Part shown: positions 1 to 64,000 of the stretch, piece by piece | Position numbering within the stretch: the first letter of the stretch is position 1 | How the letters are laid out: each line of letters begins with the position of its first letter | From: a virus | Strand: one strand, 5' to 3' | Virus genome (UHGV): UHGV-0299153 | Length of the DNA: 64,000 bases | Translations under genes and position numbers: made by a program | Notes under the pieces: generated by a model | The model's database searches: none | What the model saw: only the letters and a program-made list of their open reading frames with translations | What the model was told of the DNA's origin: nothing

Positions 1-72
1 ACAATAGGTTTTCTGCAGCTATCGAGATCCAGCTTGACAGGTTGGACGGTAAAGTACTGAAAACTTACTAAG

Positions 73-117
73 TTTATTTTTAGATGGCCTTGACTTCAGG
101 GCCATCAATAAAGTAAA
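73..117 (+). promoter_or_regulatory. Repeated 45-bp element, copy 1: palindrome GATGGCC-N10-GGCCATC with embedded TTGACT, then ATCAATAAAGTAAA
   Basis: Near-identical copy at 3821-3865 (1 mismatch); degenerate copy at 421-450; each lies 30-45 bp upstream of a start codon. Confidence 0.5.
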
Positions 118-160
118 CTTTATACTGTTAACACTGAACTAATTCAGAGGAGTTAAAACC

Positions 161-406
161 ATGGCAGCACTAATCACCAAATATTATGCCCCTACCAACA
201 CCAAAAGCGCCCGTATCATGGTAAAAGGCTTCGGACGTAAAAAGGTTTACACCTGGGATTATGCCTTAGACACGGAAGACAACTACACCAACGCGATGAC
301 CGATTTTATTAATGATCTGAACACGCGGATCTTGACAAATTATAAAATTACCGATATTGCCTATATAGGGGAAGGCGGGATCTGTTTTGTCGGTATCGTC
401 AAATAA
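161..406 (+). CDS. hypothetical early protein (81 aa)
   Basis: ORF track; GAGGAG SD 8 nt upstream of ATG; preceded by repeated promoter element. Confidence 0.55.
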   Translation: MAALITKYYAPTNTKSARIMVKGFGRKKVYTWDYALDTEDNYTNAMTDFINDLNTRILTNYKITDIAYIGEGGICFVGIVK

Positions 407-481
407 GCTGTTTTTTCGGTGGTCCTGGTAGCAGGGCCATCTATAAAGATAGTTTATCAACACAATGAAAGGAGAAAGTAC

Positions 482-835
482 ATGATCAGCGGGGCAAGTT
501 TTATTATTGGCGCTATTGCTACGGCTTTAATTGTAAACAAGATCCAATCTAAAAACGAAAAAGAGAGCAACGCGCTCACAGAATACCCATTTTGGGTATT
601 CAACGACAATGAAGACTACATTATCAAGTACAAGAATGAGAAGGGCGACCAGGTAACACCGCGACCGATCCCAGCTTACAAGATGCAAGAAACACTATAC
701 CGCCTAAAGGCTGGAGGCGCAAAAATCGTAGACTTTTGGGGATATGATTGCAAGGATCAGGAGGTTATAAAGCGCCGTATCCGGGCTATTCAGGCCAATA
801 TTGAAGTTAGCAAGGGGGGAATATATGAAGATTAA
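482..835 (+). CDS. hypothetical membrane protein (117 aa, N-terminal TM helix)
   Basis: Internal ATG of ORF 419-835 preceded by AAAGGAGAAAG SD; hydrophobic ISGASFIIGAIATALIV. Confidence 0.5.
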   Translation: MISGASFIIGAIATALIVNKIQSKNEKESNALTEYPFWVFNDNEDYIIKYKNEKGDQVTPRPIPAYKMQETLYRLKAGGAKIVDFWGYDCKDQEVIKRRIRAIQANIEVSKGGIYED

Positions 836-1022
836 TTTTGAGAAGATTGTAAAGCGATCTCATGATTCCAAAGAGCTGCCGGAACGACGCCAGCGTAACA
901 ATAAACTGAATAAGCCGAAAAGATTTGGGAAGATCTGGCGAAATCACTATGATCGCAAATTACCCAGCCTGCTTTTGGAACGTGAACGACAAGCGGAACG
1001 ATACCGCCACAAAGACAAATAG
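825..1022 (+). CDS. hypothetical basic protein (65 aa)
   Basis: Internal ATG of ORF 801-1022 with GGGGGGA SD; overlaps upstream gene end; followed by terminator. Confidence 0.45.
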   Translation: MKINFEKIVKRSHDSKELPERRQRNNKLNKPKRFGKIWRNHYDRKLPSLLLERERQAERYRHKDK

Positions 1023-1030
1023 CAACCAAC

Positions 1031-1057
1031 GCCCCGCCATTGTGCGGGGTTTTTTAT
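1031..1057 (+). terminator. Rho-independent terminator
   Basis: CCCCGC/GCGGGG 6-bp stem, 6-nt loop, followed by TTTTTT. Confidence 0.6.
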
Positions 1058-1204
1058 TTCTATCCTACGAATAGCGCCCCTGGTTGGCCCCACAAACGCC
1101 ACAAAAGCCCCTACCTATGCAATCCCCTTTATTAACCTGAAAACATCACCCAGGGCCGTTTTATGGTGTTAAAAAATATCATTGACAGTGATTTTATTTA
1201 AAGC

Positions 1205-1233
1205 TTGACACCTTGGAATAGTCCGGATATACT
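1205..1233 (+). promoter_or_regulatory. sigma70-like promoter
   Basis: TTGACA-17 bp-TATACT, 35 bp upstream of ORF 1269. Confidence 0.45.
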
Positions 1234-1268
1234 AACCACATCAAAGCAAGAAGGAAGGAGTAAACGCC

Positions 1269-1529
1269 ATGCGTAAATTGAAAAATTTTGATAAGGTAGA
1301 TGTAGTACTGAATAATTTTTACTACTGCAATAATAAAGCCGTTTGGTGGCGTGATAGTTCCACCGATAAAGTTAAGGCGCGCTTTCTCCAGGGGCACTGG
1401 CAAGGCCGTCCAGTGATTAAAATCATGGGGCAATTGGTAGCGTTTAAAAATTGCCGCTGTGTTGATGACGTTGAAGAGATTTTAAGCATTTTGCGCCACA
1501 ATAATTTAAAAAATAGTGTTGACAAGTAA
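1269..1529 (+). CDS. hypothetical protein (86 aa)
   Basis: ORF track; GGAAGGAG SD upstream. Confidence 0.5.
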   Translation: MRKLKNFDKVDVVLNNFYYCNNKAVWWRDSSTDKVKARFLQGHWQGRPVIKIMGQLVAFKNCRCVDDVEEILSILRHNNLKNSVDK

Positions 1530-1546
1530 ATCTCGATAAGTATACT
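1519..1546 (+). promoter_or_regulatory. sigma70-like promoter
   Basis: TTGACA-16 bp-TATACT, followed by hairpin GGCGGGA-AAAC-TTCCCGCC and SD AGGAGAA before ATG 1604. Confidence 0.5.
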
Positions 1547-1603
1547 TAAACACACAGGCGGGAAAACTTCCCGCCACTAACAAAGAAAATAGGAGAAAAT
1601 ATC

Positions 1604-2227
1604 ATGACCACCGTTAACATTACCACAGGTTACAATTTATCTTTCGACGTGCTGACCGATGAACAAAAAGAAAAAGCTATTGAAATGGTCCGCGAAAGAG
1701 AAGAACACAGCGGGGATAACTTTTTTGCAGAAAGTGTAATTGAAGACTATAAAGAACATATCTTTCCAGAGTATGGCCTTGAAGATACCAAGGTACATTG
1801 GTCCGGCTTTTGGTGCCAGGGCGACGGCGCGTCAATCAGTGCGGAAAACGTGGATTTAGAAAAATTCTTGCGTAAAGTCAAGTCTCTGACTAAATTCCGC
1901 TCAATTCGTCACTTGTTCGGCACAATGCACGATGGCGAGCTATCCGCAAGTGTTGAGCGTGATCCATATAGCCGCTATAGTCACGAAAACACTGTAAGCG
2001 GGTACATCGATACTACATGGCTAGACCTGACCGCCAAACAAGAAAATAAAGTGGAAGATCTGGAAGAGCTGATCACCGAGACGGTACGGGAGCTATCCCG
2101 CAAGGTTTACGTAGACCTGGAGGAGGCCTATCTAGAACAGTTCACTACCGAAAACCTGATCGGCCTTATTGAGGCCAATGATTGGCGGTTTGATGTGGAT
2201 GAATATGGAGAGATGAGTTTTTCATAA
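1604..2227 (+). CDS. hypothetical protein (207 aa)
   Basis: ORF track; SD AGGAGAA; no domain recognised. Confidence 0.6.
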   Translation: MTTVNITTGYNLSFDVLTDEQKEKAIEMVREREEHSGDNFFAESVIEDYKEHIFPEYGLEDTKVHWSGFWCQGDGASISAENVDLEKFLRKVKSLTKFRSIRHLFGTMHDGELSASVERDPYSRYSHENTVSGYIDTTWLDLTAKQENKVEDLEELITETVRELSRKVYVDLEEAYLEQFTTENLIGLIEANDWRFDVDEYGEMSFS

Positions 2228-2316
2228 ATAAGTGTTGCAATAATCTAAAAACCTGCTATATTAAAACTCAAGGGGCAAGACGTTTGCCCCCCACACAAAA
2301 CAAAGAGGAAAACATC

Positions 2317-2697
2317 ATGAAAAACACTACTAAAGCTATTGACACCGTCATGTTTAACCTGGTTACCTTTCGCGAGGATATGAAAGATCTTCCACGTGAA
2401 ACAGTGTGCGATCACATTGAAAACTATCGCAAACTAATCAAAGAGTTGCCTTTAAAACGTGATCAGTATGCGGCTAACGCCATGCTTAATGCCATGATCA
2501 AAAAGATGATCCAGTGTGATTTAACTCTGGCCTATGACTATGCGGGTGGTCGTTTTGCAGTATACAATCAGCCCGTGCCCGGTATGGGCACCACCGAAGA
2601 ATTGCACGCGTTAAATCTGAAGCAAGATGTATGGGATAACATGCCCCGCGTGGTGGTGTGGGCAGAAAGCGGAAAGATTTACGGCGATAATTTTTAA
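2317..2697 (+). CDS. hypothetical protein (126 aa)
   Basis: Internal ATG of ORF 2284-2697 preceded by hairpin plus CACACAAAACAAAGAGGAAAACATC leader. Confidence 0.55.
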   Translation: MKNTTKAIDTVMFNLVTFREDMKDLPRETVCDHIENYRKLIKELPLKRDQYAANAMLNAMIKKMIQCDLTLAYDYAGGRFAVYNQPVPGMGTTEELHALNLKQDVWDNMPRVVVWAESGKIYGDNF

Positions 2698-2761
2698 TCA
2701 GGTAACAGGCGGCAAATATGCCGCCTTATTGTTAAACAGAGCTGCAAAAGAGGTACATAGA

Positions 2762-3133
2762 ATGGAATTTATTATTTTGGCTGTAGTAGTTGCCTTGTTC
2801 AACGCCTGGATAGCTGGCAAAATAGGTAGATCCGCTTTTCTATGGTTTGTTATATCTATTTTCCTGGGAGTGGTTGCAACCATTGTACTAGTTATCCTTG
2901 CAATTGTTGACAAGGATAATAATAAGAAGGGTAAAGTATTTTCCGACCTGTATGACGCCCAAACTTTTGTTAACGCCTATTATAGTGATCTTCCGGTCTC
3001 CTTGCGCTGCAGCCTGGCGCAACAAGTTTTTGATGAGGCTAAAACCAGAGATCAAGCCCATGAGATATGTTTAACTGAGGCGGATCGCCTATTTGAGAGG
3101 AATAGAAAATATGTGGGCCAGCCGTTTAAATAA
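2762..3133 (+). CDS. hypothetical membrane protein (two predicted TM helices)
   Basis: Internal ATG of ORF 2627-3133 with AAAGAGG SD; hydrophobic N-terminal half. Confidence 0.5.
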   Translation: MEFIILAVVVALFNAWIAGKIGRSAFLWFVISIFLGVVATIVLVILAIVDKDNNKKGKVFSDLYDAQTFVNAYYSDLPVSLRCSLAQQVFDEAKTRDQAHEICLTEADRLFERNRKYVGQPFK

Positions 3134-3243
3134 TACCACGTTAATTAATCCCTTTAATGAAGATTTGAAGCCAGCCGCCTGGCGTGATGGATTCAATAAC
3201 GAACGCTTTATTTTCAGGCCTGATCTTGAGGAATTTTATAACA

Positions 3244-3369
3244 ATGGATCGAACAACAGCGGAGATAATTTTTCTTGTGGTGTGCGTGGTGATAGGACTC
3301 CTGGGGGCCATTGTAAACCACGTCACTACTAACAGGAGGGAAGGGGGAGACGATGACAACCAAGGATAA
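3244..3369 (+). CDS. possible small membrane peptide (41 aa)
   Basis: Internal ATG of ORF 3184-3369 with GAGG SD; hydrophobic core; competes with overlapping ORF 3093-3332. Confidence 0.3.
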   Translation: MDRTTAEIIFLVVCVVIGLLGAIVNHVTTNRREGGDDDNQG

Positions 3370-3476
3370 GCCATGCGCTGATAAGGTGCGCCGTGTTATG
3401 GTATGGCTTGAGATCATCGCCCTTGAAATATTGTTAGGCGTAGGGATGTATTTTATCTCTGTAAGTAACTGATAAC

Positions 3477-3508
3477 GGCCCCCGATCCCTGGGGGCCTAA
3501 CTTTTTTC
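3477..3508 (+). terminator. Rho-independent terminator
   Basis: GGCCCCC/GGGGGCC 7-bp stem, 7-nt loop, followed by TTTTTT. Confidence 0.6.
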
Positions 3509-3617
3509 AAAAAATTTTTCTTCCGGGGTGTTGCAATCCGGTCCTGAATATGGATAATAACAATCAACGGGGAGACACTCCCCACCACACAGACAAAGTT
3601 CCAGAAGGGGAAACAAA

Positions 3618-3818
3618 ATGAGCAACAATATCCGCGTTATTAACTTCAAAAAAGAAGAAAAAATTGCTGTGCTGGTTGATGGTCAAGAAATATTCAAGGG
3701 GTATTATGAAGATCATCAAACGGCGATTAGTATCACTCGCGTGATTGGTTACCATAATTTTTACCCTCAAGGCGCTGAGGCAGCAGTAAAACGAATTAAA
3801 GAGATTGTAGGCCTGTAA
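3618..3818 (+). CDS. hypothetical protein (66 aa)
   Basis: ORF track; preceded by TTGCAA promoter-like box, hairpin GGGGAG-ACA-CTCCCC and CA-rich leader. Confidence 0.55.
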   Translation: MSNNIRVINFKKEEKIAVLVDGQEIFKGYYEDHQTAISITRVIGYHNFYPQGAEAAVKRIKEIVGL

Positions 3819-3820
3819 AA

Positions 3821-3865
3821 TTTATTTTTAGATGGCCTTGACTCCAGGGCCATCAATAAAGTAAA
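3821..3865 (+). promoter_or_regulatory. Repeated 45-bp element, copy 2
   Basis: Same sequence as 73-117 with one mismatch; upstream of ORF 3910. Confidence 0.5.
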
Positions 3866-3909
3866 TTTAAACCCTGTTAAAATAATCAGTGCAAAAAGGA
3901 GGAATGATC

Positions 3910-4209
3910 ATGTTTATCCAGGCTAATAATCTTTATTTCTTTGATGGTCAGATCGTAGACGGCGTGGAGGTGGAAATCACCGGGTGCCCTGGCGGTCAGG
4001 TTATGACTTTTCGGAATAATGCCTTTGATGATTCTCATATCGTTATGAGAATGGAAGTTAGTAAGCTGGATGACAAGAAAACACTTATCGACTATTCCGT
4101 CAAAGATCATCCAGACTACCACATGATCTATGGTGATTTGTGCATTGTTGACCGTGACAAGGTGAACGGCATTGTTATAGCCATTGTGAACGATGTTTTC
4201 TCTGAATAA
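3910..4209 (+). CDS. hypothetical protein (99 aa)
   Basis: Internal ATG of ORF 3889-4209, 7 nt after GGAGG. Confidence 0.55.
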   Translation: MFIQANNLYFFDGQIVDGVEVEITGCPGGQVMTFRNNAFDDSHIVMRMEVSKLDDKKTLIDYSVKDHPDYHMIYGDLCIVDRDKVNGIVIAIVNDVFSE

Positions 4210-4432
4210 TTCCGGCAAATGATGCAAAATAAGGCCCCTAGCAGGGCCTGCAGCGATATAATCACATAAAGGCTATGCGGTTGCATGGCCTTTATTATTT
4301 TAGCGTTACAGCGGCCCCAAGGCGCTTAAAAATTTTTTAAAGAAGTACTTGCATCAAGCCCTACAATATGGATAATAGGACGTGTCAGGGGGGAGGCCCC
4401 AATCATTAACCGGATAGATAGGAGTTAAAACC

Positions 4433-4717
4433 ATGGCTATTGTTACCGCTGGCGATGTAGTAGAAATGGAAGCAAAATACTTAAAAGCGGGTATGCATAT
4501 CCTACGCAACGATCTTGAACTGGTCCTGACAATGGTTGACTATAACCCAGGGCAAGATTATCCAAGTGTTGACTACTTTTTTGAGTATGTTGATGAAGAG
4601 TTGAAAGAGGATGAGGCCTATTGCGGTGAGTTCTGCAACTTCTTTTGTCCTGATGAGGTTGTAAAGGTTATCTATCAACCTGGCGTAGCTTTCCCGCTGC
4701 ACGCTATCAATAAATAA
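4433..4717 (+). CDS. hypothetical acidic protein (94 aa)
   Basis: ORF track; SD AGGAG upstream. Confidence 0.55.
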   Translation: MAIVTAGDVVEMEAKYLKAGMHILRNDLELVLTMVDYNPGQDYPSVDYFFEYVDEELKEDEAYCGEFCNFFCPDEVVKVIYQPGVAFPLHAINK

Positions 4718-4779
4718 ACCTGGCGGGGCCGAAAAGGCCTCCGCCTGAAATTATGAAAAATAAAAAGAGGCAAACTATC

Positions 4780-5010
4780 ATGATGGAACAAATTAAACGC
4801 GCTGAGGCTATTAATGGCAATGTGATCTATTTTGTCAGCAATAACGAAAAAGGCGTACCATATGCGGCGGTAATAGTACAGCCTGACGGCGATTATTGGT
4901 TTACTGTGTACGGCGCTTACTCTTTTGGGCGTCCAGTGCATGATAAAATTTTGAAAGTAGCGAACCCTACCGGGAAGAATATCACAGCAGAAAAATTTTT
5001 TGAAAAATAG
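4780..5010 (+). CDS. hypothetical protein (76 aa)
   Basis: Internal ATG of ORF 4753-5010, 9 nt after AAAGAGG. Confidence 0.5.
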   Translation: MMEQIKRAEAINGNVIYFVSNNEKGVPYAAVIVQPDGDYWFTVYGAYSFGRPVHDKILKVANPTGKNITAEKFFEK

Positions 5011-5038
5011 TTGACATGGCCTTATAAGACTGTAGAAT
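5011..5038 (+). promoter_or_regulatory. sigma70-like promoter
   Basis: TTGACA-16 bp-TAGAAT, followed by hairpin GGGGGC-AACA-AGCCCC and leader CACAAAGAGG. Confidence 0.5.
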
Positions 5039-5090
5039 ATAAATCAAAGGGGGCAACAAGCCCCACCAACCACAAAGAGGATAAAAAATC

Positions 5091-5270
5091 ATGGCTATTA
5101 TTGCAAAGACTGAGATCGTAGGCTTAGATTCTATTCTCCTCGCATATGAGGAAGCTATAGAAATGTATGTGGTTTCCTATGGTGAATATATCCGTGAATA
5201 TAAATCTATTGATCTGGCTTTTGAATGTTATATTCGCCAGGTTAATAAAGCGTACGATGATTATCGTTAA
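5091..5270 (+). CDS. hypothetical protein (59 aa; below the ORF-track cut-off)
   Basis: Translated by hand: ATG 5091 to TAA 5268-5270, 60 codons; canonical promoter/hairpin/SD module upstream. Confidence 0.45.
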   Translation: MAIIAKTEIVGLDSILLAYEEAIEMYVVSYGEYIREYKSIDLAFECYIRQVNKAYDDYR

Positions 5271-5360
5271 AATAGTTTGACAACAAACAACCATCTAACA
5301 AAGCATAATACATAAGGCGGTGGAATGGTCCGCCACCTGGAACAAGAAGAGGAAAACAAG

Positions 5361-5465
5361 ATGAAACAGAAATTAATTGATGCGGTGATCCTGGTTATTG
5401 CCCTGGGTATTGGCCTGATTGCAACCATGGCTAATATGATCTTGTCTTCCAACGGTATCGGGTGA
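5361..5465 (+). CDS. hydrophobic micro-protein (34 aa, MKQKLIDAVILVIALGIGLIATMANMILSSNGIG)
   Basis: Translated by hand; SD AGAGGAAAA upstream; preceded by hairpin GGCGGTGG-AATG-GTCCGCCACC. Confidence 0.4.
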   Translation: MKQKLIDAVILVIALGIGLIATMANMILSSNGIG

Positions 5466-5474
5466 GGTTGGCAA

Positions 5475-5690
5475 ATGATCACTAACAAAACAGGCAAAAC
5501 AGAATTTTTACGCAACTTACAGATCGGCAAGCCTGAGATCTGGCATTGCACTAAAGCACCACGTGACGAAATGAAAGACTTCACCGCCACGCTGCAACGG
5601 GTAAAGATATCCATCACGCAGAAAAAGGCCTTGATAGTGGTGGAAGGTGAGATCCCTCAAACCGTTGTTATAGTTGAACGTACAGCATAG
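5475..5690 (+). CDS. hypothetical protein (71 aa)
   Basis: ORF track; GTGAGG SD-like upstream. Confidence 0.5.
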   Translation: MITNKTGKTEFLRNLQIGKPEIWHCTKAPRDEMKDFTATLQRVKISITQKKALIVVEGEIPQTVVIVERTA

Positions 5691-5781
5691 TTTAATTTAT
5701 ACCGATACCCGAAAATTAACCAACAAAGCATAAACAGGCGGTTACCGCCGCCTTAAACGTAGCAGAAAGAGGATAGACACA

Positions 5782-6066
5782 ATGAAAAAGATGATCGCAG
5801 TGGTTGCCCTGGTTGTTGGACTTAATGCGCCTGTAATGGCTAAAGAGCTGGCAAAAGAGGTTAATCTAACGGATATTCATGCCGTCAATCAAATCGGGGT
5901 TACTTATCGCTTATGCCTTGCCGCTAAAACTTTCCAGGACGGCACGACAGAGTGCTACGGATTCGAGGGTATCCGGTGCGGTGAGCTTGCTCGCGACCTT
6001 AAGGAAGATCCAGACCTGGAAGATCTGCCCATCACCGTAAACGGTAAAGCTTACGTAAACCGTTAA
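5782..6066 (+). CDS. hypothetical secreted protein (signal peptide)
   Basis: N-terminus MKKMIAVVALVVGLNAPVMA resembles a Sec signal peptide; AAAGAGGA SD; hairpin in leader. Confidence 0.55.
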   Translation: MKKMIAVVALVVGLNAPVMAKELAKEVNLTDIHAVNQIGVTYRLCLAAKTFQDGTTECYGFEGIRCGELARDLKEDPDLEDLPITVNGKAYVNR

Positions 6067-6068
6067 CC

Positions 6069-6203
6069 ATGAGAAAGATAATCATCACCTTGGGGATTGT
6101 GGCGGGATCGCTGGCGCTCTTTCCCCTTATGGTTAGATATGTGCTGATTAATGTTGTCCTGGTAGTCAGCGATCTGGTGTTATATATTAACTCATTGTTT
6201 TAG
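6069..6203 (+). CDS. possible hydrophobic micro-protein (44 aa)
   Basis: Translated by hand; start overlaps upstream stop; weak SD. Confidence 0.3.
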   Translation: MRKIIITLGIVAGSLALFPLMVRYVLINVVLVVSDLVLYINSLF

Positions 6204-6211
6204 GCGCGATA

Positions 6212-6403
6212 ATGACAGCGGAAGAAGTTAAAAAAGTACTGGCGGTACTGCGTTATCATAATCATTGCAAGGTGAAGAATGATCCTGATTATCTTGATTC
6301 ATCCCTTGAAGAGGATACACTACAAGCCATAAGCAACATGCAAGAATTGCTTAAGCGTATGACAGAGAAAAACCGACCGGACTACATAGGGGGTAAAATA
6401 TGA
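6212..6403 (+). CDS. hypothetical protein (63 aa)
   Basis: ORF track; stop overlaps next start (ATGA). Confidence 0.45.
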   Translation: MTAEEVKKVLAVLRYHNHCKVKNDPDYLDSSLEEDTLQAISNMQELLKRMTEKNRPDYIGGKI

Positions 6404-6711
6404 TCGCTATTACGCCAACCGTTTTAGATTGGTATCGGCAACGCATAGCGCCTCCGCTGGCTATCTTCAAAGATGCGGAAGCAAAACAACGCCGGATCTC
6501 AATACATGAGATCATCAACCTTAACGCTGGAGGCACACCATACCGCCCAGGACCTGGCCGTGAGATGGACAATACGTTAGCGATCCTGAAGATACGCCGT
6601 AAACGGTCCTCCCTTACTCTGGACTCATTACACACAATGCAGCCTCCGTTCCAGGTGACCGGGAAACGGATCGCCAGGTCCTGGACAAAGGCCAATGATC
6701 GGACCGTATAA
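6400..6711 (+). CDS. hypothetical protein (103 aa)
   Basis: ORF track; ATGA overlap with upstream gene suggests translational coupling. Confidence 0.5.
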   Translation: MIAITPTVLDWYRQRIAPPLAIFKDAEAKQRRISIHEIINLNAGGTPYRPGPGREMDNTLAILKIRRKRSSLTLDSLHTMQPPFQVTGKRIARSWTKANDRTV

Positions 6712-6845
6712 ATAAAAGTGTTTTGGTACTGATTTTGGGGTTGACTTGTTCGGCCCCTTTTGCTATTCTTATTAAACGGGCGGCACTTGGGAACAGGGGG
6801 AGACAATCACCGGGCCTGCCTGTCATATAAGAACTATAAAAACCG

Positions 6846-6874
6846 TTGACATCTGCCATGGGGTGAGGTAACAT
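6846..6874 (+). promoter_or_regulatory. sigma70-like promoter
   Basis: TTGACA-17 bp-TAACAT, followed by hairpin GGGCA-AAAG-TGCCC and leader CACACAACAACCAGGAGAGAGG. Confidence 0.45.
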
Positions 6875-6928
6875 TTATCTTGAAGGGGCAAAAGTGCCCA
6901 CACAACAACCAGGAGAGAGGAAAACACT

Positions 6929-7201
6929 ATGTCAAGCTGGATTAATCAAGAAGTCGAATCACGTTTTAATGCTATTTGGGATCTCATCGAAAAAGAGGAC
7001 GGAACATCAAGCCCCTACCTCAACAATTTGGAATTCCATTTTGTGGAAGCGATGAACGCAGAACATGATCACGAAGGTGGCGCGGATGAGTTCGCTAAAG
7101 GTTATGGCTTTAACAATGCCAACGAAATGATCGAGGCGGTCGTACTCCAAGCTGAGGAAGATTATCAATTAAAAACGCTTGAATTCTGCCGCCATAAGTA
7201 A
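6929..7201 (+). CDS. hypothetical acidic protein (90 aa)
   Basis: ORF track; strong leader module. Confidence 0.55.
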   Translation: MSSWINQEVESRFNAIWDLIEKEDGTSSPYLNNLEFHFVEAMNAEHDHEGGADEFAKGYGFNNANEMIEAVVLQAEEDYQLKTLEFCRHK

Positions 7202-7261
7202 TAAGATAATGACACGGGCCAAAAGGCCCACTAATCAGAACCGCACAAAGAGGTAAACATC

Positions 7262-7525
7262 ATGAAACGTCTTGATCAGCTCAAATTAGTTCAATATATG
7301 GCTTATCGTGTTCTTGAAGTCCAGAAAGGTAGCAAAAAAGAGGTTTGCGAGAAAGCTTATAAGATCTTCACTCGCAAAAAAGATGACTGGATGCTACGCC
7401 AGACTAAAAAGGCTGACATCTTGGGGTACCTGGAAGAAGAGATCCGCCTTGAAGAGCAAGAAGAGATCCGCCGTAGTGAGGCAGATTATCAGGCAGCTTG
7501 GGAAAACTGGATGAGCAACAAATAA
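7262..7525 (+). CDS. hypothetical protein (87 aa)
   Basis: ORF track; hairpin GGGCC-AAAA-GGCCC then CACAAAGAGG leader. Confidence 0.55.
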   Translation: MKRLDQLKLVQYMAYRVLEVQKGSKKEVCEKAYKIFTRKKDDWMLRQTKKADILGYLEEEIRLEEQEEIRRSEADYQAAWENWMSNK

Positions 7526-7591
7526 TACAACAAGTTACATGGTCAGGGGCAATAAAGCCCCTTGATCACATAAAAATTATGCTATCCCTGG

Positions 7592-7620
7592 TTGACAGGG
7601 ATCGGCAGTTTTGCTATATT
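7592..7620 (+). promoter_or_regulatory. sigma70-like promoter
   Basis: TTGACA-17 bp-TATATT upstream of ORF 7670. Confidence 0.5.
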
Positions 7621-7669
7621 CTTTTTTGAAGGGAAGTTGTAAGAAAATTAACTAAGAGGTAAAAACACC

Positions 7670-8089
7670 ATGAACATTAAATCTAATAATCCGGCATATA
7701 GCTTTGATAACGCTTTTTGTCACGGTCCGGCGGCGAAAGGATTCGAAATCGATGGTAAACTAATTATTGTCAATGTTGACGGGGAAGAGGTTGCAGTATA
7801 TCCGGTGGCAGACGTAAAAAGCCGTTTACAATGCCGCATGGATGTTACCGCCTATCAGCTTGATCCGGTCCGCATAGTTGCCCTGGTCCTGGAAGAAGAA
7901 ATTAAAGCCATGCACCATAGCAACAGATTTATTGGTGACGCGCAGGATAATATGAAAGTATGCCGCCATAAAGTTAATGAAGTGCTTAAAGAGTACGGCT
8001 ATAAAGATCTTATGATCAAACGTGAGGAAAAATTCCGCTACCGTAACGACCTGGCAAATCGGATTTTTGAAATATACGAATCATTATAA
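7670..8089 (+). CDS. hypothetical protein (139 aa)
   Basis: ORF track; SD AAGAGG; last gene of rightward block. Confidence 0.55.
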   Translation: MNIKSNNPAYSFDNAFCHGPAAKGFEIDGKLIIVNVDGEEVAVYPVADVKSRLQCRMDVTAYQLDPVRIVALVLEEEIKAMHHSNRFIGDAQDNMKVCRHKVNEVLKEYGYKDLMIKREEKFRYRNDLANRIFEIYESL

Positions 8090-8108
8090 TTTTTTAACTG
8101 AATTATCA

Positions 8109-8132
8109 AGGGGCTTAGGCCCCTTTCTTTTT
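8109..8132 (+). terminator. Rho-independent terminator ending the rightward early block
   Basis: AGGGGC/GCCCCT stem, TTAG loop, then TTCTTTTT. Confidence 0.6.
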
Positions 8133-8749
8133 GTCTGCTCTTCTCCTACCATAAACGGCCCTACCTGGCAAGTGGAATAATTGACTAGCCATCAATCCCG
8201 CATACTGTACAAATATACATGGAAAATAACTATTGCATAATTTTTCATTGTGTGGTAGCAAGTCCATTTTTACCCGTTTTCTCTCCCAAAAGTGCACGTA
8301 ATGCCGCTATTGCACAAATTTTAACCTGATGCACATCTCCAATATCTTGTCAACAACTAAAAATCTTTATAAGTCATACACTTACACAGCATCGAAAGCG
8401 TGTTCTACGCGAAAAATCGAGTATAACTATAGCCGCCAGATCTCAGAATTCACGTACGCACGCCATTCTATAGCCTGCAAAGTATTTATTCCAACCACAG
8501 AATAACGGAATAGTCAATACCTGCATAAAATAATTATTCGTGTAAACTGCATAACATAAATCAGCTCAGGTGTCAACATTTTTCGTAAACAGTCCGAAAT
8601 TATCACGATGAGTTATCATAAACAGAGAAATCTTTAGTCGTCTAATGTTTACTGTACATTACTATACTGACTGGAATCATTAGATGACTAAGAGAAAGAT
8701 AAGAAATAATTAATAATGTAATTATTTTACCTGTAACAATAAGGCAACT

Positions 8750-9030
8750 ATGCAAACGAATGGCATGGCGCGACGGAGTCGCGACATAATATAAAAGCAG
8801 TAACCATCACCCCCGTGATAGTTTGTCTGCAAACTATTAATCAGATCATAGTTGCCTTGTATTTAGTTAATCGTGACATAACAAGCAAGGCAACTATAGA
8901 TCTTCTAATAGTTGCCCTGCTTTTATATTATGTCATAGAAACACCCGAAGGGGTGACCAAAGGTCACCTGGCATAGCCAGTGAAAGATTGTAAACAAGTT
9001 AATTATTATCATGCAAACGAATGGCATGGC
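8750..9030. repeat. 20-bp direct repeat ATGCAAACGAATGGCATGGC (8750-8769 and 9011-9030)
   Basis: Exact match read from sequence. Confidence 0.7.
8783..8934. repeat. 18-bp perfect inverted repeat GACATAATATAAAAGCAG / CTGCTTTTATATTATGTC enclosing GGCAACTAT/ATAGTTGCC sub-repeats
   Basis: Arms at 8783-8800 and 8917-8934; GGCAACTAT at 8743 and 8889, ATAGTTGCC at 8848 and 8908. Confidence 0.7.
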
Positions 9031-9042
9031 TTATCATCTCTG

Positions 9043-9097
9043 TGTAAATAGTTTGTTTGTAAACAGTTTATACGTGAACAGTTAGCTGTGTAAACTA
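9043..9097. repeat. Cluster of TGTAAA(C/T)AGTT-like iterons
   Basis: TGTAAATAGTT, TGTAAACAGTT, GTGAACAGTT, TGTAAACTAT within 55 bp; related copies near 8540, 8825 and 9359. Confidence 0.55.
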
Positions 9098-10585
9098 TCA
9101 GGCATGTCAATTATGCCCGGTGTGTTTAAGGTGCCCAGTATGTCAGACAAGTTTTTCTCCTCTTTGTCAAGTGCTGCATGAAAAATTTACAAACTGGTAT
9201 GGTAGCATTTTTGCGGCCCTGTTTACATTCAGTAATGTATGTATAATCCTTGTTGTGTGGGCGTTTAGACGTCTAGACGGTTGGAAGTCCACAGGTCAAT
9301 ATCTAATCTATCGGCTGCTAACTATATCCCACACAAATAGTAAGAAATATAATTGTTATGTGTGTAAACAGTAACTCATGTTATCAATCCCTGTATGGAT
9401 CGCCAGTGGTGCGCATAATGGGTATTATGTTAAATTGCCCGTAATGATAACTATTCTCACAATGATAGGTATTCTCATTCCCCCACACAAAATAGATTGC
9501 AAATGTTGTGCCACTATGTGAACGGCCTCACCTATTAATTTGCCTCACTGCCTCGATATTTGAGAATTATTATAAGAATGAGAAGTATTCCCATTCCGTC
9601 CGCCTGGCAGCACTCCAGTCGCTACCGCTCATGACAGGGCAGAACTGGGTCCATTCAGATATTTCTGGCTGACTCTTCAGGCCTGTGTGGGAAAAGCCAA
9701 CCTCTCCGGCGGCGGCGGGGAGGGGTTTGTCAGGAAAATTGCAGGTCAATTAAAAAATTTACGGGGTATATGAAGCGCTCTTCAGATAAGGCATGTATTA
9801 TGGGATGAAACCCTCTTCAGGCAATGATATTTGTGGGTGTGATATTTGCTGGAAAGCCAGATATGACGGGACTCCCGGCGGGGCAGGGGTAGTACAGACA
9901 GGGAAAATATGGAGGATGTGGTTGGGTAAATTGATCAGGCAGGTAGAGTATGGAATATGTTACAGGTATGTTAAATAGGGAGGCTGAATATCTGTAGGAT
10001 TTGTGTGTAAAATCAAAGACTTAAGGGGTGTTGTGGTATTTTCTATAAATAATTCAAGTTTAATAGGCAATATTTGTCTCTATCCGCTTTGTGTGGTAAA
10101 CAGATTCAGATTAGATTGGTTTACAAGTGTATACATAATATACAAATTAAAGATACAAGAAACCCCCCTCCCCCTTCGGCTACCATTCACCTTTTCCTCT
10201 GACTGGTACTTAAACACTTATTCAGACTTTTCAGGTTATCACCCATATACCATATGGCAGTGACTGGTGTCCTCCGGCCCCTCTTTCGTCACCCGTCCGC
10301 TTCGCCATGCTAATGCCATAGCCAATGGTTCGGTTGTTCACCCTGTTCACTCAGGTGTATCTCCATACCCCTTCAAACCGAAGAGAACAGAAAACCCGAA
10401 TTACTCGGTAAAAGAAAAGAGAAGAACTTAATTTTATCAGGATAGGCAAGAATGTCAAGGCATGACTGCTCACTAAACAAGCAAACAGTCATGTGTGGGA
10501 GGTAAGTGATTGTGGTGGTAGGAAATTTAGTTGAAAGATGTGTTATAGGTGCTCCCAGCACTTTAGCCGGGTAGCTAATTGTGTG

Positions 10586-10801
10586 TCAGTCCAGTGGTTC
10601 ATCACCTACTTCACTGAAATCAATGTTCATGGTCTCCTCCCAACCATCAATCTCAGCACCAGAGTAGAGATCTTTAGGACTTACTCCCAAAGCCTCAGCA
10701 ACAGAGTCTATATTTAACACCTCTGGCAGGTATGATTCATCGAGTTCAAGGTAAATCAGGCCACGAGTGTTGTCAGCTCCACCAAATATTTCTATCTTCA
10801 T
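10586..10801 (-). CDS. hypothetical small acidic protein (72 aa)
   Basis: Internal ATG of ORF 10586-10867 with GAGGAG SD; last gene of leftward block. Confidence 0.5.
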   Translation of the reverse strand: MKIEIFGGADNTRGLIYLELDESYLPEVLNIDSVAEALGVSPKDLYSGAEIDGWEETMNIDFSEVGDEPLD

Positions 10802-10921
10802 GAAATCTCCTCTGGAAATGAGAATGTGAACAGGGTTTATATGTTCCAATGCACTGGAATTATGCACGTTTGCCTCTTCAGGCCATGCTTTAGCATGAGG
10901 AACCTGTGTGGGCTCGGTGCT

Positions 10922-11335
10922 TCATAGTCTACCACCTCTGAACTCTTCGTGCTCAGGCATAATAGAGAACCAGATATCTACGATGTCTTCCCACGTTAGG
11001 TCATCAGCCTCAGGATCTACCTGGAGCGAAGATGGAGAATCTTCAGAATCGAAGTTTTCCTCTTGCACTGGCTCAGTCAAGGGACATACAGTCACTCCTT
11101 TGGATGTCTCTTCAGATGCATGTGTGTTTATCATGTTCCACCCGTGAGTATTCCGGCAACAGCCACTATGGACGTAATGATCATCAGGATCACCACCAAA
11201 ACCTCTGACAATGTTTTCATTGTGTATCCCATATTCTCCAAACGATGTGTGGATACTATCACTGGAGCGGCAATGTGTCAACAGAAACGCCGCGAGGGTT
11301 TGGTTAAAATCCGAGCGTATGGTGATTTGGGTCAA
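10922..11335 (-). CDS. hypothetical protein (start uncertain)
   Basis: ORF track only; acidic C-terminus like neighbours; competing plus-strand ORFs. Confidence 0.3.
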   Translation of the reverse strand: MTQITIRSDFNQTLAAFLLTHCRSSDSIHTSFGEYGIHNENIVRGFGGDPDDHYVHSGCCRNTHGWNMINTHASEETSKGVTVCPLTEPVQEENFDSEDSPSSLQVDPEADDLTWEDIVDIWFSIMPEHEEFRGGRL

Positions 11336-11494
11336 AACGGACGTGCGTTCTCGCTACGCTCGAAATATGGAGTTGTTTGTAGGGAGCTCTTAAACGCTCT
11401 GTAATGAGATTAACTACCCAAGGTATGCAATCGTGCACCAGATAAAGAAAAGGACGCCACAGAGCGTCCTAGGTGTCTTAAATTTGATATTTTG

Positions 11495-11806
11495 CTATAC
11501 CCACGAGGGCTTATCAAGGTTGGAGTAGCTGAAAGGTGTCAAAAGGTGACTGTCAAAATCTCTCAAACTATCCAAATCTTTTTCCTCGTCCTGACACCAT
11601 CTGTGCCTACATTTGTTGTTGTAGTGCATGGAATGCATAGCGTTCTGCAACTTAACAGGCACAAGTGATTCAGGAGTAGATAGTATTGTTGGGTATGCCA
11701 GAACCACCTCAAACAGTGGAAACACATCGAAACTAAAGTCTACCTCTGCAGAGGTTGATGGCATATAGGAGTATTTAGCCGCCTTTGTAGACATAATCCA
11801 CCTCAC
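11495..11806 (-). CDS. hypothetical protein (103 aa)
   Basis: ORF track; start overlaps upstream gene end. Confidence 0.4.
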   Translation of the reverse strand: MRWIMSTKAAKYSYMPSTSAEVDFSFDVFPLFEVVLAYPTILSTPESLVPVKLQNAMHSMHYNNKCRHRWCQDEEKDLDSLRDFDSHLLTPFSYSNLDKPSWV

Positions 11807-12174
11807 ACAGGTTTGATAATACCTTCACCGAATAGCTCTTCGTATCTAATCTTGTCCGGATCCCACTCCTGTATAATTTCGAAGACAATATCCAACCCAG
11901 GAACAATCACTTCTCCAGTGTCAAGCTTAGCAAGAACAAAACCGGAAGGTTGAATGGTTTCCCAGTTACGGCGATCAGAATAAAATACTTCGAAAATATC
12001 GCCAACCTCAATCCGTTTCTGTTGCTCAAGATGCTCAAGGTTCTCTTTCATACGGATGCAGCGTATTTTTCGTGCAGGCCATAGACCACCTGCATCACGT
12101 TCATTCAATTCTTTTACAGTGATCGGTATACCCATCTCAAATCTCCTCCATAGATAGTAAAAAGAGGGGCCCAA
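11803..12174 (-). CDS. hypothetical protein (123 aa)
   Basis: ORF track; GGAGGAG SD upstream. Confidence 0.5.
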   Translation of the reverse strand: MGPSFYYLWRRFEMGIPITVKELNERDAGGLWPARKIRCIRMKENLEHLEQQKRIEVGDIFEVFYSDRRNWETIQPSGFVLAKLDTGEVIVPGLDIVFEIIQEWDPDKIRYEELFGEGIIKPV

Positions 12175-12190
12175 GCCCCCCTCTTTGTCA

Positions 12191-12496
12191 TTATTCTACA
12201 GAGCGTTTGAACAGAATGTCTGCCTCGGACATGTGCTCAACCTCTTCTTCGATTTTAGCTCGACGTTTTTCAGCCTCATAGCGAATATCAAACTCGGTAG
12301 CAACCAGAGATTTGATGAATTTAGGAGAATACAGGTGATCCTGCTTCTCAACGAGAATGATATCCTTAATGGCATCTTTCAGATCTTTAATCTGAAGTTG
12401 GAGTTCCACCAGTTCTTCGATTGTTTTGCGAAGGCGATCACGCTCTGCAGTGTCAGAAGGAAGAGAGGTGAACAGTTCAACTTTAGATTTAGCCAT
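12191..12496 (-). CDS. hypothetical coiled-coil protein (101 aa)
   Basis: ORF track; charged heptad-like sequence; hairpin plus T-run just downstream. Confidence 0.5.
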   Translation of the reverse strand: MAKSKVELFTSLPSDTAERDRLRKTIEELVELQLQIKDLKDAIKDIILVEKQDHLYSPKFIKSLVATEFDIRYEAEKRRAKIEEEVEHMSEADILFKRSVE

Positions 12497-12524
12497 AGTA
12501 AGAGTCTCCTTATGTTGTTTTAAA

Positions 12525-12776
12525 TTAACGTTCTACAAAAATACCGTTCAGTTCAATAACCAGGAATTTCTGGTCTTCACTATCGTCACGAGCCAGCACC
12601 TCACAGACGTAACGGTCATCTCCGTCATCATCACAGTCAAATACAAGACTGAGGACTTTATCATGATAAACCTTCGCCACTACCGCCTCGTAAGTATTGC
12701 CGATTGTGAATCCAAGATAATCTCCAATGCATTTGACAACAACATGATCACCAGCATTCAAGTCAATCTTCGTCAT
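12525..12776 (-). CDS. hypothetical acidic protein (84 aa)
   Basis: Internal ATG of ORF 12525-12842 with AAGGAG SD. Confidence 0.5.
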   Translation of the reverse strand: MTKIDLNAGDHVVVKCIGDYLGFTIGNTYEAVVAKVYHDKVLSLVFDCDDDGDDRYVCEVLARDDSEDQKFLVIELNGIFVER

Positions 12777-12931
12777 TACTGCGCTCCTTGGGTAATAATA
12801 CTGTATGTAAAACTTTAACCAGAGATGTGAATAACGCCCCAAAACACACCGATAGCGCTAAAACAGACAAGGCCATCATTAAAGCTTCAGTAAAATCAGT
12901 CACCCCTCACCTCTTGTTAGTCACTATACTG

Positions 12932-13195
12932 TCATTTATCCTTGCCGTCAAGAACTTTTTTAAATCTTTCAGGGATATCGCCTGTTCTTAGATAGCTCAT
13001 GACCTCACAAGGTTCCCACTTAAATTTCTTACAAAGCAGGGCGGCTGAGATTGTTTCATTGCGAAAAGAAAGGATATTAATATCCCATTCTGAGAACCCC
13101 AACTTCCGAAGGGTAGCTACAGAAATCCTCACCGCAACCCAGCAGCAAAAACATGCAACAAACGCCACTGCTATAACCCACATCAGGATGTTCAT
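12932..13195 (-). CDS. hypothetical membrane protein (N-terminal TM helix)
   Basis: ORF track; hydrophobic MNILMWVIAVAFVACFCCWVAV. Confidence 0.45.
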   Translation of the reverse strand: MNILMWVIAVAFVACFCCWVAVRISVATLRKLGFSEWDINILSFRNETISAALLCKKFKWEPCEVMSYLRTGDIPERFKKVLDGKDK

Positions 13196-13284
13196 ACAAG
13201 CACCTCACTGAAATACAAGACACAGTGTTAAGGTTACTGACCAGCAAATAATTAACAGTGCCGTTGCAACCTTGGCAAGATTTA

Positions 13285-13572
13285 TCATAGTGCCTCTAAG
13301 ATTTCATATCCTTCGGGTCGGAATACAAGCCACTCCGTGGCTCCGTTTGGTCGATACGCTTTATACAGAACAACCTGATCTCGGCACATGCACATAGCTA
13401 CATAGTTTTCATCCACACCTGCAGCCTGCATTGCAGCTTCTTCTCCGGCAACTGCTTTGCTTACAACCTCCTTGGTAGGCAGGTGTGCGATCAGCTCGTC
13501 ACCATCATTAATTCCAAAATGACTGAGTTCTCCATTGGTATCTTTAATCTTAATCTTAACCAGATCTTTCAT
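13285..13572 (-). CDS. hypothetical small acidic protein
   Basis: ORF in tightly packed leftward array. Confidence 0.5.
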   Translation of the reverse strand: MKDLVKIKIKDTNGELSHFGINDGDELIAHLPTKEVVSKAVAGEEAAMQAAGVDENYVAMCMCRDQVVLYKAYRPNGATEWLVFRPEGYEILEAL

Positions 13573-13901
13573 TAGTCTTCCTCCAGGTTCAAAGGCCCTA
13601 AGATTTCATATGCCAGATTAGAAGTTACCAGAGGGTCTTCTGCATCTTTAGTATTGTACCACCCGTGAATAACCAGAGTCCCACTTTGTTTCATGTCCAA
13701 CTGGAACTCTTCTGCCGTTTCCTCATCCAGCTCCAAGATTTCCATGAGGTATTTGATGTTAGGAAGGTATGCAGCTGTTACAGTTCCCTCCACCAAACCT
13801 TCGGGCCAACCTACATCCGGATGACAAGTAGGAACCAAGTTGGTCAACTTAATGGTGTACGCTTTTTCTGCACGAGCCTTCAGTAACGGGTCAATCTTCA
13901 T
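13572..13901 (-). CDS. hypothetical small acidic protein
   Basis: ORF in tightly packed leftward array; 1-nt junctions with neighbours. Confidence 0.5.
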   Translation of the reverse strand: MKIDPLLKARAEKAYTIKLTNLVPTCHPDVGWPEGLVEGTVTAAYLPNIKYLMEILELDEETAEEFQLDMKQSGTLVIHGWYNTKDAEDPLVTSNLAYEILGPLNLEED

Positions 13902-14251
13902 TATTCGTCCTCCTCTTCGGTGCCTGCTTCCAGTAATAAGTTAAGAATATCTTCTGCACAAGGCTCATAGAACTCTTGGCCTTCATTATCGATGATTTTG
14001 TAGTCATCTCCACGAATAATCAGTGGATCACTCTCAAAATTATCGAGACCTTTAACAACGACAACACGATCGATTGCCATCATTGTAAGAACTTTATCGA
14101 CATCTTCCTCTGCTACACCATACTGCAGCAGAATGTCTTTGGTAGGAGGAACAGCATCCACCACAACGCCGTTACCAAAACCTTCTGGAAGTTTAGCTAA
14201 AATATCTTCCGGAACCACATTCACATCAAAACCGGTAATTTCTACTTTCAT
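13901..14251 (-). CDS. hypothetical small acidic protein (paralog of 14252-14512)
   Basis: Shared EED...MM.ID..V.V block with neighbour. Confidence 0.5.
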   Translation of the reverse strand: MKVEITGFDVNVVPEDILAKLPEGFGNGVVVDAVPPTKDILLQYGVAEEDVDKVLTMMAIDRVVVVKGLDNFESDPLIIRGDDYKIIDNEGQEFYEPCAEDILNLLLEAGTEEEDE

Positions 14252-14512
14252 TTACAGCACCTCTTCGTCAACTACTTCATAAAAATGGCCTGGGATTGCA
14301 ATAGCGTTCTCACCTTCACCTACAAACACAGTTCCGTCAAGAATCAACATCATAAGAATGTCTGGAATATCCTCTTCCGGAACGTTGCCAAAACTTTTAA
14401 TCAGTTTGTAGGTTGGAAGATTTACCTCTAAGATGTCACCATCTTTAGAACGGAAATCTACACCGTCCTGAATCTCTGCCGTTTCAAGGTTTTTCAATTT
14501 AATCTTCATCAA
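14252..14512 (-). CDS. hypothetical small acidic protein (paralog of 13901-14251)
   Basis: ORF track; similarity to adjacent gene. Confidence 0.5.
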   Translation of the reverse strand: MMKIKLKNLETAEIQDGVDFRSKDGDILEVNLPTYKLIKSFGNVPEEDIPDILMMLILDGTVFVGEGENAIAIPGHFYEVVDEEVL

Positions 14513-14588
14513 TCAGTCTCCTGTCTTGTTAAGATGAAGGTATTATTTCACACAGGGTTGGTGTTGTCAACACCTGTGTGCAAGAAAA

Positions 14589-14984
14589 TTACTGAAACAG
14601 TGCGGATAAATTACCTTCTGGTGGGAACTTATCTGCCAAAAACGGTGTTAGCACAGTAGCCTTCTGAAGATCTGGGGTCCACTCGTTGTTCAGAACATCC
14701 CAGTAGTACGCAATGTTGCTGTGTGGGTGCCGCATTACGAACTTTTTCCCTTCGTAGTCATCTGAAACCTCTACAGAAGAAATAACAACAGAATCTTCAA
14801 GGGTTTCTTCATAGAAAGATCCGCCTTCAAATTTCCAACGAGATGCAAGAGCCCCTGCCTTGAACGCTGCAGATAACGGACTGTCGGCAAGAACATACAT
14901 TTCTTGCACTCTGTCGCTGCGATCTTTGCTTCTTACGTTGTACACAGTATCTGAGCTATACTCAACACGGTATAGGCTTACCAT
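14589..14984 (-). CDS. hypothetical protein (paralog of 16790-17188)
   Basis: Shared C-terminal HP.S...YW......WTP motif. Confidence 0.55.
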   Translation of the reverse strand: MVSLYRVEYSSDTVYNVRSKDRSDRVQEMYVLADSPLSAAFKAGALASRWKFEGGSFYEETLEDSVVISSVEVSDDYEGKKFVMRHPHSNIAYYWDVLNNEWTPDLQKATVLTPFLADKFPPEGNLSALFQ

Positions 14985-15343
14985 TACCGCACCTCCTCAA
15001 TAACTTCCACATCTGAACCCACCACAAATGCAAAAGGACAGGTTTCATGAAAGACATCCGGATCTCCGCCAAGCTTGCTAACAATTTCTCCACCACTAAT
15101 AAACACAAGCTCACCGATATTCATCAGATTGCTGAAATAGTATCCATAATGATTAAAGAATGCAGCAGGGTCAGGTAGACTAGTGGCCTCAAGTTCTACA
15201 TCGGTTGAGATTACTTTCTTATCATAACCTCTCGCCTTCTGAGATGCAAGATCCGCAGAATCTTCAGGCGACCGGAGATGCACAGGAATTGTTTCACCAA
15301 TAAAGCGTACTTTCATATTATCACCCAACAACCATAGCTTCAA
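14984..15343 (-). CDS. hypothetical small acidic protein (GSD/AGA family)
   Basis: ORF track; similarity to 15321-15584 and 17201-17455. Confidence 0.5.
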   Translation of the reverse strand: MKLWLLGDNMKVRFIGETIPVHLRSPEDSADLASQKARGYDKKVISTDVELEATSLPDPAAFFNHYGYYFSNLMNIGELVFISGGEIVSKLGGDPDVFHETCPFAFVVGSDVEVIEEVR

Positions 15344-15584
15344 AAGGGGTCATGAACGAATAAACGGCATCATCATCTGCTTCAGGGAATGCTCCCAAAG
15401 ACTTCATGTCTGAGCCCTTGACAAATACAAGGTTTTGATCAAAAGCTTCTTGGGGATCAATCCGATACATATTTCGTAGAATATCGCTTACCTCCTCATC
15501 AAGAGGTGAGTATGCTGTGCACGTTTTTCCGATCAAGCTTTGAGAATCAGGGTATCCACCTGAAGTTTTAAAATAAACAATCAT
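15321..15584 (-). CDS. hypothetical small acidic protein (GSD/AGA family)
   Basis: ORF track; VFVKGSD..SLGAFPE resembles VFILGSDLIAAGAPE. Confidence 0.45.
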   Translation of the reverse strand: MIVYFKTSGGYPDSQSLIGKTCTAYSPLDEEVSDILRNMYRIDPQEAFDQNLVFVKGSDMKSLGAFPEADDDAVYSFMTPFEAMVVG

Positions 15585-15674
15585 ATAGTATCACCTCTGG
15601 TAAGAGATGGGATTCCTTTCCCACAAATAATTACAAACCTTCCTTATCGAGGAAGTATGCTAATACAAGCAGGA

Positions 15675-15944
15675 TTATTCCTCTACAATCTCATACACAT
15701 CAGGAGTTACAATCAACTCTTCTCCGTTACCCGGTGCAATAAACACCACCAAACCTTCAGGTGTGTGCTTTTTAGCCATCTCGATAACATCTTCCCGCAG
15801 AGCTGGCTCCATCAGATCAAAACCTTCACCCAGGGCATCACGAACCACCTTCATATAGTCCACTGGTTGTGCTTCAACAATCATGCCTTCAACCAGACCA
15901 CAATTTTTGTCTGCCAGCTCAGTTTTGAATAATTTAATTTTCAT
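15675..15944 (-). CDS. hypothetical small acidic protein
   Basis: ORF track. Confidence 0.5.
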   Translation of the reverse strand: MKIKLFKTELADKNCGLVEGMIVEAQPVDYMKVVRDALGEGFDLMEPALREDVIEMAKKHTPEGLVVFIAPGNGEELIVTPDVYEIVEE

Positions 15945-16081
15945 TTAGAGGTCTCCTCAATTATTTGATATTAATAGCCGTAACCTAACACATTAACTAC
16001 AACTGCGATTGCAAACATAATTTCAAAGCATGCAATCTCTACATTTGGGACTAATTTCTTAATCACATCCATTGTAGCACC

Positions 16082-16399
16082 TCATTCTCCAAAGTCAATC
16101 TTTACTTTGCCTTTCCCCTTACCTTTCTTTCCACCGCATTTAGCCAGCTGACGTGCTGCAACATCTACCATACGGTCAGTTGCCTCGTAAGCATCACTGC
16201 CTTTAGCCTTGGCAATAACTTCTTTTCCAGAATTGTCAAAAATGAACGCCATAACTTCCTGGTGATCATTTTCAACTTTTACACTCACACGTGCATAGTT
16301 GGCAGATGGGTGCAAACGCTCCAGCTTAGACATTTTGTGGGAAATGAAAGACACCATACCTTCAGTGATTTCTACGTTGCCAGTGATTTCAATTTGCAT
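16082..16399 (-). CDS. ribosome hibernation promoting factor / RaiA-like protein (S30AE family)
   Basis: MQIEITGN-VEITE...KLE...VKVE...GKEVIAKAKGSDAYEATD..VDVAARQL aligns by eye with E. coli HPF MQLNITGNNVEITE...KLE...LKVEK...GGEIHASAEGQDMYAAIDGLIDKLARQL; AAGGAA SD; own promoter. Confidence 0.8.
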   Translation of the reverse strand: MQIEITGNVEITEGMVSFISHKMSKLERLHPSANYARVSVKVENDHQEVMAFIFDNSGKEVIAKAKGSDAYEATDRMVDVAARQLAKCGGKKGKGKGKVKIDFGE

Positions 16400-16446
16400 A
16401 ACGTGTTCCTTTTAAAGAAGAGGGAACCAAACCCTCTTTTAAAACA

Positions 16447-16475
16447 ATGATACTAAATCTGAAGCGTTGTGTCAA
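16447..16475 (-). promoter_or_regulatory. sigma70-like promoter for the HPF-like gene
   Basis: On minus strand TTGACA-17 bp-TATCAT, then leader hairpin (16419-16437) and SD. Confidence 0.5.
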
Positions 16476-16481
16476 CAGTTT

Positions 16482-16772
16482 TTACAGCTTGTCGTCGATA
16501 GTTTTTAAAATATCCACAGCAAGATCTGCCATTTTTCGAACATACTCTGCAAACTCAACAGGATCCTTGATCAAAGAATTCACAGGGTCGTACCCTAGAG
16601 CGTTCAAAATGGCTGCAGCATCTACAACCTTCTCATCATTTGCGAAGATCTCTCCATCAAACTTGTAGGTCCATTTTGAGTCAATCTTGGCAGGGAAGGA
16701 TTGGTCAACGCTTGTTACACCATCCTTTTTAAACTCTCCGGTGTTATCCGTGTCCAGAACTAAATCCATCAT
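16482..16772 (-). CDS. hypothetical protein (96 aa)
   Basis: ORF track. Confidence 0.5.
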   Translation of the reverse strand: MMDLVLDTDNTGEFKKDGVTSVDQSFPAKIDSKWTYKFDGEIFANDEKVVDAAAILNALGYDPVNSLIKDPVEFAEYVRKMADLAVDILKTIDDKL

Positions 16773-16789
16773 GTTAGTACCTCACTGTT

Positions 16790-17188
16790 TCAGTTTAGCT
16801 TTTCTTCAACAATCCCATAACTTGGGGCAGAGTCAAGAGCTTTCTGGTTTAAAAGTGGCGTAGCAGAATCTGCAAACGGTGTCCAAGTTTTTGTTCTGGC
16901 GTTCCAGTAATGCTTCACTCTGGAATCTGGATGCACTATAACAAAAACTTTTTCACTTGTCAACACATTAATTTCTTCCACACCCCTGCTGATAATTTCT
17001 CCGTCATATCCCCCGGTCTGGTATCCTTCGTACCAGGTTCTTGCATAGGCATAGCCAGCCTGCCAGCATGCAGCCTCCTCCGAGGTGGAGACTACGTAGA
17101 AGTCTTTCTCAAATTCTGGGATACGCCCTTGCTTTACGCTCCAAGCTCCGCGAATTTTCATTGTAACTTTGAATAGTTTATTTTTCAC
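16790..17188 (-). CDS. hypothetical protein (paralog of 14589-14984)
   Basis: Shared HPDS...HYW....TWTP motif. Confidence 0.55.
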   Translation of the reverse strand: MKNKLFKVTMKIRGAWSVKQGRIPEFEKDFYVVSTSEEAACWQAGYAYARTWYEGYQTGGYDGEIISRGVEEINVLTSEKVFVIVHPDSRVKHYWNARTKTWTPFADSATPLLNQKALDSAPSYGIVEEKLN

Positions 17189-17200
17189 AACGGTTACCCA

Positions 17201-17455
17201 TCACAGTTCTACAATATCTGCATCTGACCCTGCCCCAAAGGCATAATAGGACTCTTCCCCGAAATAATATTCCGGTGCACCAGCAGCGATCAGGTCTGAT
17301 CCCAAAATGAATACCACGTTGTGTCCTACATAGCTGTGATTTTGCCGCACAGGATCATCCCACGGCAACCCTTCGAAGTATACCGCAGGGACGACCTTTC
17401 CTTTCAGGAAGGATTGCCCCAAGTAGACGTTAGAATCAAGAATTTTAACCTTCAT
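17201..17455 (-). CDS. hypothetical small protein, DLIAAGA family
   Basis: Motif GSDLIAAGA shared with 17445-17672 and 21098-21331. Confidence 0.55.
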   Translation of the reverse strand: MKVKILDSNVYLGQSFLKGKVVPAVYFEGLPWDDPVRQNHSYVGHNVVFILGSDLIAAGAPEYYFGEESYYAFGAGSDADIVEL

Positions 17456-17672
17456 GATCGTCCTCCACTATCTCTACATCCTCACCTAGGGCAAAGTTGT
17501 AGGTCCACTGACTGTCAAAGCATTCCTGAGATGCACCAGCGGCAATAAGATCTGCCCCTTTTATTTTTAAAAGGTCAGGGTAATCTTCGTTAGGGACAGC
17601 AGTAAACACTTTCCCTACTAAAGGCTCCTGACCAATATAGAAGCTTGAATCTAAAACTTTAACTTTCATCAA
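17445..17672 (-). CDS. hypothetical small protein, DLIAAGA family
   Basis: Motif KGADLIAAGA; N-terminus MMKVKVLDSS parallels MKVKILDSN of neighbour. Confidence 0.55.
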   Translation of the reverse strand: MMKVKVLDSSFYIGQEPLVGKVFTAVPNEDYPDLLKIKGADLIAAGASQECFDSQWTYNFALGEDVEIVEDDHEG

Positions 17673-17956
17673 CGGTCTCCATCAGGTGGTTGTGGGACGT
17701 AAACACTGTTACGAATATCGTCCGCAGTATAGTAATAAGTGTCTCCAACCCTATCTCTGGCTGCAATGTACTCTGCTATACCAATAAGTGCCATTGATTT
17801 GGTGGCGTATCTTCCCAACTCGTTAGCTCCCCAGTAGAATTTAGACCAATAGGGAATAAGACCGAACAAATATACCTTTTGACGAACTTCCCAGTAAGTG
17901 CCTTTCCCGACAAGTTTAAACTCAACTTCACCACTGTTAATCTTTTTCATTATCAA
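17669..17956 (-). CDS. hypothetical protein (95 aa)
   Basis: ORF track. Confidence 0.5.
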   Translation of the reverse strand: MIMKKINSGEVEFKLVGKGTYWEVRQKVYLFGLIPYWSKFYWGANELGRYATKSMALIGIAEYIAARDRVGDTYYYTADDIRNSVYVPQPPDGDR

Positions 17957-18249
17957 TCTACCTCCACCGTGGTTGGATTGTCAGTAAGAAATTGAGCATT
18001 AGCTGGAGGCACGCCTGACATTTTCCACACAACCATAAGTTTGTAACCAGGCACTCTATTAAGTGCAGATCGAGTAGAGTTTGTGCACGTATATTTTCGC
18101 TTTCCAAACCCGTTTTCAAGCATGATCCAGTATCCCGTGTCTTTATCACCTGGAATTGGTAATCCCTCATCGTCCACCCACTGAATGGACCACGGCACGA
18201 TGGCTACAGCTTTATATTTAAACTTTTTAAACCACTCAAAAAGTTTCAT
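17953..18249 (-). CDS. hypothetical protein (98 aa)
   Basis: ORF track; preferred over nested same-strand ORF 17958-18170. Confidence 0.5.
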   Translation of the reverse strand: MKLFEWFKKFKYKAVAIVPWSIQWVDDEGLPIPGDKDTGYWIMLENGFGKRKYTCTNSTRSALNRVPGYKLMVVWKMSGVPPANAQFLTDNPTTVEVD

Positions 18250-18343
18250 AATTCAGCCTCGCATAGACATAATCACTATAAACAGGCAAACAATGAATCC
18301 GAATGCCACGCCACCCATAAACGTTAATATTGATGCAATCATG

Positions 18344-18529
18344 TCAATCAGCCTCGCTTGGCAACTCTTCCACCTTAACATGCCGAAAAGTGTTACCGTA
18401 ATGGTTGATCCATGACATCAGCTCACTTTCTTGCTCTTCCTCTGGGATGAACTCTCGAATACTGACAAGTTTTAAGAAAACCCAATCACAATCTGCACCC
18501 ATTCTACCAGACAGACAATAGTGCTTCAT
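18344..18529 (-). CDS. hypothetical protein (61 aa)
   Basis: ORF track. Confidence 0.4.
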   Translation of the reverse strand: MKHYCLSGRMGADCDWVFLKLVSIREFIPEEEQESELMSWINHYGNTFRHVKVEELPSEAD

Positions 18530-18548
18530 AAAAACCCTCCATCCTGGT

Positions 18549-18749
18549 TTAGAATACTGCCTCTTTTAATGATCCAAGGAGCAGCAGGTGTGAAATCTGA
18601 TCCACATCCATGGTAGATTCAATCTCCTCTTTTTTGAAAGGTTCTCGGCAAAACAGTACTACATTTGGGTTTTCGCTACGCACTATATAATACAGATCGT
18701 TCAAATCATTCTCATAGTAGGTATTAAATTTAAGAATTTTGTCACTCAT
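18549..18749 (-). CDS. hypothetical protein (66 aa)
   Basis: ORF track. Confidence 0.4.
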   Translation of the reverse strand: MSDKILKFNTYYENDLNDLYYIVRSENPNVVLFCREPFKKEEIESTMDVDQISHLLLLGSLKEAVF

Positions 18750-19033
18750 TTTCTAATCCTCTTCTTAGATTTTTGTGCAGAAACGCTTTCTGCAATACGA
18801 GACAGGCGTTCTTCTGAAGCTTTACCTACCCCAGGTTTCTTGAGCGGGTTATCTTTATGACCGCAATCCAATTGGATGCTAGATACCTCCCCAACCTTGT
18901 AAGTCAATTCTAACAAAAGGTTGTCGTCCTTGTCAAATGTTTTTACGATAAATTTTTTATCGTCCTCCTGAACTTCATACCTAGTACCTGCAGTATACAG
19001 CATGGTGCCATCAGTGTAGGATATCCAAATCAT
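18746..19033 (-). CDS. hypothetical protein (95 aa)
   Basis: ORF track; 4-nt overlaps with neighbours. Confidence 0.5.
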   Translation of the reverse strand: MIWISYTDGTMLYTAGTRYEVQEDDKKFIVKTFDKDDNLLLELTYKVGEVSSIQLDCGHKDNPLKKPGVGKASEERLSRIAESVSAQKSKKRIRK

Positions 19034-19377
19034 TGCACCTCCTTCTGCTGCAACAGCATTAACTCTTTGTTGGAAATCTTTACTGCTGTCTTTATTGTTC
19101 CATCTTCACGGAACCACGACCAGAATTCTACAGTGTCACCACTATCAAGCAAGGCATGACCATGGTAAAAATCCTTGTCCTTAGACAGTTTCTCATCTAT
19201 ATCTGCATCGACACATTCGTGATCCATAGCATTTTGCCTGAATGCATCGGTTATGCCAATGCATGCCTTGCTCTCAAGACTGGTATATCCGATATCTTTT
19301 AATTCAGTTTCCCAAGTCCAGTATCCTACAAAAGCCACAACAGCTACCCACATTAATATCGATTTAATCTTTGACAT
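19030..19377 (-). CDS. hypothetical membrane-anchored protein
   Basis: N-terminal hydrophobic LMWVAVVAFVGYWTW. Confidence 0.5.
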   Translation of the reverse strand: MSKIKSILMWVAVVAFVGYWTWETELKDIGYTSLESKACIGITDAFRQNAMDHECVDADIDEKLSKDKDFYHGHALLDSGDTVEFWSWFREDGTIKTAVKISNKELMLLQQKEVQ

Positions 19378-19437
19378 TCTCTCTACCTCTTTCTTAATTT
19401 GTTTAATTATGGCACATCCTTTGTGCCTTGTTGCACA

Positions 19438-19899
19438 CTACTTAAACAACAGTTCAAAATAGTGCAAAATTAACAGAAGTTGAATTACGCCTAGCACAAC
19501 AGCAAGTATGTTAATCTTAGAATCAAAAAACTTCTTAACTTTTACCCTAAAAGGTTCCTTAATGTCCTTTACGATCCTATCTATAGATGACCTCATATCC
19601 CTGATTACCATCCTGAACATTAAAGACGGATGATCCCTCTCTGTAACGGAATCGAAAACATACTCTCTTTGATCACAAGGGCCGCCAGCTCTGCGTATTA
19701 ACCTCTCCACAGAGACCTCGTACGACACACCTGTAACGTAATCATCTATGACAAGGAGTGACGGGTCTTTATCGTCCAAGGGTATCAAAGTTATCTTTCC
19801 AGATTTTGTTAAAATTTCTCCTTTTTCAAGTAAGGTGTACCAATGCTCTCTGCCAAGACTGTTGAGGCACGTTTTTACATATTTAACAAACATCGTCAC
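19438..19899 (-). CDS. hypothetical protein with C-terminal TM helix (153 aa)
   Basis: ORF track; C-terminal ILAVVLGVIQLLLILHYF. Confidence 0.5.
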   Translation of the reverse strand: MTMFVKYVKTCLNSLGREHWYTLLEKGEILTKSGKITLIPLDDKDPSLLVIDDYVTGVSYEVSVERLIRRAGGPCDQREYVFDSVTERDHPSLMFRMVIRDMRSSIDRIVKDIKEPFRVKVKKFFDSKINILAVVLGVIQLLLILHYFELLFK

Positions 19900-20099
19900 C
19901 CCTCATCGCACGTCTGATATAACCACTCTATAAAATCTTGATACCATTCGCCCTCTGAGCGCTCCGTAGGCCAATAATCTTCACCCTCTCGTGCATTAAA
20001 ATCTGAGTATTCAACTTTCCACTCCTTTACCAGCTCGTGGAGAAGGTTTTCAGCCTGCTCTAAAGATTTATTTTTTGCCATTGCTGTCTCCTTTTTCAA
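19896..20099 (-). CDS. hypothetical protein (67 aa)
   Basis: ORF track. Confidence 0.45.
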   Translation of the reverse strand: MKKETAMAKNKSLEQAENLLHELVKEWKVEYSDFNAREGEDYWPTERSEGEWYQDFIEWLYQTCDEG

Positions 20100-20164
20100 G
20101 ATAGTTATACATCAGAACTGCACCACCTAAGATGGCTACCAGTAACAATACCCCAGATAGCATC

Positions 20165-20362
20165 TCAATAAACATGGCTTGAAACACTGGAAGGTCTCCC
20201 TAAATTAACGCACCATTTTAAATACATGCTCTTTTCCCATAAAGGTGCCTGGCTAAGATCTGCGTAGAACGCAATCTCTTTAAGAACAGTATAAACAGTT
20301 TTAGGTGCGGTCTCCATCCCTACTCTCCTTTTTCTCCTTACGAATATTCTTGTAGTAATCAA
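20165..20362 (-). CDS. hypothetical protein (start uncertain)
   Basis: ORF track only. Confidence 0.3.
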   Translation of the reverse strand: MITTRIFVRRKRRVGMETAPKTVYTVLKEIAFYADLSQAPLWEKSMYLKWCVNLGRPSSVSSHVY

Positions 20363-20537
20363 CTAGGCACATTATTACGATGAAGATAACAATAGGCCAA
20401 AAAGGTGCAGCAGTGATGATGGTGATAAAATCATCAAACTTCACCTTTCGTCTAGACACGATGCATATACCTGTCAAGAATACCGCTGTTATAACGGCTA
20501 TTACCAGGTAACCTATTAGCACAACATTTATACTCAT
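20301..20537 (-). CDS. hypothetical membrane protein (two TM helices)
   Basis: Hydrophobic LIGYLVIAVITAVFLTGICIV and PFWPIVIFIVIMCLV. Confidence 0.45.
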   Translation of the reverse strand: MSINVVLIGYLVIAVITAVFLTGICIVSRRKVKFDDFITIITAAPFWPIVIFIVIMCLVDYYKNIRKEKKESRDGDRT

Positions 20538-20555
20538 TAGCCCTCCCTTTGTAGG

Positions 20556-21101
20556 TTAAATTGTATACTGCAGATGGTTGCTGATGGTGTCAAGAAAATT
20601 ATCCCGTTCTTTCTCAGAGTTTTCACGGGTGTATCTGAAAAACATATCGAGAATAACCTTATTGATATATTCCAGCTCCTCTGTGTTCAGGTACTTAGCA
20701 GGATCTACAATTACATCCCAAATATCATACAGACCACACTCATGATACCCATAACGCCACTCAATTGTCAAGCTGAGCGGCAAATCTTTACCGTCACAAA
20801 CAACCTTCCATCTACATATGTTGGTATCTGGGCGTACCTGTGCACGGTACACCTGTACAAAATCTAATTTAAATTTGAGGTACTCGTCATACAATTTAAG
20901 CACAAAGCTCTCGATTTGTGGAGACACTTTTGCAGCAAACTGTGCGTATTTGTACTTGCACTGGATGATCTTTCTGCGTTTTGCAGTTAAATTTTTTGCC
21001 GCTAGTTGTTCTTCAGTGTATCTCCACCTACGATCAACAAACGCAACAGGGTCTTTGTCCCCATAGAGGTCTTCCCAGTTAATCAGAAGCATACCTGTCA
21101 T
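20556..21101 (-). CDS. hypothetical protein (181 aa)
   Basis: ORF track. Confidence 0.55.
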   Translation of the reverse strand: MTGMLLINWEDLYGDKDPVAFVDRRWRYTEEQLAAKNLTAKRRKIIQCKYKYAQFAAKVSPQIESFVLKLYDEYLKFKLDFVQVYRAQVRPDTNICRWKVVCDGKDLPLSLTIEWRYGYHECGLYDIWDVIVDPAKYLNTEELEYINKVILDMFFRYTRENSEKERDNFLDTISNHLQYTI

Positions 21102-21331
21102 TCCTCCACAACTTCAAGGCCTTTGCCGCCTCGTTCTGGTAGATTACTTAAAGATAGGTAATACGTATAGTCAGGAGAGATCCTGCCAGACTCTGCACCT
21201 GCAGCTAATAAATCTTTTCCCTTAACCATGACAACATTATCGTTTGCAGATAGCCGTTTTGCTTCCACAATTTTACCAATGCAGTCAACCAAGGAAGGGT
21301 ACCCTAAATCTGTAAGAAATTTAACTTTCAT
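21098..21331 (-). CDS. hypothetical small protein, DLIAAGA family
   Basis: Motif KGKDLLAAGAE. Confidence 0.55.
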   Translation of the reverse strand: MKVKFLTDLGYPSLVDCIGKIVEAKRLSANDNVVMVKGKDLLAAGAESGRISPDYTYYLSLSNLPERGGKGLEVVEE

Positions 21332-21370
21332 GCTACCTCCTACTTCTACCGTCCCTGGTAAGATAAATTA

Positions 21371-21769
21371 TTACTGAACAAAGCGCGGAGCTGGGAAGGA
21401 TAACTCTTCTAAAGAGAAGATTTCATTCCCCACAATCCATGTTGCAGGATCATCTGGGTTGACTGGATAGATAATCATCACCTCGTCAGTGTTACATACC
21501 CGCTTTTTACCTGTGGAGTCATCAGCAACCAGCATGCGCGGTTCTTCAGAAATGCACAGGTAGCCTCCTCGGCCCACTGTTCCTTCCACAGGGTCTTGCC
21601 CTTTGATCACGATGATTATCTTCTCTCCTGAGGCGATATTACCTTGCACACTCACCGTTTGACCAACCTTGGATGTGCCAATCTTAGTGACTTCGAACAT
21701 TACATCCCGAATTACTGTTGCATAATCGCCAGACACTTTCTTACCTTCTTTAGTGATCTCAATCTTCAT
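21371..21769 (-). CDS. hypothetical protein (132 aa)
   Basis: ORF track. Confidence 0.55.
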   Translation of the reverse strand: MKIEITKEGKKVSGDYATVIRDVMFEVTKIGTSKVGQTVSVQGNIASGEKIIIVIKGQDPVEGTVGRGGYLCISEEPRMLVADDSTGKKRVCNTDEVMIIYPVNPDDPATWIVGNEIFSLEELSFPAPRFVQ

Positions 21770-22032
21770 ACACTGGGCTCCTTAAATGAATCTATGTAAT
21801 CAATTAAATCCCAAACATCCCTATGACCTGTCAGAGGGTATACTTCTCCAAGAGGGATCATAGCAATAAGTCTATCAAAAACCCAATCTGGACGCAACAT
21901 TTTATGGTGATACTCCCACTCACCTTCTACAGACTTTTTCTGAGTGATCAGGATCTCTGTGTAGTGTTTCGCCTGTCTTGAGTAAATTGAAAATGACTTG
22001 TACATAAATGACCCCCTTGTTGAGAACAACAA
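21766..22032 (-). CDS. hypothetical protein (88 aa)
   Basis: ORF track. Confidence 0.45.
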   Translation of the reverse strand: MLFSTRGSFMYKSFSIYSRQAKHYTEILITQKKSVEGEWEYHHKMLRPDWVFDRLIAMIPLGEVYPLTGHRDVWDLIDYIDSFKEPSV

Positions 22033-22039
22033 TACACAA

Positions 22040-22354
22040 CTACCAAGTTACTGTCAAGTAGGCAACCGTGTTATTTTTCTCTGGAGAGATGCCAACAACA
22101 TCTACCTGTAGACCTCCTGCCCTCAAATCCCCAACAATATGCGGGAAGTAATCTGAGAGATGCGAGGGTAGATTTATCGAAAATCCGCATCCCAGAAAGC
22201 CTGCTAACGCTTTATTTTGTATCTCCCCTACAATCGCATCATAAATGGAGTTAAGCTCGTCAGGGAGCGTTACAGGACGTTTTAGCGCTAACTGGTGTAA
22301 TTTGTCCTTAGCACTCATTTTCATTTCAGGTCTACCTCTGGTGGTGCCAACCAC
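22040..22354 (-). CDS. hypothetical protein (104 aa)
   Basis: ORF track. Confidence 0.45.
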   Translation of the reverse strand: MVGTTRGRPEMKMSAKDKLHQLALKRPVTLPDELNSIYDAIVGEIQNKALAGFLGCGFSINLPSHLSDYFPHIVGDLRAGGLQVDVVGISPEKNNTVAYLTVTW

Positions 22355-22854
22355 ATAAATGGCGGCAAGCCTAAACGGTTTTTCTTATCCCACACAAAAT
22401 ATGCATATGCTTGCCCGTCAGTTCTGCCATTTGATTGAAATGACGGACGCTTAGATATTGTGATCACAGTGGTAGGTGCATTATCAAGCCACCATTCAAA
22501 TCTGGCTTTGCTTTCCAGAAAATTAAGACGTAAAAGCATAATAACTACGTCAGCATCTTTCAACGCCTTGTCTACAAACTCACGAGCCAAGCTGTATGGT
22601 GGGTTGGTGATAATACAGTCAACATGGTTGTATTCTGTATTCAGATAGTCAACACCTTCTTGGATTTCTCCCCATGCAGATCCTAACGGCATACGGGAGT
22701 AGAACACACCTGAGGTACTATTCCTGCAAGGCTCTAAGTAGGTCCAGTCTTCTGGGAACGGAATAAGGTCATACAGCCCTTCTGCACACCACTCCGGTGT
22801 CACATACTCATCGTAGGCGTTACGTTGTTCATCAGGTTTTCTAGCACAAGTCAT
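22321..22854 (-). CDS. DNA methyltransferase (amino-methyltransferase, NPPY motif)
   Basis: CIITNPPYSL is the motif IV signature of N6-adenine/N4-cytosine DNA MTases; short (177 aa). Confidence 0.55.
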   Translation of the reverse strand: MTCARKPDEQRNAYDEYVTPEWCAEGLYDLIPFPEDWTYLEPCRNSTSGVFYSRMPLGSAWGEIQEGVDYLNTEYNHVDCIITNPPYSLAREFVDKALKDADVVIMLLRLNFLESKARFEWWLDNAPTTVITISKRPSFQSNGRTDGQAYAYFVWDKKNRLGLPPFMWLAPPEVDLK

Positions 22855-22905
22855 GCAAATCTCCAGATCATAAAAGCCCTCCGAAGAGGGCTTTAGAATT
22901 AATGT

Positions 22906-23955
22906 TTAAACTTCTTCGACAATTCCTGCACCCAGGATTTTTTCATTGAGCTCTTTTGCTGTTTTAATAATATTATCTACCAGACGCTTGCGAGTCTTAT
23001 CTTTCACCTTAACCTCTTCACCGCCGTTCAGAGTAGTCTTCAATTGAGACAGAATATCCTGAAGTTCAACGACAGAGAATCTCTGCAGATCTTCTGAAGT
23101 AATCTCACCCAGGGCAATTCGGACGGTCTCGCCACTTTCCATCTGCAGATTCAGGAACACAGTGTGAACATCACCTTTCGAACCACCCGCTTTTGCAGAT
23201 TCAACAGCATGAACTAACTCATCTAAAGATGTGCACTGGTGAATCTCCGGAAGACCTGCTTCACCTAACACGCCTTCTTCATCACCTTTTGCCAGAAGCT
23301 TTTTCGGTTTTTGTCCGTTCTGGATGCGTTGTATGTTGCCTTCATCCAGAATAATAGCTCCAGTGCGTGCTGCCAGCTCTTCTCCGTCCAACCACACTTC
23401 GCCACCAGCTGTGATGGATGCGATCTCATCTTCTGTCAGCACCCCACCGTAGTATTTTTCGATTAAGCGTTCGAAACGTTTTTTCCAGTAGCTGACCTGA
23501 GTATTCATGTTCACACCGTTACCATAAGTGCCACCTTGGTAGTAGTGGAACATAAACTCTGTGTCCGGAGCCACAGTGCGTTCTTTGCAACCCAGCCATA
23601 AGATTGTTCCCGCAGAGCAGCACATCCCTTCAGCATGTGCAACAACGCTTGCCTGAGACTCGCGGAATGCCTGCAGATAAGCCATTGCAATGTGCACGCA
23701 ACCCCCAGGACTATTGATGATCACCCGAATGCTTTCTTCCGGCTGAGCCATACGGATCGTCTGCAGACGAGACATATGATCTTGTAAGTCTTCCAAATCG
23801 TCGATATAAAGAACGTGGTCAACAACTGGTGTTGGGTAGCTGTATGTTTCCATAATACCACCCGGCATACCGAACATTTTATTACTCATAGGTTCGAAAC
23901 CGTTCTGTTTTTCTTTCATGCCGTGTACCATGGTGCTACGAGGTGTTAAATTCAT
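22906..23955 (-). CDS. ClpP-like (S14 family) serine peptidase with long C-terminal extension
   Basis: VIINSPGG...AEGMCCSAG resembles the ClpP core and active-site Ser region; about 150 extra C-terminal residues. Confidence 0.65.
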   Translation of the reverse strand: MNLTPRSTMVHGMKEKQNGFEPMSNKMFGMPGGIMETYSYPTPVVDHVLYIDDLEDLQDHMSRLQTIRMAQPEESIRVIINSPGGCVHIAMAYLQAFRESQASVVAHAEGMCCSAGTILWLGCKERTVAPDTEFMFHYYQGGTYGNGVNMNTQVSYWKKRFERLIEKYYGGVLTEDEIASITAGGEVWLDGEELAARTGAIILDEGNIQRIQNGQKPKKLLAKGDEEGVLGEAGLPEIHQCTSLDELVHAVESAKAGGSKGDVHTVFLNLQMESGETVRIALGEITSEDLQRFSVVELQDILSQLKTTLNGGEEVKVKDKTRKRLVDNIIKTAKELNEKILGAGIVEEV

Positions 23956-24015
23956 GAGAAATCCTTAATATTGGAAGTTGAAAGCTATTTATTTAAACCT
24001 GATTCACATTTACCT

Positions 24016-24327
24016 TTATTTAGCAATCACTATAGAGTACTTACGATTGTCAGAAGCATCGCAGCTCAATGATTGCCAGTCTACCACATACCACGTATCA
24101 TTGTCAACAATTACTTTATCGCCTGTTCTGTAGCAGGTGCTGCTTTCAATAATCCGAGACTCGATAAAGAATCTGTGTCGGCGCTCACGTAGCAACGCTA
24201 AGTTGATTATATTACCACCACTGTCCTTGATCCACACATTCTTGGATCCTTTATTTGCCAAAATTGTCTCGCCGTTATAGACAAACAGGCAGTATATTTT
24301 ATTCAGTCTCTCTTGTATTGTAGCCAT
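24016..24327 (-). CDS. hypothetical protein (103 aa)
   Basis: ORF track. Confidence 0.5.
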   Translation of the reverse strand: MATIQERLNKIYCLFVYNGETILANKGSKNVWIKDSGGNIINLALLRERRHRFFIESRIIESSTCYRTGDKVIVDNDTWYVVDWQSLSCDASDNRKYSIVIAK

Positions 24328-24430
24328 ACTATCTCCTTCTCCTTGTCTTGTCCGATAATAATATCTAAAGCTTACCTGTTTGTCAACAACTGTTTTAGAT
24401 ATTTAAGGGTGGAATAACCACCCTTCTGTA

Positions 24431-25219
24431 TTACTCGGAAACAGGGGTCCAAATATGATTTGCACGATCCTCAATAAGATTGAGTGCAATCTGACGACCC
24501 AACCCGGAACGAACAACATCGTCTGGACTATCAAAGCTGATCATTCCAACCTCAGGGTCTGGATGACGAGTAAAGAAATCCGTCACCCATGCAAGGCCAG
24601 ATTTACCAGGGATGTCACGTTGGCTATTATCGCCCATAATTACAAGGGTGGCCTGATCAGAGATCCTTGTGATAATTGACAACATTTCTTCAGGGTTAGT
24701 TTGCTGTGCCTCGTCAATCAGGACAAAGCATCGCTCATCGAAACTACGACCACGAATGCTTTCAACCTCACAAATCTCGATACGGCTGTTCTGACCGTTT
24801 CCCAGCATTGCGGCAAAAGCACCTTTGCCAACACGACGACAAATCGTGTCCATCATGCTTCGAAGATAGGGCCACAGTTTCTGCATTGCATTTCCAGGTT
24901 TAAATCCTGAAGTCTTTCCTGTCTGAACGTAAGGACGTGCAACAATGATCTTATCAATCTCGTTCTTACGCAGAAGATCACCTGCATATGCAGATGCCAT
25001 GAATGTCTTACCGGATCCAAACACACCGTTTACAATGATAATCTTACGTGACCCTAGATAATCAAGATACTTTTGCTGCTTCTTATTCATTGGTCGGAGA
25101 GCTGGAGCGGTGTGCTCTCTTTCGTCAGCAAATTTCTCAGCAGCCTTGCGCAGGCGATCAGATTTGCGAGCCTCTCTAGCTTCATCACGCATGCGTTTTG
25201 TTTCTTTAGCTCGACCCAT
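24431..25219 (-). CDS. phoH: PhoH-like ATPase
   Basis: Walker A GVFGSGKTF and PhoH-like architecture (262 aa). Confidence 0.8.
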   Translation of the reverse strand: MGRAKETKRMRDEAREARKSDRLRKAAEKFADEREHTAPALRPMNKKQQKYLDYLGSRKIIIVNGVFGSGKTFMASAYAGDLLRKNEIDKIIVARPYVQTGKTSGFKPGNAMQKLWPYLRSMMDTICRRVGKGAFAAMLGNGQNSRIEICEVESIRGRSFDERCFVLIDEAQQTNPEEMLSIITRISDQATLVIMGDNSQRDIPGKSGLAWVTDFFTRHPDPEVGMISFDSPDDVVRSGLGRQIALNLIEDRANHIWTPVSE

Positions 25220-25257
25220 GTTGGGACTCCTTTCAGATTGAGATGTGCCAAGTACTT

Positions 25258-25608
25258 TTACTGCAACAGTTTTTCAATAGCCGCTTCCATGCTGCTTGCA
25301 ACAGCCTGAACTCGGATATTCATCTCTTCTTGGTGGATCAGCTCCTTAAGCTCTTTAATGGTAAATTCTTTAGAGAAACCTTCCACCATAATCTTGTGTA
25401 AGGCTTCTTGCGTATCTACTTGCAAGAACTTTTCCAGTTTGTTGGCAGAGGCTTCTAAATCAGCCCGAATGCGAGGGTCATCTGTGCGATTCAGCATTAG
25501 GCGTAAGCCATCAAGATTAGTAGAAATAGCGTCTGCATGTTGAGTAACTAACCGTGGCAAAATGAGATCTACAAACTTATTAGCCAAATCGATACGTTCT
25601 TGTGTCAC
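25258..25608 (-). CDS. hypothetical protein (116 aa)
   Basis: ORF track. Confidence 0.5.
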   Translation of the reverse strand: MTQERIDLANKFVDLILPRLVTQHADAISTNLDGLRLMLNRTDDPRIRADLEASANKLEKFLQVDTQEALHKIMVEGFSKEFTIKELKELIHQEEMNIRVQAVASSMEAAIEKLLQ

Positions 25609-25782
25609 TGTTGCACCCCCTCTTCATCCTCATGATGTTTCTTTTCACGCTTGTGTTTTTTCTTGAGCTCAAGCGCAATTTCTTTTTTGTACGCCTTCTT
25701 CAAGGCTTTTTTAGCCATTTGGCACCTCCTCTGCTTTCATTTTACGATAATTATACCTATCTAAACAAAGCTTTGTCAACAG

Positions 25783-26256
25783 CTAGTCTACCTGAACCCA
25801 ACCGCCTGATACTTTTTTAAACATTCTTTGGTTATCACTGCCTCGGAACGGTTTCTTGGTTGGTAAATCTTTTACATACTTACCGTCAATGATGATATCA
25901 GCCAGTTTAAGAACATCACTAGAGATATGGTCAAATGTGAACCCAGTATATACAAGAATAGTTTTCTTGTCACCAAATTTTTCCTTAATTTTCTCCATCA
26001 GGCTAATAATATCTGGCTCATTATAGTATGCTAAGGGTTCTCCACCCAGCAGAGAGATACCGCACACAGACGGGTTATCTAAATCTGACAAGATTTTTTG
26101 CAAGTCTTCTTCAGTAAACTCTCTCCCCTTATCTTTTGACCAAAATGCCTGATTAAAGCAACCAGGGCAAGCGTGTGGGCACCCAGATACCCATAAGGCA
26201 GTTCTAATACCTGGCCCTTCGGTGTAAGATATTTCTGTGTATCCGGCAATATTCAT
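25783..26256 (-). CDS. nrdG: anaerobic ribonucleotide reductase activating protein (radical SAM)
   Basis: CPHACPGC cluster (CxxxCxxC) near N-terminus; size 157 aa; directly downstream of nrdD. Confidence 0.8.
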   Translation of the reverse strand: MNIAGYTEISYTEGPGIRTALWVSGCPHACPGCFNQAFWSKDKGREFTEEDLQKILSDLDNPSVCGISLLGGEPLAYYNEPDIISLMEKIKEKFGDKKTILVYTGFTFDHISSDVLKLADIIIDGKYVKDLPTKKPFRGSDNQRMFKKVSGGWVQVD

Positions 26257-26432
26257 AGATACTCCGCATCACATTTAGGGCAATGCCAAATAAAATCGTC
26301 CAGTGCCTTGCACCAACGAAGATTGCAACGACAACCACACTTGCAAATTTTATAAATACCTGTAGACATACTGTACCTCCTAGCTCACTGTGTGTCAATA
26401 ATATGCCACATCCTTGTGGCTTTTGTCAAGTA

Positions 26433-28556
26433 TCAGCAACCACAACTTCCGTAGTGCTTAACCCGTTCTATAACTTCCGCTTGCTTACCTTTATTGTAAG
26501 GACGGGAGTTTGGACTAGACAGGTACCCGGATACACGTCTGATCACACTGATCGTTCCCTCTTCATGGTTTCCACACTCTGGGCATACAAAGCCTTTAGC
26601 TGTTGCACTAAACTCACCAGAGAAACCACACTTGAGACATTTATCCACAGGTTGGTTAATACCAAAATACATAATGTGTTTATACCCGAAGTCAACAAGA
26701 GCCTCTAAAGCATCCAGGTTGTTTTTCAGATTTGGTGTCTCTACGTATCCGATGTTGCCACCAGAAGAGATCATGGCAAAACCTTCCTCATACTCCCACT
26801 TATCAAAAGGAGAGCTATTGATCCATACTGGCTGATGGAAACTGTTGGTGAGATATTCATGCTCGTGCTTCAACACTTCAGGATATTCACGATCCAGACA
26901 GGTTGCAGCTTTATAGCATAGACTCTCAGAAGGGGTGCCGTACAAGCTAAACGCTAGTCTACTTTCCTTCTTGTATCGCTCACAAGCATCTCTCATGTGC
27001 TGAAGTATTCCAAGAGCTAAAGCCTTGTCACCCTCCCTGCCCAAAATCTGACAGGTTTCATACACACCAATATACCCAATACTGATGGAAGCGTACCCGT
27101 CATAGAAGAGTTTATCAATACTCTCTTCAGGATCCAGGCGAGCAAGAGCGCCTTCACACCACATGATAGGGTTCTGCCCTGCCTTTGTTCCTTTTAGACG
27201 GTTAACCCTTACAAGGTGAGCCTCGTATGCAAGATCCAGATACTCGTCAAGAACGGCAAAGAAATCAACACCTTCCGTCTTAGCTTTTGCCGCAATCATT
27301 GGCAGGTTAAGACTAACAACACCCAAGTTGAATCTGCCGAGGTATTTCTCCTCGCCTGTTTCCAAGTCATTGTATTTGCTAAGAAAACTCCGGCAACCCA
27401 TGCTCGTTACTTTACCATCTGTCGAGCCTGTCACTTTACGATTTAGTGGAACAGAAACAAAGTCAGGATAAATCCGCTCTGCAGAGCATTCCAGAGCTAA
27501 TCGTTTCAAATCATAGTTAGGATCTCCAGGGTTCATGTTGACACCCTCTTCTAGGAAGAACAGCACTTTAGGGAACACAGGTGTGATACGTTCTTCACCA
27601 AGACCCATTTTGTGGACTTTCAAGTAATTTTTGGTAATCATTCTACCAAAGACCGAGGTATCCAGTCCTAAACTTAATGTGATGAATGGAGTTTGCCCGT
27701 TGACAGAAGTTAACGTATTGATTTGATAGAGCAAAGTCTGCATGCTGTCAAATACGTCTTTATCTGTCATTTGCATTGCAACAGTCTCAGCATCTGGCAA
27801 CCAATGTTCCTGGCAAAATTTAAGGTTCTTCTCATAGGTCGCTTCAGCATACTGTGCCAGATAATGATCAATATGGCTCATAGTCTGACCACCATATTGA
27901 GCACTAGCTACTGCACTAGAGATTTGGCTAAGGATTGTTGTTGCAACCCCTATTGACTTCGGCTTACTGACATGGGCGTTACCAATGTTGAATCCGTTTT
28001 CCAACATATCTGGATAATTTACCAAACAACAGTTTGTTAACGGACTGATCAAGTAGTCAAGATCATGCACATGGATGAAGCCTCTATTGTGCTCTTCTGA
28101 GACACGGTCTGGCAGGATCTGTGTTGATGCAAGGTGTTTGCTAAGGATGCCTGCAAGCAGGTCACGATGAGTGTGTACATGATTGGTAGGCTTATTTGCG
28201 TTTTCTTTTGTAAATTCATCACAAGTGCGATCCAAGAAGCCACTAATATCTGCAAGCAGTTTTCCACCTGCCTCTCTATTATTATCTCTTGTCTGCCTAT
28301 ACTGGATGTATTCTCTGGCTGCACATTTTAAACCCATATCCATAAGAGCGTCTTCAACAAGGATATGGATATTTTTTACAGAGATCGTGCACTGGTCGGT
28401 TGGTAGAGTGTTAGCAACAACTTCATTAACCGCGCAGGCGATCCGGTAAGCTTCTTCTTCAGTATGTCCAGACTCAAGTAAGGCGGACTCTGCCGCCTTG
28501 ATCACCTTAATTCCGTTATAGACCTCTTCTCTACCGTCCCGTTTTACAACTTTCAC
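26433..28556 (-). CDS. nrdD: anaerobic ribonucleoside-triphosphate reductase
   Basis: 707 aa; C-terminal CLKCG...CPECG zinc site and glycyl-radical motif RRVSGYL. Confidence 0.85.
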   Translation of the reverse strand: MKVVKRDGREEVYNGIKVIKAAESALLESGHTEEEAYRIACAVNEVVANTLPTDQCTISVKNIHILVEDALMDMGLKCAAREYIQYRQTRDNNREAGGKLLADISGFLDRTCDEFTKENANKPTNHVHTHRDLLAGILSKHLASTQILPDRVSEEHNRGFIHVHDLDYLISPLTNCCLVNYPDMLENGFNIGNAHVSKPKSIGVATTILSQISSAVASAQYGGQTMSHIDHYLAQYAEATYEKNLKFCQEHWLPDAETVAMQMTDKDVFDSMQTLLYQINTLTSVNGQTPFITLSLGLDTSVFGRMITKNYLKVHKMGLGEERITPVFPKVLFFLEEGVNMNPGDPNYDLKRLALECSAERIYPDFVSVPLNRKVTGSTDGKVTSMGCRSFLSKYNDLETGEEKYLGRFNLGVVSLNLPMIAAKAKTEGVDFFAVLDEYLDLAYEAHLVRVNRLKGTKAGQNPIMWCEGALARLDPEESIDKLFYDGYASISIGYIGVYETCQILGREGDKALALGILQHMRDACERYKKESRLAFSLYGTPSESLCYKAATCLDREYPEVLKHEHEYLTNSFHQPVWINSSPFDKWEYEEGFAMISSGGNIGYVETPNLKNNLDALEALVDFGYKHIMYFGINQPVDKCLKCGFSGEFSATAKGFVCPECGNHEEGTISVIRRVSGYLSSPNSRPYNKGKQAEVIERVKHYGSCGC

Positions 28557-28831
28557 TTTTTCTCTCCAAAACCATTCTTAACAAAAGAGATGAAATCGTC
28601 GGCACCGCCTATATGGACACTTTCAAGATTACTTTCTAAGAAGATCTGCGGCAACGTTCTGGGTACGATTGGACTGCACTTCTCAATAAGCTCTTCTTTT
28701 GTGTAACCCTCGCCAAGTGTCTTATATACAAAAGGCAGACCCTTACTGACTGCAAATTCTTTTGCTCTTACACAATGTGGGCAGTTATCTTTACCGTAAA
28801 TAATAAAGAAAAAAGATTTTTCACAGCTCAT
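28553..28831 (-). CDS. glutaredoxin-like redoxin (CPHC)
   Basis: N-terminal CPHC active site; 92 aa; sits between nrdB and nrdD. Confidence 0.65.
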   Translation of the reverse strand: MSCEKSFFFIIYGKDNCPHCVRAKEFAVSKGLPFVYKTLGEGYTKEELIEKCSPIVPRTLPQIFLESNLESVHIGGADDFISFVKNGFGEKK

Positions 28832-28834
28832 GTA

Positions 28835-29923
28835 TTAAAACTCCCAAATTTCTTCTTCAGCGTCGTTAACAGTTGTGTTGACGCGGTAGTCAGTGTTCGA
28901 CATTTCTTGGTTCGCCGTCTGTTGCAATGAAGGTTTCATCCACACCTGCATAAACGGTAGAGGGTCCTTTGTTGGCGGCACAAAGTCTTTGTCGATGTCG
29001 TAGTAATCATAAATCGGTGAGCAGTTATAGTCAACCCATTCTTTAAGCAACGGTGAGTTAAGACCTATAATCGCTCTTCCTTCGCTGAAAATATAGTCAC
29101 TCCAACCGTACTCTTTGGTTCGTACTTCATCAAGAATCTCTTTTAACTCCCCTTTTATCTCAAGGAAGCTTTTCTCCCATGCGGGATCATTAAGCAGGAT
29201 ATCAATGATGGCAAAATCACCTTTCGAATGTAGCATTTCGTCAAGCATGATTTTTTGAACAAGCTGCGCCACCTGAACAAAGATACCCTGCTCAGCTACT
29301 GCGAAAGTGCATGCAAAACTTGCAATAAACTCAATACTTTCCAGAGCTAAAAGTGCAAAAAGCGCTCTAAGAATGCATTTCCGCACAACATCTTCTTCAA
29401 CACTAGAAGGATCCAGTCGGTATTTTGCACCAATAACCTCAAGCTCTTGCATGTATTTGACAATAACGCCGGATCTGCTCAGAACGTTTTGGTTTTCCTG
29501 AATCTCTTCTATAATCTCACGGGCATTGGGGAGGCATTGTCTAACAATCTCTGAGTAAGTTAGTGCGTGAAGAACTTCAATCTCTGACTGTTTCATCAAT
29601 AGAGTGAAAAGCTCACTATTGGTGATAAATGGTGAAAACAGACAAATGATAGATCTTGCCGCAACGCTATCAGCCTCCCATTGCCACATCAAGGTCTGCA
29701 CCATCACGTCATAAGTTGACTTTGAGCATGTTACAAAATCTGAAATAGATTGCGACAAATCCACTTCATCCTCTGCCCAGTCTTGTTCTTTTTGTTTTTT
29801 GTATAGTTCAAACAGTTGTGGATATTTTTTGTTGATAGAGTCGTACATACCCATTTGCTGTCCTAGAAACAGCGGATAGTCACCAGTTTTATGAGCGGTG
29901 TTCTCAGCATTAAATACAGCCAT
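28835..29923 (-). CDS. nrdB: ribonucleotide reductase small (beta) subunit
   Basis: 362 aa ferritin-like protein immediately downstream of nrdA. Confidence 0.8.
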   Translation of the reverse strand: MAVFNAENTAHKTGDYPLFLGQQMGMYDSINKKYPQLFELYKKQKEQDWAEDEVDLSQSISDFVTCSKSTYDVMVQTLMWQWEADSVAARSIICLFSPFITNSELFTLLMKQSEIEVLHALTYSEIVRQCLPNAREIIEEIQENQNVLSRSGVIVKYMQELEVIGAKYRLDPSSVEEDVVRKCILRALFALLALESIEFIASFACTFAVAEQGIFVQVAQLVQKIMLDEMLHSKGDFAIIDILLNDPAWEKSFLEIKGELKEILDEVRTKEYGWSDYIFSEGRAIIGLNSPLLKEWVDYNCSPIYDYYDIDKDFVPPTKDPLPFMQVWMKPSLQQTANQEMSNTDYRVNTTVNDAEEEIWEF

Positions 29924-29962
29924 TATTCTAACCTCTAAAATGGGGCCGAAGCCCCTTTAAAA

Positions 29963-32278
29963 TTATAGTGCACAACTTTCGCAATACTGATCTTCAACTG
30001 AACTATCTGCATTCAAAGGATAGTTCTTTCTGGTTTCATCTTCAGCCTGTTTCTTGGCATGAAGTTCCTCTGCCAAGGAGTCGCCAGCACCAACCCTAGA
30101 GTTTAAATAATACCATGTCTTCATTCCGAATTTAGTGGCACGGATAAGGTACCCTAGCTGCTCCTTCATTGAAATTTTACCATCTTTCAACTTGGTGTAG
30201 TCTATGTACAAATCCGCGCTGATTGCCTGACCTGTGAATTTTTGAATCACAGCATACATATCGATCATGTCGTTAGTATCAACGTCCCAAGCCGAAGTGT
30301 AATACTCTTTCAACTCATCATAGTCAGGAACGATAAACAGCACCTGCCCTTGTGGCGACTTTTTAAAGATAATGTGCTCACGGACAGGATAGACCCCGTT
30401 AGTGGTGTTTGTTGCCAGCGAAGAGCTTTCATTAGGCATATATGCTTCAAGAACGCTATTACGTAGCCCACCATTTTCAATGATTTCTTTACGTAACCCT
30501 TCCCAATCCTGTTTAAGAGAAGGATCTTTCACCACGCTATCGACCTCTTTGTTATAGGTGTCGATTGGTAACCAACCTTCTGGATATTTTGTTTTATGCA
30601 TCCACTCGCAGACACCACGCTCTTTTGCCAACCGTAAACTTGCCTTATGCAAGCTGTAGCTGTGAAGTTCTGCAAGATCGTGAACGAGCTGTTTACTTTC
30701 AGGAGATCCGTAAGTAACCTTGTGGCTGGCAATAAAATGTGCAACATTGGTAAGGCCAACCCCGATGGATCTGCGTTTTTTAACTGTGCTTTCCATATTT
30801 TCATACGGATATGTCATGATTTCCATAACATTGTCAATCATAAGCACCGTATAGTATGCAACATCCTCATACTCCTCTGGAGTAACCCTCCCAGCTACAA
30901 GAGATGACAGGAAGCACAATGCAACCTCTCCATCATCAGCATCGTACTTGAAGATATTACGCATATCTGAATAGCCTTTTGTCGGGAGGGCTATTTCTGC
31001 ACACAGGTTACTTGAATAGATCACATCTTTAAAAGGTGTATGTCTATTCATCTCATCTGTCCAGTATACATACAGCCTTCCCACCTCAGTACGCTGCGTG
31101 ATCAGTTCAACAGCAAGATCTCTGGCCCGGATCCATGTTTTAGGAATACTGTCATCTTTAGCAATACGATCAACCTCTGCATCAAACTCCTCCATAGACA
31201 TGGTGAAGATACCCTCATGCAGTTGAGGCGCGTGCTTATAAGAAACAAGCATCCAATCCAAATTCTTAGCCACACGGTTGATAAACGACCTATTAATACC
31301 GATGGAGTAGTCCATGGTGTTGATTCTTTTTGAAGCAACAGTCATAGGGTTTCTCAAACGGATTAGCTCATCAATCTGCGGGTCTAGTGCAAGAAATGAT
31401 ACTGTTGCAGAACCGCCACGTGATTGTTGTCTGTTCTCCTTAACCCCAGCATCAATACCTCGATAATATGGAATCTTACCCATGTGTTTAATAGTGTTAC
31501 CACGAACACCATCGCCTGCAGATCTTGATGATAAATAGTAGCCGATACCTGCTTGGTTAACCGTCATTGTGTACGCAACTTCACGTGCCACACCAATAGA
31601 TTTTGCTGTATCGTCAGCTTTTATTACACAACAAGATGCATACCCTGTCTTACCTGTGCGCAGCCCGTTTAAGTACGGTGTCGGGGCATTGATCTTTAAG
31701 TCGGACAGATAAGTGTATAATTTTACAACATCGTTGATACGACGTTCTTTCGGCATATTCTTCATGACAGCCATTGCTATCCCCATAAACATCATCTGGG
31801 GAGATTCAAACAAGGTGTCTTTAAGAGTATCCTTGATCCCGTATTTGTCGCGAAACTGTTTAAGGACTGCATAGCCATAACCGAGATCTTTACTGTGGTC
31901 AATAACAGCGTCTAAAGTGTTTAGCTCGGTAAAGCTATAGCCCATATCCTCCCAATACCCTTTCTCAACCATGGTATTGTAAAATGATGGTAAGGAAGGG
32001 ATCTTTGTAAACCCTCCAAAAGCCTCTTTATAAATCTGACCAATAAGAACACGACCAGCCATACGGGAATGTGCTTCGTCTTTACGGCTAACACAGGAGT
32101 CTATGATAGCTTGGTTAACTTCTTTGGTTGTACATCCATCATACAGTCGTTTGTATGCATCCAGTGCAATATGTGACCAATTGCCGTTACCGTCGTCACC
32201 GAAAATAGCTGCCTTATTTAAACGTTCTGGATCGAATGCTACCTCACATCCGTTGCTTTTAATTACCTTGGTGATCAA
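29963..32278 (-). CDS. nrdA: ribonucleotide reductase large (alpha) subunit, class I
   Basis: 771 aa; catalytic-site block SSNLCAEIALPT and C-terminal CxxC redox pair. Confidence 0.85.
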   Translation of the reverse strand: MITKVIKSNGCEVAFDPERLNKAAIFGDDGNGNWSHIALDAYKRLYDGCTTKEVNQAIIDSCVSRKDEAHSRMAGRVLIGQIYKEAFGGFTKIPSLPSFYNTMVEKGYWEDMGYSFTELNTLDAVIDHSKDLGYGYAVLKQFRDKYGIKDTLKDTLFESPQMMFMGIAMAVMKNMPKERRINDVVKLYTYLSDLKINAPTPYLNGLRTGKTGYASCCVIKADDTAKSIGVAREVAYTMTVNQAGIGYYLSSRSAGDGVRGNTIKHMGKIPYYRGIDAGVKENRQQSRGGSATVSFLALDPQIDELIRLRNPMTVASKRINTMDYSIGINRSFINRVAKNLDWMLVSYKHAPQLHEGIFTMSMEEFDAEVDRIAKDDSIPKTWIRARDLAVELITQRTEVGRLYVYWTDEMNRHTPFKDVIYSSNLCAEIALPTKGYSDMRNIFKYDADDGEVALCFLSSLVAGRVTPEEYEDVAYYTVLMIDNVMEIMTYPYENMESTVKKRRSIGVGLTNVAHFIASHKVTYGSPESKQLVHDLAELHSYSLHKASLRLAKERGVCEWMHKTKYPEGWLPIDTYNKEVDSVVKDPSLKQDWEGLRKEIIENGGLRNSVLEAYMPNESSSLATNTTNGVYPVREHIIFKKSPQGQVLFIVPDYDELKEYYTSAWDVDTNDMIDMYAVIQKFTGQAISADLYIDYTKLKDGKISMKEQLGYLIRATKFGMKTWYYLNSRVGAGDSLAEELHAKKQAEDETRKNYPLNADSSVEDQYCESCAL

Positions 32279-32583
32279 TTTGCTTCCTCCACTTCATTAA
32301 CGTATTTATCAAGGCAGGTATCAGTATCTTGCTGGATAAAGGTATCCTCTTCTACAGAGATATTTATAATTTTACCTGTATACTCGTCATAATAAACATC
32401 ATCATACATTTTAATATCGTTTGTCAGGCCGTTGAACCAAAGCCAACCAACATACTCTGCCCGACTTGCAAAACCAAGATCCTTCCACTTGGAGTTATGG
32501 CTCATCTTCACCACCTTAGCTTTCAATACCGAATAATTTTTCCAGGCGATGCAGATCTTCAAAATTGAAAGGTTCATCAACAA
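32275..32583 (-). CDS. hypothetical protein (102 aa)
   Basis: ORF track. Confidence 0.45.
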   Translation of the reverse strand: MLMNLSILKICIAWKNYSVLKAKVVKMSHNSKWKDLGFASRAEYVGWLWFNGLTNDIKMYDDVYYDEYTGKIINISVEEDTFIQQDTDTCLDKYVNEVEEAN

Positions 32584-33016
32584 TATGAATATCTTCAGCC
32601 TTTTCAGATTGTTTTGTATACTTTCTTACATTAACACGATCCTCTACTGGGATATCATACGGGAGATCTTGAACAAGCATTGCCTCACCAGGTGCTTTAT
32701 CCACATCTAAAATATCTACACCGTTATACATTTGCGGGTATCTAAAGTCTGCACGCATAACACCAGCAAATACATCTGCCTTTCGATAATGTGTTGGCTT
32801 ATTTTTGCATCGAACGTTTTTTCCACGAAGAACATCAATACTTTTTAAATCAAACCCTACGGCAAAGAGTGCAGCTCGGAGACCGTTTCGTGTGCGAACG
32901 TTAAACCCAGGGACGGTAGCTAGGAAATCTAAAGTAACTGAAATAAATGTCTTTTTAGGAATCATAACATTACTCATATCTGTCTCCATTTCTGGCTCAC
33001 CAACAAAGTGAGCCAT
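32516..33016 (-). CDS. hypothetical protein (start probably internal)
   Basis: ORF track; 3' end overlaps next gene by 68 nt. Confidence 0.45.
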   Translation of the reverse strand: MAHFVGEPEMETDMSNVMIPKKTFISVTLDFLATVPGFNVRTRNGLRAALFAVGFDLKSIDVLRGKNVRCKNKPTHYRKADVFAGVMRADFRYPQMYNGVDILDVDKAPGEAMLVQDLPYDIPVEDRVNVRKYTKQSEKAEDIHIVDEPFNFEDLHRLEKLFGIES

Positions 33017-33075
33017 TATTATAGATTATCTGATACTATTAGTCAACACAAAAGTTACCTATCGCTGTGATAGGA

Positions 33076-34059
33076 TTAACCTTTCACGAAGTGGTTATTA
33101 AGCAGTTGTCTGTGCTGAACCCACCCACAAAAGTTGGCAGACCAGAATTTACCATCACGGTCTTGATGGGTTACACCTTCCTGCCAAACACAGCTGTCTT
33201 GTGTGATTTCACATGAAGACAGGTAGTAGTTTAAACGTTCCATTGCGTTATCGTGATCCATAGGTGTTGCCTGGTGCTCGTAAGGGCTTGCATGGATACG
33301 ATCCCCACCAATCAATTTTTTAGCCACACTGTCTGCCTTTTCAAACGTGCTGTCAATATTTCGATAAGATACTTGTGCACAGCAACTAGCACTGATAGAC
33401 AGAGCTTCTTTAGTATCGAGAATGCAGAGCTTTCCTTCTGTGTCACGTACAGCGTAGTTAAACTCTCCGTCCAAATAAACGTGCTCTACATATGGAGTGT
33501 GCCATTGCCCTGGTTTAAGGATTTCAGGAGTGCTATTCACAAGAGCTTCCCACATACAATTAGCCAACATCTGAATCGTAGGATCCGCATCGTGCCAGCA
33601 ACGGAGATGGAAAAAATTATTCCACTCTGTGCTTGTTACAACTGTTTTCATGCGCTGAAACGGCTCCACTAAGCGGTTACATACTTGTTTATGGTAACCA
33701 GCAAGGGCGAACTTCTCTGCATGCCAAGCGGCGTTTTTTGCAGCTTCTTTCCAAAACTCTTCAGGGGTTAGCTCCATGTCAGTGTACTCTACACGGATCT
33801 TTTGATCGTGTTCTCCACCATCTTCCATACCTCGCTTATTTACACCGAAGCGAACTGGCATTGCCGGATTCTCCACAATCTGCTGCAGCATCTTGCCGAC
33901 AGGAACTGCACGGGAAGACATGGCGTTTCGGCTGAACACTCGGTGCGTCATAAGCTCTGAGTGAATAATTCGAGGATACTCTAGCTCAAAAGTGGTGATA
34001 CGCTTACCTTTCTCGGAAATGCTGTCAGCAATGATCTTTGCAGTGCACAGTTTTAGCAT
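33076..34059 (-). CDS. thyX: flavin-dependent thymidylate synthase
   Basis: ThyX signature RHRVFSRNAMSSR (RHRxxSxxxxSxR). Confidence 0.85.
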   Translation of the reverse strand: MLKLCTAKIIADSISEKGKRITTFELEYPRIIHSELMTHRVFSRNAMSSRAVPVGKMLQQIVENPAMPVRFGVNKRGMEDGGEHDQKIRVEYTDMELTPEEFWKEAAKNAAWHAEKFALAGYHKQVCNRLVEPFQRMKTVVTSTEWNNFFHLRCWHDADPTIQMLANCMWEALVNSTPEILKPGQWHTPYVEHVYLDGEFNYAVRDTEGKLCILDTKEALSISASCCAQVSYRNIDSTFEKADSVAKKLIGGDRIHASPYEHQATPMDHDNAMERLNYYLSSCEITQDSCVWQEGVTHQDRDGKFWSANFCGWVQHRQLLNNHFVKG

Positions 34060-34259
34060 TATTTAGCTCTCCTTGTTTTAATTTTGGAAATTTCGTCTGG
34101 GTTTATGTTGGCCTTAAATGCAAGGTATCTGTTAAACATATCAGAGCACATGTCTTGGGTGATCCTGGAGGCATACACTAGCTTACCTCCCAGATCATAT
34201 ACCTCCAGCCAGTCACCGTATCTGACTACAGGATCGCCACCTTTAGAACATCTGCCCAT
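34059..34259 (-). CDS. hypothetical protein (66 aa)
   Basis: ORF track. Confidence 0.45.
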   Translation of the reverse strand: MGRCSKGGDPVVRYGDWLEVYDLGGKLVYASRITQDMCSDMFNRYLAFKANINPDEISKIKTRRAK

Positions 34260-34260
34260 T

Positions 34261-34854
34261 TCAAATACCTTCTAAAAACTTTCCTATTTTATACCAGCTA
34301 TTGGCGGTATAGTCAACACTGACCTTTAACTCCTCGAATTGCTCATAAGGCGTATCTTTTAGGATTTTAATAACTTCAGGTCGTGAAGCGAATTGGTTAA
34401 GGTATTCATGCCTGTCGTCAATTATAACATCTACAGCCACATTTCCTTTGAAATGTGTGGCGTAGAAGCCGTGACCCTGGGTGTGATCGTCCAGATCCAT
34501 AAAATCACTGGTCCAACGCTTTAAGAACCTTGATTTAGATGCAAGGTGACCTTTCTTGCATACCGAGATAAATGCAAGCTTGTGACCACGAGCCACCAAA
34601 TCTTTCATAACCTCAATAGCCCCCTCTTCAGGCTTAAGAAAGTCGTAGAGGAATGGGTCACTCCAGAAATCAAAAGGCCCTATGATGTTTTCTTTGGGGC
34701 GATCAGGCCAATACTTTGACAGATCGTAATACATCAGTCCATTAGAAGGTTTAGCGACTGTCTTACTGGCTGGACCATACAAACGCTCCAACCACTCCCA
34801 CCATGCTGTTCCTGAATCTACCAGTGTCAAATCTACATCAATTCCGATTAACAT
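34261..34854 (-). CDS. HAD-superfamily hydrolase-like protein (possible nucleotidase)
   Basis: N-terminal IGIDVDLTLVD fits HAD motif I DxDx(T/V); sits in nucleotide-metabolism cluster. Confidence 0.4.
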   Translation of the reverse strand: MLIGIDVDLTLVDSGTAWWEWLERLYGPASKTVAKPSNGLMYYDLSKYWPDRPKENIIGPFDFWSDPFLYDFLKPEEGAIEVMKDLVARGHKLAFISVCKKGHLASKSRFLKRWTSDFMDLDDHTQGHGFYATHFKGNVAVDVIIDDRHEYLNQFASRPEVIKILKDTPYEQFEELKVSVDYTANSWYKIGKFLEGI

Positions 34855-35465
34855 TCTTCTTGGGCCTCTTTAGCATCAATATACTTGCACACAATCTCCG
34901 ATGCACACTCCCAAGGTGCACCTTCAGGGTTTACAACATCGAACTCAATCCCTTTTATTCCGTTCTTTTCCAGACTTAGATAGGTTCTGGAATCATTTCC
35001 CCAGTCATATCCGACACGGTGAATACGGAACAACAACAGATCTCCACCTGTGCTGTATGCGTACTCACTAAGGCATGCCAGCTCCTCTTTGAATCCACCA
35101 TCGGAGTAAACAACAACCCCTTTACCTTTAGGGAAATCTTTCTTCAAGGATGTGACTGCGGCCTTACCGAAAGCATCTTCACCAAAGATAGGTTTAATCA
35201 GATTTTCACTACAATGGATCATCCACTCTCGCGGAGAAACATGCTTACCGTCTATCATTAAGAAAGGGCAAGGCTCTTCTTTGTAGTGGCGGTCATAAAG
35301 TGCATTCCAGAGTTGAGGAGTTACACCAGCTGCCTTAATTGCCACGCTGAAGAGCATCTCCTTAACCTCACGATGGTGTGAGTTAGGAATAGCTTCCAAC
35401 AAGAGATCTGCAATGTGATCCTTACCACTACTAGGTGGGGCGTTAAGAACAATAATATCCATCAA
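34848..35465 (-). CDS. P-loop nucleotide kinase (putative dNMP kinase)
   Basis: N-terminal LNAPPSSGKDH resembles the phage dNMP kinase P-loop (T4 gp1: LSGVKRSGKDT). Confidence 0.45.
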   Translation of the reverse strand: MMDIIVLNAPPSSGKDHIADLLLEAIPNSHHREVKEMLFSVAIKAAGVTPQLWNALYDRHYKEEPCPFLMIDGKHVSPREWMIHCSENLIKPIFGEDAFGKAAVTSLKKDFPKGKGVVVYSDGGFKEELACLSEYAYSTGGDLLLFRIHRVGYDWGNDSRTYLSLEKNGIKGIEFDVVNPEGAPWECASEIVCKYIDAKEAQEEC

Positions 35466-35665
35466 AAACCTCCGTGGTATTCTTCAACTGCATCAATAAT
35501 ACTTTTACACTTATCTACCAGCTCGTTAGCCACTACAGCATCGTCTTCCCAAACAGCCTCTTCAATCTGATCAAGCAATGATCGCATCTTATCCATCATT
35601 TCTGGGATAAAGTTTTCTGAAAAGCTGTCTGGAACTGTTAACTTTAGTGTCATTGCGGTCTCCAA
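35462..35665 (-). CDS. hypothetical acidic protein (67 aa)
   Basis: ORF track. Confidence 0.45.
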   Translation of the reverse strand: METAMTLKLTVPDSFSENFIPEMMDKMRSLLDQIEEAVWEDDAVVANELVDKCKSIIDAVEEYHGGF

Positions 35666-35680
35666 TCATACTATGCGTTA

Positions 35681-36139
35681 TTAGAAGTTTGTTTTTACAC
35701 GTCCCTTTTCATCTACCTCATTGTTAGCTAAAAGCGTTACAAAGTCTGTGAAACGGACATGAAGAACTCTTTTCTTGTCAAGGTATCCTAAAGCCACCCC
35801 TGAAAAATTTAGCATCAAGGGGGCTAAAGAAGCTCTAGCACTGAAATGCTGTTGTTCTACTCTTCCTACACCCTTAGTGTAGGATGGGTTAAGATTGTAA
35901 GTTCTGAATCCCAGTTTTGTTGGAGCTTTAGAATTAAAAACAACTTTATAGCGTTTCTTACTCAACTTATGCTCCAGGATAAGAATTCCCTTATCACCCT
36001 TGATAAGTTGAAAATCTGTAAAGTGCTCTTTTAAGACGAAAGGTAGTGCCAGTCCCATAGCCTGGCCTCTTTGTACCGCTGTCTCACCAAAAGCTTTTGC
36101 ATCAGCAAGTTCTTTGGTCAAGTCTATGCTTTTGATCAT
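35681..36139 (-). CDS. hypothetical protein (152 aa)
   Basis: ORF track. Confidence 0.5.
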   Translation of the reverse strand: MIKSIDLTKELADAKAFGETAVQRGQAMGLALPFVLKEHFTDFQLIKGDKGILILEHKLSKKRYKVVFNSKAPTKLGFRTYNLNPSYTKGVGRVEQQHFSARASLAPLMLNFSGVALGYLDKKRVLHVRFTDFVTLLANNEVDEKGRVKTNF

Positions 36140-36950
36140 ACCGGGTCTCCAAAATGTATTGTAGTTCTTTCTTGCCTATACTCTTCATTCCAGCAGTCTT
36201 ACCTGCTTCTTCTTGAAAAGAAGAATAGCATTCAGCAAACACTCTGTCAACACCGTCAACTAAAGATTTTATGAAATATGTAGATTCTTCAGATTTTGGA
36301 TCATCATCACCCAATACTTTTCCAGCGTTATACCCAACACGTCTTACACAGAAGTCGTAGTCATCCGGTGTGCTAAAAGAAAATAACTTATTCTCTCCAA
36401 TCTCTACAGGATCCCTATTGCACGCCTTTTTCTCCCAAATTTGGAAAACACATGGCACGTCATAAGGTTTGCCATTAAGTAAAAACGAGTTCTTAGGGCA
36501 CCTTTCGCTGTAGACAAGGTGCATAGACATGTCCAGTTTGTTTGAAAAAAATATTTTTTCAAATGTCCGTGGCAAGATGAAGGCTATAGCCCCGCCAAGC
36601 TCTAGCAATGATGCACAATGGTTAAAGAATTTGCAAGCTAAAGATGAATTCTTGCCAAATGGTGGGTTACCTATGAAGACATCTGCCTTGGGGTGCATCT
36701 CCAAGAAGTTTGCCTGAATGCACGGTGTTGGTCCTTCAAATTCAGGATCTGGTACTAAATCGTACGACAGTATCTCTGAAAATAGTTTTGAAAAAGAACC
36801 TCTTCCAGCAGAAGGCTCAACGTATGCACAATTCCCATACTTATCTTTTACTTTACCAACAAGATATTCTGCATACCCTGGGTTTGTGTAATACTTGTCG
36901 TTAGACTCTTTCTTGCTCAAAGTGCCTCCAAAAGGAAAAGGGAGGCGCAA
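36102..36950 (-). CDS. DNA methyltransferase (amino-methyltransferase, NPPF motif)
   Basis: DVFIGNPPFG motif IV; 282 aa. Confidence 0.6.
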   Translation of the reverse strand: MRLPFPFGGTLSKKESNDKYYTNPGYAEYLVGKVKDKYGNCAYVEPSAGRGSFSKLFSEILSYDLVPDPEFEGPTPCIQANFLEMHPKADVFIGNPPFGKNSSLACKFFNHCASLLELGGAIAFILPRTFEKIFFSNKLDMSMHLVYSERCPKNSFLLNGKPYDVPCVFQIWEKKACNRDPVEIGENKLFSFSTPDDYDFCVRRVGYNAGKVLGDDDPKSEESTYFIKSLVDGVDRVFAECYSSFQEEAGKTAGMKSIGKKELQYILETRYDQKHRLDQRTC

Positions 36951-36965
36951 GCCTCCCTCTACTTG

Positions 36966-37949
36966 TTAGATTATCTGAATCAGGGTGTTTTTCATCTCTT
37001 CTCTGGTACGGATGTTGTTACGATCACGAACAACAGATCCACAACCTTCGCAGCGGTATGTTTTAAATGCACTCAGCTGAGTATACGCCAAAGCTTCTTC
37101 CTCGTGAAGGTGTTCTCCACCACAGCGTGGGCAACGAACCTTTGGCTCCTCGTCCTGGTAGTACAATGACATGTTTGGGTGCTGCTTAGCAAACGGGCGA
37201 GCCAGCAAATACAAGCCTTCCAGAGACAGGATATCACCAACATTATACTCCCGCATCTGTTTAAATGCCTCAAGATCGCCATGGACACACTTGATCCACA
37301 TTTCAAATGTGTGGTCAATCAGTTTCTGTCGGGCCAGTTGGAAGTATTTGCATGCATACTCTAAAGTGTTTGCATTCAAACGGAATGCCTTCTTGATCAT
37401 TTTAAGGGTGTCAACCTCTTTGTAGGGGCTTGTTGGAGGCAACCCGTGAAATGCAAATCGTTGGTTGGCCCACCCGCAGTCAAAACCTGAATTGTGGGCT
37501 ACTGCGACATCGCATTTATCCAGATAATACCACAAATCCTGAATCAATTCGAGATCATTGTGAATATCCTCATCCCACATTTTGTAATCTGGAAGAGCGC
37601 AGTCAACCACACTAGGGCTGTCTAACCACTTACCTGCGAAAGTTAGCATATAGGGCATAACTTCAATACCACAGGTTTGAATGTTGGTCTTATAGTGCCC
37701 AAAGAACCAGCCGTTTGTTGGGGATGTCTCTGTATCATACACCCAAACTTTAGCACCTTTGTGCTCTTCAAGGAAGCGCTCCGTTGCTTCTCCTACAATC
37801 TCTGACATATTCTCTTGTGCACGTTTAAGCTGTAGTCGGATCCAGCTCTCACGTGACTCACGGCCTAAAAATTCACGAGCAATTTGTCTATTAGTGTATC
37901 CTTGTTGCTTTAGTGTTAAAATTTGCTCAAGAGTTAACTTTGTCATCAT
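36966..37949 (-). CDS. DEDDy 3'-5' exonuclease with N-terminal HTH and C-terminal zinc ribbon
   Basis: Exo motifs VWVYDTETS, VAHNSGFD, YNVGD; N-terminal TLKQQGYTNRQIAREF HTH-like; C-terminal CPRCG...CEGCG. Confidence 0.65.
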   Translation of the reverse strand: MMTKLTLEQILTLKQQGYTNRQIAREFLGRESRESWIRLQLKRAQENMSEIVGEATERFLEEHKGAKVWVYDTETSPTNGWFFGHYKTNIQTCGIEVMPYMLTFAGKWLDSPSVVDCALPDYKMWDEDIHNDLELIQDLWYYLDKCDVAVAHNSGFDCGWANQRFAFHGLPPTSPYKEVDTLKMIKKAFRLNANTLEYACKYFQLARQKLIDHTFEMWIKCVHGDLEAFKQMREYNVGDILSLEGLYLLARPFAKQHPNMSLYYQDEEPKVRCPRCGGEHLHEEEALAYTQLSAFKTYRCEGCGSVVRDRNNIRTREEMKNTLIQII

Positions 37950-37961
37950 CGTTAAGATTCC

Positions 37962-38183
37962 TTAGTAAAACTGAAGAATGTCTTTTAAAGCGAAGTCACG
38001 ATATTCGCCCTTGTCTACATCGAAGGCACGCATCAACCACTGCTCTTCTTTATGATACTCTGTAGAGCCAAACCATAAATTAGGCTCAGTAACGCAGCGA
38101 TCTGCAACAACACCTTTCCAGTTACGGTATTTCATCCTGATCAGGACTGAGTCGCAAGGATTGAATACCTTTTTCATCCCCAT
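37962..38183 (-). CDS. hypothetical protein (73 aa)
   Basis: ORF track. Confidence 0.4.
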   Translation of the reverse strand: MGMKKVFNPCDSVLIRMKYRNWKGVVADRCVTEPNLWFGSTEYHKEEQWLMRAFDVDKGEYRDFALKDILQFY

Positions 38184-38727
38184 AGAAATCTCTCTCCTCA
38201 GTTTTCTTTATAAACTCCTGCATGTAGAGCTCAATAGCCTCATGCTTGGTGCACTCTGGATTAATGACAAGATTGAGATCTGATTCTGCTCGTGCAATAA
38301 TCGTAGCTTTAGAGCATCTCCTCAAGAACTTTGTCATATCATCTCTGTAGTTTTTGTGGAGCGGGAAGTCGCTGTAGTCTTTCTCCAAATAGTCAGCCAT
38401 CCGGCGCAACGCCTCTGATAAACTGCAATCTGTATACTCGTTACAGTATTTCATCCAGTATTTAAGCACATACCCCTCAAAGGTATTAGTGCATTGAGAC
38501 AAAACACCCCTGCAACGACCAGTCAGATGATCATGATCTAAACAAGGCTTACGAAGTGGCTCGCACAAGATCGGATCAAGACCATCCTGCTCCTCTGACA
38601 ATTCTTTTCGAAAGTTGGCTATGTCCTTAGAATCTTTTAACCACCCGTTATGAACTGGGGCTTTGACAGCTTTCTTTCTTATTTTACGCTTTGCGATAAT
38701 CCCTCCAGATGAGCCCTGCCTATCCAA
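38122..38727 (-). CDS. endonuclease VII-like Holliday junction resolvase
   Basis: CLDHDHLTGRCRGVLSQCTNTFEG matches the T4 gp49 signature HLDHDHELNG...RGLLCNLCNAAEG. Confidence 0.7.
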   Translation of the reverse strand: MDRQGSSGGIIAKRKIRKKAVKAPVHNGWLKDSKDIANFRKELSEEQDGLDPILCEPLRKPCLDHDHLTGRCRGVLSQCTNTFEGYVLKYWMKYCNEYTDCSLSEALRRMADYLEKDYSDFPLHKNYRDDMTKFLRRCSKATIIARAESDLNLVINPECTKHEAIELYMQEFIKKTEERDFYGDEKGIQSLRLSPDQDEIP

Positions 38728-39308
38728 TAAGCATCTGCGAGATCGGCCTTACCTTGTACCAAATTGATCCCGTCTAGGAACCCAGGTTCAGATACTTCGC
38801 AGGCCTTAACCATCAACTTTTTATCCATTGTAACAGGTTTCTTCACAGTATGCTCTTTACCTGTCTTTTTGTCAAGCTTTTTCTTCTCCTCAAAAGCAAG
38901 TTCTTCAGGAAGATGACTACGAGCAAACTTTTTGGCAGTTGTTGGTGTCACTGTGTGGACCTTAAACAGGCCGTCATTTTCACAATCAGCTAAGGCATCC
39001 CAAAGCATAATTTCAAGACCGTAAAACAACCCAGCCAGTTCACGTGTGGCATCCCCGCGTGATCCAAAGGAAAGCCCTTCCATAACCACGGTGTCAACGT
39101 GATGCGTGTGGATATAATATCTGACCTGTTTGCAGATCCAGTCAATACGCTCAGCAGCTGTTGCAAAAGAAACCGTCCCTGGTTTCTTCTCTTTTGCAGA
39201 TGAGCTTTGAGTTCGTAACACAACCTTATGAACAGGCTTTCCATCGTCCCATACAACGCAAGCTGTGTGTGTCAACGACTGGTCTATGGATAATAGACGC
39301 TCTCTCAT
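38679..39308 (-). CDS. RuvC-like resolvase (putative)
   Basis: N-terminal LLSIDQSLTHTACVVW, central VVMEGLSFGS and C-terminal DLADAYWIGRAH resemble RuvC-fold catalytic blocks. Confidence 0.45.
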   Translation of the reverse strand: MRERLLSIDQSLTHTACVVWDDGKPVHKVVLRTQSSSAKEKKPGTVSFATAAERIDWICKQVRYYIHTHHVDTVVMEGLSFGSRGDATRELAGLFYGLEIMLWDALADCENDGLFKVHTVTPTTAKKFARSHLPEELAFEEKKKLDKKTGKEHTVKKPVTMDKKLMVKACEVSEPGFLDGINLVQGKADLADAYWIGRAHLEGLSQSVK

Positions 39309-39640
39309 GCTTCCTCATCCTCCTCTCCTTCATCAGGAGCATAAGCCTTATCTTTGAACAAGACGAGAGAGCAAAGCTTAACATCTGTTTCCACACTGGT
39401 GAACATGCATAACCGCTCGCCCTCAATCAACTCACAATCCTCTTTTAAAACAGCAGACCATACACGGTCATCTGCGTAATCATCTGTGTACAGGATGTAT
39501 GAAATAGTGTCATCTTCATACAACCGCCACATACCTGTGGCAACAATAAATGTATTTTTTGTTTTAATGGTCCCTGTTGTATGATCATCCTCAAAAACAG
39601 CTTCCATAATTGCATTATCTACAGAATTTTTAGTCATCAA
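39305..39640 (-). CDS. hypothetical protein (111 aa)
   Basis: ORF track. Confidence 0.5.
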   Translation of the reverse strand: MMTKNSVDNAIMEAVFEDDHTTGTIKTKNTFIVATGMWRLYEDDTISYILYTDDYADDRVWSAVLKEDCELIEGERLCMFTSVETDVKLCSLVLFKDKAYAPDEGEEDEEA

Positions 39641-40776
39641 ATTGCTCCAACATTTCTAAGAACGTTAACAAGTTTTGTTCGATCATTGAATGTTCGCTTC
39701 ATATACAAACAGTCAAAAATTATACTCATCCACTGACCTACGGAAATTCTACGATCAATACCATTGAAGTCAGTATACTTAACAACACCTTTCGGGAACC
39801 ACTTCTTGTACTGATCAATAATAGCCGCCCACATCTCCTTTGGAGTGCTGCACTGAGACAGTAGGTAGAATGCTGAGGCATCCCCGAACTTACCCTTACC
39901 GATAAGTCCTTGATACGGCTTGATGTTGTCAGCAGAGTCACCACACAGCATTTGGTATCCGAAGAACAGCATTCCGTAACCACCAACCTCTCCATTAGGC
40001 TTCATGAAGATGTTACCCATACCGTTATCGATCAGCATAGGGGTTTCCCTTACAAAATCTCCCTTATCATTTCGCATGGGATCGAACACAAGCCCCGGTA
40101 GTGTTCTTTGGTCCTTATCAATAGAGATAATAAACTTGTTGAACTTACCTGTTTTTTGGTAGTGGTTCCAACCTTCAAATTGCTGGATAGCTAACCAGTC
40201 GTCAGCCTCGATACCGTTGATCACTTGAGCATTATACTGCTTTTGGAGATACTGCCTTGCATCTCCAAGCAGCAGTGGTCGAAGAGTATTGTTACGGTTG
40301 GCTTTATATCTTTCCGGCATTGGGAGATCTAGTCTGAAGTTACCTGTGCCTCCCAGCACCCCAACGCACCGATCTTCCGGAATACCGAGATAATTAAGGA
40401 CTGCATTAGCTTTACACTTAATTGTGTGCAAGCAGTTCTCTACAGGATCTGGGGTTTGGATATCCAAGACATCGAAATCTTCTCGTGTCCACGGAATAAA
40501 CTCCTTGCCAGCCTTTTTACATGCAGCTTCACGGTTGGTATTCTCAGCTTTTAACCAACCACCAACGGTGTTCTTCTGCCGCCCCCAGAACTCTGTTCGT
40601 GTTTTAAACATCTTCTTACGTCCGGAGGCTTTGTGTGTTACCTCAATTGTCCTTTTTTCACAACTTGCTGCAGCTTGATATGCAACCTGATCGAAGTCAT
40701 AATAAACTATAGCGTCAGGTTCAAGAAGATCAGCCAGACAATCTATGGACTCAATAAGTGGATATTCTCTACTCAA
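39637..40776 (-). CDS. 5'-3' exonuclease / flap endonuclease (FEN family)
   Basis: CGDSADNIKPYQG matches the H3TH GDxSDNIPGV block of phage flap endonucleases; 379 aa. Confidence 0.7.
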   Translation of the reverse strand: MSREYPLIESIDCLADLLEPDAIVYYDFDQVAYQAAASCEKRTIEVTHKASGRKKMFKTRTEFWGRQKNTVGGWLKAENTNREAACKKAGKEFIPWTREDFDVLDIQTPDPVENCLHTIKCKANAVLNYLGIPEDRCVGVLGGTGNFRLDLPMPERYKANRNNTLRPLLLGDARQYLQKQYNAQVINGIEADDWLAIQQFEGWNHYQKTGKFNKFIISIDKDQRTLPGLVFDPMRNDKGDFVRETPMLIDNGMGNIFMKPNGEVGGYGMLFFGYQMLCGDSADNIKPYQGLIGKGKFGDASAFYLLSQCSTPKEMWAAIIDQYKKWFPKGVVKYTDFNGIDRRISVGQWMSIIFDCLYMKRTFNDRTKLVNVLRNVGAI

Positions 40777-41077
40777 AGACCCTCCTGTTAGTTATTCTGC
40801 AAGATGGTTGGATGCTGTAATGGAATGCATCATCACTCTCTGCAATAAGTGACTCAACATCCCAATACTTTTCAAAAAGGAACGGATTAGACCCCCAGTG
40901 GTGGGTTATTTTCATCAAGGAGTCTGGTATCATATAACCACAGATCTTAATTACATCGCCAGGTTGAATTGTGTTTTCATGAAGGTTGCTTGCCTTCTTC
41001 AGAATCATACCTTTATGATTCTCGTTTGCATACAACTGGACAATATCTTTATCTTCAATAATAAAAATTTTAAGCAT
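40769..41077 (-). CDS. hypothetical protein (102 aa)
   Basis: ORF track. Confidence 0.5.
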   Translation of the reverse strand: MLKIFIIEDKDIVQLYANENHKGMILKKASNLHENTIQPGDVIKICGYMIPDSLMKITHHWGSNPFLFEKYWDVESLIAESDDAFHYSIQPSCRITNRRVFE

Positions 41078-41136
41078 ATCTAGTTCTCCTAGTTTATAGA
41101 TATCTGACCGATAATATCAGATTAATAACACTTTTG

Positions 41137-41430
41137 TCAAGACTTTTTAGTCTTTCTTGGAGAGCTTTTTGTTGATCTTTTCCTTTTGTGGTAGATTCCA
41201 AGTGCAGCGTTTTCTTGGGCGCACGTTTTAACAGTTCTCAGACAAGAACTTTCAGCTTTAGGCAGGTTTAACTCCCACCAACCAAGCCAGTAAAGTTCTG
41301 ATTCAGACAACTGCTCAGATTCAGCCTTCCGATACAAGGCTTGCATACCTCTGATGATATCGTCCAGAGGTGTATCGAATACAAAAGCTGTCTTATCGAA
41401 TTTCTCTTTTACAGGTTTCTTAGCCATCAA
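41137..41430 (-). CDS. hypothetical protein with basic C-terminus (97 aa)
   Basis: ORF track. Confidence 0.45.
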   Translation of the reverse strand: MMAKKPVKEKFDKTAFVFDTPLDDIIRGMQALYRKAESEQLSESELYWLGWWELNLPKAESSCLRTVKTCAQENAALGIYHKRKRSTKSSPRKTKKS

Positions 41431-41884
41431 GGTAACCCTCTATCCACGAAAAGTCAGTCTTCCATTCTGGAACTTTACTAAGCTCACGCCACTCTGCAAA
41501 GCAGTCTCGGTAATAGGCCTCTGCCATACCCTTGGTGATCTTATTCACCTTAGCTAACTGACTAACTGCCTGAGCATACTTTCCACGGATATTTGCTAAC
41601 CCAGGATGCACCGATGTGTGACAATCTGGGCACAACGCTATCAGTCCGACAAGCCGGATCACTCCCTCTTCGAAAGTGTAAAGTTCATGACACTCCACTG
41701 GGTGTTTGCTGCCTTTACCGCCGCACACCTCACAGGTGTAGTTGGCTTCTCTATAGCACTTCTTGCGGATCTTATCCCACTCACTCTTCTTCACAGCGTT
41801 TCGGAGGTTATTATACCAAGCTGTTTCTGGGATCAGTTGCACAATAAGCCTGCGTTCAGACTTCATTAAACGTCCGTCTTCCAC
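41420..41884 (-). CDS. HNH endonuclease
   Basis: CEVCGGKGSKHPVECHELY ... CPDCHTSVH: two Cys pairs flanking an HNH-like His/Asn core. Confidence 0.55.
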   Translation of the reverse strand: MEDGRLMKSERRLIVQLIPETAWYNNLRNAVKKSEWDKIRKKCYREANYTCEVCGGKGSKHPVECHELYTFEEGVIRLVGLIALCPDCHTSVHPGLANIRGKYAQAVSQLAKVNKITKGMAEAYYRDCFAEWRELSKVPEWKTDFSWIEGYLDG

Positions 41885-41893
41885 GTATTCTCC

Positions 41894-42100
41894 TCACTCA
41901 AAGAAATGGGTGCGAGGACAAGATCCAGCCTCGCCTTGTTTCACAAGCTCGTAGAGCTCACCTTGACTTGTCTCATAAAGGCAAATACGTTTACCATTGT
42001 CCCGATATACATCGACAAGATACGCTGTTTCACCTGCAAACACGACACCACAGGCCAGACATGCTGCCATGAACAAAATTGCCAACAGAAAGTCTTTCAT
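41894..42100 (-). CDS. small secreted/membrane protein adjacent to endolysin
   Basis: N-terminal hydrophobic LLAILFMAACLACGVVFA; 68 aa. Confidence 0.45.
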   Translation of the reverse strand: MKDFLLAILFMAACLACGVVFAGETAYLVDVYRDNGKRICLYETSQGELYELVKQGEAGSCPRTHFFE

Positions 42101-42163
42101 GGTTAAACCCTCCTAAACATTTTATGAGGTAACAATACCACGTCCGTGTGGTTATGTCAATGA

Positions 42164-42634
42164 TCAATCAAGGACAACACCGCCTGCCTTTTTAAACACC
42201 TCGATCAACTTCTCAATCTTCTGTTCATGCTGACCATATCCAGCACCAGGCAACGAAGCCCAGCGGGAACGGCATTTATGGATAGCCTCGTGGATACGCC
42301 CTTCGTCAATGTCGGCGAGAGCCTTGCACTCACGGATCAGTTGCAACGCAATCTTGTCCTGACTGGCAGGGCCAAAATCTGGCAATCCTAACTGTTCCAT
42401 GTAGTGTTTAGCAAACTTCTCCAAAACCTGGTAACGCCCAGCAGCGGAGGAGGTAAGTTTAGCATTTAGCTTAACGTAAACACCGGGATGCTTGCTGTAA
42501 TCGCTGAACAGCTTGCCTCCGACTATGACATCGTATCCCCGATCCTTGGTAGGTTGTCTACCATTATCTGTGCCTTCCGAATATGCGATCATATCCAAGA
42601 AAGCCTTTCGTTGAACATTTTTATCAAGTTTCAT
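42164..42634 (-). CDS. endolysin, lambda R-like lytic transglycosylase
   Basis: QRKAFLDMIAYSEGTDNGRQ...GYDVIVGG...WASLPGAGYGQ aligns closely by eye with lambda R. Confidence 0.85.
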   Translation of the reverse strand: MKLDKNVQRKAFLDMIAYSEGTDNGRQPTKDRGYDVIVGGKLFSDYSKHPGVYVKLNAKLTSSAAGRYQVLEKFAKHYMEQLGLPDFGPASQDKIALQLIRECKALADIDEGRIHEAIHKCRSRWASLPGAGYGQHEQKIEKLIEVFKKAGGVVLD

Positions 42635-42776
42635 TTTTCATACTCTCCAGTTCACTCATAACGAGCCCCGATCAGCACCACTGTGTGGTGTGGCTAGGTT
42701 GCACAGTTCATACATCAGGGCATATGTAGGTGCAAATTGAAAACACTTATTCAATTGGCTACTAAACATACCTAAA

Positions 42777-44060
42777 TTATTCCAGCACCTCCCAAGTGTC
42801 TGGGTTAACATTTCGGACGCAGATACCGACAGGGAATTGGTAGTTGTTGTCTTCTGTCCTTGCTTGATATTTGAAGGTGACAAACTTGCCGATCATTTCC
42901 TGCATTCTGTCATAGCTACGCTCCTCGTGCGTACCTTTCATCTTCATTTTAACAACAATACCTTCCTTGTCAACACAGATAAGAACACCTTCATCATTCT
43001 TATCTTTCTCAACGTCAATAACTTTCACCTCTGCGTCGTTGAACTTTTTCCATTTCAATGCTTCAGATGTTCTCTGACCGTACTCATATTTACCACAGAA
43101 GTTACGCATAATGGTACCTTCATATCCTTCGGACATGAATATACCAACAGATTCTTCGCAATGATCAACTGTGTACGCAAGCTCTGCGTCAACAACCTTG
43201 ATATGGTCAAGCATCAGAGTGGTAACGGTATCCTCTGCATCCATAAGATCCTTGCAGCGTCCAGACTCTGTTTCGGGATCCCACCACACCTTGTCGCTAG
43301 GAATATCAAAAATGTGATACTCCAGATCGTAGCTACAGTACCCACCGTAACGCAAATCATCACGAACAGGCTCAACATCGACAGGAATATCTACCTTGTT
43401 GAAGTTTTTGTATGTTGATAAGCCGGACTTAATTGCGGCATGACGGCGTTTTTTATCTGCCTCATAGTCTTTATCGATCTCGGCCTGAATCTCTTCCTGT
43501 GTGCGCCACCGTTTAGCAAGAGACACTATTTTCTGCAAAGGAAGACCATGAATGTATAGTTCCCCATCAAGTTGTTTAATCCCAGTGGTAGAATGGAAAG
43601 AACGAAGTTGCTCTAAAAGCTTTCCTTGAATAGGGTAGGACTTATTACCACGGGAAATAAATTTAGGCTCACCATTTTGGAAAACAACAAGCAGACGAAG
43701 GCCATCTAACTTACGCAAGATCCAGCAAGGTAGTTTAAGTGCCTTGCCACGCTTCAGGTAGTCATGCACCAGCATGGGTAAAAGATCAACACCCTGCTCG
43801 CAATCTTCCATGTTTTCAACATACCCCAGACGGACTTGTTTTTCCCACTTGCTGATAGCCTCAAGCTCGGCCTGTTGCTCAGCTGTAGTCTCATTGGCAC
43901 GACCTACGTTCTTAGGTGTGCATACCGTCTCTTTGTACTGCAATTTACCGTCAAGCTTGCCAAACTCTACGATAACCTTTTCGCCATCAGTGAATACTTT
44001 CCACTGTTGGTAGCTGCCATCTTTGTTCAGTGCGTACAGTGTTGTTTTGATTTGATGCAT
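42777..44060 (-). CDS. ATP-dependent DNA ligase
   Basis: Motif I KxDG (LRKLDGLRLLVV); 427 aa. Confidence 0.65.
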   Translation of the reverse strand: MHQIKTTLYALNKDGSYQQWKVFTDGEKVIVEFGKLDGKLQYKETVCTPKNVGRANETTAEQQAELEAISKWEKQVRLGYVENMEDCEQGVDLLPMLVHDYLKRGKALKLPCWILRKLDGLRLLVVFQNGEPKFISRGNKSYPIQGKLLEQLRSFHSTTGIKQLDGELYIHGLPLQKIVSLAKRWRTQEEIQAEIDKDYEADKKRRHAAIKSGLSTYKNFNKVDIPVDVEPVRDDLRYGGYCSYDLEYHIFDIPSDKVWWDPETESGRCKDLMDAEDTVTTLMLDHIKVVDAELAYTVDHCEESVGIFMSEGYEGTIMRNFCGKYEYGQRTSEALKWKKFNDAEVKVIDVEKDKNDEGVLICVDKEGIVVKMKMKGTHEERSYDRMQEMIGKFVTFKYQARTEDNNYQFPVGICVRNVNPDTWEVLE

Positions 44061-44329
44061 TACTCGGCCTCTTCCTTAAAAATTTTAAACATCTCTTCTT
44101 TACTCATTACCAACCAGTCTCCCATAAAGTCAACTAGCCAATCTCCCTGGTACAGGACAAGGTTACCAAAAGGCTCGACAAGCTCACACATGCGACGAAG
44201 ATCTCTGGTCCGAACAGGTGACGATGTAAACACACCTGTATCAATCCACCGTTGCAGATCAGATACTGATGAAGAGCTTCCGTCAAACTGGTGGGCTTCT
44301 ACAGGTTTAGCAAGATTAAATAACGGCAT
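44060..44329 (-). CDS. hypothetical protein (89 aa)
   Basis: ORF track. Confidence 0.5.
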   Translation of the reverse strand: MPLFNLAKPVEAHQFDGSSSSVSDLQRWIDTGVFTSSPVRTRDLRRMCELVEPFGNLVLYQGDWLVDFMGDWLVMSKEEMFKIFKEEAE

Positions 44330-44624
44330 TGCAGTCCTCCTTCTGTAGTAGGTCTTTTATAGGATAAACAAGTAAGTGTGGATCGGAATAACGTATAGTC
44401 TTATTCTGCCACACTATGAACTTTATTACAACCAAATTTACAATATCTTTATCACCATGTAGCCCAACACACACATTTGTCCATATTTTGTGGTTGAAGA
44501 TCTTGCTATCGATGTAGATTTTAGTGTCAAACTTATCTTCCATTCTACCTATAAGTTTGATCAGCTCCTTCATCTGGTCGCCAAACACAGCATCTTTTTC
44601 AAGATTTCTGGAATGCTTGTACAT
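44316..44624 (-). CDS. hypothetical protein (102 aa)
   Basis: ORF track. Confidence 0.5.
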   Translation of the reverse strand: MYKHSRNLEKDAVFGDQMKELIKLIGRMEDKFDTKIYIDSKIFNHKIWTNVCVGLHGDKDIVNLVVIKFIVWQNKTIRYSDPHLLVYPIKDLLQKEDCNAVI

Positions 44625-44686
44625 AACTAACTACCTCGCTGCATACTTTCCATAATAAGTAAAGCCGGGATTACCCGGCTATGTTG

Positions 44687-45400
44687 TCAAATATACTCTG
44701 TTACATCCTTGAAGCTCGAAGGCTTCATGATCTTACCTTTACTGTCAAGGAATATGATAACTTTATTACCGTTGTAGAACTCTTCCTTAGCAACAAAACC
44801 TTCGTAGCGACCATCAAAGCGTCGCTCAAGATCTTTAATCTCCAACTCTATGAGTTGTTCAGCAGGCATATCTGCACTGGCACCGTGTGAATACCGTAGA
44901 TGGTTTACCCGTGCAAACTTGCTGTCATTAGATTTGAGAACCTTACGCATCATCCCGCACACATCGCCGCGAAGCTGGAACAGCAAAGCTGTTGACAACT
45001 CCGCTAAGCGGTAAGCTGACGCTCTTTGCTTGGATGTGTTTTTCGCAGCGATCAGTGTATCATAGAACTCACCGATCTTGAACTTAAGACCTCGTGGATT
45101 ATCAAACAGGTTTGACCACTTTTCGTGATTGTCATTAACGAGATAAGCTGCATAACTTGTGACAACGTGAAGATCGCAGGCCTCTTTTAGCAGGTGATCT
45201 CCACCATCACCTTTCTCCAGCTCTTCCAAAACCTCATTGAACTCTTCCTCAATGAAGCTAAGCTGTAATTCGAATGGTGTGTATGATTTTTTCACTTTAG
45301 CTGCCACACGGTTCCAGTTTTCCACCCAGTTGGCAGACCAAAGGTAGTTTTCAGGCTGAGACAGTTTTTCCAGGTTGTCGATCAGTTTAGTATTTAGCAT
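44687..45400 (-). CDS. hypothetical protein (possible MazG-like NTP pyrophosphohydrolase, weak)
   Basis: Acidic EEEFNEVLEELE...DLH block loosely resembles MazG/HisE metal-binding helices. Confidence 0.35.
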   Translation of the reverse strand: MLNTKLIDNLEKLSQPENYLWSANWVENWNRVAAKVKKSYTPFELQLSFIEEEFNEVLEELEKGDGGDHLLKEACDLHVVTSYAAYLVNDNHEKWSNLFDNPRGLKFKIGEFYDTLIAAKNTSKQRASAYRLAELSTALLFQLRGDVCGMMRKVLKSNDSKFARVNHLRYSHGASADMPAEQLIELEIKDLERRFDGRYEGFVAKEEFYNGNKVIIFLDSKGKIMKPSSFKDVTEYI

Positions 45401-45414
45401 TAAAAGGTCACCTC

Positions 45415-46176
45415 TTACAGTTCCATAAAGTTTTCTACAGTTTCAATAAATGCTTTATCAGAGAAAGCGTCAACAGCACCGTTAAACCATACAGGGATCC
45501 CGCGATCCTCATATTGATAAAGGTCGCTACGTGAAATGCCACTTCCATCTGCACTCTGCGAATCATACTTGTTTACAATCAGCAGTTTTGTGCCTTTACA
45601 AGTAGCAGGAAACAATTCCCAGTTAAAATTAATAACTGTGTTAGAACAACCTACCAGGATCACCATATCATTGCTGGTAAGAGATGTCAACAGGTCATAC
45701 ATGTCTGTATACTTAGGAGCAACCTCACCGAAGAACACTACATTGGGCTTAACCCAGGTATACTTGCCTGTATCTACCTCCGTGTATCCGATATTTTTAA
45801 TTACATCATTACCTTCAGCATCTTCGTAGGTGATTTCAGGCAAATACCCGTGGACATGTAAAATATCTTCATGTTTTACACCAGCACGCTCCAGCAAATC
45901 ATCTACATTGGTAGTAAGGTTGATCACACGACCATACCAGCGGGAATACCACTCAGCGATCCGAAGATGTGCAAGGTTAGGATCAACACTGCCCAGAGCT
46001 ACACGACGTGCATTGTAAAAGTCATGCACCTTATAGTAGTTCTTGGCAAAGGTGTGGATGTTGCACACCTCATCGATGCTGAAATTCTCCCACATTGCAG
46101 TGCTACCAGATCGGAAAGTGGGAATACCAGATTCAGCGCTCAAACCAGCACCGGAGATAATAATCAGTCGTCGCAT
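45415..46176 (-). CDS. Sir2-family (sirtuin) NAD-dependent enzyme
   Basis: GAGLSAESGIPTFR, TTNVDDLLERAG, VHG (catalytic His), VVFFGE, VLVGCS; no CxxC zinc-ribbon pairs. Confidence 0.8.
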   Translation of the reverse strand: MRRLIIISGAGLSAESGIPTFRSGSTAMWENFSIDEVCNIHTFAKNYYKVHDFYNARRVALGSVDPNLAHLRIAEWYSRWYGRVINLTTNVDDLLERAGVKHEDILHVHGYLPEITYEDAEGNDVIKNIGYTEVDTGKYTWVKPNVVFFGEVAPKYTDMYDLLTSLTSNDMVILVGCSNTVINFNWELFPATCKGTKLLIVNKYDSQSADGSGISRSDLYQYEDRGIPVWFNGAVDAFSDKAFIETVENFMEL

Positions 46177-46184
46177 AAGTGTCC

Positions 46185-46535
46185 TCAGTAGATGTTTTGT
46201 TTAATCTCTATTCCAAACTTCTTGAATGAGTCAGCAGCAAGCATAAATTTACGAGCTGCCGATGGATTAGAAGTATGCACGAAAATAATCACGTTGTCAA
46301 TAAGTGGTGGCTTTCCGAATACAAGTTTCTCCTCTAGCGCAGAGAAGCAGTCGTACCCTTCAAGCACTTCACCTAGGTCATTGTCAAAATACCACTCAGA
46401 TACGCGTCTGTAGAGCTTTCTCTTATCATTAAGAAAATCCATAAACTCAGAAGAATTCTTTAGCCACAGAGCGTCTGGGAGTCCATAATCTGACGGATCT
46501 CTAAAATCATCAAGCCACACAATCCACTTCTTCAT
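46185..46535 (-). CDS. hypothetical protein (116 aa), possible receiver-like fold
   Basis: ORF track; KWIVWLDDFRDP N-terminus; 4-nt overlap with RNA ligase gene. Confidence 0.45.
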   Translation of the reverse strand: MKKWIVWLDDFRDPSDYGLPDALWLKNSSEFMDFLNDKRKLYRRVSEWYFDNDLGEVLEGYDCFSALEEKLVFGKPPLIDNVIIFVHTSNPSAARKFMLAADSFKKFGIEIKQNIY

Positions 46536-47467
46536 TGCATATAGTCCTCGTTGTGGAAATAGTAGTCCAGTATCTCACGACGCTCCTGCTCTAATAAGCA
46601 ATTCCACACATCTTCTGTACAGTTGCTACGAATAAATTTTACCATACCGTAAAACTCTTCGTCAACACGTTTAAAGATATCATCATCCCAAATCTTCCAA
46701 GCTTTACCCCTCATTACGGCCTTCCGTGCCAGATAGTATGGAGACTTGATCTTCAGCTGCAGATCATAAGGGTAGTAAGGCTTACGAATCATATACCCTT
46801 CACCTCTTGTTTCTGCAGCTAATTCTTTTGCATAGCTGAACGGAATTTCACGCACAGTGTGAGGACGTTTTGCACCAAGGTATTTGGCAATCCCATCTAA
46901 AGCTGCTTCTGGTAGCATTATTCCAGAATCATTATATCTGCAACCTATCAAATATGCGCCATGATCTTCCTGAACAATATGCGGATCTGAAGGGTGGCAA
47001 ATTTCAAACATGAATGTCATGTTTTCATTGCCCATAACCTTCTTGATAAGATCTAAATTACCACATTGCTCCCTGATGGTTTCTTTTGCGAGGTTACAAT
47101 ATGGGGAATCAAGAGACCCGGTTGTTGAGAACAATAGTTCACCTTTATGAGATGATACCACACCGAGGAATCCGTTCTTTTTCTCTACCGCAGTAACAAG
47201 TTTACTGTCCGGTAGGTTGGTGGAGTTTTCTCCTAAGTTGAATACTTTTGTGAAAGGCCATGCCACAACATTCCCCTCATTGCCAACAACAATACCTCGG
47301 CACTCCAGTAAACGCGGAGACAAATGCCACAGATTGTTGTAGAATACTTTTCTGGCATATTTATAGATCTTTAATCCAAGATCTGGATAATACCGACTGG
47401 TTACAAGACCTTTGTCTACTAGGTCATCTGCATTAAAATACTTCATCATACGTTCCTCATTTGTCAT
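46532..47467 (-). CDS. RNA ligase (nucleotidyltransferase superfamily; putative)
   Basis: Candidate motif I EKKNGF (KxNG), motif IV FMFEICHP, motif V LQLKIKSPYY; adjacent to kinase/phosphoesterase pair. Confidence 0.5.
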   Translation of the reverse strand: MTNEERMMKYFNADDLVDKGLVTSRYYPDLGLKIYKYARKVFYNNLWHLSPRLLECRGIVVGNEGNVVAWPFTKVFNLGENSTNLPDSKLVTAVEKKNGFLGVVSSHKGELLFSTTGSLDSPYCNLAKETIREQCGNLDLIKKVMGNENMTFMFEICHPSDPHIVQEDHGAYLIGCRYNDSGIMLPEAALDGIAKYLGAKRPHTVREIPFSYAKELAAETRGEGYMIRKPYYPYDLQLKIKSPYYLARKAVMRGKAWKIWDDDIFKRVDEEFYGMVKFIRSNCTEDVWNCLLEQERREILDYYFHNEDYMQ

Positions 47468-47510
47468 TTTGTCAGTCTATCCTGACACACAAATAACCTA
47501 GTGTCAACAC

Positions 47511-47539
47511 TTGAAATTAACAAAACAGTTAGGTATACT
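47511..47539 (+). promoter_or_regulatory. sigma70-like promoter at divergence point
   Basis: TTGAAA-17 bp-TATACT, 29 bp upstream of ATG 47568. Confidence 0.5.
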
Positions 47540-47567
47540 ATCATTAAAATTAAAACGGAGGATTGCT

Positions 47568-47978
47568 ATGTCTAAAATGCTATATATCGTGCGTGGTCTG
47601 CCAGGGTCTGGCAAATCAACACTGGCAAATGCGCTATCTTTAGAAGGTCTGTATCCACATTTTGAGAACGACATGTTCTGGTATGACGATGACGGCAATT
47701 ACAACTGGGATGCAAGTAAAGTAACACTCGCAGCAAAATGGTGCAAAGATAACGTAGAAGATATGATGCGTATGGGATACGACCGTATCGTGGTAAGCAA
47801 TACGTTTACAAAAGAAAAACATGTGCAGGAATATGTTGACATGGCAATCAGTCACGGGTATAGTTATACCGTGATCGTGGTTGAAAACCGCCACGGTAAT
47901 AAAAGCATTCATGATGTTCCAGACAAGGTTGTGGATCGTATGGAACGCCAGCTTAAAAACTGCATTAAACTTAAATGA
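47568..47978 (+). CDS. P-loop polynucleotide kinase-like protein
   Basis: N-terminal LYIVRGLPGSGKSTLANAL P-loop typical of polynucleotide-kinase (PNK)-type kinases; ACGGAGG SD. Confidence 0.55.
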   Translation: MSKMLYIVRGLPGSGKSTLANALSLEGLYPHFENDMFWYDDDGNYNWDASKVTLAAKWCKDNVEDMMRMGYDRIVVSNTFTKEKHVQEYVDMAISHGYSYTVIVVENRHGNKSIHDVPDKVVDRMERQLKNCIKLK

Positions 47979-47985
47979 GGAATGT

Positions 47986-48540
47986 ATGAAATACTTTGTA
48001 ACAAGCGATACACACTTTCTCCACCAGCGGGTCATGGAGTTTGATTCATGTCAAAAACACAGATCTCAGTATGATCACAATCTTGACAGTATGAATGCGG
48101 GAATCATCACCAAGTGGAACTCTGTTGTGTCACCTGCAGACACTGTGTTCCACTTGGGAGATATTGCATGCACTAATGATAAGAATATCAACAAATTGCT
48201 CCCAGATATTCTAAATATGTTGAACGGACATATTATTCTTGTTCGTGGCAACCATGACACAAGGACGACTGTCAAAATTATGAAAGAGTTCGGTCATGAG
48301 GTTGTAGATTATTACGAGCTTCGCCACAACAAGAATTTGATCTGTATGAGCCATTACCAGTTTGCAAAGTGGAACAGAAAGCCTCACGGATCAGTCCAAC
48401 TGTTCGGTCATGCTCACGGAACCACACAACAGTTGTTTGGCAGGCAGCTTGATGTCGGTTGGGATGTGTGGGGGAGACTCTTACCATTAGAAGAGGCATA
48501 CCGTATTGCAATGAGTTTTGATATTGACAGCAGGGAGTAA
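47986..48540 (+). CDS. calcineurin-like metallophosphoesterase
   Basis: TSDTHF (DxH), LGDIA (GD), VRGNHD (GNHD/E), GHAH blocks. Confidence 0.75.
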   Translation: MKYFVTSDTHFLHQRVMEFDSCQKHRSQYDHNLDSMNAGIITKWNSVVSPADTVFHLGDIACTNDKNINKLLPDILNMLNGHIILVRGNHDTRTTVKIMKEFGHEVVDYYELRHNKNLICMSHYQFAKWNRKPHGSVQLFGHAHGTTQQLFGRQLDVGWDVWGRLLPLEEAYRIAMSFDIDSRE

Positions 48541-48587
48541 TCCCTGCTATTTTAAAGAAAATTGCCACACAAGGAGAATCAGGAGAT

Positions 48588-48938
48588 ATGAAAGATGGGG
48601 ATAAGCTGCTATATCTTAAAGTCCCCCTTGAAATACTGTCTATGTCAAAAGTTTTGAATGACACAACTGGGGAGGTTGTTGTTCTTGACTTGTATGACAA
48701 GATCGTATACTGCTACCTGCACAACTGGTATAAGCTTGGAGGAAATTCACGCTTCACACCAAGCACAAGGAAAATTGCAGCAGATATTGGGATAAAGAAA
48801 ACAAAAGCAGCAGCGTGCGTTAAAACTTTAGAATGTGCAGGAGTGGTTGAAACATCCACACAAGGGAGAGGTAAAAGATGCACATTTTCCAAAGTTTTGC
48901 CACCAGAAGAAGTTATTCGAATGTCAACAACTGGTTAG
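48588..48938 (+). CDS. hypothetical protein, possible DNA-binding (116 aa)
   Basis: ORF track; AGGAGAA SD; TRKIAADIGIKKTKAAACVKTL resembles an HTH; lies upstream of iteron array. Confidence 0.5.
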   Translation: MKDGDKLLYLKVPLEILSMSKVLNDTTGEVVVLDLYDKIVYCYLHNWYKLGGNSRFTPSTRKIAADIGIKKTKAAACVKTLECAGVVETSTQGRGKRCTFSKVLPPEEVIRMSTTG

Positions 48939-49013
48939 ACCAGCAAAAACTTAAATATCTGTACTATAAGGATTTGTATGTTTTATGTTCACCACGGAAC
49001 AGAAACTATTAAC

Positions 49014-49073
49014 TGTCCGTCACGCGGACACATCTGCCCGTAATACGGACACTAACTGTCCGTGATACGGACA
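49014..49073. repeat. Iteron array: alternating TGTCCGT / ACGGACA half-sites (5 copies)
   Basis: TGTCCGT 49014 and 49057; (A)CGGACA 49025, 49045, 49067; followed by 130-bp AT-rich block with palindromes AGTAC-N5-GTACT. Confidence 0.7.
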
Positions 49074-49577
49074 CATAAAGAATATAACTAAAATAACTAA
49101 ATAATAAAAATAAAAGATCTAGTACTTATGGTACTAAGTACATATACTTAACTTATGTAGAATATATTAGATCCTAAGTACCATGTTTTTAAATTTATTA
49201 CTTACTATGGGTAGTGTCGGCCCTTCATTGGCACTCGCCTACGAGGGGCGAGATGCCGGGCCTCCCTAGTGCACACAATAACAGAGGTGCATACATGCAG
49301 GTCTGTTAACATGTGTGGGAGCGAAGCGATAGCGCAGGCCAAAGGCCGAGCACTAATGTGGGCCACCGACGAAAGCTTGCCAGCGCCGTAAGGAGTCGGT
49401 TGAGAGCCTCCCGCGCGAGTTTGGATAAAGTTTATGTGTGGAAACGGATAATGAGGCCCCTAAATCACTCAACAGCTATATAAACCATACCAAGTAATGC
49501 AATCGCACCAGTTTGATAGAAAAGCTCGTTACAAAGCGATACAGTGAGTTTTTCTATAACTTGAAGAGGAGGCAGCT

Positions 49578-50156
49578 ATGAGTTCACGCAAAGATGACCG
49601 TGAAAAGATTGCAAAACGTTATCAGAATGAAGAACAGATGGAGAAAACTTTCAAGTGGAAGCCAGGTTTCCAGCGTAATCATTCTAACGCTCGTGATCGT
49701 AAGCATCCAGATAAGTGGCTAACACCGCCAAATGATGGCATGCAGGCTGGTGATGAGAAGGAGCTGTCACCTGGAAAAGATGGCAACTATATCCGCACTA
49801 AGGAAGCGAGTCCAAAGGATGATAGCTATCTTGTAGATAAGGTTCTTGATGGTATTGATGTAGATGTTGACACTGCACGAAACCTTTTTCTTGGTTGGTA
49901 TCGTACAGGGTTTTTCGACATCAAGGCTATTCGTCGTGTTTGTGATATTAAAAAGTCTGCCTATGATGATGACTCCCTACATCGCACTCTGAGACAATAC
50001 TCAGAGAGATACGGTCATCCAGTTATCACTCTTGACGATATTAACGAAGTGATGTATCATGCAGAGGTTGTTGCAGGTAGATTCGGTGATGCATATCTCG
50101 GTATTCTTTCTGCAAAAGATGAGGCAATGTTAAATAAAATTTACTATGAACGCTGA
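49578..50156 (+). CDS. hypothetical protein (192 aa)
   Basis: ORF track; GAGGAGG SD. Confidence 0.55.
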   Translation: MSSRKDDREKIAKRYQNEEQMEKTFKWKPGFQRNHSNARDRKHPDKWLTPPNDGMQAGDEKELSPGKDGNYIRTKEASPKDDSYLVDKVLDGIDVDVDTARNLFLGWYRTGFFDIKAIRRVCDIKKSAYDDDSLHRTLRQYSERYGHPVITLDDINEVMYHAEVVAGRFGDAYLGILSAKDEAMLNKIYYER

Positions 50157-50355
50157 GGAGCGCTTAATGAACAACCCGGTAGCAAAGAACTGTAATAAGT
50201 TCAACAAGTCTGCAATTCACACTGACAGGAAAAAGGGCTGGTCTCCTGACATTGACGAGGAGCTTGAGAGTTACTTTGAAGACCTGGTCACTAATGCAGA
50301 TGAGGTTGCGATTAAAGAATACGCAGACAGGAAGGATAAGGCCGGAATCTGTTGA
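50146..50355 (+). CDS. hypothetical protein (69 aa)
   Basis: ORF track; overlaps upstream gene end. Confidence 0.45.
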   Translation: MNAEERLMNNPVAKNCNKFNKSAIHTDRKKGWSPDIDEELESYFEDLVTNADEVAIKEYADRKDKAGIC

Positions 50356-50431
50356 CAAAAATAGTGTTACCTGATAAGATCTGCAATATGATGTGATGCA
50401 ATTTTAACTTACGAGGTCTACAGGTAATGCT

Positions 50432-50674
50432 ATGTTTAAGGTTAAGCTCGTTTTTCGTTCCATGAATGAGGATTATTTAGAAGATGAAGGTGAATTTCGT
50501 GCACTGGATGATGCAATAGATTTTGCCAACGACCTAGCTTGTATGAATACAGGTTATGGGCTATGCTGTTGGGATGGTGGTGTTCAGATCGGTGATAGCA
50601 AGATCTTCTACTTCTACCCTGAGCCTGATAACAAACAAATTAAGTATGTTTTATTTATTTGCGCTTTACAATGA
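50432..50674 (+). CDS. hypothetical protein (80 aa)
   Basis: ORF track. Confidence 0.5.
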   Translation: MFKVKLVFRSMNEDYLEDEGEFRALDDAIDFANDLACMNTGYGLCCWDGGVQIGDSKIFYFYPEPDNKQIKYVLFICALQ

Positions 50675-50739
50675 GGTTGTTTTCGTGTATCATGATGAAT
50701 ATCCAATTTAAAGATGAATTTGATGGCTTTATCTCCGGA

Positions 50740-50950
50740 TGCTTTGAAACAGGGTTCGGAGAAGACTGAGTTCCCCTTAGAGGGCTTGATAGTGCACCAC
50801 ACTTAAAATGGTAGGGGCAGCCAGCACATGACGATGTGACCCCAGCCAACCTGTAATAAGGTCGAGCCTGAGCGCGGTAATGGGTATAGCTGGAAAACCC
50901 ACTTGCTGGTCCAGGACGCTGGACAAGTCGCAGGGAACACCACCCTGCGG
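50740..50950 (+). ncRNA. candidate structured non-coding RNA (GC-rich, ORF-free island)
   Basis: GC-rich block in AT-rich context; hairpins CACAT-GACG-ATGTG (50825-50838) and GTCCAG-GACG-CTGGAC (50909-50924); CAGGGT/ACCCTG closing pair; only an implausible antisense ORF. Confidence 0.3.
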
Positions 50951-50955
50951 CGAAC

Positions 50956-50984
50956 TTGACAATCAGTATTTGCTGTGATAAAAT
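50956..50984 (+). promoter_or_regulatory. sigma70-like promoter
   Basis: TTGACA-17 bp-TAAAAT, 28 bp upstream of ATG 51013 (SD GGAGGA). Confidence 0.55.
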
Positions 50985-51012
50985 CCACCTATCACGTGAT
51001 AATGGAGGAAAC

Positions 51013-51351
51013 ATGGCGGATACAACTAAAAAGCGTCGCCGTAGAGGCAGACCTCTGAAAGAGGAGTCTAACGCCATTCAGCTAGAGAAGAACATCCTTG
51101 ATATGAAGGAATCTTTTATAGCGATGGTTCCAGAAGCTCACAAAGTTTTAAGAGAGCTGATGTTGGACCCGAAAACCAAACAAAATATTCGTCAAAGCAT
51201 TGCAGAGTATGTTCTTGATAAGGCAGACCGAATGCAGGAAGAATATGATGAGATGTTTGGTGAAGAGGAAGAGGTGGTAGTGGAAGAGGCTGAAAAACCA
51301 GCACCTTTTATGCCATTTACTACAGAAATACAGCCTGTTAGCAATAGCTAA
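51013..51351 (+). CDS. hypothetical DNA-binding protein (basic N-terminus KKRRRRGRP); possible terminase small subunit
   Basis: Internal ATG of ORF 50956-51351; strong promoter and SD; upstream of tRNAs and terminase large subunit. Confidence 0.5.
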   Translation: MADTTKKRRRRGRPLKEESNAIQLEKNILDMKESFIAMVPEAHKVLRELMLDPKTKQNIRQSIAEYVLDKADRMQEEYDEMFGEEEEVVVEEAEKPAPFMPFTTEIQPVSNS

Positions 51352-51447
51352 AATATTTTCTTGACAAACTTTGCTTAACAGTGTAATATTGTAAACATGG
51401 TCTCCCACCTTTTCTGGCGGCTAAGGTGTAAAAGAAAGCCACCCAGT

Positions 51448-51522
51448 GCCCTGTTAGCTTAGTGGATAAAGCAGCGGCCTTCTAAGCCGTTGACACTGGT
51501 TCGAGTCCAGTACGGGGTGCCA
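51448..51522 (+). tRNA. tRNA-Arg (anticodon TCT)
   Basis: Cloverleaf folded by hand: acceptor GCCCTGT/ACGGGGT, anticodon loop CTTCTAA, T-arm ACTGG-TTCGAGT-CCAGT, encoded CCA. Confidence 0.75.
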
Positions 51523-51526
51523 AATT

Positions 51527-51613
51527 GGGGAGTTATCCCGTAGAGGTAGCGGTGTAGACTGTAAATCTATTGTCATTGCGACTCGGGTGGTTCGACTCCA
51601 CCACTCCCCACCA
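51527..51613 (+). tRNA. tRNA-Tyr (anticodon GTA), type II
   Basis: Acceptor GGGGAGT/ACTCCCC, anticodon loop CTGTAAA, long variable arm, T-arm GGTGG-TTCGACT-CCACC, encoded CCA. Confidence 0.8.
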
Positions 51614-51728
51614 AATTTATATTTTTTAGATGCATAAATAATACAGATAATGGCATTGATATTTATCGTCGTTTATACTAGTCACTAACTGCTCGAAAAT
51701 CAGTGTCATTATCAGTATAATTTATAAA

Positions 51729-51819
51729 GGAGGGTAGGGAGCAATGGTGCTCAAGCGGTCTTGAAAACCGTCCCGTTGAGGATGACTCGATGATGGTTCG
51801 ATTCCATTACTCTCCGCCA
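51729..51819 (+). tRNA. tRNA-Ser (anticodon TGA), type II
   Basis: Acceptor GGAGGGT/ACTCTCC, anticodon loop CTTGAAA, long variable arm, encoded CCA. Confidence 0.75.
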
Positions 51820-51917
51820 CATTGTTGACCTTGTAATTAAGCGAAAGCCGGAAGCAGAACCGGATTATCAAATGTTACAGTCGTCATCGCCGACTAGCAA
51901 CATGGTCAACATATTGA

Positions 51918-52014
51918 GCTAGGTAAGCCCTTTGGCAAGGGCGAGGATTTTTAATCCTGAAAATAGACGAGGTAGTCGTTGAATACATAGGTGGTTCGAT
52001 TCCACCGCCTAGCA
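51918..52014 (+). tRNA. atypical tRNA-like gene (anticodon loop TTTTTAA, apparent UUU; about 30-nt variable region)
   Basis: Acceptor GCTAGGT/GCCTAGC, D-arm GCCC-TTTGGCAA-GGGC, T-arm GGTGG-TTCGATT-CCACC; only a 4-bp anticodon stem; no encoded CCA. Confidence 0.45.
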
Positions 52015-52021
52015 CCTTTTT

Positions 52022-52097
52022 GCTGATGTAGCACAATTGGTAGTGCAATTGATTTGTAATCAATAGGTTGCGGGTTCAAGTCCTGCCATCAGCACCA
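52022..52097 (+). tRNA. tRNA-Thr (anticodon TGT)
   Basis: Acceptor GCTGATG/CATCAGC, anticodon arm ATTGA-TTTGTAA-TCAAT, encoded CCA. Confidence 0.75.
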
Positions 52098-52098
52098 T

Positions 52099-52173
52099 GG
52101 CCCTGTAGCTGGAAGGTTCAAGCAAGCGACTCATAATCGCCAGACGGTGGTTCAATTCCACCCAGGGCCACCA
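52099..52173 (+). tRNA. tRNA-Met (anticodon CAT; could be an Ile-lysidine type)
   Basis: Acceptor GGCCCTG/CAGGGCC, anticodon loop CTCATAA, T-arm GGTGG-TTCAATT-CCACC, encoded CCA. Confidence 0.75.
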
Positions 52174-52184
52174 AATAGTAGATA

Positions 52185-52261
52185 CTCCGCGTAGCTCAGC
52201 TTGGTAGAGCGCCTGATTTGGGATCAGGAGGTCGAGTGTTCGAATCACTCCGTGGAGACCA
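52185..52261 (+). tRNA. tRNA-Pro (anticodon TGG)
   Basis: Acceptor CTCCGCG/CGTGGAG (one GU), anticodon arm CCTGA-TTTGGGA-TCAGG, T-arm GAGTG-TTCGAAT-CACTC, encoded CCA. Confidence 0.75.
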
Positions 52262-52307
52262 CTTTCAGTTATACTTTAAACATATACAAACAAAAGGAAC
52301 CTTTAAA

Positions 52308-52577
52308 ATGTATACACTTAAAATTGTAGAGCGTGTAAATCCAACCCATACCGTAGATTTTCGTGACGATTTCAATCCTCTGGCTGTAAATCTTCGAGAG
52401 TCATATCATGAACTCAGCTGCGATGCAGTGGTGGTCTTTTTTGAAGACAACTCTGAAGGGGCGGTAGCTTGTGTTGTTGATAGTGAGCAGAAGTTTTATA
52501 TTTACAGAGATGTAGATGCATACTTGATGAATGAAAATGCAGTTACTGTTAGAATCATCCACCGAGTGCCTCGATAA
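52308..52577 (+). CDS. hypothetical protein (89 aa)
   Basis: Internal ATG of ORF 52218-52577 with AAGGAA SD; the longer ORF would overlap tRNA-Pro. Confidence 0.5.
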   Translation: MYTLKIVERVNPTHTVDFRDDFNPLAVNLRESYHELSCDAVVVFFEDNSEGAVACVVDSEQKFYIYRDVDAYLMNENAVTVRIIHRVPR

Positions 52578-52682
52578 GTATTAGTCTCCTTTTAGTTAGT
52601 TTCGATCTATTTAGGTTACTCAATTTTAACCCGCCCCGTTAGCTGTATAGCTGCGGGGTTTTTTCGTTTCTGGAGCCTTAAA

Positions 52683-53081
52683 ATGATTTCAGGTTTAACA
52701 TGGCTGAGTAGGTATAGAGGGATCATAAAAGGTTTAGTTTTTGCAGCGGCTATAGGTGCAGCTTATCTTGGGGCCGTGTATTGGTTTAACTCTAAGCTTA
52801 ATGATGCCTACCAAGAGGGTGTGTCAGCAACAGAGTTAAAGTGGGAACGGATCCTTGATCAGCAACAAAAGCAGGCCGACAAAATTAAAATGGGCCACGC
52901 AGAGGAGGTTAAAAACCTTGAAAAATCTCTTTCTGATTTGCAGGATAAATTAAATATAGCTGAGAGGGCAGGTAGAGAAAAGCAGATTATCTACCTCCAA
53001 TCACCTGAAGGTAAGAAGTCAACACTTCCTGATCAGCTTATAGATATTTATAATGAGAGTATCAATCAGGAGGATCGATGA
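52683..53081 (+). CDS. i-spanin (Rz-like)
   Basis: N-terminal TM helix GLVFAAAIGAAYLGAVYWF then charged coiled-coil periplasmic domain; directly followed by lipoprotein gene. Confidence 0.6.
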   Translation: MISGLTWLSRYRGIIKGLVFAAAIGAAYLGAVYWFNSKLNDAYQEGVSATELKWERILDQQQKQADKIKMGHAEEVKNLEKSLSDLQDKLNIAERAGREKQIIYLQSPEGKKSTLPDQLIDIYNESINQEDR

Positions 53082-53365
53082 GAGTTGCTACACTGTTTAT
53101 TGCGTGCTTGTTATTATGTGGGTGTGCAACCAGTGTTGAGAAAGAATACAAGATTGACCCTCCAGATGTAGGAAGGTTGATTGTTAAACCCCCAGAAGGT
53201 GCCATGAAACCACCTGCTAAAGCTATGCCTTTGAAGAAAGGTGCGCCAGATGCAGTGAACTCTGGCATTATGAGGGATAATAATCTGTCTTGTAGCAATG
53301 ATAGAGCTAAATTGATCATTTTGCAAGACTATATTAGAACACTGTTTCCAAAGGAGAGAGGTTAA
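53078..53365 (+). CDS. o-spanin (Rz1-like outer-membrane lipoprotein)
   Basis: Signal peptide with lipobox-like LLLCGC, proline-rich mature region; 95 aa. Confidence 0.6.
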   Translation: MRVATLFIACLLLCGCATSVEKEYKIDPPDVGRLIVKPPEGAMKPPAKAMPLKKGAPDAVNSGIMRDNNLSCSNDRAKLIILQDYIRTLFPKERG

Positions 53366-54912
53366 TGTCTAAGATTTACGGACCGTGTTCTGAAAAGCAG
53401 AAGATGATCCTAGAAAACGATGCAGATATTTTGGTAATCGGCGGTGCCGCAGGGTCTGGCAAGTCGTTCCTCTTGCAGTTGATGCCACTTAAAATTATTG
53501 ATGACCCCCACAGCTCTGTGGTTATGTTCCGAAGAACAACCCCACAGTTGGAAGGTGAGGGTGGACTATGGCCTAAAGCAGTAGCTATTTATAGTGATCT
53601 GCCTGAAAACATTAAGCCAAAGTTCAGAGAGAAGGATCATAAGTTCATTTTTCCACGGTTTGATCCGAACACTGGCAAGTGGGATAGGAGCAAAAAGGGA
53701 GCTGTTGTAAAATACTGCCACATGGAGTATGTACAAGATAAGCTTAACCATCAAGGGCTTGAGTACACCATGGTTTGCTTCGATGAGGGAACGCAGTTCG
53801 AATGGGAGCAGATAGACTATCTGATGTCTCGTCTGCGATCTCAGTCAAAGTATCCATCAAGAATGGTTATCAGCTGTAACCCAGATTCAGAACACATGCT
53901 TGCCAAACTGGTTAGATGGTGGTTGGACGATGAAGGGTATCCAGATCCGGAGAAATGCGGTAAGAAAAGATATTTTATCCGACGCGACGGTGAATTTATC
54001 TGGGGAGACTCTAAAGAAGAGTTGATAGAGAAATACACCACGGTTAACGGACTGGGTGTGGAGATCAAGCCAAGACCGTTGTCATTCTCGTTTATAGGCG
54101 CAACAATCTTCGATAATCCTGTCTGCTTGAGAGACAACCCAGAATACCTTGCTTTTCTTGAAGGTCTGCCCGAGCTTGAAAAAGCCCAGCTTCTTCATGG
54201 CAACTGGTTTGCAAAGCCTGAGGGTGCAAACTATTTTCAAAGATCTTTCCTTCGTGATGCCGATAGAGTACCCCTTGGATCAGTATCTTGCAGGGCATGG
54301 GATAAGGCAGGAACCGAGAGAACTTCCGGTAATAAATTTCCTGACTTTACCGCCAGTGTTAAGGTAAGTAAAGATAGCGACGGCTTTTATTACCTGTCCG
54401 GTGATTATTGTCCTGAGAACGTGGATGACGGGAGGTATTCCACAGGTCTGGAAGGCAAGTTCTGTAAAAAGGCTGGTGAACGAGATGTGATCATCAGGAA
54501 ACAGGCGCAGTTTGATGGTGATGATTGTATAATCGTATTCTCTGTGGACCCCGGTCAGGCAGGTAAGAGTGAGTTCTTAACATCCTCCAGATCCTTGCTC
54601 GCCGAAGGGTTTAGGGTTGAAGAAGACCCAATGCCTTCCAACAAATCTAAACTGACAAGGTTCTCACCTTTTGCCAATCTTGCCCAACAAGGAATGGTTA
54701 GGATTGTAAAATCCAGTTTCCATCCTGATACTCTGGAAGCATTTCTGACTGAACTTGAAAAATTCAACGGGGAAAGATCAACATTTAACAGGAAAGACGA
54801 CTGGGCCGACTGTGTAGCTTCTGCGATTAATTTCCTGGAGAAAGAGGAGGTAGCACTTCCTTGTGTGATTCCATCAATCTCATCACCTTCTATGTTCAAG
54901 CGTTTTATCTAA
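53365..54912 (+). CDS. terminase large subunit
   Basis: Walker A ILVIGGAAGSGKSF at N-terminus, 515 aa, immediately upstream of portal-sized gene. Confidence 0.75.
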   Translation: MSKIYGPCSEKQKMILENDADILVIGGAAGSGKSFLLQLMPLKIIDDPHSSVVMFRRTTPQLEGEGGLWPKAVAIYSDLPENIKPKFREKDHKFIFPRFDPNTGKWDRSKKGAVVKYCHMEYVQDKLNHQGLEYTMVCFDEGTQFEWEQIDYLMSRLRSQSKYPSRMVISCNPDSEHMLAKLVRWWLDDEGYPDPEKCGKKRYFIRRDGEFIWGDSKEELIEKYTTVNGLGVEIKPRPLSFSFIGATIFDNPVCLRDNPEYLAFLEGLPELEKAQLLHGNWFAKPEGANYFQRSFLRDADRVPLGSVSCRAWDKAGTERTSGNKFPDFTASVKVSKDSDGFYYLSGDYCPENVDDGRYSTGLEGKFCKKAGERDVIIRKQAQFDGDDCIIVFSVDPGQAGKSEFLTSSRSLLAEGFRVEEDPMPSNKSKLTRFSPFANLAQQGMVRIVKSSFHPDTLEAFLTELEKFNGERSTFNRKDDWADCVASAINFLEKEEVALPCVIPSISSPSMFKRFI

Positions 54913-55014
54913 GTGTTGCCAATCTTAATTAGATGTGGTAGAATAGAGTAATCGGAGATACTAGCCCTCTAACACGAGGGCTATTTTGTTATACTGTTTT
55001 GAGGGGTAAAGCTT

Positions 55015-56571
55015 GTGTCCAAAAAGAACCGCAGGAAACACAACGCCACAGCCAAAACTGTGAATAAATCTGGGAACGCAGGCGCACCAACTCATAATGT
55101 TCGTATGAGTGAGATCGGTTCTGGCGCACTTTCCCAAATTATGGCAGAGTCGCAATCTATGATGGTTGAGGAATTGCGTTGGCCTCAGCTGATTGCTACA
55201 GTGGAGACTATGAAATGTGATTCCACAGTTGCTACTGCCTTAGATACAAAATATGTTTTCATCACGAAAGCATTTAATGATTTTAAGATCCTTTATAATG
55301 TTAAAAGTGAAGACTCTAAGAAAGCTGCCGAGCTTATAGAGTATTCTTTGCGTAATTTGGCAAACCAACAAACTCTTCGAGATATTGCAAGAAGCGCAGC
55401 TACCTTTAACGAGTATGGTTTTTCACTGTTTGAGAAAGTATACCGCAGAGAGAGAGAAGGTAAATATGCCGGGATGCTTCTTATTGATAAAATTGCATTC
55501 CGACCTCAGGCTAGTTTGTCCAGATCAGAGCCGTTTGTTTTTGACAAGAATAGTAGAACACTGACAGGTATTTATCAGTCACCTAATGCATTTCTAAACA
55601 CTCAGAATGCACGCTGGGCTGGACCTCTTGCTGCAATGCCTTCAAAAGGCTTTAATGAGCCTGAAATTTTCATCCCTGCTAAAAAGCTTATGCTCATGAC
55701 CCTGTCAGGAACAGAATCTAACCCTGCAGGTGTGTCACCGATGATAGGTTGCTACAGATCTTTCCGTGAGAAAGTTCTGATTGAAAACCTTGAGGTTGTT
55801 GGCTGTTCCAAAGACCTTGGTGGTGTGCTTGAGCTGAAAATTCCTTCCAATATTTTGAACAAGGCCAGCATTGACCCGAATTCAATGGAAGGGAGAATGG
55901 TTGCAGACCTTATGCTTGACGCAGCAAACGCCCATAGTGGTGAGCAAAGTTTCTTTATACTTCCGTCTGACAGAGATAAGTCTGGTAAAGAGCTTTACTC
56001 CATGACCCTGAAGGGGGTTGACGGTATGGGTAAGCAGTATTCCACTAAAGATTTGATTGATGCCCGTAAGAAGGCGATTCTTGACCGTTTCGGTGCTGGC
56101 TTTATTAACCTCGGTAACGATAACGTTGGATCCTTCTCTCTGTCTGAGTCAAAACAGTCTATCCATGGTCATTTTGTTCAGCGTGATATAGATATTATCA
56201 CTGAGGCCTTCAATAAAGATCTTATTCCACAGCTTCTGGCATTGAATGGTATCATCCTTGAAGATGATGATATGCCTAAACTGAAACCTGGTCTGATTGA
56301 AGAGGTGGACATGGAGAGCTTCTCCAAGTTTGTCCAGAGGATCGGTGCTGTAGGTTACTTGCCAAAAACTCCTGCAGTAATTAATAAGATTCTTGAAGTA
56401 GGCGGGTTTGATGAAAGATTTGACGAGGACATGGATCAGGAAGAGCTGATGAAGCTCTTGGGCCAGGACATCAGTAGGGCTGGTGATGGAATGGCTGCAG
56501 GATCCACTGGTAACGGAACTTCTAAGATGTCATCAACCAGAGATAATTCCATATCCAACATGGAAAATTAA
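55015..56571 (+). CDS. portal protein (putative)
   Basis: 518-aa protein directly after terminase large subunit and before scaffold/capsid genes; assigned by position and size only. Confidence 0.55.
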   Translation: MSKKNRRKHNATAKTVNKSGNAGAPTHNVRMSEIGSGALSQIMAESQSMMVEELRWPQLIATVETMKCDSTVATALDTKYVFITKAFNDFKILYNVKSEDSKKAAELIEYSLRNLANQQTLRDIARSAATFNEYGFSLFEKVYRREREGKYAGMLLIDKIAFRPQASLSRSEPFVFDKNSRTLTGIYQSPNAFLNTQNARWAGPLAAMPSKGFNEPEIFIPAKKLMLMTLSGTESNPAGVSPMIGCYRSFREKVLIENLEVVGCSKDLGGVLELKIPSNILNKASIDPNSMEGRMVADLMLDAANAHSGEQSFFILPSDRDKSGKELYSMTLKGVDGMGKQYSTKDLIDARKKAILDRFGAGFINLGNDNVGSFSLSESKQSIHGHFVQRDIDIITEAFNKDLIPQLLALNGIILEDDDMPKLKPGLIEEVDMESFSKFVQRIGAVGYLPKTPAVINKILEVGGFDERFDEDMDQEELMKLLGQDISRAGDGMAAGSTGNGTSKMSSTRDNSISNMEN

Positions 56572-56638
56572 AAATTATCAACACAGGGGGTTGCAAAACC
56601 TCCTTTGGCGTGATAAAATAATCCACATGGGGAATAAT

Positions 56639-57058
56639 ATGCCACAGGAAGAAATGATTTCCTACGAAATCATCTACGAGCCTGACACTAAAGATGCTCA
56701 CGGTGAGTGGATGAGTAAAGACACCATCAAAAAGGCTAAAGATAACTGGGACGCAGCATACGCCGCAGGCCTAGTTTCTGAGAACCTTTTCCACTTGACC
56801 TCTACAGATGCTTTCACCATTGAAAAAACGTGGATTCAAGAAGAGTTTGATGTTGTAGTAATTGGCACTGAGCAGGTCATCAAGGCTGGCTCTTGGGTTG
56901 CTAAAGTTAAATACAATAATCCTGAACTATGGGAAGCTAAGAAGGCTGGCATTGTTGGTGGCCTAAGCATTCAGGCAACAGGTAATGTTGATGAAGAAAC
57001 TGGTGAAATTACCAACGTAAACTTCGGGATCAGTGTTGTAGAAGAGGGCAATGAATAA
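56639..57058 (+). CDS. hypothetical head-morphogenesis protein (139 aa)
   Basis: Internal ATG of ORF 56483-57058; promoter-like TTGCAA-17 bp-TAAAAT at 56591-56619. Confidence 0.45.
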   Translation: MPQEEMISYEIIYEPDTKDAHGEWMSKDTIKKAKDNWDAAYAAGLVSENLFHLTSTDAFTIEKTWIQEEFDVVVIGTEQVIKAGSWVAKVKYNNPELWEAKKAGIVGGLSIQATGNVDEETGEITNVNFGISVVEEGNE

Positions 57059-58035
57059 TGTCTGAAAAAACGATTACTATTAAAGAGAAGGGGATTGCCC
57101 TGTGCCATAAGGCGCAAGGCTATAGCGCTAACAACAGACCTGTATCTCTTTTGATGAAGAGTGATCTTAAGCCTGAGCAGTTAACAGACGATATTGTTAA
57201 GGCACTTCGCCAAGTTACTGTGGAGCTTAGTTTTGAAGAATACCTGCGTCGTTTCTTCGATATGTGGTATGATGATGCTAAAGCACTTGCACACATGCTT
57301 GGTTTTGAGATTGAAGAGGAGGCTTGGGCTAAAGAGCATCCTGATTGGGAATGGGCGCAAGCTGACGCAGAGTCTTGTATTGCATGGCTGGAAGAGCGTT
57401 GTGATAACGTGACCATTCATAAGGCTGCAAAAGAAGGCAAGCCGCTTAGTGTGGTAGATCAGTACAGCCTGTTAAAAACACAACAGATTTTTGAACAAGT
57501 AACCGCTGATCTCTTCGATAAAGAAGGGAACCTGATCAAGGCGGTACAGGAACCTGCTGAGGTGGATAAAACTACCGAGGTGGATGATGTTGCAAAATCC
57601 GCAAATACCGAGGAGAATCCGGTGGACGTAACCAAAACTAAAGAGTATCTGGATCTGCTGAAGCAAGTAGAAGAGCTGAAAGCAACCCAGAGTAAAGCTG
57701 AAGAAATCATCAAGGCCCAGGTTGAAGTTGAAAAAGCTAAAATGCTGACTAAGGCTCAAGCTTTAAGCTTTGTTGGTGAAGAAGATCACGCAACCCTGGT
57801 TGACTTCATGCTGGAAAAAGCTAACGAACCTATCGTAGCTATGCTGGAGAAAGCTCAAGCAAAAATTGAAGAGCTGGAAGCAGAGGTGCATAAAACTAAA
57901 GAAGAGTTTGCCACCACTGAACATGGTAATGATGGCGAACCTGTTGTGGATGATATTGCAAAATCCGCAGAAGAAATTCTTGCTGAAAACGTTGCAAAAG
58001 CACTTGCTCGTGCACGTGCAGAATCTAACAAATAA
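57058..58035 (+). CDS. scaffolding protein (putative)
   Basis: Acidic, strongly alpha-helical/coiled-coil sequence between portal and capsid genes. Confidence 0.5.
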   Translation: MSEKTITIKEKGIALCHKAQGYSANNRPVSLLMKSDLKPEQLTDDIVKALRQVTVELSFEEYLRRFFDMWYDDAKALAHMLGFEIEEEAWAKEHPDWEWAQADAESCIAWLEERCDNVTIHKAAKEGKPLSVVDQYSLLKTQQIFEQVTADLFDKEGNLIKAVQEPAEVDKTTEVDDVAKSANTEENPVDVTKTKEYLDLLKQVEELKATQSKAEEIIKAQVEVEKAKMLTKAQALSFVGEEDHATLVDFMLEKANEPIVAMLEKAQAKIEELEAEVHKTKEEFATTEHGNDGEPVVDDIAKSAEEILAENVAKALARARAESNK

Positions 58036-58055
58036 GACATTAACGGGGGAAATAA

Positions 58056-58445
58056 ATGATTACCGCTCAATATTCTGATATCGTGCTCGGCAAAGTTGAT
58101 TCTAGCGATGCTGGCTACAATTTTAAAGAGATGGAAATTACACTGACAGAGCACCATCATGCTGGCACGGTTGTGACCAAAGATGGTAGCATTGCCAATC
58201 AGGACGGTTCAAACGCCTATGGCGTTCTGGTGGATCGTGCTTTAATTCCGGACGCTGCTGGTAAAGTACATATCGCTGAACCTCTTGGCACAAAGAAATA
58301 TAAACTGGTTGTTGCTGTGCGTGGTGTTACTTTTGCCAAGGATAAATTGCTGGCAACTGGTGGTGCTAAAGCAGAACAGGCTGTGTTAGACAAGCTTGAG
58401 GCTCTGGGTAACAAGGTTCAGGTCCAGACTCTTGGTGAAGAGTAA
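58056..58445 (+). CDS. head decoration protein (putative)
   Basis: 129-aa protein immediately upstream of major capsid gene; Gly/Ala/Val-rich like lambda gpD-type proteins. Confidence 0.4.
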   Translation: MITAQYSDIVLGKVDSSDAGYNFKEMEITLTEHHHAGTVVTKDGSIANQDGSNAYGVLVDRALIPDAAGKVHIAEPLGTKKYKLVVAVRGVTFAKDKLLATGGAKAEQAVLDKLEALGNKVQVQTLGEE

Positions 58446-58493
58446 GCCCTAAATTGTTCGGGAAAATATTTAAGTTTTACTTTGGAGAAATAA

Positions 58494-59501
58494 ATGATTA
58501 CTCGTAAAGATGAATTTGGCATTGTTGATTTAGGTGCTACTCTGGACCTTGTTCCGCGCCAATTCCGACTGATTACTGGTATGGATCTGTTCGAAACCCG
58601 TCTCGGCACCTCAACGATTGCTCAGATCGAGCGTGTTGATGAAGTTGTAACCGACATTCCGGCACGCCGTCGTGGTGGTGAGCGTAATTACGTTGGTAGT
58701 GAACGTGCTCAGGTTAAAAACCTGAACATCCCGTTCTTCCCTCTGGACAAAGGCATCACCGCAGCAGATGTTCAGAACTTCCGTCGTTACTTCACCCCTG
58801 ATGCTCCGAAAACTGTTCAGGACGTAGTAACCCGCGTTGTTCGCCGTATCCGTGTTTCTCATGAAGCACTGCGTGAGAAAGCGCTGTTCCAGGCTATTCT
58901 GGGTAAATCCTATGCACCAGGTGACACCACCTGTCAGTATGATTACTACACTCTGTGGGGTGTGTCCCAGAAATCTGTAGAAATTGATCCAGCGAAAGCA
59001 GATCAGGACCCGATGGAAGTTCTGGAAGACGCTCGTCTGCATATCGCCCTGCAAGCTGGTGACAACGCTGCTGGCTACCGTATCGTGGCTCTGTGCTCTC
59101 CTGAGTTCTTCAGTGCAATCACTCACCACCCGCTGGTAGAACTGGCATACACCTACTACGGCTCTGCTCAGGAACCTCTGCGTCGTCGTCTGGGTGCTGG
59201 CGGTCAGGACAGCGTTTATCGTGTGTTCGAACATAAAGGTATCACCTTTATCGAAGATATCTCTGGCAATATTCCTAAGAAAGAAGCTCGCATTCTGCCG
59301 ATGGGTATTGATCAGATGTTCCAGCTGCACTTTGCTCCGGCAGATGATGTTAACGAAGCAAATACCCCAGCACAGGAACTGTATATGTGGTATAAACACT
59401 CTGCATACCTGCGTGAAGAGAAGATTGAATCTGAAACTTCCATGCTGGCAGTTAACACCCGTCCAGAGCTGGTTGTTAAAGCAACTCTGAAAGGTGAATA
59501 A
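58494..59501 (+). CDS. major capsid protein (putative)
   Basis: 335 aa; follows scaffold/decoration genes; shifted codon usage (CTG, CGT, GGT, GAA) typical of highly expressed genes. Confidence 0.6.
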   Translation: MITRKDEFGIVDLGATLDLVPRQFRLITGMDLFETRLGTSTIAQIERVDEVVTDIPARRRGGERNYVGSERAQVKNLNIPFFPLDKGITAADVQNFRRYFTPDAPKTVQDVVTRVVRRIRVSHEALREKALFQAILGKSYAPGDTTCQYDYYTLWGVSQKSVEIDPAKADQDPMEVLEDARLHIALQAGDNAAGYRIVALCSPEFFSAITHHPLVELAYTYYGSAQEPLRRRLGAGGQDSVYRVFEHKGITFIEDISGNIPKKEARILPMGIDQMFQLHFAPADDVNEANTPAQELYMWYKHSAYLREEKIESETSMLAVNTRPELVVKATLKGE

Positions 59502-59581
59502 TCACTAAGGTGATTCATCCCATATGGGGAGGGGGTTCTCCCCTCCCCTTTTTATTTATTAGGGTTTAACAGGAGTGTCCC

Positions 59582-60427
59582 GTGAAGAGAGCCGTATATC
59601 CAGTTGAGTATGATCCGCTATTAAGAGTTTTCAACAATCAGTTAAGTTTTTATCAATTTTTAGCACAATATAACCCAGAAATCAATGTTGGTTTATCAGC
59701 CCTGCTGCCACCAACAGAATTCGTTATTGGCAGTGTTCACTATCCATGTAGAACGATTGTAGACTTCTTTGAGAAGATTGCAAAACATACAGGCCTGCCA
59801 ATTGATACTGGTATTTCAACTATCCGTATGGGTGTTATTCTTCTGTTCTTCACAGAGAACCTTGATGAAAGCACTTTAACACTGCAAAGCGGGGATGTCA
59901 ATATCACCCTCACCCCGTCAGTGTTTAAAGAGGTAGATGCTGCTTTCCAAGTTTCCGTGGCAGAGGGGCATCTATGGGACCCTGTAGGGATGCCTAAAAA
60001 AGTGACCATAAACGATGAGCAATGCAACATTGTTTATGAAGAAGATACCCAAACTTTCACCATTGAGTGGCCTAAGAAACGTTCTCAGGTTGTAAATCTT
60101 GGACTGGTTTCTACGATAGCTCCACCGCCTGAACCAGAACCGGAGCCGCCTGTAGGTCCTACTGAACCTGGTGGTGACGGTGAAGAATCCCCAGATCCGG
60201 CTGCACCGGGAGGCACTGAGCAGGATCCTGAACAGGCACAAGAATCAAGATCTTCTCGCAGTGATATTGATGCCATACTGCAGCAGGCCGCAGCTCTTAA
60301 CAACGAAGATGACAAAAGTGGTTCAAAAGATGCACTCCAAACCTTCGCCAAAGAGCACGGTGTTACCTTAAGTAAGGCAAAAACTTTCCAAAATATGATG
60401 AAAGATTTTGAGGCTGCACTGGCATAA
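59582..60427 (+). CDS. hypothetical structural protein with Pro/Glu-rich linker
   Basis: ORF track; PPPEPEPEPPVGPTEPGG low-complexity linker. Confidence 0.5.
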   Translation: MKRAVYPVEYDPLLRVFNNQLSFYQFLAQYNPEINVGLSALLPPTEFVIGSVHYPCRTIVDFFEKIAKHTGLPIDTGISTIRMGVILLFFTENLDESTLTLQSGDVNITLTPSVFKEVDAAFQVSVAEGHLWDPVGMPKKVTINDEQCNIVYEEDTQTFTIEWPKKRSQVVNLGLVSTIAPPPEPEPEPPVGPTEPGGDGEESPDPAAPGGTEQDPEQAQESRSSRSDIDAILQQAAALNNEDDKSGSKDALQTFAKEHGVTLSKAKTFQNMMKDFEAALA

Positions 60428-60429
60428 TT

Positions 60430-61107
60430 TTGTTAAGGCCCCTTCCAAATCAGGAATGGGGCTTTATTTTTACGAGGTATTTTCAAATGGCATGGTATGA
60501 AGATGAAGAGATTATCCCGTCACCGCCTAACCATGATGGTGTAGTCGATACCCCAGAAGAACCACCAAAAGAAGATCCTGTACCTCCGGAACCTGATCCA
60601 GACCAACCTCTTATTAATATTATGAGGTTGTTGCTTGGCAATGTTGATGAGGAAACCCTCCCTGATGAGGTAATTAAAACATTCCTTGACATGGAGAAGT
60701 TGAAACTAAATTATCCGGCAGATCCTGATAAGCTACCTCTACTTAAGTATAATGTGCTTGTGCAGCTTGTGCGGTGGCTGATGATGCAGGAAGTGTCCAG
60801 CGGTAATGCAAGTATAACTTCCCGTCTGGAAAAAATAGGTGATGAGACCATAGAGATTCGTGGTGGATCTTCCTACGCCCAATGGAAGGATTTCCTTGAT
60901 TGGCTGCTGGCACACCCAGACTATGTAGATTCTGAGCTAGATGCTTACAGCAGAATGATTATCATTGGTGGTGTTCGTGTAGACGAAGGAATTCGGGTTA
61001 AATTTAATGAAAACAGCAACGGACCGTTCGATGTCCAGGGGATTACACCTATCAGCGGTCTAAATAACCAACCTCCTCGCCACCCAAGACGCAAACGCAG
61101 TTTTTAA
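60430..61107 (+). CDS. hypothetical structural protein (225 aa)
   Basis: ORF track; in late block. Confidence 0.5.
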   Translation: MLRPLPNQEWGFIFTRYFQMAWYEDEEIIPSPPNHDGVVDTPEEPPKEDPVPPEPDPDQPLINIMRLLLGNVDEETLPDEVIKTFLDMEKLKLNYPADPDKLPLLKYNVLVQLVRWLMMQEVSSGNASITSRLEKIGDETIEIRGGSSYAQWKDFLDWLLAHPDYVDSELDAYSRMIIIGGVRVDEGIRVKFNENSNGPFDVQGITPISGLNNQPPRHPRRKRSF

Positions 61108-61148
61108 AAATTGTTGCTTTTGATGTATCTTTGTGGTAAAATACATTA

Positions 61149-61625
61149 GTGAGGGATATAATGCTAAAGGTTAAATGTCAAACAAGGTTCAACCTAAAGC
61201 GTTTAGATCGCTTCTACAAAGAACTTGTGAGACTTGAAAGTAAAACAATAACCTACGGCTTTTATGACGAACCTCACCCGTCAGGCTTAAATATGGCAAC
61301 ATTGGCAGCCATTCACAACTTCGGTTGGAACGGGCTGCCTGTTCGCAATTTCATGGAGACAGCTTTTGCATTTCACAGCACTCAACTACAGACCTTGACA
61401 GAAAAATTGTTGAGAGCTATGGCTAGAGGATCAAGTGCAGAGGCTATTCTTAAGCAGATGGGGGACACAGGGGCCAAAGCTATCCAGTTTGTTATTGAGG
61501 CTGGTCAGTTTAGTAACCCTACTGTTAGTGAGCAGTGGGCACAAGAGAAGGGCTTCAACGAGGCTATGCGGCATTACGATGTGCTGCTGGAATCTGCAAC
61601 CTTTAAAATTGGACAGCAAAAATAA
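61149..61625 (+). CDS. hypothetical structural protein (possible head completion/neck)
   Basis: ORF track; position between capsid and tail genes. Confidence 0.45.
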   Translation: MRDIMLKVKCQTRFNLKRLDRFYKELVRLESKTITYGFYDEPHPSGLNMATLAAIHNFGWNGLPVRNFMETAFAFHSTQLQTLTEKLLRAMARGSSAEAILKQMGDTGAKAIQFVIEAGQFSNPTVSEQWAQEKGFNEAMRHYDVLLESATFKIGQQK

Positions 61626-61634
61626 GGGGGTTGA

Positions 61635-62060
61635 GTGGCAGCAGGTTATAAGCTGATAGGAAAGAACAGGCTAATACCCCGTAAAACATTCAAAGGTCGC
61701 CACAGAGTGTATAACAAAACAGTTGGTGGTCCTTTTGCTAACGAGGGGTTAGAACTTGAGTATGAAGAGTTTGATGTCTTAGAGTGTGTTGTGCAGCCGT
61801 TGACAGGAAGGGCAGCTAAAGATTACTCCTCTCAAATAAATCCAGAAGGTGACAGACAGTACGAGGCTTTTACAGTCTACTCCTCAACCAAGTTGTATAG
61901 TCCAGATGAAGGAACATATGCAATGGCTGATCAAATTCAGCTGCCTGACATCCGTGGTGACTTGAAATGGTTTACCGTTTTAAAATGCGATGCATATGTT
62001 ACCTCTGGTGGTGGGAGATATAGATTTTTTGTGGTAGAAGAGCCTGAAGGAGAAGACTGA
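61635..62060 (+). CDS. hypothetical structural protein (141 aa)
   Basis: ORF track. Confidence 0.5.
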   Translation: MAAGYKLIGKNRLIPRKTFKGRHRVYNKTVGGPFANEGLELEYEEFDVLECVVQPLTGRAAKDYSSQINPEGDRQYEAFTVYSSTKLYSPDEGTYAMADQIQLPDIRGDLKWFTVLKCDAYVTSGGGRYRFFVVEEPEGED

Positions 62061-62611
62061 TGGAAGCTTTCGAAAAAGTTTTTTCTGATCTTGAAACAAC
62101 CATTGCTAAGCTTGTCAAGGTTGCCACAGGAAGAACTGTAGTTCTGGCAGAAAGCTCTACCATACCGAAGCCGGAAGGTGAGTTTGTGCTTTTACAAACC
62201 TTGGCGATCAATCCCACCACTTGGGAAGATAATGAGTTTCAAGATGCGGAGGGTAATGCTTACGTCACCCACAGCTACACTATTACTTATCTGTTAACAG
62301 CTTATCGTGGCAGGGCATATGCTGCACTTAGCAGAGTATTGCAAGCAATAAACCTTCCAATGTTTTATGACAAGTATTTCCCTCTGGGATCGTGCTTTGC
62401 CTACTCTAACAATTCAACAATCTCACCTCAAAGAGTGCCGTTGAATAAGCAGACGTATGAAAATAGAGCCACTGTGATGCTGACATTTAACGTAAGGTTT
62501 GTTGAAACAGACATTGGGGCTTTTGAGGATCTCCAGGGAATTAAGGCTGAAATAACCACACACTTCCCTTCACCCAATTCTGGTAAAGCGGTTACAGACA
62601 GTGGTCAGTAA
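62060..62611 (+). CDS. hypothetical structural protein (183 aa)
   Basis: ORF track; start overlaps upstream stop. Confidence 0.5.
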   Translation: MEAFEKVFSDLETTIAKLVKVATGRTVVLAESSTIPKPEGEFVLLQTLAINPTTWEDNEFQDAEGNAYVTHSYTITYLLTAYRGRAYAALSRVLQAINLPMFYDKYFPLGSCFAYSNNSTISPQRVPLNKQTYENRATVMLTFNVRFVETDIGAFEDLQGIKAEITTHFPSPNSGKAVTDSGQ

Positions 62612-62683
62612 TCGTTATAATTGTGTAGTGTAATGATTACACTGCGTGTTTGATATCCGTGCACAGATATTAAGAGGAAACAA

Positions 62684-64000
62684 ATGCCATATTTAGATAA
62701 AGTGGTAGATGTTACAGTTAACCTCGGAACCCAGCCTATTGACACTGTAGGTTTCGAAACTCCCCTGTTCATCGCTATCCACAACAACTTTACTGAGCGA
62801 GCTCGCGTATATGCAGAGCTGGATCAGATGGTGGAAGATGGTTTCGCACAAGGCTCTGCAGCGTATGAGTTTGCAGCAAAAGCTTTTGGTGGTGTATTCC
62901 CTCCACAATACGTTATGATCGGCAGACAGGCCAAAGAAAAGACCACTGTAGATTTTAAAGGTATTGCTGCCGCAGCTGATACCGATGTCGTAATGACTAT
63001 TGCAAAAGGTAGCTACAATACCTCTTTGATAGTCCCTATCTCTGGTGGAACAGCTGCAACTCAGATTGCAGAGTCAATGAAGACTAAAATCGAAGCAGAT
63101 GATAACTTGGACGATATCACTGTAGAGGCTTCTGAAGGTGTTCTCACCATCACTGGTGACTGTACTGTTGGTTACCATACTGGTAACTATACAATCAAAA
63201 ATATCGCCAATGCTGAAAAACCTTCTACAGTAGTTGATAAGATCAATGCTGAGCGTGACAATTGGTACTTCCTGTGCCATGAAGACCACACCGACATTGA
63301 AGCATGTGCTAAGTGGGCTCAGGCTAACTACAAGCTGCATGTCTACTCTACTGCAGAAGATGTGACGGGTAAAGATAATAACATCGCCACCAAACTGAAA
63401 GCTGCACAATATGACAGTGTCGGCATGTACGATCCTCGTGCAGATAAGGACTTCCCGGAGGGTGGTATCATAGGTGCTATGGCATCCAACGATCCGTCTT
63501 ACGGCGACAGCTTGCACTTAAAACAGATGCCAGGTGTGATTGCACCGTCTCTGACTTTAACTCAGCGTATGGCTATTTGGGAAAACCACGTTAACTTCTA
63601 CAGAATGATTAACGGTGTTGGTGCTTTCTGGGAAGGTAAGTGTGCTTCAGGTCAGTATGCAGACGCTATTCGTTTTGCACACTGGATCAAGTTCAGATCT
63701 GAAGAATCTATGTTTGGGTACATGCATCGTCGCTCCAACATGGGTTTAAGCATGAAGATGTCTGATGATGATCTTCCGGTTATCAAGTCTGTCCTGATGA
63801 ACAACCCAATCAACACTGGCATTAAGAATGGTGCGATCCTGACAGGTTTTGACGAAGACAACAATGTGTTCTACGACCCGATCATCACAGTTCCTAAACG
63901 TGCAGAGATTCCAACCAATCAGTTGGCTGCTCGTGTTCTGGAAGGTGTGAAAGTAGAACTGGTGTATAACAACGCCCTGCACTTCGTTCGTATCCGGATC
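62684..64000 (+). CDS. tail sheath protein (putative), 5' partial, runs off window end
   Basis: Hand translation from ATG 62684 (SD AAGAGGAAA) is open for 439 codons to the window edge; absent from ORF track for lack of a stop; late-block position. Confidence 0.5.
   Translation, partial: MPYLDKVVDVTVNLGTQPIDTVGFETPLFIAIHNNFTERARVYAELDQMVEDGFAQGSAAYEFAAKAFGGVFPPQYVMIGRQAKEKTTVDFKGIAAAADTDVVMTIAKGSYNTSLIVPISGGTAATQIAESMKTKIEADDNLDDITVEASEGVLTITGDCTVGYHTGNYTIKNIANAEKPSTVVDKINAERDNWYFLCHEDHTDIEACAKWAQANYKLHVYSTAEDVTGKDNNIATKLKAAQYDSVGMYDPRADKDFPEGGIIGAMASNDPSYGDSLHLKQMPGVIAPSLTLTQRMAIWENHVNFYRMINGVGAFWEGKCASGQYADAIRFAHWIKFRSEESMFGYMHRRSNMGLSMKMSDDDLPVIKSVLMNNPINTGIKNGAILTGFDEDNNVFYDPIITVPKRAEIPTNQLAARVLEGVKVELVYNNALHFVRIRI

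Follow-up and report, generated by a model that had tools for sequence, protein, structure and literature searches.

Why does one stereotyped leader precede gene after gene in the early region of this phage, and what might its hairpin do? The window analysed here, a stretch of 64,000 nt of the viral genome UHGV-0299153 whose coordinates are used throughout, is from an rV5-like coliphage (Vequintavirus). Its positions 1–8100 form the end of a rightward early block of small genes, and these 8.1 kb hold 23 small genes of unknown function. We find that the block reuses one compact cassette, made up of a host-type promoter, a 5′ GC hairpin, an A-rich and U-poor spacer and a strong ribosome site, and that this module is genuine and conserved, a variant of the cassettes of promoter and stem-loop that T4-like phages are known to carry.

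Hairpin leaders in the early-gene block

An earlier, sequence-only reading had flagged eight leaders of this kind. All eight start codons lie at the coordinates that it gave, and a perfect GC-rich hairpin was found upstream of each flagged gene (8/8), with its 3′ end 26–34 nt before the ATG. Of the intergenic gaps of at least 45 nt within 1–8100 (n = 16; hairpin threshold dG ≤ −5), 15 contain a GC hairpin, compared to 1.67 ± 1.09 in 200 dinucleotide shuffles, and in 11 of the 16 the hairpin ends 15–38 nt upstream of the ATG (shuffles 0.51 ± 0.67, maximum 3). The pattern is thus far commoner than in shuffled sequence, a comparison that the sequence-only reading had named as one possible refutation of its claim. 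Hairpin leaders are also present at genes 4433, 4780 and 2762, which were absent from its list; the total in the window is 11, including five (2762, 4780, 5361, 5782 and 7262) without a canonical promoter (Table 1).

Table 1. Parts of the hairpin leaders in the early block (window coordinates)
Feature	Position	Strand	Details
Promoter of gene 1604, sigma-70-type	1519..1546	+	TTGACA-16-TATACT, 11/12
Class A hairpin, gene 1604	1557..1575	+	GGCGGGAA-AAC-TTCCCGCC; 10 nt past −10
Linker (A-rich, U-poor), ribosome site AGGAG and ATG, gene 1604	1576..1606	+	
Promoter of gene 2317	2235..2262	+	TTGCAA-16-TATATT; TG precedes −10
Class A hairpin, gene 2317	2272..2290	+	GGGGCAA-GACGT-TTGCCCC; 9 nt past −10
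Linker and ATG, gene 2317	2291..2319	+	CCACACAAAACAAAGAGGAAAACATC
Promoter-less hairpin, gene 2762	2707..2726	+	35 nt before ATG; T-rich tail TATTGTT, more terminator-like
Promoter of gene 3618	3531..3558	+	TTGCAA-16-GATAAT
Class A hairpin, gene 3618	3569..3583	+	GGGGAG-ACA-CTCCCC; 10 nt past −10
Linker, ribosome site and ATG, gene 3618	3584..3620	+	ACCACACAGACAAAG...
Promoter of gene 4433	4349..4376	+	TTGCAT-16-GATAAT; direct reading of sequence
Class A hairpin, gene 4433	4389..4400	+	G-run and C-run, GGGG-GAGG-CCCC
Promoter-less hairpin, gene 4780	4722..4745	+	GGCGGGGCC-GAAAA-GGCCTCCGCC
Promoter of gene 5091	5011..5038	+	TTGACA-16-TAGAAT, 11/12
Class A hairpin, gene 5091	5050..5064	+	GGGGC-AACAA-GCCCC; 11 nt past −10; covariance-model match 5041–5093
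Linker and ATG, gene 5091	5065..5093	+	ACCAACCACAAAGAGGATAAAAAATC
Class A hairpin, gene 5361	5315..5338	+	9 pairs, one bulge, one G.U pair; perfect hairpin 5316–5334
Leader and first codons, gene 5361	5345..5376	+	Duplicated on each side of 291-bp insertion in Murica, navn
Promoter-less hairpin, gene 5782	5736..5753	+	AGGCGG-TTACCG-CCGCCT; 28 nt before ATG
Promoter of gene 6929	6846..6874	+	TTGACA-17-TAACAT; P168 in rV5 record
Class A hairpin, gene 6929	6886..6899	+	GGGCA-AAAG-TGCCC; 11 nt past −10; covariance-model match 6875–6931
Linker and ATG, gene 6929	6900..6931	+	ACACAACAACCAGGAGAGAGGAAAACACT
Promoter-less hairpin, gene 7262	7216..7229	+	GGGCC-AAAA-GGCCC; 32 nt before ATG
Linker, ribosome site and ATG, gene 7262	7230..7265	+	Duplicated on each side of 257-bp insertion in rV5 and three other relatives

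The flagged leaders had been described as usually lying downstream of a promoter. This holds, with canonical spacing, at genes 1604, 2317, 3618, 5091 and 6929, but not at gene 5361, where TTGACA and CATAAT stand 21 nt apart, nor at genes 5782 and 7262, upstream of which a convincing promoter was not found. An AT-rich stretch precedes each of the six window promoters. The hairpin starts 9–12 nt past the −10 in the six promoter-bearing copies, and a similar spacing is seen in ESCO37, A5-4 and RudolfGeigy (8–15 nt, mode 10), even though neither the hairpins nor the spacers that precede them can be aligned in sequence; it could in part have been inherited along with the cassette rather than selected. 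Assuming that transcription starts 6–8 nt after the −10 of these promoters, which are consensus matches only, about 2–5 unpaired nucleotides would lie between the predicted 5′ end and the hairpin. In all eight predicted leaders the hairpin is both the minimum-free-energy and the centroid structure, and the region of the ribosome site is open. A second hairpin class in the block encloses the −35, starting 37 nt upstream of where the −10 ends.

The linkers are rich in A and poor in U when compared to the surrounding region (A 0.51, C 0.19, G 0.19 and T 0.12, vs. a background of 0.32, 0.20, 0.23 and 0.25, respectively). The tract after the hairpin had been called CA-rich, a label that does not fit, as C is not enriched overall. 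Linkers are rich in A-R-N triplets, and the RNase E-type motif RNWUU is less frequent in them than regionally (10.7 vs. 23.6 per kb). The reported ribosome site with its A-rich spacer is present (AGAGG-type) but is not specific to the module, being found also on leaders without a class A hairpin (161, 481, 1269, 3910 and 7670). The 10 nt 3′ of the eight flagged hairpins contain 0–2 T, compared to 7–9 T in 10 nt at canonical U-tract terminators of the same block (1032–1049, 3477–3497 and 8108–8125); class A hairpins thus lack, on the coding strand, the U-tract of intrinsic terminators. A terminator scan called some of the hairpin copies, on the opposite strand.

Conservation of the hairpin among relatives

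The module is found also in Phapecoctavirus and other relatives, and selection acts on the structure of the hairpin, not on its sequence. Orthologous leaders differ per site by 0.067 in their stems and by 0.239, or 3.6 times as much, in their loops, and 100 of 104 distinct leader variants retain the hairpin. Compensatory double changes were observed (GGGGC..GCCCC to GGCGGGC..GCCCGCC, and GGGGG..CCCCC to GGAGG..CCTCC), as were two exact inversions of the hairpin; at gene 2317, relatives show a compensatory variant and a loop inversion, and at gene 4433 the lengths of the G-run and C-run differ greatly among relatives. Stem-disrupting single changes occur in some relatives, e.g., in the gene 1604 leader of L002, L009 and L014. 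Among 19 paralogous copies, the paired share of cells is 85.7%, vs. 78.4% in shuffles, and 0 of 500 shuffles reach the observed value; one aligned stem pair is G.U in 8 of the 19.

A covariance model trained on ESCO37 and A5-4 leaders only was compared to both strands of the 64 kb, and its five best matches are five window copies. The best is the gene 5361 leader (5305–5363, E = 7.7 × 10−5); the leaders of genes 1604 (1547–1606, E = 0.004) and 2317 (2263–2319) are also matched. In five other loci, all 33 matches of the model are on the coding strand. The 5′ arm has more G than C in 109 hairpins and the reverse in 20, with 3 tied, and a strand comparison of G.U vs. A.C gave 14 vs. 8 cases, which are not independent. 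Among the curated models of Rfam 15, the only match was RF03091, at chance level (30.6 bits vs. a gathering threshold of 94.4, E = 0.86).

Comparison with known systems

The closest known kind of element is the promoter-early stem-loop (PeSL) cassette of T4-like phages, described from RB49/phi1, PST/T4 and nt-1/KVP40 (PMC2839356, PMC4122927). Both are repeated units of ~60–100 bp between small orphan early genes, with an AT-rich region and a sigma-70 consensus promoter, a GC stem-loop in which a G-run often precedes a C-run, a leader that is CA/A-rich and poor in U, and, at the 3′ end, a strong ribosome site and the ATG; both cluster in a variable region, where indels between close relatives are bounded by cassettes. 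They differ in lineage (Vequintavirus here, Straboviridae there) and in the position of the stem-loop. In RB49, 7 copies have it in the −35/−10 spacer and 6 have it over the −10, and in none does it follow the −10; it starts 24 nt or 14–17 nt before the end of the −10, as opposed to 9–12 nt after it in the window. An nhmmer profile of 12 RB49 PeSLs did not detect the window cassettes (best E = 0.24, on the other strand), nor did the class A model detect the RB49 PeSLs (best E = 0.52); the same RB49 profile detects cassettes of the vequintavirine phage CR3 (E = 1.7 × 10−7 to 3 × 10−4). The sequence-only reading had missed the promoter-less copies, the hairpin class that wraps the −35, and the cassettes as recombination joints related to PeSLs.

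The 5′ UTR stabilisers of ompA and papA in E. coli (cited in PMC3997798) likewise place a stable hairpin a few nucleotides from the predicted 5′ end and, 3′ of it, an unpaired stretch that leads to the ribosome site, with the same expected protection from 5′-end-dependent attack by RNase E. They are, however, single, experimentally verified elements of host genes, whereas the predicted phage design recurs at no fewer than 11 genes of the block and across phage genera, also without a promoter. Intrinsic terminators share the short GC-rich hairpin in intergenic DNA, but the phage hairpin lies downstream of a promoter and has no coding-strand U-tract. Integron attC cassettes resemble the block by analogy only: in both, small, mostly orphan genes with an imperfect hairpin form single-gene units that are gained and lost, but an integrase-type recombinase and conserved core sites were not seen here.

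A possible role in message stability

The geometry of the module, as modelled, fits a 5′-terminal protective stem-loop, and its most likely function would be that of a 5′-terminal or intercistronic hairpin blocking 5′-end-dependent RNase E attack. In E. coli, an mRNA whose 5′ terminus is base-paired is protected against RNase E (Emory 1992; Bouvet and Belasco 1992; reviewed in PMC3997798). Host RNA polymerase would begin transcription at the strong sigma-70 promoter, and the stable GC hairpin, folding in the RNA after the few unpaired nucleotides, would mask the 5′ end against both RppH, a pyrophosphohydrolase, and the 5′-end sensor of RNase E. The next 10–20 nt, A-rich with few U and few G, would leave the AGAGG ribosome site unpaired and offer few RNase E sites, and in the absence of a U-tract the hairpin would not terminate the transcript of its own cassette.

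As five of the 11 copies lack a canonical promoter, protection of primary-transcript 5′ ends cannot be the whole story. In promoter-less copies and on read-through transcripts, the hairpin may act as an obstacle to RNase E scanning from upstream; obstacles shield sites downstream of them against scanning RNase E (PMC11194081). Where 4–5 unpaired nucleotides precede the hairpin, RppH may still be able to reach the 5′ end. Hairpins around the −35 or in the −35/−10 spacer, as in this block, RB49 and CR3, cannot be in their own transcript, and the primary function could be one common to all hairpin positions, either recombination or insulation against transcription arriving from upstream. Some cassettes of CR3 carry a promoter-embedded and a leader hairpin together, which makes the leader hairpin a separate element.

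This last observation also bears against a terminator or attenuator, as first proposed for PeSLs, in which the hairpin stops or damps transcription from the upstream cassette and each small gene depends chiefly on a promoter of its own. Such a role would account for the presence of one hairpin in nearly every gap irrespective of its position relative to the promoter, for class C cassettes (CR3, RB49), which place the hairpin just upstream of a T-rich −10, and for the T-rich tail of the copy at 2707–2726; PeSL stem-loops were reported to lower the expression of a downstream lacZ as a strong terminator would (PMC2839356). We nevertheless consider it unlikely here, because the sequence 3′ of class A hairpins is A/C-rich, U-tract terminators being found elsewhere in the block, and because a terminator 10 nt past a consensus promoter would cut short the very transcript that this promoter starts. 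The lack of a U-tract thus argues, at the level of sequence, against termination by class A hairpins.

Slightly less probable still is a shared element for an RNA-binding factor, whether a RegB-like nuclease that shuts off early messages, Hfq on the A-rich tract, or a means of being spared from RNase E stimulated by an Srd-like protein. One stereotyped leader limited to one temporal block would suit such a factor, as would the A-R-N triplets of the A-rich linker. The Srd protein of T4 stimulates the action of RNase E on host mRNA (PMC4980113), and in the related phage RudolfGeigy a protein with an Srd-like region (phrog_1400, E = 5 × 10−9; phrog_4592, E = 2 × 10−12) adjoins the early block, but its best family match is an HNH endonuclease and its gene is outside the window; a candidate RNA-binding protein was not identified. 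There is, moreover, no conserved loop or stem sequence to be bound: stems differ between copies, and loops vary most of all and have been inverted with the hairpin retained, which weakens the earlier suggestion of a recognition site for a phage or host factor.

Gene insertions at the leaders

Leaders coincide with joints between relatives. The gene insertions of 257 bp and 291 bp listed in Table 1 are flanked by leader repeats of 36 bp and 32 bp, respectively, and further joints are found at 5320 and 5410; indels away from the cassettes also exist (4211–4223 and 6404–6758). Ordinary homology of 32–36 bp at the junctions fits homologous recombination. The cassettes might be recombination modules only, in which gene cassettes are moved by way of homology patches or of hairpins in the DNA, with no role for the RNA. 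We give this a slim chance: these repeats and breakpoints (5320, 5345, 5376 and 5410), the PeSL precedent, mini-circles included, and the exact hairpin inversions, which would be easily explained if the hairpin also forms in DNA, are all in its favour, but it has no need of fixed distances to the −10 and the ATG, a U-poor tail, a bias in arm orientation or occurrence on the coding strand only, nor of compensatory changes that preserve stems while the neighbouring sequence drifts. It is highly improbable that the hairpin is a palindromic operator in the DNA, spanning +3 to +25, at which a dimeric repressor shuts off early promoters, since an inverted repeat right after the −10 and the start point has the classic operator position but its arms differ between copies (GGCGGGAA, GGGGCAA, GGGGAG, GGGCA, GGGCC), the distance between arms ranges from 3 to 9 nt, complementarity rather than sequence is conserved, and copies without a promoter exist.

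Taken together, these comparisons give an about even chance that the early cassette of rV5-like and phAPEC8-like phages is a PeSL variant in which the stem-loop lies in the transcript and not within the promoter, and where it would shield messages from decay. The resemblance of the cassettes to one another would, in addition, provide homology patches for the insertion, loss or swapping of small genes.

A hairpin leader recurs ahead of the small early genes

The first 8.1 kb of the window resemble rV5-like coliphages and match 285 phage records, with identities over this stretch of 99.9% to records named 'Campylobacter phage D1/D#', 96% to Escherichia phage RudolfGeigy and about 94% to rV5. In annotated relatives, the stretch is the distal end of a long rightward block that leads from replication genes to about 45 small genes of unknown function and is followed by a non-coding region of about 2.5 kb. 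We set 23 gene starts in positions 1-8100, guided by the ORF list and by the annotation of RudolfGeigy. Among the intergenic gaps of 45 nt or more, 15 of 16 held a GC-rich hairpin with dG <= -5, compared with 1.67 +/- 1.09 gaps in dinucleotide shuffles of the same sequences, and in 11 gaps the hairpin ended 15-38 nt from the ATG (0.51 +/- 0.67 in shuffles). The excess was likewise present in RudolfGeigy, in A5-4 and in ESCO37, a Phapecoctavirus from another subfamily.

The sequence-only reading had described a stereotyped module at eight of these genes, and had made its case depend on the pattern being more frequent than in shuffled sequence, as the above counts show it to be. The eight start codons (1604, 2317, 3618, 5091, 5361, 5782, 6929 and 7262) stand where that reading placed them, and each is preceded by a perfect GC-rich hairpin whose 3' end lies 26-34 nt from the ATG. 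The hairpin is both the minimum-free-energy and the centroid structure in each of the eight predicted leaders, where the region of the ribosome site is essentially unpaired. The tract that follows the hairpin, described as CA-rich, is actually A-rich and U-poor, with no overall enrichment of C (A 0.51, C 0.19, G 0.19, T 0.12, vs. 0.32, 0.20, 0.23 and 0.25 in the region). The ribosome site of the AGAGG type with its A-rich spacer is present as described, but occurs on leaders that lack the hairpin as well, so that what marks the module is the hairpin together with its position and its U-poor tail. The upstream promoter is canonical at genes 1604, 2317, 3618, 5091 and 6929, but none is convincing at 5782 and 7262; gene 4433 also has a canonical promoter (TTGCAT-16-GATAAT), and genes 4780 and 2762 have no convincing one. 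Ahead of gene 5361, TTGACA and CATAAT lie 21 nt apart (5277-5309), compared with 16-17 nt in related cassettes, and this promoter is possibly disabled or non-standard.

The leader family extends across genera. We aligned 19 class A leaders (those with the hairpin downstream of the -10 element, where a promoter is present), taken solely from ESCO37 and A5-4. The helix of this alignment (A1) was 85.7% paired vs. 78.4% in shuffles, with 0 of 500 shuffles reaching the former value; changes on both sides were found in 4 of 8 pairs, and one pair was G.U in 8 copies, G-C in 6 and A-U in 2. From A1 we derived a covariance model (R1), which was run unfiltered on both strands of all 64 kb. Its five top matches (Table) all terminate exactly at gene starts, and outside 1-8100 it returned nothing better than E of about 1. 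Across five other loci (92 kb), all 33 matches with E <= 1 were on the coding strand, and those in RudolfGeigy were confined to the distal, small-gene part of the block. Scanned against Rfam with a permissive threshold, 1-12000 gave only a chance-level match. The search of IMG/VR for further orthologous loci gave three loci only, and GenBank phage records were substituted as the source of orthologues.

Position of the hairpin relative to the promoter

Measured from the last base of the best -10 hexamer, the positions of the first paired base fell into discrete classes (Table). If transcription begins 6-8 nt past the -10, as we assumed, class A hairpins would start after about 2-5 unpaired nucleotides. 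Neither the hairpins nor the sequences between the -10 and the hairpin can be aligned among the window copies; the spacing is nevertheless preserved. At four gene starts of CR3 (503, 3128, 6220 and 9603 of its locus), the cassette combines a hairpin embedded in the promoter with a class A hairpin in the leader, and this combination speaks for a leader hairpin that is distinct and has a role of its own.

The hairpins that enclose a -35 form a second stereotyped element; among them, tagATGGCCTTGACTTCAGGGCCATcaataaagtaaac occurs in near-identical copies at 83 and 3831, and two such hairpins are annotated as terminators in the Murica record. The sequence that follows the hairpin at 6737-6757 makes this copy a terminator and promoter that overlap.

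Table. Hairpin classes, covariance-model matches and other features of the window
Feature	Window position	Description
Class A hairpins		first paired base +9 to +12 from -10 in window; +8 to +15 (mode 10) in relatives
Class B hairpins	83-106, 418-441, 3831-3854, 7584-7602	-37; -35 TTGAC inside hairpin loop or 3' arm
Class C hairpins		-21 to -25; hairpin within -35/-10 spacer; dominant in Cronobacter phage CR3
Further GC hairpin	6737-6757	promoter -35 TTGAC in loop or 3' arm; followed by TTTTGCTATTCT
R1 match	5305-5363	E 7.7e-5
R1 match	1547-1606	E 0.004
R1 match	6875-6931	
R1 match	5041-5093	
R1 match	2263-2319	
Canonical terminators	1032-1049, 3477-3497, 8108-8125	
Direct repeat	8750 and 9011	perfect, 20 nt, ATGCAAACGAATGGCATGGC
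Inverted repeat	8783-8800 / 8917-8934	perfect, 18 nt
ACGGACA/TGTCCGT copies	49014-49080	direct and inverted, close together: TGTCCGTCACGCGGACA ... ACGGACACTAACTGTCCGT ... ACGGACACA
Seven-tRNA cluster	51448-52261	Arg-TCT, Tyr, Ser, Thr, Met, Pro
tRNA call in cluster	51918-52016	99 nt, four-base anticodon

Conservation and rearrangement of the leaders

We compared orthologous leaders from 14 vequintaviruses and counted differences from the window. The per-site difference was 0.067 in stems, 0.239 in loops, 0.102 in the linker and ribosome site, and 0.090 upstream, and a hairpin with dG <= -5 was kept in 100 of 104 distinct homologous variants. Compensatory double changes were found at gene 2317 in phage WM (GGGGCAA..TTGCCCC to GGCGGGCGA..TTGCCCGCC), at gene 4433 in the relative's locus L008 (GGGGG..CCCCC to GGAGG..CCTCC), and in the class B hairpin of gene 7670 in Murica and rV5 (ATCCCTG..CAGGGAT to ATCCTTG..CAAGGAT). 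Single changes that disrupt a stem also exist, at gene 1604 in three phages. As a test of strand, interior G.U pairs were counted and numbered 66 vs. 46 A.C pairs in a loose count and 14 vs. 8 in a strict one, where the G.U pairs come mostly from orthologous copies of one hairpin. The 5' arm held more G than C in 109 of 132 distinct, non-independent hairpins, more C than G in 20, and equal numbers in 3.

In two cases, the exact reverse complement stands in place of the whole hairpin, with only the loop differing: at gene 1604 in MaxBurger and at gene 2317 in FV3 (window 1557-1575 and 2272-2290, compared with loci L017 and L013). These replacements indicate that the loop sequence is not critical. 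A simple explanation would be that the hairpin can also form in DNA, and inversion is the kind of change expected of template switching or intrahairpin recombination at DNA hairpins. The hairpin of G and C runs ahead of gene 4433 (4385-4402 and orthologues) is hypervariable in length among phages, ranging from GGGGGAGGCCCC up to a run of 18 G in phage V18. This variation may reflect slippage or, for some records, faulty assembly.

Chaining of BLAST matches between the window and 14 relatives placed several recombination joints at leaders. In rV5 and three other phages, an extra 219-bp gene is flanked on both sides by the sequence of window 7230-7265 (linker, ribosome site and ATG), with the hairpin kept in the left copy and missing from the right, and in Murica and navn a 246-bp gene lies between repeats of window 5345-5376. 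Other replacements end at 5320 and 5410, and gene 5361 occurs behind at least four different leaders. The indels at 4211-4223 and 6404-6758 lie away from class A leaders.

Relation to the stem-loop cassettes of T4-like phages

The nearest described kind of element is the promoter-early stem-loop (PeSL) cassette of T4-like phages, which consists of a strong sigma-70 promoter, a stem-loop (often poly-G followed by poly-C), a ribosome site and the ATG, recurs between orphan genes in hyperplastic regions and drives modular shuffling; its stem-loop is reported to act as a terminator (PMC2839356, PMC4122927). We measured the hyperplastic region of RB49 identically to the window. The RB49 leaders are also CA-rich and U-poor. 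Of the RB49 hairpins, seven occupy the spacer (-24), six overlap the -10 (-14 to -17), and none is downstream of that element. An nhmmer profile of 12 RB49 PeSLs detected no copy in the window (best E 0.24), and R1 detected none of the RB49 PeSLs (best E 0.52). The same profile matched CR3 cassettes at E 1.7e-7, 2.6e-4 and 3.4e-4. The early cassettes of CR3 (L006, gene starts 822-10255) have the order TTGACG, GC hairpin, ATAAT and CA-rich leader and are similar to the RB49 PeSLs (L020, 9.4-27.3 kb); this similarity indicates that promoter/stem-loop cassettes are common to T4-like phages and the rV5 subfamily. The window module is thus of the same general kind as the PeSL but of distinct architecture, and is best regarded as a PeSL-like early-gene cassette whose stem-loop lies at the predicted 5' end of the transcript. 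The rV5 record notes a similarity of gene 6929 to an RB49 protein; tblastn against 50,697 phage records gave no T4-like match at E <= 1e-5, and we set this resemblance aside.

The rV5 genome paper gives promoters and terminators, and this leader is absent from it. In the literature searched, we found no transcription start or transcriptome data for rV5-like phages and no prior report of the leader.

Possible function of the leader

The sequence-only reading had proposed either protection of the message from 5'-end-dependent decay or a recognition site for a phage or host factor. The geometry fits a protective 5' stem-loop, and a site for a sequence-specific factor is improbable. In E. coli, mRNA that carries a hairpin only a few nucleotides from its 5' end is protected from 5'-end-dependent attack by RNase E (Emory 1992 and Bouvet and Belasco 1992, cited in PMC3997798), and in the mechanism that we consider most likely, a hairpin as close as this to the predicted 5' end would shield the message in the same way. 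According to PMC11194081, structured obstacles guard the sites beyond them when RNase E scans in from the 5' end, which would give a possible role to the promoter-less, intercistronic copies. RNase E-type RNWUU motifs occur in the U-poor linker at 10.7 per kb (9 sites in 841 nt), vs. 23.6 per kb in the region, and the linker also lacks the U-tract by which the hairpin would become a terminator.

Termination itself is a poor account of the eight hairpins: 0-2 T are found in the ten bases past them, compared with 7-9 T for the canonical terminators of the block, and termination 10 nt beyond a consensus promoter would cancel that promoter's output. A palindromic operator was likewise rejected, since the arms differ in sequence among copies and their spacing, the loop, varies from 3 to 9 nt, a poor fit to a dimeric DNA-binding protein. 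An antisense terminator was rejected as well: the minus-strand matches that resemble one owe their 'T-run' solely to the complement of the A-rich stretch ahead of the hairpin, and the run is missing in relatives, where the corresponding sequence is CTATGTGATAC.

Next to the early block of RudolfGeigy, outside the window, bas52_0056 (L002 1563-2540, minus strand) is annotated as an 'anti-sigma factor'. Its best PHROGs match is the HNH endonuclease family phrog_3118 (E 3e-110), with weak, partial-length matches to the Srd and sigma-70-decoy families (E 5e-9 and 2e-12); Pfam assigned this Srd-like protein to no family, and the annotated name may fit a single domain of a fusion protein. In T4, Srd stimulates RNase E activity against host mRNA (PMC4980113). 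Any link between Srd and the leader is speculative, because the gene lies beyond the window and HNH is the family it matches best. By analogy with T4, the hairpin and U-poor leader could be the 'self' mark of a post-transcriptional regulon, in which the Srd-like protein that phages of this group encode, if it acts as T4 Srd does, would stimulate RNase E on host messages while the leader enables about a dozen early phage messages to escape, the cassette serving also as a gene-capture unit in the variable region; we regard this scheme as improbable.

Other features of the genome

Positions 8090-10700 hold about 2.5 kb without convincing genes between the rightward early block and leftward genes, and correspond to the 'non-coding' box of the rV5 paper. 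The region is dense in repeats (Table), with several copies of ATAGTTGCC(T/C)TG in both orientations, and may serve as a replication origin or act in cis in some other way. The ACGGACA/TGTCCGT copies elsewhere in the window look, from their arrangement, like a cluster of putative regulator binding sites. The long call within the tRNA cluster may be intron-containing, frameshift-suppressor-like or degenerate. MG065646, MG065647 and about 20 further records are named 'Campylobacter phage' with Campylobacter jejuni as host, yet are 93-99.9% identical to rV5-like phages of E. coli, and this host label looks doubtful.

Significance

The leader offers a testable rule for the expression of small early genes of unknown function, in which each gene has its own promoter, 5' hairpin and unstructured, U-poor landing pad for the ribosome, and the rule covers widespread coliphages that are therapeutic candidates (rV5-like and phAPEC8-like). 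In practical terms, the leaders flag true gene starts and recombination-prone joints, and provide small, naturally occurring parts with which genes could be expressed stably in E. coli. The findings extend promoter/stem-loop cassettes past the T4-like phages, with a stem-loop that takes discrete alternative sites, enclosing the -35, within the spacer or at the start of the RNA, from which differing consequences are expected. If the proposed regulon were true, the message-protection signal and the site of gene shuffling would be one element in these phages.

Follow-up and report, generated by a model that had tools for sequence, protein, structure and literature searches.

A 458-bp terminal redundancy has been reported for the phages EdH4 and HdK5 (PMC6563267), a terminal repeat and a 'same specific start sequence' for Gotham (PMC7471380), and Stephanstirmvirinae genomes terminate in direct terminal repeats (DTRs; PMC12695924). 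The identity of the DTR is already known for close relatives of the phage analysed here. What the Gotham, HdK5 and EdH4 papers give is the length of the repeat only, without flanking arrays, terminators, a promoter or Fur-like sites (PMC7471380, PMC6563267). The description of rV5 (2013) found no ORFs at 104013–106618, treated the genome as circularly permuted and left the terminal repeat unrecognised (PMC3606486).

In phi92, a 343-bp left and right terminal repeat is annotated in about 1.8 kb of gene-free DNA. A 328-bp repeat in Mt1B1_P17 (Phapecoctavirus) lies 916 bp past the gp159 homologue, and many Phapecoctavirus records end in the corresponding region. Phages T3 and T7 have a gene-free end region with a terminal repeat and promoters, where polymerase pausing at the concatemer junction starts packaging, and their DNA is recognised within about 5% of the genome termini (PMC3276506).

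A single terminal repeat in gene-free DNA

We assign the window, that is, the whole 64-kb stretch of DNA analysed, to Vequintavirus, the rV5-like coliphages of E. coli. Its gap at 8141–10585 (2,445 bp) is without coding sequence and dense in non-random repeats. This is the same locus as the 'non-coding' box of rV5 (104013–106618; 93% identical), and 122 phage records, almost all of them Vequintavirus, match it at 87–96% identity. An earlier sequence-only reading had seen no convincing coding sequence here, and ORF, periodicity and gene-caller tests agree. The longest ORF in the gap is at most 86 aa, and nearly all ORFs are broken by stops or frameshifts in relatives, which carry no intact gene in the gap. 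Neither of the two marks of a protein-coding region, substitution periodicity and ORFs intact in relatives, was found: variable columns per codon position number 62/54/63 in the left block, 30/38/41 in the repeat and 40/50/35 in the right block, with no 3-nt periodicity (P = 0.25–0.67), and six out of six flanking control genes show it (P = 1e-5 to 1e-15). Gene callers run on 10 further contigs placed no gene in the gap. A scan of IMG/VR with the gp159 protein returned only three loci, one of which was alignable in the gap. The features that define the locus are as follows.

7670–8089: 139-aa gene, homologue of rV5 gp159, upstream of the terminator at 8108–8132
8108–8132, plus strand: intrinsic terminator closing the rightward gene block, a hairpin and T-run (−12.9 kcal/mol)
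9146–9604, no strand: 459-bp DTR, single collapsed copy, starting GACAAGTTTTTCTCC and ending CCCATTCCGTCCGCC

We identify 9146–9604 as the 459-bp DTR found at both ends of the packaged DNA in close relatives. The Gotham record annotates a 459-bp repeat at 1–459 and 136567–137025, which aligns to 9146–9604 end to end without overhang. In the HdK5 record, an exact 459-bp repeat opens and closes the sequence, and its first and last bases match those of the segment here. The segment thus shares full-length homology and both boundaries with an experimentally delimited repeat. Gotham, HdK5 and phi92 each carry the same sequence at both ends of their records. Other records break at the same edges: the version-2 record of bov10K2 opens exactly between 9604 and 9605, five records end at window position 9146, two start at 9604, and the first repeat copy of the CM1 record stops exactly at ...CCGTCCGCC. 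Length and boundary words are conserved across the genus. In about 20 related sequences in which both words could be located the repeat measures 458–460 bp, and the words themselves are near-invariant, with only 1–2 substitutions among related sequences. Hypervariable short-repeat arrays start at the left boundary and about 14 nt past the right one.

The DTR occurs once in the 64-kb window, the record being an assembly that was collapsed or circularised, and it accounts for only 459 of the 2,445 bp in the gap. Homology to the DTR of relatives, together with the boundary evidence, would make the gap a genome-end junction with the repeat collapsed to one copy. We consider it highly probable that the gap represents the end region of a linear chromosome without permutation, seen joined either in the assembly or as a concatemer; the termini of this particular phage are placed by way of relatives that are 91–96% identical in the region. 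Given a repeat shared by both ends, the approximately 1 kb to its left (8133–9145) corresponds to the non-coding right chromosome end, and the approximately 1 kb to its right (9605–10585) to the non-coding left end. Among the options listed by the sequence-only reading, a packaging or terminal-repeat boundary was the correct one, with 9146–9604 as the vequintavirus DTR. The reading was also right that gene blocks converge on this junction in the assembled DNA, but it overlooked that the virion has two linear ends there.

Conserved blocks and repeat arrays around the terminal repeat

The DNA on either side of the DTR is made up of blocks of near-fixed length, terminator-like hairpins and short-repeat arrays. 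Every element that had been listed earlier lies at its given position or within 1 nt of it, and the repeats are conserved in kind among relatives.

8133–8740, no strand: left non-coding block, 607–609 nt long in 20 sequences, at the predicted virion right end just inside the repeat
8741–8935, no strand: strongly conserved inverted-repeat module with the first 20-bp copy (8750–8769), four GGCAACTAT sites and two back-to-back terminator-like hairpins
8788–8830, minus strand: terminator-like hairpin (8797–8830), then a U-tract (8788–8796); one 18-bp arm forms the tail
8883–8929, plus strand: terminator-like hairpin (8883–8922), then UUUUAUAUU; the other 18-bp arm forms the tail
8936–8970, no strand: optional hairpin/palindrome cassette that folds, CACCCGAAGGGGTG plus GGTGACC-AAA-GGTCACC
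9011–9030, plus strand: second copy of the 20-bp repeat ATGCAAACGAATGGCATGGC, a conserved anchor directly before the variable iteron array
9041–9099, plus strand: four tandem GTAAAYAGT-type iterons with a period of 13–16 bp
9103–9145, plus strand: short TGTCA repeats that run precisely up to the left cut
9605–9650, plus strand: short-repeat zone of GGCAGCRCTCC(A/T)GT units outside the right cut, hypervariable, with 20–70-nt inserts in relatives
9700–9727, no strand: local GC-rich hairpin, CCTCTCC ... GGGGAGG, whose G tract varies in length; this is the G-rich tract noticed earlier
9740–10585, no strand: right non-coding block of near-fixed length (845–848 nt)
10431–10458, minus strand: predicted sigma-70 promoter with extended −10 (TTGACA, 16 nt, TGaTAAAAT), directed leftward toward the repeat, 11/12 consensus positions plus TG

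The left block evolves fairly fast in sequence despite its near-fixed length: 29% of its columns are variable, only three are gap columns, codon periodicity is absent and C exceeds G. In the adjoining module (8741–8935) only 8.7% of columns vary, and it is nearly invariant in 11 phages, with the exception of a 33-nt insert in rV5 and phita32. Its GGCAACTAT copies start at 8743 (+), 8848 (−), 8889 (+) and 8908 (−), and the 64-kb window contains six in all versus 0.47 expected. The exact 18-bp inverted repeat that the sequence-only reading had picked out (8783–8800 and 8917–8934), together with the sub-repeats it encloses, was confirmed, and we identify its arms as the tails of two back-to-back terminator hairpins. 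Of these, the hairpin at 8797–8830 (−16.6 kcal/mol, z = −2.7) has a stem that, on reading the sequence, is perfect only on minus-strand RNA, via a G–U pair. The hairpin at 8883–8922 reaches −20.4 kcal/mol (z = −5.8), with no shuffle as stable, and the Murica and Alma records label 8883–8929 a terminator. The rV5 paper reported no bidirectional terminators between genes 163 and 164 (PMC3606486), whereas terminator-like hairpins are present here. The palindrome GGTGACC-AAA-GGTCACC was recovered at 8952–8968. The cassette at 8936–8970 that contains it occurs in 7 of 11 relatives and is cleanly missing from the other four, and the palindrome is therefore dispensable.

Closer to the DTR, the exact 20-bp direct repeat (8750–8769 and 9011–9030), also seen by the earlier reading, has no further copy with up to three mismatches in the 64-kb window, and both copies are conserved where examined: the first is kept in 11 out of 11 aligned relatives, and the second is visible in the pre-repeat segment of relatives, with a 1-nt change in EPFV3. 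The count of at least six TGTAAACAGT-like iterons likewise holds. Allowing one mismatch, GTAAACAGT has nine matches between 8585 and 10489, where about 0.7 would be expected per 2.4 kb; over the whole 64-kb window there are 32 versus 17 expected. Phages differ in how many GTAAACAGT-like units precede the left cut, from 2 to 9, and relatives have 2–8 copies of TGTCA, mostly 10–11 bp apart. The left cut falls in the palindrome TGTC-A-GACA (9141–9149) and the right cut in GCC-T-GGC (9602–9608). From this arrangement we infer that terminase may recognise the TGTAAACAGT iterons and TGTCA repeats immediately outside the left cut, the iterons at 9041–9099 being candidate targets of its small subunit or of another protein that binds the ends. 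The suggestion of a protein landing pad is compatible with iteron and TGTCA arrays that adjoin the cut site, the binding itself being putative.

To the right of the DTR, the G-rich and C-rich tracts described as complementary do exist (around 9711–9734 and 10160–10180), but their complementarity is imperfect (10/12). The length of the G tract differs among phages and that of the C tract is constant. Long-range pairing between them was rejected on the grounds of imperfect complementarity and no co-variation; the G tract instead folds locally with CCTCTCC. The right block (9740–10585) shows no codon periodicity, and its distal 420 bp (10164–10585) are under strong constraint, with 8% of columns variable compared with approximately 39% at third codon positions of gp159. 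The −10 hexamer of the predicted promoter at 10458..10431 is kept in 18 out of 18 sequences, and 17 of them share the −35 element TTGACA, the exception being L015 (the CM1 locus) with TTAACA; L007 has a rewritten spacer that is 2 nt longer. This promoter and the two terminators hint at some transcription in the gap. A further candidate, a sigma-70 promoter around a perfect TATAAT inside the DTR (9242–9247), was discarded: it has no acceptable −35 or TG at the right spacing and is absent from the promoter scan.

Alternative explanations for the gap

If packaging were headful (pac-type), the DNA would show terminal redundancy and circular permutation in place of fixed ends, and packaging series would start from a pac site in the gap. 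This is how the rV5 paper words it ('circularly permuted genome'; PMC3606486), and PhageTerm has reported 'circular permutated' (PMC8407724) and 'headful (PAC)' (PMC13211470) for vequintaviruses. However, the rV5 statement predates end analysis and rests on 3.6-fold Sanger coverage, one PhageTerm call came from a mixed phage cocktail (PMC13211470) and the other from Nextera XT (transposase-based) libraries (PMC8407724). The re-issued records of the Nextera study open exactly at the repeat boundary. Nextera XT transposase libraries are ill-suited to terminus detection. Against permutation, the records of HdK5, Gotham and phi92 each begin and end with an exact repeat, and two studies found a defined short repeat (458–459 bp) and a single packaging start (PMC7471380, PMC6563267). 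A repeat that keeps its length (458–460 bp) in the relatives measured, with homology ending abruptly at its edges or beside them, is also unexpected from a headful end, and we regard such packaging as very unlikely. Neutral junk DNA left by a decayed gene is scarcely credible. Several records do annotate short hypothetical proteins in the gap (13 in PMBT16, as well as Murica_150 and Gotham F10B_0172), and the left block varies at near the synonymous rate. Yet these annotated ORFs disagree among records and are broken in relatives, codon periodicity is lacking throughout the gap, the stretches of 608 and 846 nt contain almost no indels, variation in two sub-blocks falls far below that at synonymous sites, and the gap with its repeat architecture is retained across three genera.

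Two further readings assign the gap a function other than packaging. An iteron-type replication origin, which could coexist with the DTR, would have GTAAACAGT and GGCAACTAT bind an initiator and the AT-rich stretch near 8684 melt. Direct and inverted iterons are clustered far above chance, the 60-mer at 8684 is 80% A+T, and a local minimum of cumulative GC skew at about 8750–9000 lies inside the global maximum; rV5 has a skew change at 104425–105475 (PMC3606486). However, transcription changes direction at the same place as the skew, DnaA boxes with up to one mismatch are absent (0 found versus 1.5 expected), and there is no adjacent initiator gene: Pfam and PHROG searches of the eight flanking proteins found no initiator, small terminase subunit or DNA-binding family near the gap, the sole exception being one distant regulator 1.6 kb away. 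Iterons that number 2–9 in an array swapped wholesale among close relatives would be unusual for an origin, and packaging directly explains why the arrays sit exactly at the cut site. An origin here, which the sequence-only reading had also offered, is possible but unlikely. It is doubtful, too, that the conserved blocks are a cluster of genes for small or structured RNAs, such as a minus-strand RNA starting near 10424. The strong conserved promoter at 10458..10431 precedes a CU-rich leader and a small hairpin plus U-run, the gap has two good terminator hairpins, 10164–10585 is around five-fold less variable than synonymous sites, and both flanking blocks are nearly indel-free. On the other side, Rfam 15, searched with the whole 64-kb window, yielded no hit in the gap that reached a family's gathering score, and a permissive search of 7900–10900 returned only RAGATH-13 at chance level (E = 3.6; 18.7 bits against a gathering score of 80). 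On neither strand does the fold of 10140–10424 exceed shuffled sequence in stability (z = −0.8 and −0.4), and the alignment of this segment, at 97% identity, is too invariant to yield covariation. With no Rfam match and no fold-stability signal, the small-RNA cluster offered by the sequence-only reading finds little support; a literature search found no transcriptome study for these phages.

Proposed packaging at the joined ends and Fur-box-like sites

For a terminal repeat at a genome-end junction, a packaging scheme can be proposed by analogy with T7/T3-type phages. Replication or recombination would link genomes head to tail through one shared copy of the repeat. Terminase would recognise the junction and cut at ...TGTCA/GACAAG... 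(between 9145 and 9146) and ...CCGCC/TGGCAG... (between 9604 and 9605), and duplication of the repeat would leave a copy at both ends of each packaged genome. The most likely sites of protein recognition or assembly would be the arrays adjoining the cuts, namely the GTAAACAGT iterons, the TGTCA units recurring every helical turn and those of GGCAGCRCTCC type. The two facing terminators on the left (8788–8929) may limit read-through out of the left gene block, the promoter at 10458..10431 would send transcription toward the junction, and across it on joined DNA, and the Fur-box-like palindromes in the DTR may bind a host or phage accessory factor.

Compared with the DTRs of Gotham, HdK5 and EdH4 (458–459 bp), nothing material differs: homology is full-length, end bases and length are the same, and the repeat likewise lies between a gp159-type gene and a leftward gene block. 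In phi92 and Mt1B1_P17, as here, the repeat is set in gene-free DNA, 1.5–1.8 kb long in those phages, about 0.9–1.1 kb downstream of the last rightward gene, which in Mt1B1_P17 is the gp159 homologue, and contains Fur-box-like motifs and GATATTTGRG. Unlike here, the repeats of both are shorter, the genes on the right-hand side run the same way and do not converge, and the right non-coding flank is only 285–355 bp; the DNA is otherwise unalignable.

The T7 repeat is adjoined by short repeat arrays. The cos site of lambda combines a roughly symmetric cut site with repeated protein-binding elements and a host IHF site. The present locus is similar in outline, with putative binding elements and possibly a host-factor site, but lambda has 12-nt cohesive ends and no terminal repeat. 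Lambda cos has no sequence similarity to this region. As in T7 and T3, we see a defined short repeat common to adjacent genomes, promoters in gene-free flanks and transcription aimed at the junction. The locus shares with T7-type ends gene-free flanks that carry promoters or terminators, as well as short arrays adjoining the repeat, the T7 side of the comparison being drawn from PMC3276506 and general background. By contrast, T7 has a 160-bp repeat, promoters for its own RNA polymerase and a lysozyme-dependent pause, and no phage RNA polymerase has been reported for rV5 (PMC3606486); none is known for rV5-like phages in general. The end genes of T7 are not transcribed toward the ends, whereas the end genes here are.

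The locus is the correct opening point for rV5-like genomes in annotation and comparison. Many records in the databases are opened at other positions, a few contain two copies of the repeat, and circular permutation is still claimed for these genomes in the type paper and some later reports. True ends and the cis elements near them matter for engineering and rebooting widely used therapeutic and biocontrol phages, and true ends also for judging packaging and transduction risk. In a tightly packed genome, the two fixed-length non-coding blocks, the near-invariant 420-bp block with its end-directed promoter and the Fur-box-like sites are cheap experimental targets. Some of the identical record ends in the databases may reflect re-orienting to earlier records and not independent measurement.

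The Fur-box-like sites, judged against the 19-bp consensus GATAATGATAATCATTATC and its 7-1-7 form TGATAATnATTATCA, lie as follows.

8997–9011: fifth Fur-box-like 7-1-7 palindrome, outside the DTR
9445–9459, 9463–9477, 9561–9575 and 9579–9593, no strand: Fur-box-like 7-1-7 palindromes in the DTR

With up to two mismatches allowed, the Fur-box consensus has only three matches in the 64-kb window, all at 8997–9575; the sites at 9463–9477 and 9579–9593 have more than two mismatches and were identified by reading the sequence. By a plain 19-mer count, the sites in the DTR region score 13–14 out of 19 and are not the best in the window. A scan of IMG/VR for AATGATAANNATTCTCATT found it on at least 120 unrelated contigs, and the motif alone is therefore not specific to these phages. 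A literature search found no paper tying a Fur box to a phage terminal repeat, and the confinement of Fur-box-like sites to the terminal region in three genera may be new. We raise as a long shot that the genome ends of rV5-, phAPEC8- and phi92-like phages carry conserved Fur-type operators, bound by host Fur or by a phage protein of the same specificity, and, linked to this, that the transcript from the promoter crosses the junction only on circular or concatemeric DNA. If this were true, Fur or a like protein might serve as an accessory factor for end recognition, as IHF does at lambda cos, or might tie packaging, replication or early events to the iron status; the junction-crossing transcript could be a sensor of the replicative form or a trigger of junction processing. 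The core AATGATAAnnATTCTCA is common to this DTR and the repeats of phi92 and Mt1B1_P17. The phi92 repeat has a perfect Fur-type site, TGATAATCATTATCA, and the other two genera have arrays with 1–2 mismatches.

Direct terminal repeat of the virion DNA

The 2,445-bp gap matched 122 phage records at 87–96% identity, nearly all of them Escherichia phages of Vequintavirus (rV5-like myoviruses). Its rV5 equivalent, 104014–106564, lies between genes 163 and 164, carries no annotated feature and was drawn in the rV5 paper as a grey box labelled "non-coding". The gap is a conserved feature of rV5-like phages that was noticed long ago, and close relatives and database annotation had already revealed what the locus is. 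Nineteen 'Campylobacter phage' records (MG0656xx; host given as C. jejuni) are also ~88–96% identical to E. coli vequintaviruses at the gap region; mislabelling or contamination is the probable explanation.

Five records (HdK5, YN3, ECP2309, Gotham and EcoIv14a_Aya) end at the equivalent of window 9146, and two (bov10K2 and bov22_2) start at window 9604. In its re-issued form, bov10K2 carries a single copy and is opened exactly at the 9604/9605 boundary. The Gotham record has an annotated repeat at 1–459 and 136567–137025, both copies of which align to window 9146–9604 with no overhang. Both ends of HdK5 bear an exact 459-bp repeat, which in window orientation starts with GACAAGTTTTT and finishes with TTTCGTCCGCC, and "short terminal redundancies of 458 bp" have been described for EdH4 and HdK5 (Korf et al., PMC6563267). 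From the record ends and the Gotham and HdK5 repeats, with which the literature agrees, we identify 9146–9604, by sequence comparison, as the direct terminal repeat (DTR) of the virion DNA; among the explanations offered by the sequence-only reading, a terminal-repeat boundary was thus the correct one. The window holds one DTR copy because the two copies collapse on assembly. In the CM1 record (MK962749, 2510–3510) the DTR occurs twice, with 64 nt of pre-repeat sequence between the copies, and the first copy ends precisely at CCGTCCGCC, the physical end; the arrangement resembles an artefact of assembly or re-orientation joined at that end. I29 (ON286975) gave a similarly long match, of ~3.06 kb.

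Wherever both boundary words could be located (~20 related sequences), the DTR segment measured 458–460 bp. With the cut marked by an arrow, its left edge reads (T/A)(A/G)TGTCA↓GACAAGTTTT(T/C)C and its right edge ATT(C/T)CGTCCGCC↓(T/A)G(G/A)CAGC, each with only 1–2 substitutions across related sequences. A hypervariable mosaic of short repeats starts directly outside the left edge and ~14 nt past the right edge. Such a sharp break at or beside two fixed points 459 bp apart would be hard to explain unless the points were functional. Both cut sites, as read off the sequence, lie within small palindromes, TGTC-A-GACA on the left and GCC-T-GGC on the right, which may be significant.

Non-coding flanks and repeat arrays

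Features flanking the DTR (window coordinates)
8108–8132: terminator of the last rightward gene
8133–8740: left non-coding block, 608 nt (607–609 nt in 20 sequences), 29% of columns variable
8741–8935: conserved module with the first 20-bp repeat, four GGCAACTAT sites and two hairpins, 8.7% of columns variable
8936–8970: optional hairpin/palindrome cassette, found in 7 of 11 relatives
9740–10585: right non-coding block, 845–848 nt in 20 sequences
10458–10431, minus strand: predicted promoter, the region's best match (TTGACA-16-TGaTAAAAT, extended −10), directed at the DTR and genome end

An ORF survey, a codon-position test and independent gene calls all bore out the earlier impression that the gap holds no convincing coding sequence. 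In most of eleven relatives, stops or frameshifts break the longest gap ORFs (up to 86 aa); the ORF at 10267–10431 is kept only because its stretch is almost invariant, and its few substitutions all alter the amino acid. When variable columns were counted by codon position in alignments of 18–20 sequences, those of six flanking genes fell overwhelmingly at one position (p = 1e-5 to 1e-15; 7/6/55 for the gp159-type gene), whereas the gap lacked codon periodicity (62/54/63 in the left block, 30/38/41 in the DTR and 40/50/35 in the right block; p = 0.25–0.67). Gene calls on ten further contigs left the same 2.5-kb hole. Both flanking blocks are almost without indels despite up to 29% variable columns, and their length, not their sequence, appears to be under constraint. 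Decay of a former gene was excluded by the lack of indels together with strong local constraint.

Which gene borders the gap on the left varies: the 139-aa gp159-type gene (window 7670–8089) has no annotated counterpart in VB-EcoM-WM and Alma, where an 87-aa gene directly precedes the gap. On the other side, the last leftward gene (10586–10867, minus strand) is probably 71 aa long, with its start codon at the ATG opening MKIEIF; of the 93-aa, GTG-started ORF, only residues 23–93 are matched by the PHROG family and by most relatives.

Every repeat described by the sequence-only reading was recovered at, or within 1 nt of, the position it gave: a 20-bp direct repeat (8750 and 9011) and an 18-bp inverted repeat (8783 and 8917), both exact, four sites of the GGCAACTAT sub-repeat and the palindrome (8952–8968). 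All are well above chance, with 6 copies of GGCAACTAT in the window where 0.47 are expected (four within 174 bp), GTAAACAG 5 times in the gap versus once in the other 61.5 kb, and TGTGTAAA 4 times versus none. The iterons are likewise real, GTAAACAGT (≤1 mismatch) having 9 matches in 8585–10489 against ~0.7 expected. G-rich and C-rich tracts do exist, but their proposed complementarity is weak and they show no co-variation.

The two hairpins of the conserved module lie one per strand, with folding energies of −16.6 kcal/mol (z = −2.7) and −20.4 kcal/mol (z = −5.8), and each is followed by the identical tail CUGCUUUUAUAUUAUGUC; the 18-bp inverted repeat consists of these two tails and nothing more. 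We read the pair as putative back-to-back intrinsic terminators. Bidirectional terminators were expected at this junction by the rV5 authors, who found none. A 33-nt insert near window 8880 is confined to rV5 and phita32, the module being otherwise nearly invariant. The second 20-bp repeat is a conserved anchor directly before the variable part, which opens with a GTAAAYAGT iteron array (four tandem units in the window); across sequences, 2 to 9 GTAAACAGT-like units lie upstream of the cut. TGTCA units follow the iterons, most often 10–11 bp apart, or one helical turn, and the last one ends exactly at the cut.

Right of the DTR, GGCAGCRCTCC units with variable inserts are followed by a GC-rich hairpin whose G tract differs in length between phages. 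Within the right block, the final 420 bp (10164–10585) has ~8% variable columns among 19–20 phages, about one-fifth of the ~39% seen at third codon positions in the adjacent gene, and folding of 10140–10424 on both strands gave no RNA-fold stability signal. The predicted promoter keeps its −10 hexamer in 18/18 sequences and its −35 in 17/18, CM1 having TTAACA; one sequence, L007, has a rewritten spacer that is longer by 2 nt. GATC sites number 373 in 64 kb (~240 expected from base composition) and are sparse in the gap, with 5 sites compared with ~14 expected at window-wide density.

Packaging model and alternatives

The identity and boundaries of the DTR, its non-coding flanks and the arrays adjoining the cuts are shown; the mechanism that follows is proposed by analogy with T7/T3-type phages. 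In T3/T7, a gene-free left arm carries the terminal repeat and several promoters, packaging recognition of DNA occurs within 5% of the termini, and a polymerase pause at the concatemer junction starts maturation (PMC3276506). Here, replication would similarly yield head-to-tail multimers in which neighbours share one DTR copy; terminase would assemble at the junction and cut both DTR boundaries, and the DTR would be copied, leaving two copies on every chromosome. Obvious candidates for the recognition site are the iteron and TGTCA arrays, and the end-directed promoter and facing terminators would delimit a transcription unit left whole only when the ends are joined.

Headful packaging with permutation, as asserted by the rV5 paper and two PhageTerm-based reports, is hard to reconcile with the boundary pattern and the exact, fixed-length repeats that records carry at their ends. 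Of the two PhageTerm reports, one rests on a transposase-based (Nextera XT) library, a type ill suited to detecting termini, and the other analysed a phage cocktail. In addition to the DTR, the gap may hold a replication origin, although we found no DnaA boxes and no initiator gene nearby, and the iteron arrays show unusual instability. Small RNAs from the gap are possible given the predicted promoter and terminators, but neither Rfam nor fold stability supports them.

Terminal regions of related genera

Genomes of Stephanstirmvirinae end in direct terminal repeats (2025 paper, PMC12695924). The gp159-type gene also occurs in Phapecoctavirus, often ~1.2 kb or less from record ends, and many Phapecoctavirus records terminate in the corresponding region. 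Mt1B1_P17 has a 328-bp repeat at both ends, 916 bp past this gene, and the phi92 record has an annotated 343-bp left and right terminal repeat inside ~1.8 kb of gene-free DNA. These two layouts indicate that the architecture (a short repeat preceded by ~1 kb of non-coding DNA and followed by further non-coding sequence) is conserved across three genera; the DNA of the terminal region itself could not be aligned between the other two genera and the window. Left of the repeat, a very C- and A-rich stretch of ~650 nt within the non-coding flank is ~72% identical between Phapecoctavirus (Mt1B1_P17 locus, 1–1244) and phi92-like Justusliebigvirus, which is unusually deep conservation for non-coding phage DNA.

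The only similarity surviving among the repeats of the three genera is AATGATAAnnATTCTCA(TT) and, further on, GATATTTGRG. The AATGATAAnnATTCTCA motif resembles the E. coli Fur operator; in phi92, GTAAATGATAATCATTATC matches it at 17/19 positions and contains a perfect 7-1-7 palindrome, TGATAATCATTATCA.

Fur-box-like 7-1-7 sites
8997–9011, 9445–9459 and 9561–9575: window
79–93 and 274–288: phi92 locus
59–73 and 238–252: Mt1B1_P17 locus

With ≤2 mismatches, the 7-1-7 pattern occurs only 3 times in the 64 kb, always within 8997–9575 (0.54 expected for the whole window), and sites of this kind in the phi92, Mt1B1_P17 and HdK5 loci are likewise restricted to the repeat or its non-coding flank. By plain 19-mer count, the Fur-like sites of the terminal region score 13–14/19 and are not the best in the window, and the motif alone is also found in many unrelated viral contigs. 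We found no paper linking Fur boxes with phage terminal repeats. Elsewhere in the window, ARAGORN called a tRNA gene cluster at 51448–52261 (Arg, Tyr, Ser, Thr, Met and Pro, as well as an odd call in which the anticodon has 4 bases), five genes of which were confirmed by Rfam.

Follow-up and report, generated by a model that had tools for sequence, protein, structure and literature searches.

Are the small proteins encoded in a leftward gene block of an rV5-like phage related to each other, and if so, what might they do for the phage? rV5-like phages rank among the E. coli phages isolated most often and are considered for use in therapy and biocontrol, yet most of their genes are unannotated. 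We analysed a stretch of 64,000 nucleotides (here the window) of the UHGV virus genome UHGV-0299153, which represents a Vequintavirus (rV5-like, E. coli) with 98% identity to phage FFH2. On the basis of the letters of this DNA, an earlier sequence-only reading had suggested that an early block in the window carries expanded families of small acidic proteins with possible host-takeover or anti-defence roles.

Three families of paralogous genes

The leftward block comprises 12 small-protein genes in three families, A (n = 5), B (n = 2) and C (n = 5), and every ORF named in the sequence-only reading is present at its coordinates on the minus strand (Table 1; genes are referred to by their leftmost coordinate). 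For 14984 the most likely start is 15316, which gives 110 aa and agrees with rV5 gp143. The proteins had been described as acidic, which applies to 11 of the 12 (pI 4.05-5.4) but not to the product of 16790. Likewise, the proposed tight packing with overlaps of 1-4 nt was seen at several junctions (1 nt at 13572, 13901, 14984 and 17669; 4 nt at 18749, 19033 and 21101), but the overlap at 17445/17455 is 11 nt; the remaining junctions are gaps of 0-20 nt, together with two gaps of approximately 80 nt, each with a sigma-70-like promoter. The label "early" is not supported: its sole basis is the sigma-70-like promoters, and literature searches gave no transcription timing data.

Table 1 Families A, B and C, promoters and one context gene (window coordinates)
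Position	Strand	Assignment	Length (aa)	Bas54 orthologue	Remarks
21098..21331	-	Family A	77	bas54_0166	pI 5.4; phrog_5009 6e-36; leave-one-out HMM E 2e-9
17445..17669	-	Family A	74	bas54_0159	First gene, A-A-B cassette 1
17201..17455	-	Family A	84	bas54_0158	Second gene, cassette 1; 11-nt overlap with 17445
16790..17188	-	Family B	132	bas54_0157	Third gene, cassette 1; pI 7.8; phrog_7379
16447..16475	-	Sigma-70-like promoter			Upstream of HPF gene; consensus match 11/12; annotated in rV5 as P144
15675..15944	-	Family C	89	bas54_0153	Leave-one-out HMM E 1.6e-3, rank 1/473 ORFs
15321..15584	-	Family A	87	bas54_0152 (100% identity)	First gene, cassette 2; insert between strands 2 and 3; phrog_5009 1e-4; leave-one-out E 3e-5
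14984..15316	-	Family A	110	bas54_0151	Second gene, cassette 2; insert ~50 aa; leave-one-out E 5e-6
14589..14984	-	Family B	131	bas54_0150 (99% identity)	Third gene, cassette 2
14542..14570	-	Sigma-70-like promoter			Extended -10 (TG); between cassette 2 and C run; consensus match 11/12; rV5 P150
14252..14509	-	Family C	85	bas54_0149
13901..14251	-	Family C	116	bas54_0148	Leave-one-out E 2e-8
13572..13901	-	Family C	109	bas54_0147	Leave-one-out E 9e-4, top rank
13285..13572	-	Family C	95	bas54_0146	Leave-one-out E 6e-5, top rank
11495..11806	-	Context gene		bas54_0140 (99%)	Sequence unrelated to families A-C

Family A consists of exactly the five genes that had been grouped by eye (14984, 15321, 17201, 17445 and 21098), with the consensus MKVKLL..GGY.G....G.vv.A......I.G.(D/E)LI..GA....F.....Y.F....E.E(I/V)VE. 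BLASTP linked 17201 to 17445 (E 6e-15) and 17445 to 21098 (E 2e-7), and for 14984-17445, 14984-17201, 15321-21098, 15321-17201 and 15321-17445 the score was reached by 0-9 of 10,000 double shuffles. With leave-one-out HMMs each member came out on top of the 473 ORFs in the window, at E values from 2e-20 to 3e-5 (next ORF E at least 0.2), and 14984 was matched at E 8e-7 by a 58-sequence profile (A5) built without it; a profile search of the window ORFs gave no sixth member. The median pairwise z score within the family was 6.7 vs -0.14 for background pairs of real proteins from the same block. Natural chimeras that join the N-terminus of 17445 to the C-terminus of 17201 were also found (P0014, P0017).

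The two genes assigned to family B, 14589 and 16790, belong together as proposed (27% identity across 119 residues and E 1e-9 in BLASTP, shuffle z = 17, hhalign E 5e-8); their C-terminal HP/YW/WTP motif is shared, with a spacing (HP.S....YW......WTP) slightly different from that given previously. For family C the kinship of 13901 and 14252 was borne out (none of 10,000 shuffles scored as high; hhalign E 1.6e-4), but the family has five members rather than two and also takes in 13285, 13572 and 15675, all absent from the sequence-only reading. These three were placed in C after sequence inspection, i.e. the grouping is partly post hoc; in leave-one-out HMM searches each C member ranked first among the 473 ORFs (E 2e-8 to 2e-3; any other ORF E at least 0.65), and z had a within-family median of 3.4, compared with -0.14 in the background (Mann-Whitney p 3e-7). 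Alignment, HMM and permutation tests, which were among the checks that had been proposed, support the families.

Part of this paralogy is already implicit in public clustering, since PHROGs groups contain these genes: 17201, 17445 and 21098 match phrog_5009 (1e-32 to 1e-38), 15321 does so weakly (1e-4), and both B genes match the whole phrog_7379 profile (~1e-66 to 1e-73). PHROGs differs from our grouping in that A is divided into three groups (phrog_5009, phrog_13920 and phrog_13661) and C into at least four singleton groups; these three and phrog_7379 are labelled "unknown function" with no fold or arrangement given. Our literature searches turned up no mention of these paralogues in the rV5 genome paper. 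That the shared blocks merely reflect chance or compositional likeness among small acidic ORFs is practically inconceivable, in spite of borderline single pairs (score reached by 2,089 of 10,000 shuffles for 14984-21098 and by 937 of 10,000 for 13901-15675), being refuted by the leave-one-out profiles, in which all A and C members are the single best ORF, by the background z scores and by the independent PHROGs grouping.

Gene order, distribution and selection

The genes are arranged as A-A-B twice (17445-17201-16790, cassette 1; 15321-14984-14589, cassette 2) together with a run of C genes, and a homologue of HPF (HPF/RaiA) is located between the two cassettes at 16082-16399. Under random gene order the probability of A-A-B arising twice is ~4e-4. 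En-bloc duplication of the cassette was considered and not retained, with 17201 and 17445 being mutually closest and 15321-14984 the second-weakest A pair; tandem duplication, or gene conversion inside cassette 1, is as likely an explanation as en-bloc duplication.

Families B and C are restricted to Vequintavirus, and the syntenic stretches examined in Seunavirus and Mydovirus contained no A-C members; related genera have different small genes at that position. Word-indexed homologue searches returned 40, 55 and 6 clusters, nearly all Vequintavirus orthologues, and family A was broadened by exhaustive search alone: among 1.84 billion the A domain is represented by 83 cluster representatives (50% identity), and it is also present in lambdoid prophages and podophages. 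In a lambdoid prophage it occupies a moron-type region flanked by Q and the lysis genes, one podophage contig carries two A domains side by side, and 6 of 76 metagenomic cluster representatives have two to three fused A copies. The mobility of the domain among unrelated phages was counted in favour of counter-defence.

The dN/dS values of the family genes, 0.05-0.18 across 6-7 genomes, correspond to purifying selection similar to that on their neighbours, which argues that these are real genes. The arms-race diversification that had been suggested is not borne out by these values, with no ongoing sign of it within the genus.

Predicted folds of families A and C

High-confidence structure predictions make both A and C single-domain SH3-like beta-barrel mini-proteins. 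For A the prediction is based on one modelled member, 17445 (AlphaFold2, pLDDT 93), with a five-strand small barrel (strands 2-5, 21-23, 33-37, 56-61 and 65-69) and a short helix (38-43) after strand 3; the C model was built from an alignment presuming homology of the five C groups. The junction of strands 2 and 3 holds inserts in C, where these are helical, and also in the long A members 15321 and 14984. In separate comparisons, the A and C models each return SH3-type barrels. A single A + C sequence superfamily is not supported, as the profile-profile similarity was not significant (hhalign E 5e-4 to 9e-3, probability 4-32%, N-terminal 28-29 columns only), and cross-family z scores were barely above background (p 0.03).

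Sequence and profile searches of Pfam, NCBIfam and PDB gave nothing meaningful for any of the three families, and the nearest known fold class is that of the SH3-like small beta-barrels, e.g. SH3, Spt5/NusG KOW, PsaE and the retroviral integrase C-terminal domain. BFVD models of small proteins from other large lytic phages, namely RB49 (Q76ZG7), Citrobacter phage Merlin, Shigella phage Sf20 and Klebsiella phage ZCKP1, superpose on the A model at TM 0.65-0.84; these proteins are all unannotated, show 14-25% sequence identity and are at most putative homologues.

Requirement on different hosts

Two natural isolates have 1.9-3.8 kb of the block missing: Bas59 is without window positions 16876-20695 and Bas54 without 18014-19863. 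The Bas54 orthologues of the family genes are 94-100% identical (97-100% for those of 15321, 14984, 14589 and 16790), and Tn-seq data for Bas54 on E. coli K-12 classify all 12 as non-essential or intermediate, with bas54_0151-0153 "Intermediate" and the other nine non-essential (bioRxiv 10.1101/2025.11.20.689424). Together, the natural deletions and the K-12 data indicate that the family proteins are accessory.

The supplement of the same preprint contains a conditional phenotype, for one strain: on CFE311, a clinical, uropathogenic E. coli, mean insertion counts for bas54_0150, 0151 and 0152 were 0.0 vs 71-142 on K-12, with log2FC values (adjusted p 0) of -7.16 for bas54_0152 (15321), -6.77 for bas54_0150 (14589) and -6.17 for bas54_0151 (14984) (bioRxiv 10.1101/2025.11.20.689424). 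In addition, bas54_0157 (16790) was depleted (counts 256 to 57, log2FC -2.14, adjusted p 0); the other eight of the 12 orthologues had no CFE311 phenotype, among them bas54_0166 (21098) and bas54_0153 (15675), for which the log2FC of -2.78 was not significant (bioRxiv 10.1101/2025.11.20.689424). Operationally, an anti-defence gene would be dispensable on a permissive laboratory host, needed on a host with additional immunity, and no longer needed there once one specific defence system is removed. Dispensability on K-12 was seen for all 12 orthologues, and a requirement on CFE311 for those of 15321, 14984 and 14589 and, in part, 16790, but not for the other eight. The combination is a signature of host-specific or counter-defence genes. 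The preprint leaves the loss of these family genes on CFE311 uncommented and without follow-up, and its defence tests were limited to bas54_0063 and bas54_0140 against DS-28 and Gao_Tmn (bioRxiv 10.1101/2025.11.20.689424).

In that study bas54_0140 was reported as required to overcome the defence system DS-28 (bioRxiv 10.1101/2025.11.20.689424). Like the family genes it is small, of unassigned function, located in the same leftward block and non-essential on K-12 (CFE311 log2FC -5.5); unlike these it has an experimentally identified defence partner, and it has no sequence similarity to A, B or C. The presence of an orthologue of this validated anti-defence gene in the block was counted in favour of counter-defence.

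Possible functions

We lean, with some reservation, towards three lineage-restricted accessory families whose members most likely serve infection of particular host strains, with counter-defence as the most probable role. An anti-defence or host-specific role is thus supported in part, for three to four of the 12 genes (accessory, with insertions lost or depleted on CFE311), but not for the eight without a CFE311 phenotype. Each family protein might act stoichiometrically by binding a host protein, with paralogues providing differing or partly redundant specificities, and the CFE311 requirement would then reflect a host immune system. Adjacent A proteins may work as a pair, together with B; pairing is suggested because A-A and A-A-A fusions occur elsewhere. 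A far more specific version, which we regard as speculative and rather improbable, is that each A-A-B cassette constitutes a three-protein counter-defence module, in which an SH3-like A-A heterodimeric adaptor presents or activates B against some immune system in uropathogenic E. coli. The second cassette would have a diverged, partly redundant specificity, and family A would represent an anti-defence domain that is widespread, has so far escaped description and moves between lytic and temperate phages of enterobacteria.

Alternatively, but unlikely, the proteins contribute in a general way to host takeover or fitness by acting on conserved machinery (e.g. translation), and the CFE311 phenotype is due to strain physiology, not immunity. 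The "Intermediate" status of bas54_0151-0153 on K-12 hints at a general fitness role, and both the HPF homologue between the cassettes and a purifying selection matching that on neighbouring metabolic genes are in line with this. However, nine of the 12 genes are fully non-essential on K-12, two natural isolates are viable without parts of the block, and the presence of B and C in one genus, with other small genes at the same site in related genera, is atypical for factors with conserved-machinery targets.

It is also doubtful that CFE311 demands just one gene of the cassette-2 trio (in the simplest case the B gene 14589), with the phenotypes of 14984 and 15321 being polar and the A and C paralogues having no related role. 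The trio phenotype could be a local polar effect on 14589: the three genes are consecutive (4 nt apart, then a 1-nt overlap), the next promoter is downstream of 14589, and the other B gene (16790) shows a phenotype that the two A genes upstream of it lack. On the other hand, the T4 transposon is described as lacking a terminator, which permits read-through, the Bas54 library was made by the same procedure, and arguments given by the authors speak against polar effects being common (bioRxiv 10.1101/2025.11.20.689424). Moreover, strong polarity should deplete bas54_0158 and 0159, which are upstream of the depleted 0157, and neither was depleted on CFE311 (bioRxiv 10.1101/2025.11.20.689424).

Finally, the small size of the proteins, the acidity of 11 of the 12 and a block driven by host-RNAP promoters would fit acidic DNA-mimic anti-restriction proteins of the Ocr/ArdA/Arn kind, which we consider very improbable. 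The DNA mimics known so far have elongated or helical shapes. The folds predicted here are compact SH3-like barrels, and no solved structure was matched by sequence. Furthermore, Vequintavirinae are reported to be exceptionally susceptible to restriction-modification systems (PMC8594841), which argues against an anti-restriction role; such a role of the family proteins is not supported.

Implications

Our analysis converts twelve "hypothetical" genes into three families with two predicted fold classes, including an undescribed SH3-like domain absent from Pfam, and ties four genes to a host-specific requirement that was previously unremarked in existing Tn-seq data. The orthologues of 15321, 14984, 14589 and 16790 constitute a short list for a new phage-host or phage-defence interaction limiting host range on a uropathogenic strain.

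Genomic setting of the small-gene block

The region 13285-21331 shows 98.2% identity to Escherichia phage FFH2 and 97.6% to rV5, and nearly all of the 122 phage records matching it belong to the genus Vequintavirus. The genes of interest are on the minus strand inside the rV5 transcription unit of genes 82-163, as it is named in the rV5 genome paper, which says nothing of paralogues or gene families; each is annotated in rV5 as 'hypothetical protein'. Eighteen GenBank entries with 96-98% identity to this stretch of E. coli Vequintavirus carry the label 'Campylobacter phage', a host assignment that looks doubtful.

Family genes in order of transcription, followed by other features of the window, with orthologues in phage Bas54 and the outcome of its transposon sequencing on the clinical isolate CFE311 (bioRxiv 10.1101/2025.11.20.689424)
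Position	Element	Bas54 orthologue	Change on CFE311
21098	Family A; further genes lie between this and 17445		unchanged
17445	Family A		unchanged
17201	Family A		unchanged
16790	Family B	bas54_0157	256 to 57; log2FC -2.1; adjusted p 0
16482	Gene		
	Promoter, sigma-70-like, of the next gene		
16082-16399	Phage ribosome hibernation factor (HPF/RaiA homologue)		non-essential, as on K-12
	Small ORF		
15675	Family C	bas54_0153	down 2.8 log2 units, not significant
15321	Family A	bas54_0152	mean count 142 to 0.0; log2FC -7.2; adjusted p 0
14984	Family A	bas54_0151	mean count 71 to 0.0; log2FC -6.2; adjusted p 0
14589	Family B	bas54_0150	mean count 108 to 0.0; log2FC -6.8; adjusted p 0
	Promoter		
14252-14509	Family C		unchanged
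13901	Family C		unchanged
13572	Family C		unchanged
13285	Family C		unchanged
22321-22854	DNA methyltransferase		
19030-19377	Small protein with N-terminal hydrophobic segment		
12932-13195	Small protein with N-terminal hydrophobic segment		
11803-12174	ORF of the distal end	bas54_0141 (92% identical)	
11495-11806	Gene of the same leftward block	bas54_0140	
10922-11335	137-aa acidic ORF		
8300-10370	About 2 kb without convincing ORF, between rightward and leftward gene blocks		
51448-52261 (+)	Cluster of seven tRNA genes: Arg, Tyr, Ser, Thr, Met, Pro and one odd 4-base anticodon call		

Paralogy within families A and B

The 36 minus-strand genes that lie from 10.3 to 22.9 kb were translated and compared in all pairs. 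As judged from these alignments, 17201-17445 (E 6e-15, shuffle z 25), 14589-16790 (E 1e-9, z 17) and 17445-21098 (E 2e-7, z 16) are related beyond doubt, and for 14984-17445, 14984-17201, 15321-21098, 15321-17201 and 15321-17445 the observed score was reached in 0-9 of 10,000 double shuffles. Two PHROGs clusters of unknown function cover these genes: phrog_5009 takes in 17201, 17445, 21098 and, weakly, 15321, and phrog_7379 both B genes. The cleanest test of family A membership is leave-one-out, in which a profile of four groups placed the left-out member first among 473 ORFs of the window (E 2e-20 to 3e-5; next-ranking ORF E ≥ 0.2). Profile A5, built from 58 sequences (metagenomic relatives and four window genes, with 14984 left out), matched 14984 at 8e-7 and found no sixth member in the window. 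The start of 14984 is probably at 15316, giving 110 aa.

The weaker links of the five-gene family A proposed in the sequence-only reading hold as well, and PHROGs arrived at its groups independently. The B motif noted in that reading is present with a different spacing, HP.S....YW......WTP, and the small proteins, described as acidic, are not all so (16790 has a pI of 7.8).

Family C has five members

For 13901-14252, the two genes to which family C had been confined, none of 10,000 double shuffles attained the observed score; the link holds and the family is larger. By eye, the N-terminal MKIK(L), the central (L)PT...EED...M..DG.VV and the C-terminal YEI(V/L) of these two proteins are also found in 13285, 13572 and 15675, which were picked after viewing the sequences, so that the grouping is partly post hoc. 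Singly the extra pairs are weak (score attained in 8 to 937 of 10,000 shuffles); as a group they have a median z of 3.4 vs -0.14 for 276 unrelated-protein pairs from the same block (Mann-Whitney p 3e-7). In leave-one-out, each of the five ranked first of 473 ORFs by the profile of the other four (E 2e-8 to 2e-3), a result that would be hard to obtain by chance.

The protein 14252 shows at residues 11-56 a similarity to the neighbouring DNA methyltransferase at residues 61-108, near the NPPY motif of the latter (EIQDGVDF.../EIQEGVDY... and NLPTYKL/NPPYSL; score attained in 1 of 10,000 shuffles, hhalign E 1e-4). As the two differ in predicted secondary structure, the likeness may be due to chance.

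Predicted structures

AlphaFold2 modelled 17445 (family A, 36 homologues; pLDDT 93, pTM 0.81) as a small barrel of five strands with a short helix following strand 3, and 14252 (family C, five-group alignment; pLDDT 87.5, pTM 0.75) as five short strands, with a two-helix insert separating strands 2 and 3; the inserts of 15321 and 14984, the long members of family A, are located at this place too. Since A and C sequences align over the first 28-29 columns only (E 5e-4 to 9e-3), we treat them as two families of one predicted SH3-like fold class. Similar predicted structures in BFVD come from many phages (TM 0.65-0.84), all uncharacterised.

Gene order and recombination

Each B gene is immediately preceded by a pair of A genes, an A-A-B pattern that was spotted post hoc and has a probability of about 4e-4 if 25 genes are ordered randomly; the hibernation factor gene is situated between the two cassettes. 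The genes 17201 and 17445 are mutually closest relatives, and natural chimeras (P0014 and P0017), which take their N-terminus from one of the two and their C-terminus from its partner, show recombination between tandem copies. P0089 (98 aa, on a 657-bp ENA contig) likewise points to recombination inside such genes: in it an unrelated N-terminal half (Pfam PF24132) is joined to the C-terminal half of the 13572 orthologue.

The small proteins 12932 and 19030 have near-identical hydrophobic segments (ILMWVIAVAFV and ILMWVAVVAFV; score attained in 16 of 10,000 shuffles, hhalign E 1.2e-4) and may make up a fourth set of paralogues, anchored in the membrane.

Distribution and selection

Among the relatives found, families B and C occur only in Vequintavirus-type genomes. 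The syntenic regions of Seunavirus and Mydovirus, downstream of the ClpP-like and methyltransferase genes, contain no A, B or C member and hold other small genes. Family A reaches further: 83 clusters with E ≤ 1e-3 (median length 73.5 aa) came out of 1.84 billion representatives in an exhaustive profile search, and no Pfam family was matched by any member. The relative P0031 (309 member sequences) is located between the Q antiterminator and holin genes of a lambdoid E. coli prophage, as is a gene of the same type in phage mEp554; in Proteus phage RS51pmB another relative is within a string of small genes, and a podophage-like contig has two copies side by side. Two or three A domains per polypeptide were seen in 6 of 76 new representatives; fusion to unrelated C-terminal regions occurs in others. 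That A domains work in pairs is suggested by their adjacency here and on the podophage-like contig and by the A-A and A-A-A fusions.

For all twelve family genes dN/dS was 0.05-0.18 in the window taken together with six other Vequintavirus genomes, a range like that of ClpP, PhoH and the methyltransferase; these are real genes under purifying selection. The arms-race diversification suggested earlier finds no gene-wide sign within the genus in these seven genomes; more divergent alleles (56-74% identity) are present in some assemblies of ~52-137 kb. The viable isolate Bas59 lacks window 16876-20695, and with it 17201, 17445 and most of 16790; Bas54 lacks 18014-19863.

By these comparisons the leftward block has a variable spot at its distal end. 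Here 10922 has no counterpart in the six other Vequintavirus loci compared, and 11803 has a full-length one in a single locus of the six, which do not include Bas54.

Transposon sequencing in Bas54

Gene essentiality in Bas54 (phage MaxBurger) was mapped by phage transposon sequencing (bioRxiv 10.1101/2025.11.20.689424), and the twelve window genes have bas54_0146-0153, 0157-0159 and 0166 as counterparts at 94-100% identity. On K-12 nine of the twelve are classed as 'Non-essential' and bas54_0151-0153 as 'Intermediate' (Extended Data Table 8 of that work). On CFE311, named in the header of the resampling table (27 significant genes), the second cassette and 16790 were depleted. In the copy of Extended Data Table 8 used, the K-12 vs CFE303 and K-12 vs CFE311 sheets are identical and both headers name CFE311. 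The main text does not mention bas54_0150-0152 or 0157; it follows up only bas54_0063 and bas54_0140, needed against the predicted defence system DS-28.

One main rival explanation is a polar artefact, with 14589 alone of importance. By its description the T4 transposon lacks a terminator, and the Bas54 library followed the same protocol; the authors give arguments against polar effects being widespread (bioRxiv 10.1101/2025.11.20.689424), in agreement with which insertions in bas54_0158 and 0159 are not depleted, yet those in 0157 immediately downstream are. A local polar effect inside 0152-0151-0150 is possible.

The Bas54 equivalent of 8300-10370 received zero insertions (bioRxiv 10.1101/2025.11.20.689424), and this stretch may therefore be an origin or other essential cis element. 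It has the cumulative GC skew peak, repeated TTGTAAACAGT-like and ATAGTTGCC-like motifs, an exact 20-nt repeat (8750 and 9011) and an 18-nt perfect inverted repeat (8783 and 8917).

Function and novelty

Being dispensable on K-12, patchily distributed, mobile among phages and adjacent to a validated anti-defence gene, the families fit accessory infection factors, and the requirement for, or benefit from, four genes on one clinical isolate fits host-strain specificity. Counter-defence is the most economical reading; the other main rival is a general takeover or fitness role. The earlier suggestion of an anti-defence role finds partial support in three or four of the twelve genes, the remaining eight showing no significant change on CFE311. 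A classical anti-restriction role is unlikely because Vequintavirinae are reported to be exceptionally sensitive to restriction-modification systems (PMC8594841). Small acidic single-domain barrels would most plausibly be protein binders, and we infer that they might inhibit an immune protein.

Since over 100 public genomes have the genes, PHROGs clusters them in part and the phenotype data are public, this is not a new kind of system. New are the five-member family C, the predicted SH3-like fold class common to A and C, and the A domain as an undescribed family, fairly widespread and occurring both in tandem and fused, as well as the two A-A-B cassettes and the tie between these families and an unremarked conditional-essentiality signal.
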